This document shows positions 1-64,000 of a DNA stretch of 64,000 nt, piece by piece. The first letter of the stretch is position 1; each line of letters starts with the position of its first letter. The translations under genes were made by a program, and so were the position numbers. The DNA comes from Eledone cirrhosa (taxonomy: Eukaryota): the NCBI GenBank assembly GCA_964016885.1, contig OZ024740.1, positions 183,334,001 to 183,398,000 on the forward strand, read 5' to 3'. The notes beneath the pieces were generated by a model. The model was not told the DNA's origin. It saw only the letters and a list, made by a program, of their open reading frames with translations, and made no database searches.

Positions 1-1398
1 TCTTTCTCTCATGTTCTCAGCTACAGGCTAGCTACCTCTCATCTAGCACACTACAAAAGCAGTTGAGTCTGTGGGTGTGCACCAGGAAATTTCCTCTACA
101 AGATGTATGAGTGATCAAAGTGCATTTTATTTTTTATTGAAGAACAGCTGTTGCCCATGCATGTACATTTCTCTTCTCCAAAACACTGATGTTGTCCAAA
201 AGAACGTTAAGGGCTGATACACGTTGGCTTCAGTGTTGTTGCAGACATTACCATTAAAATGTAAAGAGCTGGTACTGATATTGCAATGCATCTTCTCCAA
301 CGTTCTAATAATTTTACTAATGTACTTTAGGCAGGTACTTTATCCACCCTAAATGATTAAAAGCGAAGTTGAACTCAGCAGGATTAGAATCTAGAATGAT
401 GGAATAAATTCTGTAAAATATTCTATCAAACACGCTAATGACTCTGCCAATTTTCCACCTATATGATGACGGAAATGATAATATTAATGTAATTCTGAAA
501 ACAAAATGTGATCATAACTTTATTTCAGTTCTTTTCTTTCTATTCATGTTATTATGTTAGGGAACATAATAGATAAATAATAATTTCTTTTCTCATAAAT
601 TCTAATTAGTTTTCTATCTTAATGCTCGCAATATCACTTCCCTCTGGATTTGTATTGAAAAATACATTTGATTATTATTATTTTTTTTTACATGTTGAAG
701 AAATAATCAAATAAATAAATGAATAAATAAAAACAATAATTTGAAAACATCTCTCTGGAATGAACTAAAGTAAAGCAATATGAAGTATTGTCTTGTAATT
801 TCAAATTCTTGATCATTAAATGATAATTTTTTTTTAAAGTTATTGTTTTACATTTTAACATTTCTGTTTTCTTGTCATCTTGTATTTTAATATTTCCTTT
901 CTTTTCTTTTTTCTTTTGATTGATCACTGATAATAGTTTCCCTTGTATTTCTTAAAAAAGAAAAGTCTATTAAAGGAGAGGGTGGTATATAGAATAACCC
1001 AACCCACAGCAAAATGAGAAAAAGAGTTTGGTAGAATAAACAAATAATGATTTCTGTAGTAATAAGCCCCAAATTTTGAGGGAGTAAAAATCAATTAACA
1101 ACTTCTGAATTCTGTAGTAAAAGGCCAGATATATTGTAAGTGGGGAGTCACGTGGAGGTGTGTTGATTTAATCAAGAAATAAAGACACGTAACTAATTAT
1201 ACCATAAAAGCATTTTGTCAAGCGATTCTCACAATTTCTTTATTTCATTTCTGGCTCTTGGGATGAATGAATAATGACAAAGATTCATTGTTTTTTATAA
1301 GTACGTTTTCATTTTTCATTTATTTTCAATTCAGACAGGAAATATAAAGATTTTACAGGGGATTAGGAATAGAAATAAATGAAAAGCATATACGCGCA

Positions 1399-1716
1399 TC
1401 ACACCGCCCCTTTAAATGTAAAGTTATGTTGGTGCCACAACATCCAGGTCGAAACAAATGAGATCGTGTAGGTGTCATGACAAAAAAACACACAGTCCAC
1501 GCTGTAATGTGGCCGTGTAGGCAACACGGTAAAAACCTCCCAGCCCCACACTGTAAATGTGGTTGGTGTTAGGAAGGGCATCCAGCTGTAGAAAACCCGC
1601 CAGACAGTCCTATGCGAGCAAGACAATCACTCTTGCCTCAAGTGGGAAAACCCCCGTCCAAACCCATGCAAGCGTGGAACACGGACGTAAAACGTTGATG
1701 ATGATGATGATGATGA
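1399..1716 (+). mobile_element. RTE LINE 3' UTR fragment with (GAT)n tail
   Basis: Matches the 3' ends at 31300-31664, 54597-54960 (-) and 62155-62540 (-); ends AACCCATGCAAGCGTGGAA...(GAT)n. Confidence 0.85.
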
Positions 1717-1849
1717 TATATATATATAGATTAATAGATTGACATAGCTGAAATTTCTCGAAATCTAATGCACCTGATGATTTGAATGTGTACCTTTAAT
1801 TTGAAGAAACTTAACTCGTTTGATACCAACCCAACTCTGTAGCTTAGCC

Positions 1850-2786
1850 AGAGTGAGAATGGGATGGAGAAATATAGGGAGCTACTATTGCTGCTGGCTA
1901 CAAAGGGTTTTCTCCTCAAAATGAAAGGCAAATTGTATGATCTGTGTGTACTAACAACAAGGCTGCATGGAAGTGAGACCTTGGCATTGTGTGCAGTGGA
2001 CCTTCAAAGATTTGAAAGAAATGAAGCTTGCATGCTTCAGTGGATGTGTAATAGTAATCTTGGCAAAGCATCAATAAACTGTGAGGGAAACTGAGCATAA
2101 GGGTCAGATGCATGGTGCAGAAGAGGAGAGGAGATGGTGGTGCTATGGACATGTGATGTGCATGGAGGATTACAGCTACATGAAAAAGAGCAGGGTACTC
2201 AAAGTTGGGAGAAGCTATGGAAGAGGTAGACCTGTGAAAGCTTGGGATGAAGTGATAAATGAGGAGATGACACAGGATTGAGATCTCTGGTGCTATGCTG
2301 TACTGTACTTCTCATGTGCACAGGATGAAATGCACACATTCACCTCACCTGACTTGCCACATAATGTGACAACCCGTTTAACACATGCATGCAGAGCTGG
2401 ATTTAATGGGGAGCAAAGGAGGCAAAGGGGAAAAAGGGGGCAATTGAGCAGGGCCCCCTGCAGTGGGGGACCCCACCAGCAATGTCCGTGGCAATTTATT
2501 TGTGCCCTCAGCTGGGCTTTTTAGTTTTAGGATGGTTAGAATTTTTTAATCTAATACCTGTATGTATAATTATTCAATTCCAATTACTTGCGCCAAGCTA
2601 ACTTTGATATATAAAATTGGGGATGGTGGTTGTTGGATATTCTAATTTTTGTGTATGAGGGGCCCCCTCGGACCTCAAATGCCCCCCCACCCCACCCCCC
2701 ACCCCCCACCACCACCCCCGGTATAATTCCAACCTGCATGCAAGTGTGGAAAATGAACATTAAACGATGATGATGATGATGATGAT
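1850..2786 (+). mobile_element. Degenerate RTE LINE 3' fragment (ORF C-terminus and (GAT)n tail), interrupted by a MITE
   Basis: ORFs 1864..2094 (KGFLLKMKGKLYDLCV..LHGSETLAL) and 2081..2281 (WYGHV..GRGRP..W) parallel the RTE ORF at 54980..55510. Confidence 0.8.
2392..2736. mobile_element. hAT-like MITE inserted in the RTE tail
   Basis: Imperfect TIRs CAGAGCTGGATTTA / TAATTCCAACCTG; flanks CATGCATG (2384-2391) and CATGCAAG (2737-2744) match 7/8, consistent with an 8-bp TSD; removing it restores the RTE tail AACACATGCAAGTGTGGAA. Confidence 0.7.
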
Positions 2787-3299
2787 AATATACGAACTAT
2801 ATGGAAGTAATTTAAATAGGAATTTGTGGCAATTTTTTTTATGTTCTCTAGTTTTGGAGAAATAATCCATGCTAGTCCCTTTTTGCAATTAAAGCTGGAA
2901 AATTGCAGAGTGGAAGTAATAATTTGTCATATAATGGCATTTCTAGTGTTTTGTTGAAATGACAATAATTTATGGAAATAAACGAAGAATGTTTATTTGC
3001 TCCTCTCGTTTTTCCTTTTTATTTTCAATATTCTTTTTTATTTTTATGTTGGTAGAGAAATTTAGTGAATGCTGTATTCTTGAAATTCTCCTTGTTACAT
3101 TATTACATTTTAAAGAGGACTTGAATAGGTCAAATTACAACTACACAATTTCAATATAAATCACCTTTACTTGTGAAAAATAACAAGAATACCTCACCAA
3201 AAACAGAAGCAAAAAAAATGCATGTCATTATTTTGTTTTAAGTTTCTTTCTCTCACTTTCTCGTGTATGCATGTATTTATAGTTGTATGTATGTATGCA

Positions 3300-4165
<866 letters not shown>

Positions 4166-4392
4166 CGGGGTAACAAATAATAGTTATATGCAGTCCACTT
4201 AGGTGTAGTCCAATTATGGTATACCGGGTAGTGGATGATATCAACGCTTGGCTAAGTTTGACTCAACAAGGCGTTTTCATAGTGATGCTGCGAGTACGCT
4301 GTAATTCTTATGTTGTAAACACTTGGAGTAATAATAAATCAGGAAAGAAGATTGACACGGTTTGCTATACAAAAAAGGTTTTTAATCTCATT

Positions 4393-4498
4393 GCTGACAA
4401 TTGTTTCTCTGAACTGGTAGGTCTAGAGATCGCTATTCCCTTGTTTTCGCGTTACTCGATCGCCAATACAAAATTATAACCAGTCAGTTCATCGGAGC
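4393..4498 (-). ncRNA. Type I hammerhead-like motif (CCGAUGA core variant, long stem II)
   Basis: Reverse complement reads GCU-CCGAUGA-ACUGACUGGU...ACCAGUUCAGA-GAAAC-AAUU-GUC-AGC; stem I GCU/AGC, palindromic stem III ACAAUUGU. Confidence 0.6.
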
Positions 4499-5488
4499 TT
4501 GCGAGAATGAAGAGAATATACAGGCATGAAAGGAATATACAGGCTACTATATGAGGTAGTAATGGCATTCATTTAGAACAATAACAACAATATCAACAAT
4601 GCTAGCAATAAAATATTTGAGATAATCACAACATCATTTTAGGTGGGGAGTATAGTATATCTAAGATTTTAGCGTGTAAAACAAGCTGACATGAAGCAGA
4701 TGTATAAAATTGACATGTAAAGACTGTCGTAGGGTGTATATCAAGTGTAAAGATAAGCCGGTGTTTATAAACAATGTAGGTCAGGTGGCCGTAATATTCA
4801 GTTTTTATCTGACCGATGAAGCATTTATCACTGTAGTAGAAGTTGTGTGGTCTATATTAGATGAGAGTTCAGACTGTCTTTTCCATCCTCAATAACATAC
4901 ATGTAAAGGACAACACTATCAAAGCTAAATAATGGGCAAGTTAATACAGAGGTTAAGGATGTAATGTGTATACATATATATATATATACACACGCACGTG
5001 CACACAAACATATACATACACATCCATACACACTCATACCAATACATACAAAGAGAAAACATGCTGACAAGAGGAAGGTAAACATGCTGGCAAGAGGAAG
5101 GTAAAGTTCCATTGTAATAGTATTTTGAAATGTTCTTGGATTTAGGATCATGTGTTGACAGCAGCTGAGAAGAAATAAGTTTATGGGTTGATGAGGTACT
5201 TACAGACATTTGTGTGGTATAGAATTAAGAAGGCTAGAATGTACTTAATGAGTATATTTCTGTGGTGATTCATGCAGAGTAGTGGGTATCTTAGTTGAAA
5301 GCTATGTTATGTCGGTTCGATTCATGGAGGTTTGAATCTTATGAATTTAGTGCCAATTCTATGTCTGCAGAAGATAGATCTTTTTAACTTGTTGTTAAGT
5401 AGCCTTTTTACATTTTTAAGGATATACATTTAAATCCTGCAAAAACCCGCCAAACAACCCCACACTCGATGCCTTCGAGCTGGACCTT

Positions 5489-6652
5489 ATGAATATGATA
5501 AGTGAAACTAAATTCAAAAAAAGAACACATCACAACAAATTGCAAAAAGACATAAATACACTACTAAAAAAACTAAAAGACACTAACGGTATCATAGTAA
5601 AAGCAGACAAAACATCAAACGTATACTCTATGGACCTTAACACATACAATAATTTTATCCAGCGTGAACTACACAAAAAATACAAAAAAACAAATGAATC
5701 TACACTCACCAGCATTAACGTGGAGGGCCTCAGGATAGTAAATAAACTCGGAATTCCCGATAGGACCGAGCCTCTAACCCCGTGCAACCCAACATTTAAC
5801 CTGAAAGATCACAAAAATAATTTTGAAACAAACCCTACCATTAGATTAATATGCCCATCCCAGTCAGACATAGGCAAAATTAGCAAGAACATTCTAGATA
5901 GGGTAATCGCACAAATAAAGGGTAAACAAGAAATCATTTTATGGGGTAATACTAACGAGGCGATTGAATGGTTCAATAAAATACAAAATAGGGAGACTTG
6001 TAACTTCATACAATTTGATATAGACGACAACTATGCATCCATATCCCCAGCCACCCTAGATAAAGCGCTTATATTTGCCCAAAATAACTCCGATCTTACC
6101 CATGAGGAAATTGAAATAATAATAACGGCTAGAAGGACTAACATAAAATTTGAAAAAAGCTACTGGGTAAGAAAAGATAGGATAAACAGCTTCGATATAA
6201 CAATGGGATCAAGTGACTCTGCGCAAATCACATACATTGTGGGGCTATTCATAGCACACAACCTACATAAGGAATTCAGTAACCTCCAAGGAGGGATTTA
6301 TAGAGACGACACGCTATATATAGCTAAGAACTTAAACAACCAGAGCATGGAAGGATTAAGAAAAAACATTAGAACATTCTTCAAAAAACTAAGCCTAAGT
6401 ATTACCTACGAACTGAACCATAAGAAGGTAAACTTTCTAGATGTGACTCTAAATCTAAATACGGGATTAATGGAACCTTTCTACAAAAATAATGAAAATC
6501 TGGCCTACATTACTTATAACTCAAACCACCCCATATCCATAATCAGATCCATAGCACGTAGTATATCCCTTCGAATATCCCGCTTATCCTCAAACCTAGA
6601 AATCTTTAACGAACATGCTAACTCTTATAACGCAGCATTACGCACACATTAA
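5489..6652 (+). pseudogene. Penelope-like reverse transcriptase fragment, no endonuclease
   Basis: KADKT, LKDHKNNF..IRLICP, FIQFDI..YASI, FDITMGSSDSAQ, GIYRDD, VNFLDVTL and SNHP motifs; resembles the cnidarian-type (Hydra-like) PLE lineage; ends in TAA before any GIY-YIG domain. Confidence 0.85.
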
Positions 6653-7114
6653 TTCGAACACCATCAACATTCAACACCCACCATAGACTCTAATGCATTA
6701 ACATATTTTGCTTCAACTGCAGTATTTATTCATCTATACATTCATAATAGCTTTGCTTGTCTCCTTCTCATGTATATGACTTATGCAGTCACACTATCCA
6801 CACGCCTGCATATGATTTGTAATCGCACTCTTCCTTTCTCAATACTGCTTCCTGAATGCCTCTTTAATATTTGGACTATTCCCTTGTTTTAACTGTTGCA
6901 TGTATTCCACTCCGTGCTTTTGATTTTGATTTTAATTTTAATTTTGAATTTGAACTTGAATGTTTGTACAATTATTGTACAATTCTCGTAAAATATATGT
7001 CACATCCATTCCACCCTGTAAATACGAAACTGTTGCTCACAACATCAATTTATATGTATCTATATTATTGTTCAGTTGAATAGGAGGGTAATTATATGTG
7101 CAAACAATGATAAT

Positions 7115-7159
7115 GCTTCGATGATTCCAAACGAGAGTTTGGAAGAAACGTTTGTCAGC
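7115..7159 (+). ncRNA. Type I hammerhead-like motif (degenerate UCGAUGA core)
   Basis: GCU-UCGAUGA-UUCCAAAC-GAGA-GUUUGGAA-GAAAC-GUUU-GUC-AGC: perfect 8-bp stem II, GUC cleavage triplet, stem I GCU/AGC. Confidence 0.65.
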
Positions 7160-7424
7160 TATTAAATGATTTGAACACAACTTTGATAATTGTATAATTT
7201 AGTTATATTTATATATATATATTTCGTTTCTGAATTTGTTTAGCAAGATTCTTTATCTGAAATCGTGAGTTGAAACCGATATTGTTATACTTTGGGAGGG
7301 TCATGTTGCCAATAAGAAACACACGCACCAGTTGCTTTCACTTCAATTTATTATAATAAATTTATAAATTTATAAATTTCTGGTTGGTTGGTTGGTTCCA
7401 CAACGAGATAGTTGTTTATATATT

Positions 7425-7467
7425 GTCATAGTTCTTTCGTCACACACTCTGTGACCTCTTCAGTGAC
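7425..7467 (-). ncRNA. Minimal type I hammerhead ribozyme (family A, left arm)
   Basis: Exact reverse complement of 7771-7813. Confidence 0.8.
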
Positions 7468-7770
7468 TGGGGATTATTTTCTTTGTTTTTTTTTTTTGCC
7501 TCTCCTTTGTTCTGTCCTACGCCATTTTGTTTCTGTGTGTGTGTTGTGTGCTCAGTCTGCGCATGCGCCACATCCGGGTGTCTGTGTGTGTTTATGTTCA
7601 TTTATTTATTTGTTTATTTACATGTTACTGGTTAGTTGTTTGTTCTATGTGTGTGTGTGTTTTCATTTTGTCCTTAATTGAGCACACAACACACACACAG
7701 AAACAAAATGGCGTAGGACAGAACAAAGGAGAGGCAAAAAAAAACAAAAAAACAAAGAAAAGAATCCCCA

Positions 7771-7813
7771 GTCACTGAAGAGGTCACAGAGTGTGTGACG
7801 AAAGAACTATGAC
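7771..7813 (+). ncRNA. Minimal type I hammerhead ribozyme (family A, right arm)
   Basis: GUCA-CUGAAGA-G-GUCAC-AGAGUGU-GUGAC-GAAA-GAAC-UA-UGAC: stem I GUCA/UGAC, stem II GUCAC/GUGAC, very short stem III. Confidence 0.8.
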
Positions 7814-7951
7814 AATATATAAACAACTATCTGGTTGTGGAACCAACCAACCAACAAGAAATTTATAAATTTATAAATTTATTATAATAAATTGAAGTGA
7901 AAGCATCTGGTGCGTGTGTTTCTTATTGGCAACATGACCCTCCCAAAGTAT

Positions 7952-7987
<36 letters not shown>

Positions 7988-8101
7988 GTTTGAATATGTA
8001 TAATAAAGCCAAAACAATGCAGGTATGGACATAGAAAAAAGAATGGAATTGCAAAAGATATTGTTGACAATTCGTCTTTTACATTAGATTTACTTAAATG
8101 T

Positions 8102-8136
8102 CCTTAATTTTCGAGATAATATCTCTTCTTCAGAGG
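8102..8136 (-). ncRNA. Minimal hammerhead motif in the inverted pLTR
   Basis: Reverse complement CCU-CUGAAGA-A-GAGAUAUUAUCUC-GAAA-AUUA-AGG; the + copy at 10190-10221 has a mutated core (CUGUAGA) and a shortened loop II. Confidence 0.6.
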
Positions 8137-8206
8137 GAAATAAAGGTCTCAAACCAGCGTTCTAAATATCTTGCCAAGCCATGCTGACAGGAAATAGTAT
8201 AGAGCC

Positions 8207-9817
8207 ACATACAATAACCTAGCCTTTGAACACCTAAGCGACAGTGAATTATACACAGAGATCCCGGACATGACTGCAGCCCAGATCGAAAAACAGACCC
8301 ACTCCATTTGATTCGATATCTGTAGGAGAAGACAACTCCCAAATAAAGTTAAGCTCAACTACACCACTAGAAATAGCAGACTGCCCACTTTCTACCACCT
8401 CATCAAGACCCACAAGAATAGTACTAAGACGCAAATAAGACCCATCGTCTCTAGCATAGAAGGACCCCTATACCACATTTCCTGGCTCCTCTCCCAGGTC
8501 CTCGAGCCTCTACTCTCCACCTTTCCCGGGCATGTCAGTAGCTCCGACGAAGTTATACGTAGACTACATCAACTCCAGCCAGAACAACTTAAGCTAAATA
8601 AATACGCTTTTAGCCTCGACGTTGTCTCCCTCTACACTACAGTCCCCGCTCATCCAGCTGTCGATTTATTGACGGACTGCGTGGTCGCAGAGGACATCCA
8701 CTGCTACGGCCTCCACCTGACGGACATACACCAGCTTTTGTCCTTCACAGTAGACAACACATACTTCACCTTCCACCACCACACATACAGACAGACAACA
8801 GGATTATCCATGGGATCCAGCCTATCGGGCCTGCTGGCCATCACCTACATGAACCAGCTAGAATGCCGAGCCCTCAACACCTGCCATTCCCATGCCTTCT
8901 TCACCCGATATGTAGATGACATACTCATCCTTACATCATCCCGTGAGGAGGCAGATAAAATATACACAACATTCTCCAGCATGGACGCCAGAATAAAGTT
9001 CAGCATGGAACACCCCGATGACCGTGGATCCCTATCCCTACTGGACTTCCAACTCAGGGTAACAGAGGAAGGCAACATCCACACCTGCTTCTATATAAAA
9101 GCCGCCAGCAGGGACCTGTTGGTACATTTCAGATCGGCCCTCCCACTCGGTGCCAAGTTCGGATACATAAGGAACGAACTGGCACGTATCCGGAACAAAT
9201 GCACCGACGCTAGAGACCGAGACACACACACCACACATTTCCTGGAAGTACTCAAACTGAACGGATACACGACATCCACCACAAACCGTGCCAGAAAGAA
9301 CAGAGGACACCACACCCGAGGCACTAACACTTGCTTCCTGAACCTCCCACACTTCAGTGAAGAAACAACAACAGCCATCCGCAGAGCCATCAGACGAGAG
9401 GGACTAGATATCCAACTGGCCCACTCAGGTCCTTCTCTACGCAGACAGCTAACCAAAAGACACTCCACCAGACATGACAACTGCTGGAGACTAGCCAACT
9501 GCCCCATCAACGACACAGACCTATGCCACCAGGCTTACGTCGTATAAAGACTAGAGTGTGACAAATGCAACAACTTCTACGTAGGTAGCACCACCAGACC
9601 ACTCCACATAAGAATAAAAGAACACCCCAATACTAACGCTTCCTCATTTAAGAAACACCTAGTTAAATGCAAAAACACCGACAAAACCATAACAGTTAGG
9701 ATAGAAACTAAGGAAAGAAACCTCGGCAATCTTAGAATTAAGGAAGCACTAATTATAGATAAAACACAACCACCAATCAATAATAGACTAGAACTCAACA
9801 CCCATTTTATAACCTGA
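8207..9817 (+). pseudogene. PLE RT plus GIY-YIG endonuclease, single frame with two premature stops
   Basis: PTFYHLIKTHK..IRPIVSS, FSLDVVSLYT, QTTGLSMGSSLS, RYVDDIL, LLDF; past TAA 9545-9547 the frame continues RLECDKCNNFYVGSTTRPLHIRIKEH...IKEALII..PPIN to TGA 9815-9817; a second stop is at 8309-8311. Confidence 0.9.
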
Positions 9818-10402
9818 TAGGGCTTCTAGCCCCATATTTACACCCCCCACACACACACGCTTACACCTCCACTTATTCTCTCTCACACATACACACACAA
9901 AACCAGTTCTAACACCAGATAACACCTATCCCCCACATTTACGAATAGACTTATCTTCTCACACACACACACACTCACATACTTACACCTTCTTGCATTC
10001 TCCCACACACTTAAACAGGCATGTATATATTAAAAAAATAACCTAAACAAACCCCTTTTAAAGGGAGACTACTCTTTATCCACCTAATTTTAACTCTTTG
10101 ACATTAGAGATAGCACAGATACTCTATACTATTTCCTGTCAGCATCGCTTGGCAAGATATTTAGAACGCTGGTTTGAGACCTTTATTTCCCTCTGTAGAA
10201 GAGATATCTCGAAAATTAAGGACATTTAAGTAAATCTAAGGTAAAAGACGAATTGTCAACAATATCTTTTGCAATTGCATTCTTTTTTATATGTCCATAC
10301 CTGCATTGTTTTGGCTTTATTATACATATTCAAACGTTTATACCTCATTACACAATGCTTCAAGTGAACTATAACCTCCTCCTATATATATATATATATA
10401 TT

Positions 10403-10808
10403 TATTAATAAAAGGAATTCCAACTTTGTCTGATTTACTTGTTTTATTTGCAATCCTTTGAAATTATAATGATATTATAATGAAATAGTATGGTAGAATA
10501 TTAAATGTTAAGTGTTAATTGAAAAAGTACTTTCATGCTTTCGAAATCTACAGGTTCATATTCTGTGGTGACAGTCAAGTTTGGCATTTTCACGGTTGAA
10601 AATTGCAAACTTGACTGTCACCACAGAATATGACCCTGAAGATTGCGGAATCATGAAAGTACTTGTTGAATTAACACTTAACATTTAATATTCTACCCTA
10701 CTATTTCATTATAATATCATTATCATTTTAAAGGATTGGAAATAAAACGATTAAATCAGACAAAGTTAGAATTCCTTTTATTAATATAATCTTCTATACA
10801 CAACACCA

Positions 10809-10811
<3 letters not shown>
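10403..10811. mobile_element. Non-coding fold-back HHR element, family B (older, arms diverged)
   Basis: Palindrome 10403-10786 centred near 10592; arms 10520-10558 (-) and 10631-10669 (+) give consensus UGAAC-CUGAAGA-UUGCGAAAGCAU-GAAA-GUAC-UU-GUUCA; flanked by (TA)n. Confidence 0.75.
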
Positions 10812-10880
<69 letters not shown>

Positions 10881-10885
<5 letters not shown>

Positions 10886-11926
10886 AAGAATTAGTATATC
10901 TACCATCATATATATACAGATGCATACCTATGCTAGCTAATATATAGGTTTTGTCTTAGTAACTTTGTGGTTCAATGCAAGGGGATGCAGAACAATTATA
11001 TGAAAGACGTAAAATAAGAAAATTATAAAAAATAACTTACTAAAATTTCACTACAAATAATTAGTTTCTGAAAGGGAATAAACATGGTTTCCGAATGGAA
11101 CACATGGAGAAGGCCTTTCGTCATCAGGAAGTCTATTCTCAGCTAAGTTCCCAGGCAATGCGTGGACACAGGGAACTTATACAAAAATAATTCAGTGGAT
11201 AGAAAAAAGCAAGCGTAGACTAAATTCCAAGACATAGAAAAAATCACTGCCTACTTGGTCGGTGGCAAATTCAAAAGAATCAATCACGTGACATCGAGGT
11301 TAATCATTCGGAAACCACATTTATTTCCTTTCAAAAACTAATTAGTTGCAGTGAAATGTTAGTAAGTAAGTTAATTTTTATAATTTTCTTATTTTACGTC
11401 TTTCATATAATTGTTCTGCATCCCCTTGCATTGAACCACAAATTTACTACGACAAAACCTATATATTTGCTAGCATAGGTATGCATATGTATATATATGT
11501 TGGTAGATATACTAATTCTTTATAATTATCTCCAAATTATTTTGTTGAGCAAAAATTTGCCAAATCTGCTACTATAGTTCATAGTAATAGTTCGGCTACT
11601 GTCTTCTTTACACCCCACTCCTCACTGATTAACCTCGATGTCACGTGATTGATTCTTTTGAATTCGCCACCGACCAAGTAGGCAGTGATTTTTTTCAATG
11701 TCTTGGAATTTAGTCCACGCTTGCTTTTTTCCATCCACTGAATTATTTTTGTATAAGTTCCCTGTGTCCACGCATTGCCTGGGAACTTAGCTGAGAATAG
11801 ACTTCCTGATGACGAAAGGCCTTCTCCATGTGTTCCATTCGGAAACCATGTTATTCCCTTTCAGAAACTAATTAGTTGGAGTGAAATTTTAGTAAGTTAA
11901 TTTTTATAATTTTCTTACTTTACGTC

Positions 11927-11930
<4 letters not shown>
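10881..11930. mobile_element. Non-coding fold-back element, family C (unit about 531 bp, circularly permuted arms)
   Basis: Minus arm 10881-11306; plus arm 11307-11930 starts TTCGGAAACC and repeats it at 11838; CUGAUGA-CGAA..UUCG-GAAAC core at 11806-11853, stem I not evident; (TA)n flanks. Confidence 0.75.
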
Positions 11931-11958
<28 letters not shown>

Positions 11959-11961
<3 letters not shown>

Positions 11962-14029
11962 TATAGACATAGAATATTCGAAAATATTCTGTATGTTTAT
12001 AATAAACATTTTGAAGACCTAATCGCTATAGAATAGAATACGTCACGTATTAAAATTAGATTCTCGATAAAAGCAAGGGAAGTAATCTACGCGTTTCATT
12101 CTTGTTAGAATTCATCAGGACTACATATCCAGTGCTTTTATCGAGAATGACACAGCTAGAGACTTATAGAATACTTAGCTGTGTACTGGAACTGGTTTGA
12201 AAGAGCGGTTGCCGGTCCGGCAGAAATTAGAAATTGGAATAAATGCTCTGAAATAGCGATATATATGTGAGTATAGACATAGAATATTCGAAAATATTCT
12301 GTATGTTTATAATAAACATTTTGAAGACCTAATCGCTATAGAATAGAATACGTCACGTATTAAAATTAGATTCTCGATAAAAGCAAGGGAAGTAATCTAC
12401 GCGTTTCATTCTTGTTAGAATTCATCAGGACTACATATCCAGTGCTTTTATCGAGAATGACACAGCTAGAGACTTATAGAATACTTAGCTGTGTACTGGA
12501 ACTGGTTTGAAAGAGCGGTTGCCGGTCCGGCAGAAATTAGAAATTGGAATAAATGCTCTGAAATAGCGATATATATGTGAGTATAGACATAGAATATTCG
12601 AAAATATTCTGTATGTTTATAATAAACATTTTGAAGACCTAATCGCTATAGAATAGAATACGTCACGTATTAAAATTAGATTCTCGATCGATTAGGTCTT
12701 CAAAATGTTTATTATAAACATACAGAATATTTTCGAATATTCTATGTCTATACTCACATATATATCGCTATTTCAGAGCATTTATTCCAATTTCTAATTT
12801 CTGCCGGACCGGCAACCGCTCTTTCAAACCAGTTCCAGTACACAGCTAAGTATTCTATAAGTCTCTAGCTGTGTCATTCTCGATAAAAGCACTGGATATG
12901 TAGTCCTGATGAATTCTAACAAGAATGAAACGCGTAGATTACTTCCCTTGCTTTTATCGAGAATCTAATTTTAATACGTGACGTATTCTATTCTATAGCG
13001 ATTAGGTCTTCAAAATGTTTATTATAAACATACAGAATATTTTCGAATATTCTATGTCTATACTCACATATATATCGCTATTTCAGAGCATTTATTCCAA
13101 TTTCTAATTTCTGCCGGACCGGCAACCGCTCTTTCAAACCAGTTCCAGTACACAGCTAAGTATTCTATAAGTCTCTAGCTGTGTCATTCTCGATAAAAGC
13201 ACTGGATATGTAGTCCTGATGAATTCTAACAAGAATGAAACGCGTAGATTACTTCCCTTGCTTTTATCGAGAATCTAATTTTAATACGTGACGTATTCTA
13301 TTCTATAGCGATTAGGTCTTCAAAATGTTTATTATAAACATACAGAATATTTTCGAATATTCTATGTCTATACTCACATATATATCGCTATTTCAGAGCA
13401 TTTATTCCAATTTCTAATTTCTGCCGGACCGGCAACCGCTCTTTCAAACCAGTTCCAGTACACAGCTAAGTATTCTATAAGTCTCTAGCTGTGTCATTCT
13501 CGATAAAAGCACTGGATATGTAGTCCTGATGAATTCTAACAAGAATGAAACGCGTAGATTACTTCCCTTGCTTTTATCGAGAATCTAATTTTAATACGTG
13601 ACGTATTCTATTCTATAGCGATTAGGTCTTCAAAATGTTTATTATAAACATACAGAATATTTTCGAATATTCTATGTCTATACTCACATATATATCGCTA
13701 TTTCAGAGCATTTATTCCAATTTCTAATTTCTGCCGGACCGGCAACCGCTCTTTCAAACCAGTTCCAGTACACAGCTAAGTATTCTATAAGTCTCTAGCT
13801 GTGTCATTCTCGATAAAAGCACTGGATATGTAGTCCTGATGAATTCTAACAAGAATGAAACGCGTAGATTACTTCCCTTGCTTTTATCGAGAATCTAATT
13901 TTAATACGTGACGTATTCTATTCTATAGCGATTAGGTCTTCAAAATGTTTATTATAAACATACAGAATATTTTCGAATATTCTATGTCTATACTCACATA
14001 TATATCGCTATTTCAGAGCATTTATTCCA

Positions 14030-14030
<1 letters not shown>
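11959..14030. repeat. Inverted tandem array of 310-bp HHR-containing units (family D, retrozyme-like)
   Basis: Unit starts 11959, 12269, 12579 (period 310); inversion at 12688/12689; about 2.35 minus-sense plus 4.3 plus-sense units, identical by eye; (TA)n on both sides. Confidence 0.95.
12900..12942 (+). ncRNA. Type I hammerhead ribozyme (also at +310, +620, +930; two copies on - with cores at 12112-12118 and 12422-12428)
   Basis: GUAGUC-CUGAUGA-AUUCU-AACA-AGAAU-GAAA-CGCG-UA-GAUUAC; complete catalytic core, 6-bp stem I, 5-bp stem II, palindromic stem III ACGCGU, GUA cleavage site after 12936. Confidence 0.9.
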
Positions 14031-14102
<72 letters not shown>

Positions 14103-14107
14103 AATAT

Positions 14108-14207
14108 ATACTGGCGTGTATGATTGTGTATAGAAGATTATATTAATAAAAGGAATTCCAACTTTGGCTGATTTATTCGTTTTATTTCGAATAAATCAGT
14201 TGGAATT
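14108..14207 (-). mobile_element. 3' terminal fragment of family B element with a short local inversion
   Basis: Reverse complement of about 10740-10811; CTGATTTATTCG/CGAATAAATCAG hairpin; adjoins (TA)n(TG)n. Confidence 0.7.
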
Positions 14208-14209
14208 GG

Positions 14210-15010
14210 CAATCGACATTTGCTATTACAGGTTAAATGTTTCCTGATTTTGGTGTCAATTTTCTTAATTTCGTTAATGCTCCAATTTATAATATTGAAA
14301 CTGTAGGTTACAACTGGGATTTCAAGCCCATTTATGGCAGATAATTCATTACCAAACAAGGGAGAATAGCTCTAACTGGTGGTGATATAAAAGCTGAAAT
14401 AAGGAAAATGTCAAGCTGGAAAGCTGTAGGGTAGGATATATTGCAAGGTTTCTGGTTTCAAAAGCTCTTTGGACTCCATTAAAGGATCACAGATAATCTG
14501 CAGGAGTATGTAGAAAATAGCAATGTGCCAGATTAGATGACAGTGGAGAAAGCAGTTTAGATAATGACGAACATGTACAAAGGAACACTGGCAAGAAATA
14601 ATTGTCTGATAGCTTGCTTTACACTGATATCGAAACTGCTAACAGGAGTTTTTTTCTGAAAAGATCTATTTACACCGGAAAAAATGAACTGTTGTGTAAT
14701 GAGTAAAAAGGTTGCAGGATGAGATCAAGGGATTCAAAGGATCAACTAATGATTGATAAGAGCTTACTATGAAACGTTTGGAGATTAACAAATTTCTCAA
14801 TGACCTGGTTTGATAAAAAAGAGACATATGATATGGTACCACACCCTTAGATAATGGGGTATTCAGACCTGGTGAGAGTTGCAGTTAAGATCAGGGAATT
14901 AATCAGAAACAGCATACAAAAATGGAAGATGTGTTTAACATCTAGTGGAAAAGAGTTAAATGATGTGGGGATCAACTATAGGATCTTTCAAGGTGATTCC
15001 ATTTCTGTAC
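14210..15010. mobile_element. Degenerate R4/Dong-like LINE RT fragments in opposite orientations
   Basis: Minus 14210-14359: AINGLEIPVVTYSFNIINWS..IDTKIRKHLT; plus 14360-15010: KMSSWKA, GFWFQK, KGCR..SKDQLMIDK, YDMVPH, IFQGDS with many stops. Confidence 0.75.
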
Positions 15011-15377
15011 ATATTTAAAGAGTCTGAAGATGAGGGCTCACTTTTACTTCTTCAGATAGTGAATAAATACAACTCTACTACCATTAGGGTCACAATAAAA
15101 TATTCGTCGAATGCAGTCAAAAATGAATAAAAATAACTTGAACTTTATTATAATTTTACATTGTGCCATAGTATATATGGTATTAAGATTTCTTTTTTAC
15201 TCTGAAAGCTAAAATAAAATAAAAAACAGAATAACCCTTCGGTTACATTCGATTTAAGAACTTCTCAGATTTAATGGACACACACATATATACATTTATT
15301 TATCTAAAGATGAATCTCCTGCCTGTTGCTACTCTGAGCTTAAAGCAACTGCAAATCCCCAAATATGTATATACTTC

Positions 15378-15420
15378 TATATACACACACACATATGTAT
15401 ATATATATATATATGTATAT

Positions 15421-15482
<62 letters not shown>

Positions 15483-15485
15483 ATG

Positions 15486-15552
<67 letters not shown>
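15378..15552. repeat. (TA)n/(CA)n/(TG)n compound microsatellite
   Basis: Direct reading. Confidence 0.95.
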
Positions 15553-15554
<2 letters not shown>

Positions 15555-16549
15555 CTTTAAAATGAAAAAGTAAACCAAAACTATATTGAAACCAGATTTT
15601 ATTGACATCATAAGCCACCACTCCCACCATTTTCTTTAAAAGTCATTCACATCATTTTCCCATTGATTACTGCTTTCTACATATCCAGATTCTAACTTTC
15701 AAAAATTCTAGCTGTTAAGCAAAAATTAAGTATTCTGAATGAAAAACAAGAAAGCTTAGCAAGCAGAATCTTTCCTTGATAACTATCTTAAAATGACAGG
15801 GCAGTTACAGAGCAGTTGGCATAAGCATGATATATATCCTGACTGTAAAGTATTTGATTCAAGATTTCCTGATCAAGGATGGATTTCCATATCAATCATG
15901 CCAAAGATAGTGAAGAACCGAATACATAAAATGTTTTTATAAAAATTAGGTGTGTTGCAATATTCTACATGAATGGTGGAATATTGTACCATGGCAACTA
16001 ATAGACTATTAGATTCATGCATAGACATGTTTGCTTCACAAACATATGATTCTGGGCTTGATAATCCACTACAAAATGCCATGGAACTTCTACTGTAACC
16101 TCACTTTGTGATTGGAATTTGGTAGATAGAAACTTTGTGGTTGCTGGTTGAAAGTGTGTGTCTTTGTAATTCATAGTAAATCAAGGTATCGAATTATGTT
16201 GTTTCATGCAAAAGAGGGATATACTTAGCAAAGAGATCGATAAAATAAGTACCAAAACTCAAATAATTTCTGAGTTTGATATAAGTGACAAAAGCCCTTT
16301 AAGTTGTAGTCCAATGATTGAAACTAGTGGAAGAATAAAATAATATTTCTCATATGCTTATGAATTCATATATCAAACTCATTTCACTCTACTTCTTTAT
16401 TTCATTTCTTATATTAATAGCATTTTTGTATACAGGTCTCCTTTAGGCTAATTATTGTATCACTGCCAGTTAATCTTTATTGACCACATACGAATATAGT
16501 AGTATCTAAATTCAAAAATGGTAAAAGATAATGTGTCAGACAAGTTGAA

Positions 16550-16782
16550 TGGAGGCATGTATGTGTCCTAGTGGTAAGTGTGTTGGACTTAAGGTCAAAA
16601 TATTGTGGGTTCGATTCAACTTTCAGCGGCACAGGAGTTGACACCAAAGAGGAGATAAACCAGTCTTTGCCATTCACAGGGAACACATTAACACAAAATT
16701 CAAATTGAAAAAATGATCAGACAATGAAGCACTCAACCAGGGGCTTACAATTTAAATGCAGTTAAATTCACTGGGTATTTAA
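16550..16782 (+). mobile_element. Degenerate tRNA-derived SINE
   Basis: A-box-like CCTAGTGGTAAG and B-box-like GGGTTCGATTC. Confidence 0.5.
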
Positions 16783-16838
<56 letters not shown>

Positions 16839-16839
<1 letters not shown>

Positions 16840-17447
16840 CACCTAGCCCAGACTCACTATAAAGGCTGGAGACATGATGTGATGGGCAGGGTGATCCACT
16901 GGCACCTATGCAAAGTAAACATTTTACCACATTCTGAGAAGTGGTAAGCCAGAGTCGGTGATAGAAAACGATCAGGTGAAGGTGCTGTGGAATTTTAGGA
17001 TACAGACGGACAAGAAACTGGAACACAATAGACCTGACCTGGTGGTTTTGGACAAGGAAAAAAGATTGTGCCTGATGATTGTCGATGTAGCCTGCCCATT
17101 CGACACGAGTGTGCAAGAGAAGGAGAGGGAGTAAATTAACCGATACCAGGACTTAAAATGGGAGGTGAAACGGATTTGGAACTGCCATGAAGTCAAACTG
17201 GTCCCGATTGTCATAGGCGCACTAGGTACTATCTCAAAAATTTTCCAGGGATGGTTAAAGAAAATTGGTCTCGGCCCGCTTTTTGGAACACTTCAAAAGG
17301 CATGCTTGCTGGGAACAGTAAGAACCCTCCGATACGTCCTGAATATCTGAGGCTGCAGGTAGTGGCTTGATATTCATTTCAACAAACTTTCCAGTTAAAT
17401 AACATCAATGACTGAGACTCAAAAACAATAATAATAGTAATAATAAT
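16839..17447 (+). mobile_element. 5'-truncated Dong/R4-like LINE (RLE endonuclease end) in a (TAA)n tract
   Basis: RHD..IHWHLC, KVLWNFRIQTDKKLEHNRPDLVV..VDVACPFD..RYQDL..VPIVIGALGT..LQKACLLGT; (TAA)n at 16783-16838 and AATAAT tail at about 17427-17447. Confidence 0.88.
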
Positions 17448-17552
17448 ATATATATATATATATATATATATGTAAAAGGTAAACAGAAATAACAACACAA
17501 TCGGTACAGTATATGGAAGGTATATATTAGGTTAACGCTTGATATAGCAGGG

Positions 17553-17588
17553 TCTTAACGTTTCGGACGCTAGTCCTTCAACAGAAGA
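17553..17588 (-). ncRNA. Minimal hammerhead motif, downstream pLTR (core mutated to CUGUUGA)
   Basis: Reverse complement UCUU-CUGUUGA-A-GGAC-UAGC-GUCC-GAAA-CG-UU-AAGA. Confidence 0.65.
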
Positions 17589-17966
17589 AAGAATGAGAAA
17601 TAAAATAGATTAAGGGGACGGGCAGGATGGAATTGGAAAAAAATGTCTTTAGATAAAAATAATAGGTCCATTCATGTTGACATCTCTTGCAAAACTGTTG
17701 GTGCTGGCGTTTTGTGTATGATTTGTTTTTTAGAAAAATGGATGATGGTGCGTGTCTACCTGAAATGGAAAAAAAACTGTTTTCTAAAAAGAGCTATATT
17801 TGAGCACGTGCGTAAGCAGGAGTGTCTCTGTGTGTTATTATACACACGAAGCTAAGAAGAGATATGTGTGTATATGTGAGTAAAAGAGTGCATGTGCATG
17901 TAAGTACGAAGCTATGAGCAAAGAGAAAGTGATAGGAATCTAGGGGTGTGATAATGGACGGGGGTA

Positions 17967-20560
17967 TTAGAGAAATTGGGGAGGTGAGTTGAGTCCAAGA
18001 GACGAATTGGACCCAAGACGGTGAATCAAACATTGTTCAGTCCTGGTGCGCGAGGCCTGTGATCCATGATGTAAAAGGACACCCAGGACTGAAACATATA
18101 GGGAAGAATGACCAGGAGAACAGAAATGAGAAGCGACGGAAGTATCCAAACCGAGTCGTATATCCCTCAAATGTTCGGCAAACCGGTTTGCCATACGGCG
18201 TCCTGTTTGTCCGATATATAAAGACCCGCAAAGGGAACACCGGAGGGCATAGGCAACGGGGGTGGATGAGCAGGTGAAAGAATGGCGGATACGGAAAGAC
18301 CAGTTAGGGCCTGTAAGAGTGGTGAGGGTGGAAATAAAGGGACAAGTGTTGCAGAGAGAACGGGAACAAGGATGAGAGCCAGGTGGTGTCGTGGGAGAGG
18401 ACGAAAAAGAACTATGAACCAGGAGGTCGCAGAGGTTTCGGGCGCGCTTAAAAGCAGTAGTTTGTGGGTTTGGAAAAAAAGCGAGAAATGACGGCGTCAG
18501 AAGAGCGGATACGGAAGGGACGGAGGATATGTCACTGGAGAGGTAGGGTGCTGGGGTGGTAGGTGAGAGTGAAAGGAACACGGGTGTTGGGAGAGCGGGG
18601 GTGAGGTGAGAGGCCTGGTGTGCGGTCTGTTTCACGGGCGTGGGTGAGAGTAGCTTGGATCAAGGTGCGGATATCCACGCTGTATGAAGCAGGAAGCCAT
18701 GCGATGGGAATGGGTTTCGAAATTGTCGTCCTGGCTACAGAGTCGATGAAGACGGAGGAATTGGGAATAGGCCATGGAGTGTTTGGTGTCAGTTGGATGG
18801 GAGGAGGTGAAGTAGAGATAAGATTGGGAGTCTGTTGGTTTAATGTAGATGGAAGTAGAGACGGTGTGGTGAGAGAGATTAATAGATAGAGAGATATCTA
18901 GAAAAGCGACAGAAGAATCAGAGACCGAGGCGGTGAAATTGAGAGCAGGATGGAAAGATTGGACAAAAGAAAGAAAACAGTCGAGCTGTTCTCGTGAATG
19001 GGAGGTGGCGATACAGTCGGCGATATAACGACCATATAGCTCAGGATTCGGTCCAGCGTACTGGGAGAAGATCTGGGCTTCGACGTAGCCACCAAACAAG
19101 TTGACATAGTTTGGACCCATTCTGGTTCCTATCGTTATCCCAGAGACCTGCTGGTAAAATTCACCCGAAAAGAAATCCATTAAGGGTGAGAACAAGCTCA
19201 GCCAGACGGAGAAGAGTGTTAATGCTGGGGTAAGGGGTAGGGCGTAAATCTAAAAAATGCTGGAGAGCGCGTAAGCCGTCATCATGAGGGATTACGGTAT
19301 AGAGAGAAATGATGTCCAGGGTAAAGAGAAGGCGGGGGGGGACCAGGAGGGAAGGAGAAAGAGTTGAAAAGTCTAAAGGCATGATTTGTATTGTGGATGT
19401 GGGAGGGGAGATTGCCGACCAACGGGGCGAGGATGGTGTCTAAATATGCAGAAATTATCTCGGTGGGGCAGTTGCACGCAGAAACGATAGGACGGCCAGG
19501 ATTATTTTGTTTGTGTATTTTGGGGAGGAAGTAGATGGTGGGTGTGCGAGGGGTGCGTACAATAAGGTTGGTGGCTGTGGGGGGTAGGTGAGAGGAGGAG
19601 ATGAGCTCGTGGATGGTGGAGGACATGAGTTGTTGGTAGCCAGGAGTGGGGTCGGTGGATAAAGGGCGGTAAAAAAGGTTATTGTGAAGCTGGCGGAGAG
19701 CCTCAGCCCTATAGAGGTCAGCGCTCCAAACCACCACACCGCCACCTTTGTCAGCGGGTTTGATGACAATGTCATCGCAACACCGTAGGTTGCGAACAGC
19801 GGAGAGCTCAGTTCGCGTGATGTTAGAGCGACGAGAATGCTAGTGGAAACGGAACCGATTCACAGTACGCCGGCAAACATCGACAAAGGAGTCGAGTGTG
19901 CTGTCCAATGTGATTGCCGGCGACTGAGACGAGTGAAGTCATCCGTCTGTGTTGATGATGGCGTGTCGTGAAAAAAACTTTCAGCTTTAAACGACGGAAG
20001 AACCCTTCAATATCGGCACATGTGCGGACCTCGTCGAAGGTAGATGTGGTGGTATAAAACGTAAACCACGGGCGATGAGGGAGCGCTCAGCTTCGGAGAA
20101 TGGTAGGTCCTGGGGTATGGTAACTACAGTGCAGGGATGTGAGGGACTGTAAGTGGCGGAAGCGGAGGGGTCAAGGTGGCTGGGCAAAGCGTGTGCAGAT
20201 ACAGTGGTAGGTGACGGGATAGAGGGGTTAGGGTTGGAGGTGATATGAGTATGGGTGGTGACAGCAGGCGGGGAGCGGAGAGAGTCGAGTTTATGGTTTT
20301 TTGCGGAAGTGAGGAAATTGAAAAGGAGGCGATTGAGGTAAAGGATGAATTGGAAAAGGGACTGGGCGAGGAAAAGGTGGGAATTTGAGGAGAGATGGAG
20401 GTAGGCCTTGGGGAGATCTCGGTCGAGAGAACGGATTTGGGTGAGAGTTGATCGAATGGTCGCCCGCATCAGCTGGCGAGAGGAGCGGGTAAGGATGGGT
20501 TCAGTGGTGGGAGCAGAGTAAGAGGTGGGGTGAAACTTGAGGCGGAAACCGTGGTGCATG
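17967..20560 (-). pseudogene. PLE RT plus Cys-rich linker plus GIY-YIG endonuclease, frameshifted
   Basis: IKPADKGG, PTIYFLPKIHK..PGRPIVSAC, LFTLDI.SLYT.IPH, YQQVSG..GTRMGP, RYIAD (YIDD mutated), FLDI, CSRSLCNTC linker, VAYALRCSLCGSLYIGQTGRRMANRFAEH. Confidence 0.9.
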
Positions 20561-21084
20561 AGGTGATGTTGGAGACAGCGACTTAAAAATGTTATGTGAC
20601 TGTTCTATAGTGTTTTGGTGAAGATGACGTTGGAGAGATGCAGTGAGGATTGGATGCATATAGGGGGAGAGGTTGGAGGAAGCGCTTGAGAGTAGAATGG
20701 AGCTGGCGGAGAAAAGATTTGAGATTAGGCATGTTGAAGGTACTAGGGTGGGAGTGAAAGATAGACGGATGAGAAGAAGAAGGTGGTGTAAGAAGATTGT
20801 AGTAGAGGAAAAGTGGTAGTGAGTCGTGGAATATTTAAATGCAAGAAGCAAAGAAAATTTCAAAGATACGAAAGATTTACTGGTGGAAGTTCAGGTGCAC
20901 TCCGGGCTGGTATCCAGTTTCGAGGTGAAAGTCCAATCTGAAAATCCAACGAATTTTGAGAGGTCATATAAGCGTTGATATATATATATATATGTATGTA
21001 GAAGGTAAACAGAAATAACAACACAATTGGTACAGTATATGGAAGGTATATATTAGGTTAACGCTTGATATAGCAGGAAGAGGG

Positions 21085-21120
21085 TTTTAACGTTTCGGAC
21101 GCTAGTCCTTCATCAGAAGA
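21085..21120 (-). ncRNA. Minimal hammerhead motif, upstream pLTR (intact core)
   Basis: Reverse complement UCUU-CUGAUGA-A-GGAC-UAGC-GUCC-GAAA-CG-UU-AAAA; one stem I mismatch. Confidence 0.7.
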
Positions 21121-21510
21121 AAGAATGAGAAATAAAATAGATTGAGGGGACTTGCGGGATGGAATTGGAAAAAATGTCTTTAGATAAAAATAATAGGTCC
21201 ATTTATGTTGAAATCTCTTACAAAACTGTTGGTGCAGGAATGATTGACAAGATCCCAGACCTTAGTTACCGAATAGGGTGGAACTTGTCATATCAAACCA
21301 AGGAAACAAAGTTTTCATTGGTCATTTTCACTGCCGAGAATATTTACCAGTCACAACTCATGGCATAAGGAGCAACATGAAATAAAGTGTCTTGCTTAAG
21401 AATATAAGGCATTCCCCAGTCTGAGAATCACTCGCCACCTAATGATTGCAAATCCCATTCTCTAATCACTAAATCACTTGCCTTTATGCACGCACACACA
21501 CACTCACACA

Positions 21511-21544
<34 letters not shown>

Positions 21545-21643
21545 TACACACACACACACATATGTACCAAATTTAACAGATTTTTATTTGTATACTTGTA
21601 TAACTTATGAGTTGAAAATCTCATGCAGTTATGCAATACTCTC

Positions 21644-21871
21644 TTAACCCTTTCACATTTACATTACTCTATATATACTATCGTAATTTTGTGGTAAAGG
21701 CTTTATCTTACATAATTATCTCACATAATATTGAATCTATGAGATTTTGATATTATTCATTTTGAGAAAAATATCTTAGCATCAGTATGAGTGGCTGGTT
21801 ACAGCCAGTTTGAACAGAAGAGGTGAGAGAATTCTGGTCGGATATGGCCAGTTTAAATGCTAAAGGGTTAA
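21644..21871. mobile_element. TTAA-flanked MITE (piggyBac-like termini)
   Basis: TTAACCCTTTCACATTTA / TAAATGCTAAAGGGTTAA, 16/18 inverted match; similar degenerate elements near 27890-28122, 28309-28530, 36199-36421 and 53310-53536. Confidence 0.7.
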
Positions 21872-23134
21872 TATGTAGTTCAAATCTGCTTTGACTTGCC
21901 CATCAGACACGAGAATTATTGCAATCTGCACACACATACATATTAAACTGTTTTCATCTTCTGAAACTATAGTATACATTAAGTAATAAAGAAGCCTATA
22001 TTCAGTTGCTTGACCTGTCAGATCTAACAACCAAATCTTTCTTAAATGACAATTATCATTTTTAAAAAGTGAAAAACTCAGATAATGCTGCTAAAATATG
22101 TGGATGAAAGTGATTTTGTAAACACATTCTTGGAAAAGTATACAACATCATAATTACATTATCACATTATCACTTAACATCTTTACTCTATTACTATTTA
22201 TTTTCCCAATGCTCTGTTAACTCTTAAATATAACATAAACAATTGAATAACAAACCCATGTTTAGACATTTTCAAGATATTAAGAATTAAATCAATGATT
22301 CCATTATGTCTAGAGGTAAATAACTACTTTAGAAATGAATTGACCACAGTTTTAAGCAGTAGAAGACCTACACTGTTGAAAAGTGTTGTTCTGCTGAAGT
22401 AAAAGTTTTTAATGACAATAGCAAAGGTAAGATGAAGCCATTTCATGTGTGTCTAATTTTGCATCATAACAAGTAGATGAAGAATTCAATAGAATAAGAG
22501 AGAAAGAAGAATACACTAAAAGTATCAGAGAGATTTGAAATTGAAAGAATTCTGTGAAAATAATAGACTAAGGGGTTGTTGCTGCTCAAGTCCATTCCAA
22601 CTATGACGAAAATGTACTTTATTCAGACAAAGTGTATCAATGACTAAACACAAAATCTTTATTTAAGACTGTAGAGTGTGATTTGAGGGAGATTTTCATG
22701 TTATTTCTAACATGTTGAGCAACAAATTTAATGCCCATCTTGTCAGCTCATGAGAACTAAACTATATTACGAAGCAGAATTGATGTATATACTAATATGT
22801 TAGTCATACAAATCACTAAAATAAAGATAGATATTTCGGAAACAAACAATAACATTTTTTATTTGTGATTTTATATCTGTTATTTGTGGTGGTGGTGGTA
22901 ACCACCACTACAAATAACAGATGGGTATTTCCTCTTACTATAAACAACAGACTGAAAAGTCACGATAATCTTGATAATATCATCATCATCATCATTTTAA
23001 TATAAAAAAAAGAGGCTGTTTGCATAATTGCAAATGAATCGAATATTATTATTAATATTCGAAAAAAAACTCAGATTACATTTATATATATATATGTATA
23101 AAGACATGTATACATTTGCATATACAACCTTTCG

Positions 23135-23461
23135 GTTTTCATTGGCCTTGCAATCGAAAGGTTGTGAGTTCAATTCTCAGACCGGGTGATGTGTTGTTTC
23201 CTTGAGCACGACACTTTATTTCAGATTGCTCCAGTTTACTCAGCTGTAGAAATGAGATGATAGGGGCAGGGGTCCCTATCATTCCACTACAAAGTGGTCG
23301 TGGAGGTGCCATGGCAAAAAAGCACCCAGCACTCACTGTAAATGAGAATGGTGTTAGAAAGGGCATCCAGCTGTAGAAATCAAGCCAGAATCAGTTCTCG
23401 TCCCACCCTTGCAAGCAGGGAAAAAGCGGACATAAAATGAAATGATGATGATGATGATGAT
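23135..23461 (+). mobile_element. tRNA-derived SINE with RTE-derived 3' end and (GAT)n tail
   Basis: B-box GAGTTCAATTC, central TTGTTTCCTTGAGCACGACACTTT, then GGTGTTAGAAAGGGCATCCAGCTGTAGAA..CCCTTGCAAGCAGGGAAAAAGCGGACATAAA(TGA)n shared with RTE tails. Confidence 0.75.
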
Positions 23462-24592
23462 ATACAGACATATATATATAGTCATACATACATAATGATG
23501 GGTGAGGTAGTATGTGTATGCCAATCACCAAAAACATCATAGTGTTTATAAAAGCCAGGGATGACATTTGATAATGGTGGTGCCTGAAAACGGATAATAT
23601 TGTAGTCAGTGATAATCTGATTAATGTTAACTATCTCCTGATCATCCGTAATCAAGAAACCATCTGTGTATAATGGTATTCCAGCTGGGATCTAGTCTTA
23701 TGGTATATCTATCATTATATTGGCTGATATGAGACAGCTTTGATTATTATTTCTAGCAGGTTGCTCTTTCATTAGTTCAGTATTGGTAATAATCATTCAA
23801 ATAGTAACCAGTTTATGGTGGTTTGCAGAGAAAATAGAGAGTCTATCTTTACAATATAAATTTATATTATCATGTCACTGAAATAGAGGTTTCAATTTGC
23901 TGAATAATTTTATAGTTTACTCTCCAGCAATTAATTCAATAAGTCTATAGGACTATCTTGAGAACCTATTGAAGATCTGATTGGCAAAAGGTAAAAAGTT
24001 AACAGAGATTTACAAGTAATGTAAGCTTTATTTTATAAAGTATTCTCATTTACTCTCTCCCTTTTTTGTGCTTGTGCTTAAAGTGACTGGCATTTTGTTT
24101 ATCCCTGAATTATACTTGAAATATTCAGAGACACAAAACTATCCATTCATGATAGCATAATTGGAGATGTCTGCCACATTAAGTATTATCCACTTTATAA
24201 AATGTTCTACATTTACTTAATGCCAACAGTATCTTCCATATGATACTATTTACCTTAAGCAATGTGATTTACTGCCATTTTTCTTTCTTTCTTGGTTAAG
24301 AAGTGACTTTTATCTCAAGTGATGTGATTACACAGCAGTCAGTTAGTCATTCACATTTTAGATATTCGTATTTTTGGTTACAAAATATCATTAATTAACA
24401 CACAGCTCATCACTATGTTGTAAGATATTTTGAGAGAAATTGAAAATAAATGAAATTAAGACAATCCAATCAAATAGATTTCTTAATCTTCATCAACCTT
24501 CCAAGTTTGCAGACAAAAATACATAGAGACATTGGGTAGACATCTAACTTACAGGTTGTGAATATAATAATGTCCATTGTTTATTATATACA

Positions 24593-24785
24593 GGGCGGTA
24601 GATTGGCAGTATCGGTAGAGGGTCGGACGCCATGCTTTGCAGCATAGTTACCTCCCTTTACGGATTTAGTTCAAATCCCGCCGAGGTTAACTTTGCCTTT
24701 CATCCTTACGGGGTCGATAAAATAAAGTACCAGTAATACACTGGAATAATTGCTGGCTTTGTGCCAAAAGTAGAAACAATTATAT
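24593..24785 (+). mobile_element. tRNA-derived SINE (MetaSINE-like core)
   Basis: TGGCAGTATCGG A box, GTTCAAATCC B box, GCCTTTCATCCTTACGGGGTCGATAAAATAAAGTACCAG core. Confidence 0.85.
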
Positions 24786-24859
24786 ACTAAATGTTTATGA
24801 AAGTGTTGTATATAATATCTTCTTCAGTAGTTATTAATTACCAGAAGAAATTTGGAACA

Positions 24860-25060
24860 GGTTGTTGTTTAGCTCTAGGTTGGCTTTGCTTTGGAAGATT
24901 TAGAATCAATGATATCCCAGCCTAGAAAGTTATGTATTTTATGGGTATTAATGACTACACATCATTTGATGTTTCATTTCCATTTCTAAGATAGTGGATT
25001 ATGATATGAAAGAAATTTAACTGCTATTTCTAGCATGTGAAACAAAAACATAGAATCAGT
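24860..25060 (+). repeat. Old dispersed repeat (TTTGGCTGCTATTTCTAGCA family)
   Basis: Motif recurs near 22700, 23750, 25020, 27350, 36915 and 51520, and inverted near 22010 and 40620; class undetermined. Confidence 0.55.
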
Positions 25061-26605
25061 CTTGTTGTTGCATTGGTCAGGTAGTAAGGAGTTGCAACAA
25101 CCTCTTAAATGAATCTGCAATGCAGGTTTAGTTAATGGTTAACTCTTTTGATACTATCCACTTGGGACCATCTCTAGTTGCACGACACAAGATTAAATGG
25201 GTATTTAAATGTGCTCATATTGAAATTAAAAACCTTCCATTATAAATTTTAATGTAAGAACATGTTTGTTGAGTCACGTTACAAACACCAGATTTATAAT
25301 GGTTTCTAATTTAGAAACAAAGCCAGGCATTTTGAGGGGAAGGGAAAGTTGATTATATCAACCCAAGTACTTGATTGTTACATTATGTTATCAACCACAG
25401 AAGGATGAAAGGCACATTTGATGCCCCTTTGTATTTCGTCTGATGTGTTAACAATTCATCTCTCAAACCACTATTCTCAAACACAAATTTAATAATTAAA
25501 TGTTGTCCAAAATCCCTACAAGTTCATAACTATTTCTAAATTAATTGAAACTCGGGCAAAAAGTTTCATTAGTAATGAAAATGTTGAAGATATTTCAAAT
25601 CAACTACACATCATACGTTTGAGTTCTTGTCTTCTGTAATCTGGCAAGTAGATGGAGCATGACTGAATGATTAAAAAGTTTGCTTCGTAATCATTAGGTC
25701 CCAGGTTTGATCCCCCTGCATGTCATTTACCTTAGCTGCAGGTTGTCCCATACTTTGTGAGTGAAATTGATGAAAACTTTTGAAACCTCTCAGATGGATA
25801 GTACTTCGAATTCAAAGGGCCATCCTCTCATGCTGCATCATGCTGAATCTTCTGAGAATTATGTTAAAAGTACACATGTCTGAAATGTTCAGTCACTTAC
25901 ATGTTAATCTCACTAGCAAGCTGTTCTGTTGATCAAACAATTGGAACACATATCATCAGATCTAATGGATGTCCATTCTAACATGGATAATTTTTTTTCC
26001 ACACAACTTACATTCCCTCAGCACATTACATTGTTTTCTTTTGTTTTGTTACAACTCCAGGTGCACAGATTCATTATGAACCTATTTCATATTAGTTTTA
26101 TAAGTTTATAGGAGATTCATAGGGGGTCTCTTCTATTTTATGTAGGACTTAATGCCAGCACTTTGCAATAACCAGACTATTGATAAGACTTCTGTAAGAT
26201 GAAGAACTGGAACTCAGTATACCAAGCGGCTGATGCTATACTGCACGGAACCTCGTCTGATCATTTTAAATCAGAGCCTAGAAGGCTGCAACAATTATTT
26301 AAAGACATTTTATCCAACACACTAATGACTGTCAGCTACACTAATACAATTTCTTCAGTGTTGACCTAACAACCAATTAAGGGTTATTCACACATATCTT
26401 TTATCATTTAACAAATAAAATATGAGTTTCTAATAGTTAGATAGATAGGTGTGTTGCAAATTGTTGTTCAGCTGCAGGTCAGCTTTAATTAGATAGGTTT
26501 ATTATCAAAACCTTTCCAAACTATTATTTCTTTTCAGGTATTGTATATCCAGGATAACACCATCTGTGGCCTTTCTTTCAATTATGGTACAACTTTAGTG
26601 GAGGA

Positions 26606-26872
26606 CTGGCTTAAAGTGTGTTGAACTTACGATCATAATGTCATGGGTTTGATTCCTGGACAGGATTGTGTGTTGTGTTCTTGAGCAAAATCACTTCATC
26701 TTGAGCCGAAAATAAGTATCGGGAGTAGCTGGGGGTTGAGAGTAACCTTAAAAATGACTGGCATCCTTTCCAAGGGGGAGTTGTGTACTCATTGTCACTT
26801 AACACCACAGAAAAACCGGGATCAGCACTAGCCTGATAAGTCTGAAGGCTCAAGACAGAAGTTAGATTTTAG
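26606..26872 (+). mobile_element. tRNA-derived SINE, further family
   Basis: GGGTTTGATTCC B box, TTGTGTTCTTGAGCAAAATCACTT, GACTGGCATCCTTTCCAAGGGGG; related minus-strand copies at about 41160-41440 and 21240-21480. Confidence 0.65.
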
Positions 26873-29800
26873 ACTTGGACAACTTTAAGGAAATTTGACT
26901 GATATACCAATGAGTGACCTCTTACAAACTCCTCTGTTACCCAAATCTAAGAGTACATTGCTATTGTTGCAGTTGGTTACAAGCTATACTATCATATCAA
27001 CCCTAATTAACCAGGTCCATGTCCAAAAACAATTCAGCCATGACTAGCTCATAGTTTACTTAAAGCTTCAATATTCCATGTGTATTTTCTATTTTTCAAA
27101 GATGTTATTATTTGGGGGAGAATTGACTGATTAAAACCTCCATTGTTAACTGAATCGAAGGTTATATTATTACTATTGATATTGCTACTGGTCATTTGTT
27201 TCAAGACAGTAATTTTCGAAGAGACCTATAAAAAATGACAAAATATTCCAGCCATTTATGCAGGCATAATATACCTAGGACTATATTATTCAATGTGATA
27301 TTTGTTTCTTTATTTAATACTGCAGTATATGATTTGAGAAAGAATTGGCAGACATTTCTAGCAAGTCAAGCGACCACTTACATGCCCTCTGATAGATATA
27401 GATAGATCAATGAAATGTAAGTAATATTTTGGTGAGAAACATTTATCTCATTTCAATACAGTTATTCGACATAATTGAAACTTATTGAATTATTGGGTTG
27501 CCAATCAATGCTTAATGATATGTCGCAGATGTTGTGTTATGAATCTAGTTAAGGTACTTAATTCTCAATTGTCCTGTCCATTTAGGAATAAAAAATGTAC
27601 TTTAGATTGAAATAATGGTTCTCTCTTGTATCTTCAAGTAAGTTCAATTATTAACTATTTCATGACTATATTTGTAATGATTTTTAATTTAGTGACAAGG
27701 CCAGCAATTTGGTAGAAAGGGGAAATCCATATCTACCCAGTACTTAAATGGTACTTTATATTATCGACCCCCGAATGAGAAAAGCCAAATTTGTTCTCAA
27801 TGGAATTTGAAATCATAATTTAGAAAGTCATAACTAAATACTGCAAAGCTTTTGTCTGCCAATTTACCAATGCTGCAAATCCACAGCCCACATTTTCTAT
27901 GTGCTTCAATTAATTTTGAAAATAATCAATAATAATGAGGGATTTACTAAAATAACAATTTTAAATCTTTTTTTATAAAAACTAGGGTGGGACTTTTTTC
28001 AAAAGGTTCTTATATAAAATCATGATGGAAGGTTTAAATTTAAATATGAATATCTTAAAATTAGATGCTTTCTGTCATGAAATCTGTGTTGATCACAGAT
28101 GAAATGGTGATAAAAGGCTTAATTTATTTAGAGTGCTGAGGTGAAGTTTTCACTTAAGGTGAAATGTTTCCTTATTGCTCTTACTACTATATTCTGTTCT
28201 ACTCTTTCATGTATGCAAGTGGGATTACATTTATAAAAGATAATAGAAAAACAGTGCTTGCTCTCGTGCTATATCTTTCAGCTTTCCTTTCTCCCACATA
28301 GTGTTTCTTTAACCCTTTTGTTAGCATATTTCTAATGAATTTTTAAAATTGTGTAAAATTTAGTAAAAAACTAACTTTTATCATATTAAGCTGCTGTTAG
28401 GATCATTACTTAAAATAAATGTCTTTCATGAAATTATGATGAAATGTTTGAATTTAAATATGAACACTTTTAGATGACTAGTTCTGCATAACAAAACCAG
28501 GGGTGGCTTCAGGCTGGTTGATATTAAAAGTAGTAATAGGGACTCAACAATATTGTTTAAAGCATCTGTAGACAGTTTACATGTGCTTTCTATCTGACTC
28601 ACTTGTCTCTCCTTCTTTTGCAACTCATATTTTGTCTCCTTGAGATCCCAGCCCAGCTCTTACCTGTCTAGATTCTTGTCCCTTGAAATTCACTCCATGC
28701 TGATATTTTTCTTCCAGTGATTAACGAGTAGCTGTTCAAGACCATCAAACAGACTATTATGTATAACCACTTTCACTAGACAAAAGAATTGAAAAAAACA
28801 ACAAAAAACATTTCTACTTAGAGTGTACTCAAGATTTGTCTATATAATCTATATGCTCATGAAAATTCTCATTTTCTCTTGTATCAGTATTCAAAGTCTT
28901 TGTACCAACATGGGATATAAAATCTGAGTGAACTGGCAGAATAATTAGAACATTGGAAAAATACTTTGTTGTATTTGTAATAAATCTGATTTCAATTCCT
29001 GCATTTCATTCTTCCAGGGTCAATAAAATTCCCACTATGAATTATTTGGGTGATAGACTTAATCCATCTCCTATTTTAATGCCACCATATAACTTTGAGT
29101 GTATTTAGAAGAGTTCACTTTATTGAAAATCATTTAGACCAGATATTTGGTTTCAGGATGCATCTCTCCCTCCCTTACATCTGTCTTAGAAGCCCTGGAA
29201 ATGGTCATGGGCAGACATTCCCTCTCTGACTAAATAGTAGAAAAAAAAACAACAACAAAGAAAAACAGATTTCATTATTCTTCTGATCAGACTTTTGAAA
29301 AGAATCTGCAGGACAGAGATAAATCAAAATCAGTCAATTTCATTAATTTTCTTGTCATCATATTACCCCTAAAATATCCTGAAACAGAGATGAGATCAAA
29401 CTCTTATTTTTTCTTTATAAGATTGATGCAATATTGCTGACTCAATTTTATTGTCATCATATTACATCCATAATAACATGAAATAGAGATCAAACTCTTA
29501 TTTTACTCTATAAGATTGATGTAAGTAATATTTCTGAGTCATTTTGCTTCTATTCAGCATTCAAACTCTTTGAAGGTGTATTAAAGACTGGAAGAAATTA
29601 GAATCATCAATCAACTGTTGAAAAACATTGTTGTTGAAAGTGACAGTGCCTCAATTTATACTCAGCAACATATAAACTTCATATCCATGCTTTATGATCC
29701 TTATGATGTATTAGATTAATGATTCTTAATTTTGAAATTGTAATAGGAGCATAATGTATCAATATTTATTAGATTGGCAGAATAGTTCAAGTGTCAGATA

Positions 29801-30059
29801 AAGTATCACATAGTATTTTTTATTTTGGCTTATTACATTCTGAGTTCAAATCACACTTAGGTAAATTTTGTCTTTCATCATTCCAGAGTTCATAAAATAA
29901 AATACCAGTGAAAAGCAATAGATTGACAAATGCACCTAGTATGTGCTTTGACGTGGTTGGTGATGGAAAGGGCATCCAGCCATGAAGGACTTGCTAAACA
30001 AAGGCTTGGTAGCATCGACATTTTTATATTTGTGAAAGATCCACCTTCCAGGCATTCCT

Positions 30060-30434
30060 TTTCTACACCTTCCTATATGTCTCATTTTGTTTCTTGCTTA
30101 TTGAGATGTCACTAATGACTAACCTATGCCAGGGGGTACATTCTTCCCTGGGGTATTTGACACCATCTGTCTGTCTCGTTGCCTAACTAACAAAAAGTCA
30201 ATCTGCCTTATGTGCTCACCTGATTGGTAGGGTATTAAGTGTTTGGTAGCTTTCTTGAAGTTAATGTTGCAAATAGTTAGTGCACTTGCATCACAAAATT
30301 TAAGAAGCCTCACTGCTTCTTCGTTTCTTGAGCCATAACCGTGCCCACCATGTACTCCAGTGTATCTATCCTGGAGCTGTCAAACATAACCATTGAAGTG
30401 CCTGCTAGTATAACTATGTCTCTGTCCTCTGTCA
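30060..30434 (-). mobile_element. RTE AP-endonuclease fragment truncated at a (TA)n tract
   Basis: DIVILAG, RLLKFCDASALTICNINFKK..HLIPYQSG..QIDFLLVR. Confidence 0.75.
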
Positions 30435-30436
30435 TA

Positions 30437-30493
<57 letters not shown>

Positions 30494-31035
30494 CATATAT
30501 GTATATATATATACATATATATATACATATATGTATATATATATACATATATATATACATATATGTATATATATATATATATATAGTAATAATAATAAAT
30601 TTGAAGAGTAAAATCCAAAGAGGGCTCGATAAGGATAAATATATATCAAATATATAAGAACCGTTAAGGGTGAAAGCAGCGATTCTTTGCTTAAACTTTA
30701 ATCTGTTATTTTAATAAATATATATATATATATAAAATAATAAAAAATAAAAAAATAAAAAATAAAAAATCAGTAGAAAATGCTAAAGGGATTTTTTCTC
30801 AGAATAACATCAAAACATTTATTTACAAAATAGGGATTTCCGCATTTAATTGTACCGGTTTCAGCTTATATGCTTTTTCAACGACGGAAGTGTTTGATGC
30901 AATTAAATTGCATATTAATAAGAATAATAAGAATATGGGGAAAAAACTTTGTTTTTACATACATATTTAGGGAGAAAATTCACCTTTTTTTCTGTAGTTT
31001 TCTTTCTTTCTCTCTTAGTGTTGACTTTAGCCTTA

Positions 31036-31664
31036 CCAAGTCTAAGCATAAATGAATTGAGAGAGAGACTAAGCATAAGAGGTATCAAATGTTGTGTTCT
31101 GGAGCAGAGATTCTGTTGGTATGGCCATGTGATACGTATGAAGGATGACAGCTGTATAAAAAAAGTGCAGGGCAATGAAATTTGATGGAAGCTACAGAGT
31201 GGGTAGGCCACGAAGAACCTGGGACGAGGTGATAAAAACTGACATTGCTCACTGACATCTCACTAAGACAATGTCACTGATTGAGATCTTTGGCGCCCTG
31301 CAGTTGGATAGAAGACCGGCCTTCCGTTGCATACAAACCTACAGTCAGTAGGCACCTCTTAACCCAATATACACCCCATCAACACACCCTACCCCATCCT
31401 CCCTTTCCTGTTCTGTCCACTGTGTTGATGACACAACAGTCCACATTGTAAGGTGATCATGTAGGAGACACGGTAAAAAGGCTCCCAGTTCATACTGTAA
31501 ATGTGGTTGGTGTTAGGAAGGGCATCCAGCTGTAAAAAGAAACCTGCCAGAAACACTTCCGTACAAGTGAGACATGGTTTCCCGGCCATTCCTACATCAA
31601 ATGGAACAAAACCGTCTAACCCATGCTAGCGTGGAAGATGGACATTAAACGATGATGATGATGA
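31036..31664 (+). mobile_element. RTE LINE 3' fragment with (GAT)n tail
   Basis: SINELRERLSIRGIKCCVLEQRFCWYGHVIRMKDDSCIKK plus shared 3' UTR. Confidence 0.88.
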
Positions 31665-34234
31665 TATATGCATACATACACACACATGCAAACAGGCACA
31701 TGCATACACATTTATATGATAGACGTCCACACATTATCTGTCTACCAAATTTCATTCACAAAGCATAGGTTAAATAGTGATTAGTATAGAAGACACTTGT
31801 CCATCATATCATGCAATAGGACTGAACTCAAAACCATGTGACTGTGAAGCAAATTTTAACCACACAACCATAACAGACCACTTTTTTGTTTTTTCTCTCT
31901 TGTGGATATATATTACAGAGGCCATATACATACAGGTGTGCACTGTATTTCATAATTTTCTCAATTTTCTGCTGAAATAGCAATATAGAACCGAAAATAT
32001 ATTAATAAACAGCAACTGATTTTGGCAATATCAATGTTGTTACTTATATTTTATAACCAGGAATATCATGAAATTAGTTATTGGGAGAACTTTGAGACGT
32101 TTCTTGTGGTAGTAGTAATATCATTTTAATAAACCATCCTAAATTGGGATAACACATATTTAGTTAAGATCTTATAACCAGGGGGGCCAACACTATCATT
32201 AAGTCCAACTAGATACTGCAAAGGATACAAATCTTAAAGAGGCCCAATACTGAAATTTAAAGGTGACAGTCTTATAAAAATTTGTATAAATAAATATACA
32301 TACTATATAATAATATCCTGTAATCAATAAATATATTGCTAAATATCTTTGCTGCCAATATCCTAAAAGGTGGACTGTGTTTTAGGGTGTTATGATGTTC
32401 ACTTGATCTAGTGTGGGTGAATGTTGACCATGCTGGGAAAAATGCAGACTTAGTAATATTCTTAGTGCAATCAGAGCAGAATCATCAGCTTAGCAAGCTG
32501 TTAGCTAAAATTATATTATTTGAGAAAAGGGGTTTATAACTGAGAGAAGAGGGTGCATTTGTAGAGCTGTCTTAGGGTGCGAAATACACAGGTATTGGCT
32601 CTGCTTTTGATAAGATGTCCCACAACAAATGCTGGGTGGCCACACAGAACATTCTGTTTAATTAACTGTATCTGTGTCTTAATTATTTTGTTCACACAAG
32701 AGATGGTTAGGACAATAAAAAGATGAGCCAATGAAGAAACAGTCTTGAGTGTATTAAAAAAGCAAGAACACACTGAATAATGTAGTCCTTGATAAACTTC
32801 ATCTGAATAAAAGGCAGAATGGTCACAGATGACTAGACACTCACCACAGGTTTACTTGATGAGAGCTAAATTCAGGCAACCTTGCAATATTTATAACAGC
32901 TTTTTGTGATTTGAGTTCAAATCCCACTAAGTTCAACCTTGCTTTCCATCTGTTCAGGGTCATTAAAATAATGTATCAGTCCAAAGTAGTAGATTGACAG
33001 AATTATTAAAATATTAGTTCCAATCCTCTGTTGTTATTTATTCCAGTTCTTTGTGTTCTGAATTCTTGGATTGTAGAATTAATCAGTCACTTGGTGTGAC
33101 CTTACCACCAGGTTCATTAGTATTTTAGTGGAGATCATTCTGTTGCAATCACTTATTTAAGCCATGTTTCTTGTTTGACGATAATTTCTCCCTTGCTCCT
33201 ACTAATTTTGCTGACCCTGAAGAAAAAAGAAAATAAGAGAGTCATGGGTGTTACCCTTCCTTTACTAATTAAACAGTAAGAAAGCAACAAAAACAACAGT
33301 AATATATAAATCACAAAATTTGAGCAATAATCACAATCAAACAAAATCCCTTGCATGATTTGTTCAGACAATTTATGTTCTTAGTTCAAATTTTAACATG
33401 GTCTAGTTCGAATTCCAGCAAATCAAGATTGATATAATTAAGTACCAGTCAAGTACAGATGATTGATATAGTCTGCTAAACTGGAGGCTTTCTGTCTATA
33501 TAAGAATCCTTATTATTTTGAGTAACTTTTACAGCAGAGCAATGGCAATTATCTCGCATTGTCAGTGGCTCTTTATTAGATTAATTAGATTTAAATATTA
33601 ACAAATAAAATGATAATTAAAATACGAAAGTTCTGTTTATTAATGCATCTAATATTTCTAACTCTAATGCTCTCTCAACAACAGCTTCTCAATTGCACAT
33701 TTTGTGGTAAACTTTCCAGTCAGTTGAGTCACTGCATACTGTAGAGTGAGTTACATAATTTAATTTACTTGGCAAATATTAATTAGTGAAACACAAGTAC
33801 AATGCTGCTGTAGATATCTTCCAAATGTGTTTAGGCCAAGATTGGTTCTCTTCATGATTGGAATCTATTCAAAATAAACAATTGACATTAATTGCATCTG
33901 CTTCTATAGTCATAGGCATTTTCTCCTAATTTCCATCTACTACTTTGTGGTGTATTGTTGCAGAATGATGTGATCATCTACCTTTTAAACTACTAGCACA
34001 AACACTACCATGATCACCACTAGAACCAATACTCCCTCCACTGCATCATCATCATTATCATCATCTACTATTGAAAACTATCATTGGGATGCAATACAAG
34101 TGTCAATGTCCATTCACTTTATGTGAAATACTGTGTGGTACCTACTCACTCGCAACACTATTCATTTTCAGACCACTGTAAACCACCAGAGCAAATGTAA
34201 TCAACAAATATTTTGCATTGCACCTGCATATATG

Positions 34235-35967
34235 CACATTATGAGAGACTGATGAATGTGGAGAATGAATAGGAGAGAGAGAAATTACCCCAGTAGATCC
34301 AACAGAGGGACCATCTATTGAGATTGACTAATATAGGGTACAAGAGGCAATTAAGGAAATGAAGAATGGTAAGGCTGCTGGAGTGTCGGGGATAGTTGCT
34401 GAGATGCTGAAGGCATCAGGAGAAGTAGGCACTAAAACAGTTGCACGCATCATTAATCAAGCTATATATGGTGGTGTCATACCCAAACTCTGGTGCAGCA
34501 GTATTCTCATAAATTGCTACAAAGGTAAAGGGGATACTCTAGAGAGGAGCAATTATAGGGGCATAAAGCTGATGGATCAGGTTATGAAAGTGGCAGAGAT
34601 GATATTAGAGCAACTGATTAGAGAAAGGGTCAAATTAGATGAGATACAGTTTGGTTTTGTGCCTCGGAAAAGTACAACAGATGCCCTCTTCTTAGTGAGG
34701 CAAGTACAAGAGAGGTTCTTAGCTTTTGTTGACCTAGAGATGGCCTTTGATAGGGTACCCCAATCTGTCATCTGGTGGTCCCTAAGGAAAACTAGGTGTA
34801 GAAGAATGGCTTGTGAGGACAGTGCAAGATATGTACAGGGGTGCTGTCAGTAAAGTGAGACTAGGAATGGAGTTTAGTGAGGAATTCCAGATACAAGTAG
34901 GTGTACATCAGGGTTCAGTCCTCAGCCCGCTCTTGTTCATTATAGTGATCCAAGCCAAAACAGAGGAGTTTTAGAATGGATGCCCATGGGAACTTCTCTA
35001 TACTGATGATCTGGTTCTTATAACAGAATCAGTTGAGGAGCTAGAGAATAAATTCTGGCTATGGAAACAGCAGTTGGAATCAAGAGGCCTGAGAGTGAAC
35101 ATAGCAAGACAAAAGTGTTGATAAGTAGAAGAGAGGACAATACTCCGATTCCATCAGGGACATGGCCATGTCCCTAAATTCCATAAAATGTATGCAATGC
35201 AGATCTTGGGTACATAACAGATGTAGTGGGATAGCAGGCAAACTAACAGGTAGGGAAAACTACGTATGCAGTAGATGTACAGGGAAAGTTGGCAGTAGTA
35301 ATCAGAGTGATAGACACATTTTTCCAATGCAGGTGGGTTCTATAGAAGTGGTTGATAGCTTCCGGTACCTAGGTGATCAGATTTGCATGGGAAGGGGTGT
35401 TCCGAGGCCATAGTATCTAGAATAAAGACGGGTTGGAAGAAGTTTATGGAGCTGTTTCCTCTGTTTACAAAGAAGGGTTTCTCCCTACATACGAAAGGAC
35501 GGTTATATGATGACTATGTGAGATGCACGATGCTGCATGGTAGAGAGACATGGGCAGCAGATACAGAGGATATGTAACGGTTGGAGAGAAATGAAGCTAG
35601 TATGCTCCATTAGATGTGCAATGTCAATGTGCATGAACAAACAAGCATGGACGAGTTGAGAAAGAAAATAGGTATAAGAAGGATAAGTCGTGGTGTGAAG
35701 GAGAGAAGGCTGAGATGGTATCGACATGTGATGTGCATGGAGGATGACTGCAGGGTAAAGAAGTGCCAAGAAATCCCAGTAGAAGAAAGACACAGTAGAG
35801 GTAGACCACAAAAAACATGGGCGGAGGTGGTGAGAGCAGACCTCAGATCGCTGAAACTCACCGAGGAGATGACGAAGGACTGTGACAAGTGGAGAGATGC
35901 TGTGCTAAATAGGACCCATCCAACCCTTGCAAGCAAGGAAAAGCGGATGTAAAGTGATGATGATGAT
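34235..35967 (+). mobile_element. 5'-truncated degenerate RTE LINE (RT, Cys-rich insert, short 3' end)
   Basis: MKNGKAAGVSGIVAEMLK, NYRGIKL, QFGFVP..STTDA, AFVDLE.AFDRVP, GVHQGSVLSP, LLYTDDL, RRLRWY.HV, RGRP.KTW; (GAT)n tail. Confidence 0.92.
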
Positions 35968-36486
35968 AGACACACATGCATATATGTTTGCTTGCAGATA
36001 TATAACTTTCTAATAATTATAGTTTCTAAGCAGTTAGAAAGTGCAAAGAATTGGTTTTGAATTGGTGTTGAAGTATAAAAGAGGGAGGAGAGGGAAAATA
36101 CTGAAGAATAAGGAAGAGAGAAGTCAAAGAGGGGAGATATCCAACAATAACATTGGCAAATTTAAAAAAAAACGAACTTACTCATGGGATTTGTGCTATT
36201 AATCCTTTTTGTAATAAACCAAATGAAACTGTTCATGATATACTATACAAAACTCTTTGTTTTAAAACTGTCAATCATAATTTTATGCAAGAAACTTTGA
36301 TAAGTTATGTTCCAAACTCCAACTTCTTAATGAAGGAGTTAGTTATTCTACTAATTCTTCCAAGTTATTTGAAACACATAGGAAATGTATTTCATTCAAA
36401 ATATGGTAAATAAAAGGTTAACTCTGGCGTGACCTGATTTGTGAATGAATATAAAAGATTTAAATTAATTGATGAAGAGTTAGATA

Positions 36487-36668
36487 TGGACTGGCAGTAT
36501 CTGTAGAACGTTGGGCATTATGCTTTGCGGAATAGAGTTACGGCCCTTTACATTCTGAGTTCAAATCCCGCCGAGGTTAGCTTTGCCTTTCCTACTAAAG
36601 GGGGTCGATTTAGTTGACTTTCTCCTCCCCCAAATTGTCAGCCTTGTGCCTAAATCAGAAACCATTAT
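36487..36668 (+). mobile_element. MetaSINE-like SINE variant
   Basis: GAGTTCAAATCCCGCCGAGGTTAGCTTTGCCTTT..GGGGTCGAT..CCTTGTGCCTAAA. Confidence 0.75.
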
Positions 36669-38236
36669 TAAGATGATATTTGTAACATATCTTAACAAAT
36701 AATTCTTATATAAAATTAGGTTTAAAGATTTTAATTTAAAAAAGAACCTTTAATTGATGCAATTTTGGAGTTGTTATAAAAATAATTACTTAAACTTAGC
36801 AGCTCCCTTGTTTTGAGATGCATGAGGCAGACAAAGTGCTCCAATGACCACAGTCAGTTGCATCTAATAAGCACGTTCTTGTTTTATGTCAGTAGGACTT
36901 AACTGGTGGGTGATTTGGCTGCTATTTCTAGCATGCTGAGCAACATTTTAGAGGCATATTTATTGGTTCAATGGAAACGTTGATCTTTTAACTGATCAAC
37001 ACTACAGAAACTGCAGATAAGCACAATCTTTATGAATCTTTTGGTTAGAAATATGGATTAGCCACTTATGAAAAGATATATTCATGTTGAGTTTACTTAA
37101 GCCAGAATTAGTTACACTGGTCAACAGTTTAAGGAACAATTTTATCATAAAGCCCTTGCCTGGAATGCATTTCATATGCTGGAAACTTGATATACATTTG
37201 AGAGAACTGTGTTGGAAGGCCTAATTTGAAGTTAGAGTTCCAAGTGCCAGAACAAATACCACAAGGCATTTCATATAAAACTTTAAAATTCTGCAAATCC
37301 ACTGCTCTCAACTATTAATTTATTTATATACATTGAAAGGATGAAATACAAGAACTAGGTAGGATTTGAAATCAGAAAGCATGGAGATAGAACAAATGCC
37401 ATATGGCATTCTATTCAATACTCTAACATTTCTGCCAATTCTCCCCTATAATTCAATGCCCTACAATTTCTGTTAATACTTCACCTTTGTGTAAAATACA
37501 TTATTGAAGGAAATTGCATATTGAAGAGTGCCTTGGAAATTATACAATCTTTATTTCAATCTTTGACAGATGTTCAGTCAGAATAGCAAACTTAGCTTTC
37601 TTTTGTTTGAAATATTTACTCATGCATATCTAGACATATTTTCTTTTTTTTTAGTTCCTTCTTTCATTTGTTGTGTCTTTTATAGATAATTATTCTTTCC
37701 ATATTTCATTTTTCAAACATTTGGTTGTTTTTTTTTTGGTTTATTATTATTATTGCTGTTATTGGTATTTTTTTCTAACAACTGTTTCTCTTTTTCTATC
37801 TCTTTGAGTTAATAATGAAATGTCATTTTATTATCCTTTGTTCAGTTAACTTTATAGCATTCTTCCTTGACAAAGCTATTGATATGCATCTACATTCATT
37901 CCCAGCATCACAATCACAAGCTAGTATCAGAAATGAATCAATGAGGAAGTTCTATAGAGTTACTTGACCTTGCTGATGACCAGCCAAATTTCCTTTCAAC
38001 CAGTTTCCAACCAGCTTCTCTTAGTTTTAAAATTCCTAGGGCAAAGTGCCCGAAATAAAACAGAATGCCCATGGCTATAATGTCATCTAAATGATAAAGT
38101 TCAAAGTTTACGGACAGGCTACATATTTTACATCTCACCAATCTTCTATATAACAAAACTGATGATGATGGTGACGATGATGTCAACAACAATGACAATA
38201 ATGACAGTAACAATGACGATGATGATGAGGAGTTGG

Positions 38237-38282
<46 letters not shown>

Positions 38283-38289
<7 letters not shown>

Positions 38290-38473
38290 TGTTTCTACTT
38301 TAGGCACAAGGCCAGCAATTACTCAGTGCATTACTGGTACTTTATTTTATCGACCCCGTAAGGATGAAAGACAAAGTCAACCTCGGCGGGATTTGAACTC
38401 AGATCGTAAAGGGATGTAACTATGCTGGAAAGCATGGCGTCCGTCCCTCTACCGATACTGCCAATCCACCGCC
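38283..38473 (-). mobile_element. MetaSINE-like SINE within a (TAA)n tract
   Basis: Near-identical reverse complement of 59318-59508. Confidence 0.88.
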
Positions 38474-40029
38474 ATTAGTAATAATAATAATGATGATGGA
38501 GACATATAGTAAGAATCTATTGCTCCAGGTATTATGTATTACAATATCTGAAAGGCAGTAAGCTAGAAAATACTGGAATATACCACAAGGTTTTAAAATG
38601 TCAGTGATGCAAATCTTGCAATTGTCAAAGAAGATGAGAACACAGAATACATGTAAAAAGGATAATAGTATTACCACAGAAAAATATCAATGTCTTGCCA
38701 ACAGATCCATAAACAATAAAAGGTTAACATATATAGATAGGTAACTTGTATGTAAGACCAACATATTACTTGCTATGCTTTAATACAATTCAACTTACAT
38801 CCAATCCACACAAGCTAAAAAAAATATATATTTGCTATACTCTCTGAGAATTGGAAATGTTTTGCATTGTAATAATGTGGTTCTTGGTTCAATATCCGAC
38901 TGTGCCACATCTTGGTCAATGGCCTTCTATGACAGTGTGGGTCGATCCAAAATGGGGGAAAAAAAACTGGGCACATAAAACTATACAGAAGCACAGTGGA
39001 TGGATTGTAATCATTGTTGGGTGGCAGATTTTGCTGCCTAGTTTAATGCTACATTTTGGCGCTTCACTATCATTAAGGGAGACCACTCTGTTGCAAGCAT
39101 TTGAACTGGGTCTTTTCCCCTACCAGTCTCAGATACCCTTTCGAATATGTGTTTTGCCGAGCAAATTGTTTAGAGAAATTCTATGCAATATTTTAAATGA
39201 AGAAGATGCCCAAATTTGTTAGGAAATCTTGCCATAGAGGTTTTGTTCTCTTCATCAAATATTTGTGTATGAATGGAACAAAAAAAAGTCATGAGGAAAG
39301 AGAGAGATGGCAGAGGGGATAAGGGAGAGTGAGTGAGTGAGAGATAGAGGAGGAGGAGGAGAGAGAGAGAGAGAGAATATGTGTGCATATGTGATGGTTG
39401 TTGGAAGACTATTTGGAAAATCAGGAAATGAAGAAGTTCTGTATGAGTAAGTCACGGTCACCTGATCTGAGTTGTCTCACAATGGGACAACTCATTAAAC
39501 CCATGCAAGTGTGGAAAAATGGATGTTAAATGATAATAATGATGGTGATGATGATGATGATTGACATGAAGCTGGACAATGCAATATTGAGATACCATGT
39601 CTTGATGACTTTTCAAAACAGAGTCAAACACACATGCTCCCACATACATAGTCATCTCTACATGAGTTTCAAGTTTGATCTGTATAAGGGGATTGCATCA
39701 AATATATGTTACTATGGTTTCATTCACTAAAGAAAATATTAATGAAATTAAAGTTAATGAACTTAAGGAGTTTACGCACATTTTTTTAACCCTCTATGCA
39801 ATTTCTTTGAGCCGTTTGCCCTTTTTTCTTGTTAGTGTGTAATGTGCTGATGCCTTTAAAAATCCCTGAGATAGCTCTGCTTCTGAACTTCTATACACAG
39901 AAAAAGAAAATTAACAATTCAGATTGCATCCATAAGAAGTTAACCTGACTGAGTGACAATATCTCATTAACCAAGTCACTCAAATATTTGATGCTCTGCC
40001 TCCTCACTCTAACTTTTTTACCTTTACTA

Positions 40030-40207
40030 TAATTATTTCTACCTATTGGCACAAGACTGGCAATTACCTCAGTGCATTATCAACCTCTTATGGATGATAG
40101 TCAAAGTTAACCTCGGTGGGATTTGAACCCACACCGTAAAGGACTGTAACTCTATGTTGCAAAGACTGACATCTGACCCTCTACCAATACTGCCAATCCA
40201 CTACCCC
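40030..40207 (-). mobile_element. MetaSINE-like SINE (diverged)
   Basis: Aligns by eye with 38283-38473. Confidence 0.75.
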
Positions 40208-42329
40208 ACTACTATAATGGCATTTGATCACCAGAATTAGCTAGCTGCACACTACTTTCATTCAAGAACACACAATGCACACCCCTCACCTTCTTTCATC
40301 AATTATTTGTTTCCACTGCCAGGTCATACATTAACTACTTTCTTCATTAAGTACCAACCCTCAGCAATAAATTGCTGTCCATGTTTTTACCTTTTTCCAA
40401 GAGCTGTCAACTTGTATCTGTTTACACTGAATATCAATCACATAAATCTGATCAGCCTTGAAAAAAACCTATTGCAAACATAATGCCCATTGTCCGTGGA
40501 ATATATCAATCTGATTAGTTAGGAGAGCCTATGATGGTTATGGGAATAGTAACTTTCTCATGACTAAAACTATTTAAAAGGCAACAGCCATGTGTCCTCT
40601 TATTTATACAAATACGCATCAGCTAAAAATACCAACTAAATCTCTTCATTGTTATAAAAAGGGAAGGAAGCATTGGATATCTCCATAAAGATGGGAGGGT
40701 AAAAATTGCAAAGCCTTTAATAATTGATTACTCCAGTCAGAGCTAGCCTGGCATTAAACAAAATCAATCACACATGCAACTACTTCTCACTCCCACTCTC
40801 TCTCTCATAAATATGCTCATACACACACAGACACTCGCAACACAAACACACACACACAAATACTTGAAGAAGACAGTAAAATCTAACAAAAAAGGGCAAA
40901 GAGGATAATTATTCTTTGTCAATTTCTTTAATATCTTCTTTGACATCCTCCTCATCCTTTTATGTTCACTTTCCAAGGGGGCACAGGTTTTTACAGATGG
41001 TCACAGTCAGATTCAATTTTTATTAGTTTCAATTAAGGTGGTTATTTCAACTCTTGAGTTGTGGCATCTCACAACATACTTCATTGTAAATATTGATTTC
41101 TGATATTACCTCATGGGCCAAAATTTGTGGAAAGTGTACAGTAATTTAAGACTAATTCTCATTTAACTTAGTTAGTTAGTTGAAGTCTATTATAAGCCAA
41201 AGGCTCATAAGGTTGGGGCTTATACCTGGTTTCCTTGGCATTAAGTGACTGAGATTACAAGACAATTCCTGTACAGGATTAACACTCCCCAGCAACTTCT
41301 TGTACCCACTCTCAGCTTAGTGTACTGGAGCAACTTGAAATAGTGTTTTACTCAAGAGCACAATGCAGCAGCCTGTCCAGGAATCAAACAGCCGACATTA
41401 TGATCCAACATCAACCATCCTAACTATTAGGCCATGTTTCTTCATTAGTTTACATACATTTTCTGACTGCTAATTATATTATTGACCCCAAAAGATCAAG
41501 AGTAATTTTGGATCATTTTCCATGGTTTAGTCAAAGAAAGAAAGACATAAATCTACAACCTTTTCAAGGCCTCAACGAGGGGAGTGGAGGGGAGGATGTT
41601 ATCCCCAGAACAGAGAACTGACCTGAATGCTTGTATAAGAATGGACTTCACTGAAGGCACTCACATTTTAGAGTTGAATTTCGCAAGAGATTAAGTCACC
41701 CATCCATAGTTGCAATAATTGTTTGATCTTGGCAGAATTCTAAACATGAAAGTAATAAGGCAAAGTTAAATGTTGGAACGCATTTTGTCCAATACTCTAC
41801 ATATTAGGCAAATTTACCACCTTCAACTTTCTTGTTGATAAGATCAACTCTCTGGATTGATATAAGGAGTACAGGATAAAACAACCTGTCCTGATATATA
41901 TAAATATCCTCAAATAGCTCCAAACTTTGACAAACAAATGCTGCAGAAACATAATTAAAATTAGATATAAAACAAATTGCGAGCTGCAAAGACATCTGAG
42001 TCAAAGCCAAATAGGAACATGTTAGAAAAAAGATAGTGAGACATATAAGGAGAGGGTAAGCCATATCGTAACACTTAACATCCTGTACCAAATACAACCA
42101 CAATAGAATGACATTCTTAAAAAGTACAAAGCAAATCTATGACTGCATCACACTAAAAATGATGGATGGATTTTTAACCTGTGTATGGCTGAAGTAAGAA
42201 CAAAAGTATATATGAGCTGACTGGATTCTGCACAACAGATATTGGTAATTTGATGACAAGAGAAACAACTGAAATTACACTGATGTAGATGAGACATTTT
42301 CGCTTGAGTTAGTTCATTCCGGGTTAAAC

Positions 42330-42790
42330 TTCTGGTTATTCTTCCAGTTACATAATAGATACTTTGCAGAATTGGAGCAGTTGTTAAAAATAATTGGATC
42401 TTGTGTTATAGCAAATACTATTACGTAACCACTTCAAAATATTCTCTCTTTCATCAATACACAGCTTACAGGACACTGCTTTATTTCTGTATGGTCTTTA
42501 TTTGGTTGGAACTTGAAGATTTCAAGTCTGATCCTTGAGTGACGATACATGGCTTGCCAGCTTCATGGACGGTTGCTTATCAGAGTGTCTAAAGCTCGTC
42601 TGATGGTTAAAGAAGCCTTCTTTAAACCAGCCCTCTGACATACAAGCATATGTTTTGACTTCCTGTTGTTGATTATTATGAGTGGATGTAACTTCATCCT
42701 CATAATTGACTGCAGGTGTATTACACGGTTGTAGAAGAAGGCATGATTCTGGTTTCTGCAAGAGCATCCAAGTGGCAGAGATCTCTTGAG
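42330..42790 (-). pseudogene. Degenerate PLE GIY-YIG endonuclease relic
   Basis: Frameshifted GCSCR/KPESCLL..CNTPAVNYEDEVTS..KTYACMSEGWFKEGFFNHQTSFRH..KLASHV.SLKD, then CKLCIDERENIL; fits the C-terminal layout CxCR..CP..C...VVY..YIG..FKER..NH..SF of Hydra-like PLEs. Confidence 0.65.
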
Positions 42791-43036
42791 GCCATAATTA
42801 TATGCTGTAAAGCATGCGTTCTGATGCTCTACCACTTACTACCACTCCACCACCCTACTGGTCAATATAATGCTGGTTGTTGATAATAAATGGAGAATAT
42901 GAATTCATATCTATCAGCATCCTCACCTTAATAGTAATTGTTGTTGACAAGATCTTTGTCATCATTTTAACATTTATATTTTTATACTGTTGGCATATAT
43001 TAGATGGAACATACATACATGTATGTATGTATGTAT

Positions 43037-45352
43037 ATTCTTTTGGTTATATAATTTCACAAATTTTTTCCCAATAAAGGGAGAGTCGGTTTCTAACATA
43101 GACACAATACTCTCTCATTGGAATTTACACAACATCAACTAGGTAGATTATGTATGCATGCATGTGTAGATATGGATGTTATTGTATGTGTGGATGTGGA
43201 TGTTTTGAGTTGTATGTGTGCATGTGTATATGCTTTGCATCCGTACATGTGTATATGCAGTTATTAGATGCAACATTTTTGGAATGTTTTACATATTTTT
43301 ACTGTTCCATTAATGGATTGTACTTGTAGTTTCCTAACTAGTTGTGTTCTTTCTGTTCCTATGAAGCCTAGCTTCTCAAGATTTGTATTGAGGAAGTTAC
43401 TAACATACCCCAGTGCCCCAATAATCACAGGCATAAATCTGAAGGTGTAATCAGGGTGGAGTATCTGCAGATTTCTCATCAGTTCTGCATAAATATTCTC
43501 CTTTTCGTTAATCTTTGATATTATATTGGCAACTGCTGGGCAGCTAATTTCCACTAGTGTGCATGATTTCTTCTCCCTGTTCCATATAATATCTGGTCTG
43601 TTATGCCTGCATTTTATTGGTGTTTTTACTGGAACATTCCACTAGTACTCTTTCATATTATGTACATGGATGTCTTCCACATTGGTGTAGCTTTTAATGT
43701 GTTTATTATCGTGTCTATCTTTTTTACGAACTGCATTGTAAAGTGTTTTGGCTACTACATCATGCCTCATAGGTAGATAGTACCGCGATGACATCTTTGG
43801 ACAGCTGCTGATGACATGGGTGATATCCTCGATGTTAGTTCTGCAGAGTCTGCACTTGTTATCACATCTAGGTGTTTTGCCTGCATCCCTATATCTTTTG
43901 TAAATCAGGTATTTCATATTAATCTCCTGTTCTTGGATTGCAAAAGCATATCTTTCAAAGTGGGAACCAATATAGTGGTTGTTGGTCCAAGGTAGACTAC
44001 TTTCCTTATCTATATTACTCTCACTCTGGAGCTTCCTGGCAACATATCCATGCATGATTTTTTGCTGATAAGCATGCAGTTTTTCATCCATGGATTCACT
44101 GCGATACTGCTGAGCGACTTCCCTAGGTGTGAGTTTTTGATTATCAAACAGAATATCTCTCAAGGAATTCCTTCCCAACTCTCATGATCTTATCTGTTTC
44201 ATGCAGATAGACTTGCTCAAGAAATGGGCTCCCATGCTTCGAGGTTTGTAGATGTTGTCGGAGAGATATGATGTGACATTCAAATGTTGTCTGGACTGAT
44301 GTTAGGCCTCTGCCTCCCTGCTTACGTTTCAAGTAAAGACGGTCTATGTCACTGTTGATGTGGAAGTTTCCAGTGTTGTTTAGTATTTTTCGAGTTCCAA
44401 CATCAACTGCTCAGATTTCGTCTATCGTCCAATTGAGTATTCCAAACGTTGGTGTTAGGACAGGCACAGCAAACATATTATGAGCCAATGTTTTGTTTTG
44501 TGCAGAGAGTTCCAATGACCAGATCTTTCTTAATCAGGTGTAGTATTCCCTGGTTACGCATTCTTTATTACAGATACCATTATAGGATATGTTCTCATCT
44601 ATCCCCAGATATCTGTAGCAGTCCTCATCAGATATCGGTGAAACTGTTAGGCCATTGATGACAATGTTGCTAGATTGTGTTGTTGTTTTTACCCACTCTA
44701 CAGTCATCTATGAGCATTTATCTTGGCCAAACTCCATTCCTATATCCTTTGAGAACGTTGTAACCAGTCAAGATTTTTCTTCATCCCATCCATCTTCTTG
44801 GCATAGAGTTTCAGATCGTCTACAAAGAAATTATGGGTTAGGTTCGTACTTCTGTCCTCCTGTGAGCTAATGATGTATCCCTCACATTTCTTGAGCAGAA
44901 AGGACAAGGGGTTTAATGACAAGATGAATAATATCACAGAGAGACTGTCCCCCTGAAATATACCCCTGCAATATTTTATTTTATCAGTGAAAATAGAGTC
45001 CTCCCTCTCTGTCTTTAACCTTAGGATAGTAGCCCAAGAAGAAGACAACCTCTCTATGGCTCTGACAATAATATCTGGGACTTTAGCAAGTTGGAGGGCC
45101 TCTATAATCCAAGAGTGGGGAACAGAATAGAAAACTTTCCTATAGTCCAGCCAGAATGTAGCCATATTCCTCCTAAGTTGTCGCACCTCCGACATCGCAG
45201 TTTTGTTGATTAGGAGTTGTTCAGCACATCACCAAAACCGATTCTTTCCAGCTGCTTCTTCATCTGTGATGATGTTATTATTTTCACAGTGATCTTGGAG
45301 GAATAGTTTCAAGCAGGCTGTATACATCTTATACATCAGATTCTGGCATGCA
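43037..45352 (-). mobile_element. 5'-truncated R4/Dong-like LINE (RT, CCHC, RLE) bounded by (TACA)n
   Basis: IACQNLMYK, WLDYRKVFYSVPHSW, GIFQGDSLS, FFVDDLKLY, KQGGRGL, CRLC..EDITHVISSC..RHD, NRPDII..EISCP, PVIIGALG. Confidence 0.92.
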
Positions 45353-45412
45353 ATGTATGTATGTATGTATGTATGTATGTATGTATGTATGTATGTATGT
45401 ATGTATGTATGT
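45353..45412. repeat. (TATG)n microsatellite
   Basis: Direct reading. Confidence 0.95.
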
Positions 45413-45519
45413 TTTATTATTACTTTTTTTTTTTTTTTCCAATTCAATGATGTTCCAGAACAATATAAAAGAGATAATTGGCAATTTAGGTTCTGGAACA
45501 AAAAAGATCATTGGCAATA

Positions 45520-48500
45520 AGGGCAGGGGCCCCAGGTTATCACAGCCTGGGCCCGCTCGTCATCGTGCCATTGTAATAGAGCCAAACAAGGCATTTAGTC
45601 TTGGCTGCTGGAACGTACGGACGCTGCTTGACAGGGATTCCTTGGGGCGTCCTGAACGAAGGAGAGCTCTTGTTGCAAAGGAGCTTCGACGTTACAATCT
45701 TGACATCGTGGCTTTATCTGAGAATAGGCTAGCTGGAGATGGTCATCTTACGGAATTTTGTGGAGAATATACATTCTTCTGGAAAGGAAGAGATGAAGGA
45801 ACCAGAAGAGAGGCTGGGGTAGGATTTGCTGTTAAGACTGTGCTTGTGAACAAATTAGAAGAATTCCCAGTAGGGATTAGTGAGCGTCTTATGTCCATGA
45901 GAGTTCCGCTGGACAAGGGAAGATATGCTACCCTGGTGAGTGTGTATGCTCCAACTATGAGTTCTGTCGATGAGGAAAAGGTGTCCTTTTACCATGCCTT
46001 GAAAGGTGTTTTAAGAAATATCCCTCAGGCAGACAAAGTCATCGTGCTTGGTGACTTTAATGCTAGAGTGGGTAGGGATTTTAACACATGGAATGTAATC
46101 GGAAGGCATGGGGTGGGAAAGTGTAACAGCAATGGTATGCTCCTGCTGCAGATGTGTGAGGAGCTGGATCTGTGTGTTACCAACACCATGTTCCAACAAA
46201 AGAACAAATTCAAGACCACATGGATGCATCCTGCATCTAAGGATGGCATCTTTTGGACTACGTCCTAGTCAGGATGCGTGATAGACAGGTTGTGCAGTGT
46301 GTTCGTGTTCTTCGTGGAGCTGGACGGACCACTGCCTGGTACGCGCAAATTGAAACTAATCACTAAAATCCGGGCTCCTGGTGTTGCCCTGCCCAAAAGA
46401 TTGAATGCTCCTCGTCTTAAGGATAAAAATGTGAAGAGGACATTGGAAGAAGAGATGCAGGCTGCAGATATTGGTGAGGATTGGCCGACCCTTAAAAAGT
46501 CAGTTTATGGTGTAGGCAGGCGTGTTCTGGGATTGGCGCAGTGGAATCATCAGGACTGGTTTGATGAGAATGATGTTCATATAGAAGACTTGTTGGCTGA
46601 TAAGAGGCGTGCTCTGTCACGCTACTTGACGGCAAAACCACAGGAGAGGAATACATTGCATGAGGAACTCAGGGATGTAAAATCACGTGTTAGGCGGAGT
46701 CTTTCTCAGATGAAGGATCAGTGGTGGAGTGAGAAGGCTGGTGAGATACAAACGGCGTCTGATTCCAATAACACAAAGCTGTTGTACAGTCTCTTGCGTG
46801 AGGTTTATGGACCGTCTTCTTCTCTGGTGACACCGCTTCGCAGCAAGGATGGCAAAGAACTTCTTCGTGACTCACAAGGAATTCTACGAAGGTGGCGAGA
46901 GCACTTTGATGATCTTTTGAATCAGCCGTCTGTCGTCAGTGAAGATTTCCTCAATCTCATTCCAGAAAGTCCTGTGAAATTAGCTCTCGCAGAACCTCCG
47001 ACGCTTGTAGAGGTTGCAGTGGCTATTTCGAAGCTGAACAGTGGAAGATCTCCAGGTATGGATGGCATACATGCTGAGCTCCTACAATATGGTGATGAGA
47101 GACTCCTGCAACATCTTCACTCTTTGTTTGGCAGGATATGGACTAATGAATCCGTACCTGAGGACTGGAGAGATGCAGTAATGGTGGTCTTGTACAAGGG
47201 AAAGGGTAACAGGAACGATTGTGGGAACTACAGAGGTATATCATTGCTTTCTGTCGTAGGGAAAGTTTTATGTAGGGTGCTTCTGGACCGTCTGCTGACA
47301 CACATTGCAGATTGTGTTCTTACTGAAAGTCAATCTGGTTTTCGTGCTGGACGCGGCACTACTGATATGATCTTCTCAGCTAGACAGCTCCAGGAGAAGT
47401 GCATGGAACAAGGCTTGGATCTGTATCAGATTTTTGTTGATCTGACAAAAGCTTTCGATACTGTTAACAGAGATGCATTATGGAAAGTTCTCCAGAAACT
47501 TGGTTGCACTGATAAGTTCCTTGCTTTAGTTTGGTCTTTCCATGACGACATGAAGGCTTGGGTTAATGTCGGGGGTAACATGTCGGAGCCTATCTCAGTA
47601 AAAAATGGAGTGAAACAGGGGGATATTCCAGCACCGACCCTGTTTGCCATATACTTAGCAATGGTTTTCTGTATTGCACTCAGGAATTGCGAGCATAGTG
47701 TTTACATCCGATATCGAACCGCAGGCACCATATTTAACATCAGGCGCTTTGCTGCGAAGACAAAAGTATTTACATCAATCATAAGAGACCTCTTGTATGC
47801 AGATGATTGCGATCTTGTAGCGCACAAAGAGAGTGATATGCAGCACATTTTGAATGCATTTTCTGACGCTTGCACTGCCCTAGGTCTGACTGTCAGTCTC
47901 AAGAAAACCGTCGTCATGTACCAACTTGCCCCTGGTAAGCAGTACACTGAACCACACATCTATGTGTATGGCAAACGACTTGGAGTGGTTGATCAGTTTG
48001 TCTACCTGGGGAGCACTGTCAATCGATACGGCAACCTTGACAGTGAAATCTCACTTAGGATTAGGAAAGCAAGTGATGCTTTCGGAAAGCTAGAAAGGCG
48101 ACTCTGGGGTCGGCGAGACATATGCAGGAGGACAAAGGTAAACATGTACAGGGCATGTGTGCTCTCTTGTCTTCTTTATGCCTGCGAGACCTGGGTCACA
48201 TATCGACACCACCTTAAGCAATTGGAGCGTTTCCATCAGATGTGTCTCAGACGGATCCATGGCGTTCACTGGAGGGACCACATCAGTGATGTCGAGATTT
48301 TGGAGAGCTCTATGTGTGACAGTATAGAAGCTCTTGTGCTTAAGCAACAACTCCGTTGGAGTGGTCACCTTGCCAGGATGAAGGATTCTAGAATACCAAA
48401 GCAACTCTTTTATGGAGAGTTGGTTAAAGGAAAACGACCGCCACATAAACCAAAAAAATAGGTATATGGATTCCTTGAAAGCCTCTCTGAAAGACGCTAA

Positions 48501-49330
48501 CATCTCTGCTGATACATGGGAGAATATTGCTGCTGATCGTAATAAATGGAGAAAGACTGTATATGAGGGAAAAGTTGCCTTTGAGGCATCTCGAATCGCA
48601 TACGAGAAAGTAAAGCGGGATGTGAGGAAGGGCATTGCTGTTGCACTTCCAGACGGCGAGGGTCCTCCTATGGTGGTGACATGCAGCGTATGTGCGAGAC
48701 TCTGCCTAAGCAAAGCTGGACTCGAAAGTCATCTTCGCAGTCATAAAGTAAGACCAGTGGTTGACTACCAGGCTGCTGTTGGAGATGCTACTCATCATGC
48801 TTGCCAAACATGTGGTAGAGAATGTAAATCAGCAGGAGGGTTCATGTGACATGCAAAAGTACACGAACTCCAACTACAGCCGACTATTCCCAGTGAATGT
48901 TTTGGTTTCCGACTCTGTGCAAGACATTTTAGATCATTGGCTGGGCTAAAAAGCCGCATTAGATCGCAGCGCTGTTAGTTGCTATTGTGTGTGTGTAGAT
49001 ATGCTTGTGTGTGTGCGTGTGTGTGTATATATATATGTAAATGTATATTATTATTGTTGTTGTCGTTATTATTATTGTTGTTATTATTATTATTATTGTT
49101 ATTAATGTATGTGTGTGTATATGTGTGTGTGAGTGTGTGTGTGTGTATGTGTGTATGTATATATAGATATATATTTCTTCTCTTTTTTTTATTTTAATTT
49201 TCTTTTTATTTATTTATTATTATTATTATTTATTTTTTATTTTTTATTTTTTTATTTCTCCTCGTGCAATGGCCATACTCGATAACTAGGGGGCAGCCAT
49301 CATGTATGTATGTATATATGTATGTATCTA
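45520..49330 (+). mobile_element. Near full-length RTE (BovB-like) LINE with C-terminal C2H2 fingers and (TATG)n tail
   Basis: APE domain (LGCWNVRTLLD..PERR.ALVAKEL, YAPT, LGDFNARVG), RT, zinc fingers, simple-repeat-rich 3' UTR, end GCCATACTCGA..GGCAGCCATC(ATGT)n. Confidence 0.9.
45590..48978 (+). pseudogene. RTE APE-RT ORF with frameshifts near 46240, 46320 and 48455
   Basis: ORFs 45348..46268, 46278..48461 (NYRGISLL, QSGFR, FVDLTKAFD, GVKQGD, LYADDC, YLGS, QLRWSGH) and 48412..48849 (CSVCARLCLSKAGLESHLRSH). Confidence 0.9.
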
Positions 49331-49970
49331 TGTGTCAGGTCACCAGTTGGTGCTACTGGTAACATGTATCCCAGTACAACCTGTCCCATGGTCGGGTCGT
49401 TGGCGACTAAACTGGCAACCTTACCAAGGTTTCTTGGTGAGGAGGGTGACTTTGGACATCCTGCAGGACTAAAAACAAAACCTGTCAAAGGGCAAAGGAG
49501 CTCTTAAGAATCAATGGCCATCCAAAATCACCAGAGAGATGACCCCTTAGCCTTTGTCAAGGCAGAATTCTAGGAGAAGGATAACTCTGATATAACACCT
49601 GCAACCCTGATGGTATCCAATGATGTTGACTTGTTCTTCTTTTTGGTAAATATCATCTTGGTTAAGAGAGTGGGACTGGCTTTGTGCAGGGCCTTTGCTC
49701 ACTATAAAAGCTTCACGGCACAGGCATTGCTTTATATCTGGAGATCTCTCTGCACTTGCGTCACAGGGTACCATGGGCCCAGCACTATGTGTCAATAATT
49801 GTCACAGGTGTAGTATTTGTAACAGAGTTTTCAAGTCGCTGGCTGTACTAAAAAGTCACACTCGTTCAGCGCATCGGTAGGGGTTCTCCTACATGGATAT
49901 AAAGTAGTAGCCATACTCGAAAACGAGTTGGCAGCCACCATGTATGTATGTATGTACGTATGTATGTATA
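49331..49970 (+). mobile_element. Short non-autonomous RTE derivative (5'-like region, last zinc finger, 3' end)
   Basis: CSICNRVFKSLAVLKSHTRSAH; same terminus GCCATACTCGA..GGCAGCCACC(ATGT)n as the preceding element; no RT. Confidence 0.7.
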
Positions 49971-52900
49971 TGCTACTGCTCCTTAATGACTTATAGGTTA
50001 AAACAATCATATATCCAATTAAATTTCAAAGTAAGAATTATCGGTTATGAAAAAAAAAAGGGAAAAGATAATGTTTTTTTTTTGTTTGATTATATTTAAA
50101 TATTTTTATGTTTATATTTATGGGAGTGGTATCTATGGAGATTTATGGTGAATTCTTCTAAAACACAGTTCTTCATAACCTCAGGTGTTTAATCTGAGAA
50201 ATAATTTCTAGGTAGCTCATTACATTATTTCACTACTTCAATTGATCATGGCAGAGAGAGGAAAAATACGAATAAACAGAATTTAGATAAAAGTTTTGCT
50301 GATCAATTTAATACAATAATTGCTTGGCATGAATGTCATCAATTTTCACTGGACATATAGCATTTTAAATATTGTATGTACTTATATACACATTCATTAT
50401 GTATGTATTCATGTATAAATACATAAAGCCTAACCCAGATTGGGTTATACGTAGTGTTCTTGAGCAAGACACTATTTCCCATTGCTCCAGTTTACTTAGC
50501 TATAGAAATGTGTTGTGACATCACTGGTACCAAGCTGTATTGGCTTTTTCTTTTCTCTTGGACAGAATTGATGGTGAAGTGATGGGAGACCAGTATGCAT
50601 GGGTGACTAATGGTCTTTCACAAAACAACTTTGCTGAAACTTGTTTTGATGCAAATCCTATGGTCACCAATGACCAAAGTGTTTGTTTACCCTTTCCGAC
50701 GCACATAAACCATCAAGTTGGCAGAATCAGTTGTTTGGTCATGGGATTACGTTTTGTGACATTTCTTTTAAATCTCTACACTCTAGGTTCAAATCCCACC
50801 AAGGTCAACTTTTTCGTCTTTCACCCTTTTGGCTATTGACAAATAAAATTAAGTGGTGAATTAGCAACATTGTTAAATCATTGAACTGGATACATTGAAC
50901 TGGATACATTGAATTAGAATCTGTTCTCGTTGAGTACATTCTTCAGAGTTCAAATTATGCCTCCTCTCTCAAGAAAAATGGTGAAATGGTATGACTGAAA
51001 CCCCTAGTAGATAGCTTTTTAAATTTTGTATGCATTAATATGTGAATATGATATGTAGTTAAGATTGCAAATGGGCACAGTCATTAGAGTGGAATTACAT
51101 GCCTTGTGGTATTTGTTTCAACTCACTGTATTCTGAGTACAAATCCTGCTGAGATTAACATTATTGTTCATCCGTTGCAGTACAAATTGTAACTCTATGT
51201 TCAAATGATGCTTTTTGTTGCTGGAAAAATGGTAACAAGATAGAGTCGGTACCCAATCATTAAAACACCCAAGAGCACTCCTGTGACATGCAGACCCAGA
51301 GAAGGCTAGCTAACCTTACATGGTGTAAACTGTAAAAACAGCAGCAATAACAAAAAGAAATATGTAGTGTTTTAACTATAGGTCACTCTGAGCAATAGAC
51401 CTATGACCAAATCCATTTCAATTGTGACCATACCATCTTTATTCTGTGTGCAGGAAACACAGAATCACATCATTATGCATGTCTTGTTATGAAAATGGGA
51501 TGTGATTTAAAGTTCATTTGGCTGCTATTTCTAGCAAATGAAGCAATCCATCATTTGCTAGAATAAAGTATGTGAGAAGCTGATTTGATTAACTTAAGTG
51601 CAAAGCCCATTCATAATCTGTTTAAACCTTCCTGTGAGTGCATTGAGCTCATAAGTAACTACATATCTCTCCTTTCTATGAGACTAAGACTATTTGTGAG
51701 AAGAAAAAAAACAATCAATAAATTAACTCTTAAAGCATCTCCCCAGTTAATCACAATGTGAAAAAGAAAATATTTGATCTGAGGTAAGAAAATAGAATAT
51801 ACTTATATGATTGTGCATATGTGTGTGCTTGTTTCTGTTTGTTTTTATTTACACTAGTCTGAAAGAAAAGGCATTGTTTATATGTGCTTTTATATCCTGT
51901 AACTTAGTTATTTGACAAATTGATATTGAGAAAATAAGTACCAGAATGAAATAATTGCTGAGGTCAATATGATCAATTAAAATCTAACTAGAAATAGAAA
52001 AGAATTAAAGAACATACATAAGTATTTATAAATTTCTCTGTATGTATGTGAATATAGTAACTCAAACTGTTATCGAAGCTCTTGTTTCATCTGACAATCT
52101 GTCAATGATTCATGGCAATCATTTGAATGTTGATAGGATTTACTTTGTAATTAATGAATTTGTCTGAAGTTTAATCAGTGAAATTTCTCATTGGATATTT
52201 GAAACTATTTTCTTTTTCATCTTTTCATTTCATTTTTTTGGGATCCCTTTAATACTGTTTTGTTTTTGTATAAACAGCTTAGTTACCATTGTAAATATAA
52301 TTGAGAATGTTTCCATTATGTCTTTCTTAAATTTAAATATAATATTTCCTCTTTCTTTTAAAAAGCTCAATGAAAATTTAGTCTCTCTCTACGAAGAAAT
52401 AAGTTGTGATGGTTTTTATTGATTAGAGTAGAAATGGCATGGTAGATAAGAGAACATTTAAATAAAGTAGTTTATACACTTCTTTCTCATTGTTATTTGT
52501 TTTAGTTAACATTAATTAATTGCTCTATTGTTTTACTGCTTCATTAGAGAAGGGAGGGAATCACCCATGACCCATATTTGGTTTAGAGCCTTCAAGACTC
52601 GTGGATGGAAATTATCCTAAAATCATAATCCTGGTTTGAATGCTTGCAAAAGAGTTAGCTTCAATAAAGACACCCATTGGTCAGGTAGCTGTGTTTTATA
52701 GATAAAATCTACTGCTCAAGATATATTTCCCAGAGGAAGTTTGAAAGTGCAGAACAGTGTCCGTATGAGCAGTAATAAAATTAGTTGTTATGTTGCTTGA
52801 ATTAACAAGATTCAAAGTCGTATTTGAGGAAGCTTGTGTACCTGATAAATCAATTTTTTTAGTATTTATAATGATGCAATATGCGAATTACTTTTCCAAC

Positions 52901-53852
52901 ATTTGTTTGAGGTAAAAAATATCATTTTTCAACAGATACACATCAAGCTTTAGTTTCTTTGCCTTTGCCCTTCAATATATTTTGAAATAGACACAAAATG
53001 ATTGAATGTTAAAGAAGCTTGTTTTGCCATCACAAAGTTTTAGATTTAATCCATCTCTGGTGTTTGTTTATCCAATCTTGAGTGAACCACAGATTTGTGA
53101 GCAAACATGTGTAGACAGAAACTGTTAAGAAGCTAGTTGAAAGGAGTGTAAAAGCATGTCAATTATCCAACCTTGTCATATGCTGTATTATACTGGTTCT
53201 GACTGAGAATTACAGTAAAGACATATGTGTCTATGGAATACTCAACTTCTTATATGCTAATCCAATAAGTAGATAGTTGAACTAATGATACAACTGAATG
53301 CTTTATACTAAATATTATGTTACCATATTTCTAATGAAATACACTGCCTATGTGTATCTATGAATTTTGAAAATTTGAAATATATAATGGGATTACTACG
53401 ATTTTCCTTAGTAAGTAGATACTTGAAACCTTACTTTAAAAAATTCTCTTAAATAAAATTATGATGGAAGGTATTAATATAAGTATGAACTTTTTAAAAT
53501 GGCAACTTTTAGATGGATTGGTATCAAAGGGGTTAACATTGAATGAGATCTATTTACAGTGAGTATATGTCTGTGAAACATACATATACACCAGGTCCAA
53601 ACACAAAGGAACCAAACTCTCACCATCACTACCGCTGCCTCTCCTGCTCTCCCCATCTATTATGAACAAATGGTGGTCCTCACACTGGCTGCCCTGGCAG
53701 ACGGAATAGAGAAGGCATGGTGAGGGAGACACACTGGAACAGCCAAAGTATATTGTGACCTTTGTTGACAGTGGTGATATTGGAACATAACTTGTTTAAC
53801 TGGTAGAATTTGTGATGAGTTGGTAAATGTTTGTTTATTAATAAAATCCAGT

Positions 53853-54125
53853 CAGGGGCAGATTAAGTCCTTTTGATGCCATAAACACTTAAAGTCTCTG
53901 AAAATGAAAAGTTGAGAGGGGAAATGAGAAATACATTAAATATGGTGCCCTTCTTCCTTTTATTGATACAGAACAATCCGATGAATATCTCAGGAAGTTA
54001 ATGTTGGATTGTGTGAGAAAGGGTTTATCATGTCAGCCAAAGAAGTAGATGAATTCAGTAGTAGTACTACTTCCTCTGATCCCTAAGAATGGGGTTATTT
54101 TAGCTTAATGGTTAATCCAGCCCTA
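53853..54125. mobile_element. Degenerate hAT-like MITE
   Basis: CAGGGGCAGATTAA / TTAATCCAGCCCTA imperfect TIRs resembling those at 2392-2736; no clear TSD. Confidence 0.4.
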
Positions 54126-54596
54126 GTTCTAACTATATTACACTTGGTATTAATGTTATATATTTCCTTTCTTATATATTTTTGGTGAGGCAGTGGATTA
54201 TCTATTTGTTTGATAGAGTAATTTGCTGTGGCTATTCATAACAGTGGTTACATTTCCATGCCTTGGTTGTCACATGTTATGACCTTACTGAATGATTTTC
54301 TTATTTGACAATAAGTCATTAATGTTATTTTATTTTATGTCTATTTCCATTTATATTTTACTCAGTATGTGATTCAATTTCAAGTTAAAATGAATCATTT
54401 GGCTCTCAGATGTTTTGGAAGAGGTTGTGTGAATTGCATATCAAATTGTGTGTGACATCCATAAAGTTTGCTGTTGACAGGTTCACTTTAACTGTCATTT
54501 CTCAACAAATGCACTGAAATGTTGATGGAATTCATTTCTCTGAGAGTATGAGCTGTGCATCTACTCTGCTGTTTCAATATCATTGGCCTATCATAT

Positions 54597-57360
54597 ATCA
54601 TCATCATCATCATTGTTTAACGTCCATCTTCCACGCTTGCATGGGTTTGGACGGGAATTTTCCCACTTGAGGCAAGATTGGTTGTCCTGCTCGTATAGGA
54701 CTGTCTGGCGGGTTTTCTAGGGCTGGGTGCTCTTCCTAACACCAACCACATTTACAGTGTGGGGCTGGGAGGTTTTTACCGTGTTCCTACATGGCCACAT
54801 TACAGCGTGGACTGTGTGTTTTTTCGTCATGACACCTACACGACCTCATTTGTTTCGGACTGGATGTTGTGGTACCAACATAACTTTACATTTAAGGGGT
54901 GGTGTGGATGGGTGGGGGTAGTGGGACAGGGGTGTATTTTTGTTAGAGGTGCCTACTGACTGTAGGTTTCGCTTTGTACTTAGACAAGGCGGGTCTTCTG
55001 TATTACTGTGTATCGCCAAAGATCTCGGTCCAGTGACATTGTCTTGGAGAGGTGTAAGTGTGTGAGGTTGGAATTTATCAAGTTGTCCCAGGTTTTTCTG
55101 GGTCTGCCTACTCTGTTGCTACCGTCTATTTTTATCGCCCTGCACTTTTTTATACAGCTGTTGTCTTTCATGCGTATCACGTGACCATAGCTGTTGTCTT
55201 TCATGCGTATCACGTGACCATAGCTGTTGTCTTTCATGCGTATCACGTGACCATACCAACGTAGTCTTCGCTTGAGTAAACAACATCTAATCCCTCTTAT
55301 TCCTAATTTCTCCCTTAGTTTGTTTATGCTTTGCCGTTCACGTATATTACTATTACACATCCAGTGGAGCATGCAAGCTTCGTTCCTCTCCAGTCTGCGT
55401 ATATCCTCTGCACACAATGCCCAGGTCTCACTGCCATGTAACATTGCTGTTTGTATGCAGGCATCATACAACCTGCCTTTCATTTTTAGAGAGAACCCTT
55501 TAGCGGCCAATAGTGGTATAAGCTCTCTGAACTTTTTCCATCCGTTCTGACTCTAGCTACTGTACTTTCAGAGCACCCTCTCCCACTGCTGATTTTGTCA
55601 CCCAGGGAACGGAAGGTGTCCACTATTTCTATAGAACCATCTGTGCAATGGAATGAGCTAGTATTCTGTGGGCACTTGCTGCTACTTATTGTACCAGAGC
55701 ACTGGCCACATATAAAATCTATATTCTTAGTAAGCTTACTTGTGATCCCACTACATCTTTTATGCACCCATACTTTGCATTTGGGACATAAAATGGAGTT
55801 TCTGCCTACTCCTTTCCTACACACTGAGCATGGCCATTTCCCAGATGGGTCCGGTGCCCTATTTTCTTTCCTACAAACTAGAACTTTAGTCTTAGACAAG
55901 TTAACTTTAAAGCCTATTGATTCTAGGCCATGCTTCCATGTTTGGAATTTCTTCTGTAGTTCAGCCATTGATTCAACTATGAGCGTTAGATCATCTGCAT
56001 ATAGGAGTTCCCATGGGCAGCCGGTCTTGAACTCCTCTGTTATAGTCTGAAGGGCAATAATAAATAGTAGGGGGCTAAGAATGGAGCCCTGATGAACACC
56101 AACTTTTACGCTAAAATCTTCACTATATTCGTTGTTAATTCTAACCTTGCTGACAGTTTCTTTATACATGGCTTGTATAGCTCTCACAAGCCATTCATCA
56201 ACACCTAGTTTTCTAAGAGCCCACCAGATAATGGAGCTGGGGACTCTGTCAAAGGCTTTCTCCAAGTCAACAAAAGCTAAGTGAAGGGGTTTACTTTTAG
56301 CTAGGTACTTCTCCTGTAGTTGTCGTACAATGAAAAGAGCGTCTGTGGAACTTTTACCTGACACAAACCTAAACTGCATTTCATCTATATCAATTTGCTC
56401 TCTGATTAGTTGCGCTATTACTTTTTCTGTGACCTTGATGAACTGGTCAATTAATTTAATGCCTCTAAAGTTACCACTATCTAGGGCATCTCCTTTACCC
56501 TTGTAGCAGTTAATGATGATGCTGCTACGCCAGTCTTTTGGTATGACCCCATTCTGTATAACTTGGTTTACTATCCGGGTGACCATAGTGTGTCCCACCG
56601 TTCCAGATGCTTTCAGCATTTCAGCAACTATTTCCGAAGGCCCAGCCGCCTCACCCGTCTTCATATCTTTGATAGCCTTACTTATTATACTACCTTCACC
56701 TAGCACTGCTGGTCCCTCTATTGGATCGATGTGGGGGAGACTGTCTTTCTCCCATTTATTCTCCTCATTTAGTAGCCTTTCGTAGTGGCACTTCCAAGCT
56801 ACCTTCTTATCAGCGCCAGTGATGGCAAGTACACCATCATCATTAAGAATACACTTCTCCCGAACAATATCAGTGTTTTTCTTGACACATTGCCTAGCAA
56901 TCCTGAACACCTCACGTTTTCGGTCCTCGCATTATAGAACATGCTTGAACTTTCTTTCCTCTGCTTCCCTTCTTGCGAAGTACACTTGTCTCCTACATTC
57001 CCCCCTGGCCACTTGATAGTCTTCTCTACTTCCCCCATCCCGCCATATGTTCCAAGCCTGCTTTTTGGCCTTAGTTGACTCCTCCACCTTACTCTTCCAC
57101 CACCACATTACTCTCCTCCTGCCTATAGGCCTGCTCCAGCCACAGACATCATCTGCCGCCTTCAGCAGGTTAGCTTTCAGGAATCCCCACTGTTCCTCTA
57201 TATTGTACGACTCTAATTGCTCTTCTTTACTGTCAAAAGCATCAAGTAATTTGTTTTTAAATTTGTTACTGGCTGTGGGGTCCTTTAGCTTCCATATTTT
57301 TCTCCTGAGGATAGTCCTCCTCTGTTGTCGAGTCCGTCTTGTCCTGACTATGAGGTCGCT
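54597..57360 (-). mobile_element. 5'-truncated RTE LINE with long 3' UTR and (GAT)n tail
   Basis: ORF 55486..56910 (NFRGIKL, AFVDLEKAFDRVP, GVHQGSILSP, LLYADDL, Cys-rich insert) and frameshifted 54980..55510. Confidence 0.93.
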
Positions 57361-58009
57361 GAATTTAATAGATAGAAGTCAGATATTTTGAAAAGGAGCA
57401 CAATGTTTGGTGAAAAATGTGATCTGAACATCAAACACTAACATTTAGAAATGATTGAGGATACAAGTTTGGCTGTGTGGGTAAGGTATTCACTTTATAG
57501 CCATAGAGCATCAGGTTCTATCCCACTGCATGGCATCTTAAATAAATGTTTTCTATTATAGTCCCAGAATGACCAATAACTTGGGAGTGAATTTAATAGT
57601 TTCAATCGGTACAATCTGTTGTATGTGTATGTGCATGTGTGTGCATGTATATGTTTATCTCCCTCTCTTTGTTTCACATTTGACACCACTAGTACTGATG
57701 GTAATATTTCTTTGTCTTGCATAAACAAAATTGCAGTGGCAATGGTTTGCTGAGTGAAGATCAGTAACATATTACAAAAAAATAAAATAAAAATAAAATA
57801 AACCCAAAAGCATGTGCAGCTTGACATTAGGAAGAGCACTGACCATATTATACTGCTTGAAAAAAATCTCATCCAACCTAAGCTAGAATGGAAAATTTTA
57901 ACATAAAATTGATGATGAGGAAGATAATAACGAAGACAGATTTCTGAAGGAAATTCCCAACTTCTTCTTACACTAGAAAAACCAATAAAGGAAATAACAT
58001 TAATAACAG

Positions 58010-58036
58010 ATGCAGCAGCAGTACTAGTAGCAGCAA

Positions 58037-58096
<60 letters not shown>

Positions 58097-58165
58097 CAGC
58101 AGCAGTAATAGAACTAGTAGTAGTAGTAGCAGCAGCACAGCAGTAGTAGTAGTAATAGTAGTAGT

Positions 58166-58245
<80 letters not shown>

Positions 58246-58281
58246 CAGCAGCAGCAGTAATAGTAGTAGCAGTAGTAGCAA

Positions 58282-58314
<33 letters not shown>

Positions 58315-58318
58315 TAGT

Positions 58319-58349
<31 letters not shown>

Positions 58350-58391
58350 GCAGCAATAACAGCAGCAACATCAGCAGCAGCAACAGCAGCA
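58010..58391. repeat. Compound (AGT)n/(AGC)n trinucleotide repeat
   Basis: Direct reading. Confidence 0.95.
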
Positions 58392-59317
58392 CAAACACTT
58401 GTAAATTCACTTATTGAAGATGAAGAATTAAGACTATAATTGAGACAGTAAGGAATAGTAACTGAGAGGGGGGAGGGTAAGAAAGTGAGAGAGGGTGAAG
58501 AAAGAGAGAGAGGGAGAAGAAAGAGAAAGAGTGGGGAGAGGGGAAAGGGGTTTTAAATATATAAAACTAATGCTGATATATTTCGACAAGCCTCGTCCAT
58601 TGAAAATGTTGTTGAGAATAAAATGAGCTGCAGAAATTAGAATAAAAGCTATTTGTGCTATAAAAGGTCATTTATGATATTAATTTGCAAATCAATATTC
58701 ATTAAATGAGATTGAGAGATACTAAGTTTCTTGATTAAAAAAAATACAAAAATAAGAGATATATCTTGCAAAAAAATAAATCAATGAAATAAAATAAAAG
58801 AAAACGTTACATATTTAAAAAAAAGTACAAAAACTGCAACACAAGTTTCAAGGAAGTGCTTATCTTCCTAACAAGTATAAATAGAATAAAACTTGACAAA
58901 TTGAACTTAGAATAATAATAATAAAAATAAAAATAATGAAATATAATTGTTATTAAAAAAAATATAGAAACAACAATAAAAATATGACTAAGTAAGAAAA
59001 AATTGAAGTAATTAGAATGCTGAATATAAAGTTGTAGTGACAAAATTGCTATAAAATGTTATCAAAATCATAATTATCTTCAATTATATGTAATTTGAAA
59101 CTTTTAATCTTTTACTAAGAGAAAACAAAATAACATAATTTGTAACTTAAATATAGCATATAGAAGTTTTTATACAATACTTTAAAATATTGCAAAAAGA
59201 CTACTGAGAATATTATCAAACCAAACAATAATTGTTAGTGTTATTATTATTACTATTTTTATTGTTACTATTTATATTGTTATTATTATTATTTTTATTA
59301 TTATTATTTATATTAAT

Positions 59318-59508
59318 GGCGGCGGATTGGCAGTATTGGTAGAGGGTCGGACGCCATGCTTTCCAGCATAGTTACGTCCCTTTACCATCTGAGTTCAAAT
59401 CCCGCCGAGGTTGATTTTGCCTTTCATCCTTACAGGGTCGATAAAATAAAGTACCAGTAATGCACTGGGTAATTTCTGGCCTTGTGCCTAAAGTAGAAAC
59501 AATTATTA
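59318..59508 (+). mobile_element. MetaSINE-like SINE within a (TTA)n tract
   Basis: A and B boxes plus GCCTTTCATCCTTACAGGGTCGATAAAATAAAGTACCAG core. Confidence 0.88.
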
Positions 59509-60226
59509 CTATTTATATTGTTATTATTTTTTTTATTCATAATAATATTTAAAATAAAACAGCATTATTTATAATTAAACATTTCGAAATCATCTTTTAT
59601 AATTTTCATTTTTGAGACTATGTGTCGATCAGACATTAACATTTCTTGTAAATTAAACCTCAATTACAATAAAACAAAAAAAGACAACAACAACAAAAAC
59701 AAAGAAGACAAAAGCTGTACAAAATCTATGCAAAGGTCAATAGTAATACTGATGAACGGCAACAATGTAGGGTTGAAAAAACATAATGACATTTCTAGTA
59801 CTGGTGTAATGATAAAATACACTGTAAGGTGGTAGTGATGGTGTCACAATAAAATGCCCATAAAATACTTCACAAATTGGGTGATGTTAGGAAAAGCATT
59901 GAGTCATAGAAACCATCCTCCAAATGACTTTGATCATGAAAAGGAGGGATCAGAGGATGAAGTTAGCAGGAAGCTCTCTAAGACAGCTAGAGGAAGAGGC
60001 ATCAAAAGTGGTTCTCTGGAAACTGCCATTCAGGCAATGAATTATTGGTGTTAGGGTAATAACATACATCGATACCGTGCTGAAAGACACTATCCATCAT
60101 TGCTGTGCTGTGCTAAATTTATCTACATTGGTAGATAAATTTAGCACAGCCTTGATGGACAGGGAAGACAAGATATGACAAACTGATTTGATGCAATGGG
60201 AGCTTGGCTGAAGTGAAGAATTGAAA

Positions 60227-60260
<34 letters not shown>

Positions 60261-60261
60261 T

Positions 60262-60975
60262 ATTTATAATTTGCTTTTTAATTTATTTTGCAAGATTTCC
60301 TATCTGAAAACGCATGTTGAAACATATATTGCCAATAAAAAGACACAGACAAGATGCAATGTTCAGGCAAATCACAGAGGCAACAATTATTCAACTGCAA
60401 CCAAAATTAAACTGAAAACATGAGTGGAATAACAACATCACAACTAGTAAGTGAAGACAAAATGAAGACATACAGGCACACAAGAACCAAACTAACAAAA
60501 CAACTCAGACACACTCAGAACAAAAAAAACAACCAGTGACAAATAGATAAACACATAAATAAATAAAAACACAAACACACACCCGGATGTAACACATGCA
60601 CAAACTAAGGAGACACAAAACAAGATGGTGTAGGACAAAACAAGGGACACACAAAAAAAAAAAATAGTCACTGAGGAGGTCACAGAATTTGTGACAAAAG
60701 AGCTTTGACAATATATAAACAACCTTCTTGTTATAGAACCAACAAACCAGCCGGAAATTTATAATAAATTGAAGTGAAAACTAGCATGACCCTCCGAAAT
60801 TAGAACTATATATATATATATATATGAACATTTTCAGGACCTTGATGGCTGAGCTCCGGCCATTTCAACAGCTAGATCCAAACTGTATCGAGTACACTGG
60901 TGTGTTATGATTGAAGTGGAAGCCAACAGGTGTGTGTATTTTTATTGGAAACATGACCCTCCCAAATTATAACTA
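60262..60975. mobile_element. Diverged family A HHR element plus a second family A 3' fragment
   Basis: 60270-60330 matches 7240-7285 (inverted terminus); decayed HHR GUCA-CUGAGGA-GGUCAC..GUGAC-AAAA-GAGC-UU-UGAC at 60667-60709; CATGACCCTCC terminus before (TA)n at about 60790 and 60955. Confidence 0.75.
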
Positions 60976-61436
60976 TATATCTCTATATATATATATGTGA
61001 CTATATATATGTGATATATATATATTGTGACTTACGCATGTATGTTTACTATGCTCTGCGTCACTCGCAAAGTTGGTTACAGAGCAGAATTACCTGTTGA
61101 TGATGTGATATTCCTTGTTCGATCTTTATGCTGAAAGCTTATAGTTTTAAGCAGACAGTATTATTGATTTAGGTGTCATAGAAACCCTGCATTTGGATTT
61201 TACCACCAGTTCCATTTGGGTCCAGGTTTTTATCATTTATTTTGTTTGACCTGTTTAGCTTGATTTGTTTTTTGGCTTAAGTGGTTAATGCCTTCTTAAC
61301 CACTTTTTCAGTTTGTATGGCGGTTTAACATTGTTTAGCTCTGGTTTTTTAACTATTGAGCGCTTCCCCGCATTTCTACGATTTTGCGTTTCGTTTCGCT
61401 TTTTCTACCAGCCGAAATATGATTCTCGCTGAATTA

Positions 61437-61478
<42 letters not shown>

Positions 61479-62154
61479 CATATAGGCAAATGATGCTGAC
61501 ATTGTGGAAAGAATTATAAAGTCGGTGCTCTTTTAACAATATTTATTCTCTTATTAGTTTAGAAGCACTTCCTTGTCACTACCATATATGCAATCATCAT
61601 AAAAAATAATAATAAAAAGAAATATAAAAAGAAAACAAAGAATAGGCTATATACAGTATATAAGAAAAATATGAAGAGAGGAGACTGAAAATGAAATATC
61701 TTGGTTATGGGCTACATTACAGAATCAGTAACATAAAACTAACCACAAATTATTTAGATATCAAACCATGACCCAATCAAAGTGCTTTGTAATTAAGTAA
61801 TAAAATTATCCATAATTACAATGGTTTGTTAGTATAACAGAAATAATGATTTTACTCAAATAATTTTTCTTTAAAAAGTAAAAAAAAAAAAACTTAAACT
61901 ATGAAGTTGATATCAAATTACATATATTGATTTTTCAGAGACAAAGTATTAGTGGTACTTTTTAATCACCTCATAGGAATCAAAATTAAGCTAGACATGG
62001 AAGAATTTGAGCAATTCGTAAGATAATGGTATCTAATTTTATTTTCTAGTTATGTTGTCTATTTTTTTTTTTTTAACTTTGTTGTTTAGTCCCTGTTTGA
62101 AACAAGTCAAGAATCAAGTCTACCTTTGACATGACTATATCTCAACTTATATAT

Positions 62155-62852
62155 ATCATCATCATCATCTTCGTTTAACGTCCACTTTCCAAGCTATCAT
62201 GGGTTAGAGGGGAGTTGTCCCACTTCAGGCAAAGTTGGTCGGCTGACCGTGTCTCGCTCATATAGGACTATCTGGCAGGTTTTCTACGGCTGGATGCCCT
62301 TCCTAACACCAACCACATTTACAGTGTGTAACTGGGAACTTTTTACCGTGTTACCTACACGGCCACATTACAGCGTGGACTGTGTGTTTTTTTCTCGTGA
62401 CAGCTACACAATCTCTATCTCATTTATCTCATTTATTTGGACTGGGTGTTGTGGTACCAACTTTATAGAGATAGGGTGGTGTTGGTGGGAGTGGGAGGGT
62501 AGGGGTAGTGGATTGGGGTGTATATTTGGTTAAGAGGTGCCTACTGACTGTAGGTTTCGCTTTGTACATAGGCAAGGCGTGTCTTCTGTATCACTGCGTA
62601 GCCCCAAAGATCTCGGTCCAGTGACATTGTCTTAGAGAGGTGCAAGTGTGTAAGGTCAGAATTTATCAGATCATCCCAGGTTTTTCTGGGTCTACCTACT
62701 CCGTAACTACCATCAATTTTGATCACCTTGCACTTTTTTATACAGCTGTCGTCTTTCATGTGCATCACGTGGCCATACCAATGTAGTCTTCTCTTGAGTA
62801 AACAGCATCTGATCCCTCTTATTCCTAATTTCTCACTTAGTTCATTTAGGCT
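62155..62852 (-). mobile_element. RTE LINE 3' fragment
   Basis: Closely similar to 54597-55330. Confidence 0.9.
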
Positions 62853-62854
62853 TT

Positions 62855-63997
62855 TCGTCTATAGCTCCCACATTTTTCAACATATTTCGTTCAAATTCGA
62901 AACTTCGGCTCCACCTCACACATAAATCAATTTATTTGGTTCAACTTTTTTACTACGATAGAACCTATTATTAGCTCCCACATTTTTCAACCGCTTTTGT
63001 TCAAATTCGAAACTTCGGCCCCACCTCACACATAGATCAATTTATTTGGTTCAACTTTTATACTATGATAGAACCTATCATTGCACATCTTTACACTTTG
63101 TATTTTTTGTTCAGAGTCGGCGTGGCAGCCGTTTAACTCTTCAAAATATGATTTTTTCCACCTCTTACATATTACATATGATTTCACTCAACATTTCGCC
63201 ATTTGCTACACCTTACGACCGATTTTCAAGAAACTCGCCAGCTCATGAATTTTCAACCAGGTTTTATTCCAACTTGGACTCCGTTCATCTCAGTTCACAC
63301 TATTGACATCTACTACAACCGGGTGTCAACAATAATTCTTTAACTTTTTAAGTCTGCAATAAATGGCTACTATGTACAATCCAGCTATACTGTTCTTTGC
63401 ATTAATCTCTTTCATGGGTGCTATTCCAGATGTGCTTAAACTACTCTTTAGATAATGCCTCCGAAGAAGAGTAACAAAATTGGTCGGAAAACTGCGCGAG
63501 GCAGAAGTATGACAAATAGACGAGCAAGTGCGCCACTACAAAATGCCAAAATAAGACGAACTAGAAATACAACGTCCACGGCCACTGCATGCGCTGCTGA
63601 AATGGAGGATTGGCACATCCGCAGACAGACAAGAGACGCTGTGTCGAAGGTCAGTCCACAAGCTTCTAAAAATGAGGGTCAGCGCGTTCACAGTCAAAGA
63701 AGAAATGCAATGTCGACAGCCAGTGCATGAGTTTCTGAAAATGAGAATTCATCGGTTTCCAATCAAGTAGCGTGAAGAAATTTGGTTTAGTATTAGAGGT
63801 CATTACCTCGCTCCCCCAGCATGCCCCTTCGTTAGTCACCGGCGCTTCTCAGCGATAGAGGCCATCACCACCCTCCCCCGCATAGCCTGTGTGTGGCCAT
63901 AGATGAGTCGTCGAGAAGCAGTCGCTAAGATCAACACCTTTTCATCAAAGCAGATATTATTTTACCTACCCAGGCAACGCTGGGTACTGCTGCTAGT
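62855..63997 (+). mobile_element. Internally deleted Helitron
   Basis: 3' hairpin CCCAG-GCAACG-CTGGG (63969-63984) then CTAG|T (63993-63997); 110-bp tandem duplication (62863, 62973); ORF 63455..63730 resembles a RepHel N-terminus. Confidence 0.75.
63455..63730 (+). pseudogene. Helitron RepHel-like N-terminal fragment
   Basis: MPPKKSNKIGRKT start and roughly 23-aa periodic RAS/AAE..RR repeats like those seen at animal RepHel N-termini; no Rep or helicase motifs follow. Confidence 0.55.
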
Positions 63998-64000
63998 ATA

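Follow-up and report, generated by a model that had tools for sequence, protein, structure and literature searches.

Head-to-head insertions of Penelope-like elements and retrozymes in Eledone cirrhosa pair one short end with one tailed end

How do six consecutive insertions, from families that share no obvious sequence, come to have one architecture, with head-to-head arms, outward-facing hammerhead ribozymes (HHRs) and (TA)n at both ends? The question is posed by a chain in a 64,000-nt window of the Eledone cirrhosa genome, for which an earlier note had proposed that two cDNAs are primed in opposite directions on a (TA)n target nicked on both strands. We conclude that the chain is probably a series of separate Penelope-type insertions into a TA microsatellite, in which a pair of Penelope-like element (PLE) proteins would prime two cDNAs, starting from opposite ends of the tail. 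The most informative feature, overlooked by that note, is that one arm ends short and the other is tailed.

The TA boundaries and the polarity described in the earlier note (left arm minus, right arm plus) are present in all six units. The (TA)n tracts lie at the left end of the chain (4111-4159), between successive units (7210-7222, 7956-7984, 10383-10401, 10812-10885 and 11931-11958) and to the right of unit 6 (14030-14053, part of a (TA)12(TG)23 tract at 14030-14099). Units 2-6 are true inverted pairs, as claimed, but unit 1 joins two different families, and no inverted repeat was found within it (4165-7210). Its left arm (4163-5428, minus) is the 3′ end of Hydra-like PLE family A, with a tailed (long) end and a variant HHR core at 4495 that passes our structural descriptor, as do all HHR positions given below without qualification, each on the strand of its arm. 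The middle of the unit (5429-6642, plus; open frame 5420-6652) is a family A RT fragment inverted relative to the left arm, and the right arm (6643-7206, plus) is the 3′ end of Hydra-like family B, with a short end and a degenerate HHR core at 7118 (plus; TCGATGA).

Unit 2 consists of family E2 arms at 7223-7680 (minus; tailed end of ~57 nt; HHR 7463) and 7679-7959 (plus; short end; HHR 7775), inverted over 7279-7554/7679-7959 at 97% identity. In unit 3, a family E3 pLTR (7981-8204, minus; short end; HHR 8133) faces a plus-strand E3 arm (8203-10383; tailed end of ~41 nt) carrying a 5′-truncated RT, a stop, GIY-YIG and the pLTR; 7981-8204 and 10122-10342 are inverted at 96%. Family E4 forms unit 4, with arms at 10403-10592 (minus; short end) and 10592-10816 (plus; tailed end of ~35 nt; HHR-like core 10636) and a 91% inverted repeat within 10403-10786. 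The arms of unit 5, a 527-nt non-coding retrozyme, span 10886-11306 (minus; tailed end of ~120 nt) and 11305-11935 (plus; short end; HHR 11806) and are inverted over 10882-11306/11305-11935 at 92-97%. Unit 6 holds 2.4 copies of a 310-nt non-coding retrozyme in its left arm (11949-12688, minus; short end; HHRs 12118 and 12428) and 4.3 copies in its right arm (12689-14031, plus; HHRs 12906, 13216, 13526 and 13836), which ends ~25 nt past the short site; these arms are inverted at 99-100%. The proposed mixture of autonomous PLEs and several non-coding parasites thus fits units 5 and 6, which are non-coding, but not units 2 and 4, which are truncated arms of autonomous PLEs. A seventh member of the chain is a single-armed E4 fragment with a tailed end (14102-14187, minus). 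A further PLE in the window, at 17472-21245, is without an inverted arm.

Units 1-4 are predicted to be EN+ PLEs from their order of domains, RT followed by a C-terminal GIY-YIG. Pfam matched the RT (8312-9544; RVT_1, E 1.6e-14) and GIY-YIG (9548-9814; E 2.1e-5) of E3 and the GIY-YIG of E4 (E 1.3e-6), with RVT_1 of E4 below the cut-off and GIY-YIG of family B just under it. Families A and E2 had no relevant Pfam match and were assigned to PLEs by visible RT and YIG motifs; an E2 frame matches the E3 RT in blastp (E 8e-13). Direct terminal repeats, which mark a pLTR, occur in natural copies of A, B, E2 and E3 and are absent from the E4 copies fetched. Families A and B are putatively placed in the Hydra clade, by motif alone: one copy of A (L240) has RWK, DKT and CxCX5C, and the one copy of B checked has CxCX5C only.

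A type I HHR is predicted in the pLTR, with descriptor matches on the sense strand only in A, B, E2 and E3; E4 has the core and failed the descriptor. Mutated cores (CTGTAGA) stand at 10193 (plus) and in the left copy of unit 4, and 10636 (plus) and 11127 (minus) match the core motif while failing the full descriptor. The descriptor found 37 matches in 200 kb of blind sequence and none in shuffles. Rfam returned weak HH9 matches in unit 6 alone (23 bits against a gathering score of 52) and no hammerhead match in units 1-5; its miRNA matches were rejected as microsatellite artefacts.

Units 5 and 6 qualify as candidate non-LTR retrozymes, being tandem non-coding repeats that each carry a predicted type I HHR. 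The 310- and ~527-nt periods have longest stop-free frames of 59 and 68 codons and one predicted HHR descriptor match per unit, and circular monomers are predicted to pair with themselves (57% paired; z of -4.6 and -6.2 relative to 30 shuffles). Copies of the 310-nt unit at dispersed loci on at least four chromosomes share 99-100% identity, and a comparison of the unit with the five PLE families gave no match apart from each family's own repeats. Its arms hold from <1 to ~13 copies. Every retrozyme insertion has its own short end, tailed end and junction, and both arms are usually tandem.

Across the five PLE families and both retrozymes, one arm ends at a family-specific short site, an AT-rich run, and the other at a tailed site 25-170 nt beyond it. 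Same-family two-armed insertions combine a short and a tailed end in 124 of 127 cases, a sample that leaves out 9 further pair calls with <75% coverage. The exceptions are one miscalled short end and two insertions (L223 and L320) that are secondary duplications, since an identical flank is inverted on both sides. When the 310-nt family was searched genome-wide by exact pattern (50 tailed and 56 short ends), all 34 opposite-strand neighbours within 15 kb were head-to-head and short plus tailed, and none was tail-to-tail. Of 116 insertions, 59 have the short end at the left and 57 at the right, and the longer arm is the short one in 46, the tailed one in 55 and neither in 15. No partner arm was detected for 153 of 393 ends. 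The anchor ends of A, E3 and E4 are tailed by selection, because the tail formed part of the queries for these families. Six cross-family pairs were called; four were dropped, because their members lie end to end or have a TA tract or a gap between them, and two are credible chimeras. One chimera (L297, elsewhere in the genome) is short plus short. The tails have no common hairpin fold (predicted fold z +0.5 to -4.1).

Such twin-armed insertion appears to shape much of the genome. Blind sequence (200 kb) contains 14 TA-bounded inverted units, covering ~5% of bases, and a de novo scan found asymmetric ends in 12 of these and in 62 of 69 targeted units. None of the 83 is flush at both ends, which rules out a MITE or a DNA transposon with terminal inverted repeats in TA. 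The outward polarity of HHRs extends genome-wide, with 28 of the 83 units outward, none inward and one mixed (4 outward and none inward in the blind sequence alone). Targeting of (TA)n is borne out as well: 342 of 393 element 3′ ends have a TA tract starting no more than 32 nt away, whereas by chance 2.7% of positions in the window and 11% in the fetched loci do. PLEs form the sister group to telomerase RT. A telomerase-like extension by TA at one type of end was rejected, as TA runs are alike at both (medians of 34 nt at short and 40 nt at tailed ends; n=122, P 0.39). Growth of the chain through regenerated targets, also claimed in the earlier note, was weakly tested, by one paralogous empty site and 29 shared tracts against 18 expected; the empty-site search of fetched loci gave one clean case, its other rows being self-matches or chance neighbours.

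The 5′ ends of the two arms are largely independent. Of 77 non-tandem insertions, 28 have a short arm that extends upstream of the tailed arm by 41-3286 nt; as this longer arm still lacks the tail, neither arm of these 28 can be a plain copy of the other. Offsets between 5′ ends in the 310-nt family, the youngest, are compatible with a uniform distribution over the unit (KS P 0.31, n=19), and 4 of 19 centres fall within 20 nt of symmetric, against ~2.5 by chance. The 5′ ends do not pile up at the HHR cut in any family, so a linear RNA ending at that cut was rejected as the template. Microhomology at the junctions, a check put forward in the earlier note, has a mean of 1.53 nt where simulation gives 0.76 (P 0.009; n=17 of 19, after removal of two junctions with inserted bases). 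Some junctions carry fold-back patches, many small blind units have near-symmetric centres, and E4 has equal arms in 7 of 10 insertions, with 31 of 47 5′ ends within 20 nt, at an imperfect palindrome. The arms of one insertion share a haplotype in 19 of 19 cases, and in 69 of 78 they diverge less from one another than from other copies (2.4% vs 3.9%); doubleton variants common to both arms run at 1.5 vs 0.10 per kb, and divergence between arms reaches 11% in older copies.

Two oppositely primed cDNAs, as the earlier note suggested, remain the best reading of the 34/34 short-plus-tailed pairs and of the longer short arms. A PLE protein pair would cut the self-complementary (TA)n on both strands. 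The two target 3′-OH ends would then act as primers at two internal start sites, either of one RNA or of sibling RNAs, and each cDNA would run towards the RNA 5′ end and stop independently of the other. A short templated patch or microhomology of 0-3 nt would join them, and the TA tract left on each side could be struck again. In LINE-1 twin priming, two target strands likewise prime two cDNAs that are joined head-to-head via microhomology; there the internal site of the second priming varies and the 3′ end stays single, whereas here both primings would use fixed sites near the 3′ terminus. The 310- and 527-nt retrozymes, coding nothing, would borrow the PLE machinery, and their tandem arms may be copied from a multimeric RNA, or in several rounds from a circular one, so that arrays would exist as such from the start. 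The same short and tailed ends in PLEs and in non-coding ribozyme repeats uphold the proposal of one integration route, and Penelope enzymes are the likely movers of these ribozyme parasites. More tentatively, and with a chance somewhat short of even, one dimer may perform a paired, two-site priming on the tail, with twin arms as the normal outcome, single arms as failures and the tail as all that a retrozyme needs. If true, animal retrozymes are parasites pasted in as head-to-head concatemers from circular RNA.

The near-symmetric centres of E4 and the small families, the patches at some junctions and the variants common to both arms would also follow from a single priming and subsequent fold-back, in which the cDNA, or an antisense template as PMC3846280 proposes, primes itself at a palindrome and the second arm stops on pairing with the target TA. 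AT-rich short sites could pair with the target in this way, and the main text of PMC3846280 argues for self-priming from junction palindromes. Fold-back explains E4 and the small blind units as well as two primings do, the 153 unpaired ends and the one-armed PLE at 17472-21245 count against two primings, and the arm-shared variants are compatible with fold-back or with gene conversion. To produce unequal arms, however, fold-back invokes deletions at the palindrome centre, and the longer tail-less short arms would need deletions of the tailed arm of up to 3.3 kb. Arm lengths are moreover symmetric between short and tailed types, and symmetric centres in the youngest family stay near the number expected; we consider fold-back unlikely.

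For the retrozymes, the main text of a preprint (10.64898/2026.07.22.740005) supplies a model in which insertion comes first and a PLE terminal piece is then multiplied into an array through local amplification and unequal crossover. Crossover can alter array length, copies per arm do vary widely, and a linear multimer and a circle would look alike as templates from DNA alone. This model nevertheless seems very improbable given the near-identity of the 310-nt unit at dispersed loci on several chromosomes, the separate ends and junction of every, usually tandem-armed, insertion, and a unit with no frame above 59 codons and no match to the five PLE families. Still less credible is an origin in two independent opposite insertions plus a deletion, in later hairpin rearrangement or in long-read assembly artefacts, which could account for unit 1, L297 and the palindromes L223 and L320. 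Independent insertions predict mixed families, tail-to-tail pairs and random end types, and as a general account they are already contradicted by 127 same-family pairs against two credible chimeras and by 0/34 tail-to-tail neighbours; the divergence between arms of older copies argues against a read fold-back artefact.

Head-to-head arms, one-sided tails, (TA)n targeting and two-site priming on both strands are already published for PLEs. The main texts of PMC3846280 and PMC8557442 describe an inverted, 5′-truncated copy adjoining the main copy, most frequently head-to-head, with a tail at one end, an HHR in the pLTR and a (TA)n preference in several clades, and the units here share this canonical EN+ plan. 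The inverted copy is there 'often' present or 'optional' and the tail 30-40 bp, whereas here the arrangement is near-strict in two-armed insertions and the tail 24-179 nt; arm junctions are published as palindromic, whereas here the 5′ ends of the arms are mostly independent. The main text of PMC8557442 calls the origin of tandem and inverted PLE insertions an open question.

According to the main text of PMC11167929, the PLE protein of Poseidon PAc cleaves and extends both strands of an AT-rich target in vitro, is a predicted dimer and uses two internal start sites bounding the tail on an uncleaved RNA template. Because the start sites are alike on both strands, with no strand bias, that work does not itself predict strict pairing, and its main text offers no inverted-arm model; here, in contrast, each start site is used once per insertion, and the short sites show AT similarity to the target. 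The rule of a short end, a tailed end and independent 5′ ends can be counted and gives a direct prediction for this existing in vitro system.

PLEs were proposed as the mobiliser of animal retrozymes in the main text of PMC7229834, and the short/tailed rule is a genomic footprint tying retrozymes to PLE enzymes. Neither strict short/tailed pairing nor retrozyme arrays bearing it was found in the main texts of the open literature, and no paper there combined 'retrozyme' with 'head-to-head'; how new these findings are may also depend on Fig. S9 of PMC7229834 and on Figs S1-S2 of PMC11167929. Animal non-LTR retrozymes, as described in the main texts of PMC7229834 and 10.64898/2026.07.22.740005, are likewise tandem arrays of low-GC, non-coding units, each containing a type I HHR. 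Those texts do not use 'inverted' or 'orientation' of the arrays, whereas the arrays here are two head-to-head blocks with PLE short and tailed ends. Most animal retrozymes measure 170-400 nt, and the 527-nt unit is longer. Among the PLEs, family A resembles the Hydra clade of the PMC8557442 main text in RWK, DKT, CxCX5C and (TA)n, and family B in CxCX5C; the family HHR cores here read CCGAUGA in place of CUGAUGA.

Seven TA tracts divide window positions 4111–14053 into six consecutive units. Each has an antisense arm on the left and a sense arm on the right, as the earlier note had described. Its claim of head-to-head arms holds for units 2–6, which contain inverted arm pairs, but not for unit 1, where a self-match was sought and none was found. 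Unit 1 is a chimera of two Penelope-like element (PLE) families: on the left, the minus strand carries the 3′ end of family A; the middle is a family A RT piece inverted relative to that end; and on the right, the plus strand carries the 3′ end of the distinct family B. Its two joins are blunt or have at most 2 nt in common, and it may have arisen by a B-to-A template jump or by a deletion joining neighbours. A second two-family chimera, elsewhere in the genome (L297:996–3070), fuses an E2 short end to a B-like short end. In both Hydra-like families, A and B (L240, L259), the hammerhead core reads CCGAUGA (U4C).

Unit 3 is a truncated element with RT and GIY-YIG domains separated by a stop codon, while units 5 and 6 consist of tandemly repeated non-coding monomers of 527 and 310 nt, each with one hammerhead, and are non-LTR retrozymes. 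A non-coding reading thus stands for these two units but fails for units 2 and 4, which seem non-coding only because the copies are short; RT and nuclease frames were found in other copies of their families. The long natural copies used as family references come from this same genome of 3.0 Gb. Several ribozyme copies in the chain are degenerate, and the Rfam match to the window ribozymes is weak.

In every family the 3′ ends fall at two points, the short site and, past a further tail, the tailed site; the distance between them is approximately 25 nt in the 310-nt retrozyme (E6), 35 nt in E4, 41 nt in E3, 57 nt in E2, 120 nt in the 527-nt retrozyme (E5), 140 nt in B and 170 nt in A. Among same-family insertions with two arms, 124 of 127 (a total that counts in five from the window) combine one short and one tailed end, and the three exceptions are one miscall and two larger inverted duplications that take in flank. 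All six window units conform, chimeric unit 1 included. Because the search queries for families A, E3 and E4 included the tail, biasing selection of end type, the test was redone with exact patterns. Genome-wide, the 310-nt family has 50 tailed and 56 short ends. Wherever an opposite-strand neighbour lies within 15 kb (34 cases), the pair is head-to-head and short-plus-tailed, a pairing expected by chance in about half; 2 more neighbours lie on the same strand.

PMC3846280 proposes self-priming on an antisense template. Among 116 insertions, the short arm is the longer in 46 and the tailed arm in 55, the two being equal in 15, and in 28 of 77 non-tandem insertions neither arm includes the other, because the short arm extends further upstream yet lacks the tail. 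The two 5′ ends of the youngest family are independently distributed round the repeat unit, with junction microhomology of 1.53 nt versus 0.76 nt by chance (17 of 19 junctions); in older families, many junctions contain extra bases or bases that do not align, and some of these are local fold-back copies. Both arms of one insertion carry the same source variants, consistent with a single RNA or a single source, but also with fold-back or conversion. Against a reading with two cDNAs, E4 arms mostly stop at the same place: 31 of 47 5′ ends lie in a single 20-nt interval (positions 2480–2499 of the L329 reference), about 25 nt past a TATA-like box, where there is also an imperfect palindrome. This cluster is possibly the transcript start of the PLE terminal repeat (pLTR), and the E4 ends fit either fold-back or run-off at that start.

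PMC11167929 shows that a PLE protein carries out both cleavage and extension of the two target strands, with starts at two internal positions of the RNA on either side of the tail; its template is uncleaved RNA, and a dimeric form is predicted. Taken with the end and arm counts, these results make paired two-site priming, independent termination and end joining the likely route: both strands of (TA)n, once cut, would prime in pair, at the short and tailed RNA sites, and the two cDNAs would terminate independently before being joined. Since both sites lie 3′ (downstream) of the ribozyme cut and the arms read across it, the insertion template was presumably uncleaved, multimeric or re-circularised RNA. 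Twin priming is known for L1.

The layout extends beyond the window. A blind sample of four 50-kb blocks contained 14 TA-bounded inverted units, 12 with one arm flush to TA and the other set off by a tail, and none with both ends flush. In 4 of these units the ribozymes faced outward, and in none did they face inward. At targeted loci, 62 of 69 TA-bounded inverted units are asymmetric (45 of the 69 lack a match to the family library), with ribozymes outward in 24, inward in 0 and mixed in 1. The 310-nt family is arranged minus-then-plus at 17 of 19 other loci and as a single arm at 2, with TA flanks throughout. The anticipated (TA)n enrichment at 3′ ends was recovered, a TA tract following 342 of 393 element ends versus a background of 2.7–11%. 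A partner arm accompanies 240 of the 393 ends and is missing from 153, in a count that is de-duplicated only approximately and can overlook very short arms; the layout is therefore not universal.

Several further elements were observed. A PLE on the minus strand at window 17472–21245 (pLTR-ORF-pLTR, hammerhead core at 21116, TA at the 3′ end) has no inverted arm, and an older, diverged E2-family copy at 60266–60978 has two arms, the left end tailed and the right short. Many small palindromic families of 150–300 bp outside the library share the flush/tailed layout (L044, L049, L239, L259, L303 and blind blocks L330–L349), some with a hammerhead close to the centre.

The suggestion that each insertion regenerates its target, so that chains grow, finds some support in its first part. 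The 310-nt insertion at L040 lies within a repeat whose two empty paralogues each have a single TA run of ~20 nt, while the filled site has TA runs of 64 and 32 nt; the TA target is preserved on either side of the insertion. The tract counts do not demonstrate strong chaining: at targeted loci 29 of 1201 TA tracts have an element end on each side, versus 18 expected, and in blind blocks 0 of 231, versus 0.85 expected. A 2026 preprint (10.64898/2026.07.22.740005) favours arrays grown by local amplification.

The feature is real, genome-wide and of a known kind. PMC3846280 and PMC8557442 describe head-to-head arms, a tail at one side only and a bias towards (TA)n, and PMC7229834, PMC7761336 and the same preprint cover retrozymes and the proposal of a PLE as their helper. 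Strict pairing, the containment test and head-to-head retrozyme arrays were not found in the literature searched (supplements and subscription papers lay outside it). A sharper end rule and the retrozyme link are added here, and with them an open mechanism becomes testable.

Words of the 310-nt monomer (window 12689–12998) are 42–83% present in 20 public sequencing runs (18 organisms, 17 studies). Two of four assembled runs (X4, X5) each yielded a single closed contig of 310 nt, with 2 differences and a depth of 26–34, and another (X1) has a summed depth near 4 × 10⁵. Its presence may reflect horizontal transfer, close relatives or cross-contamination by abundant RNA. Elsewhere in the window, long frames at 45273–48461, 55486–57378 and 34332–34853 appear LINE endonuclease/RT-like when their translations are inspected by eye.
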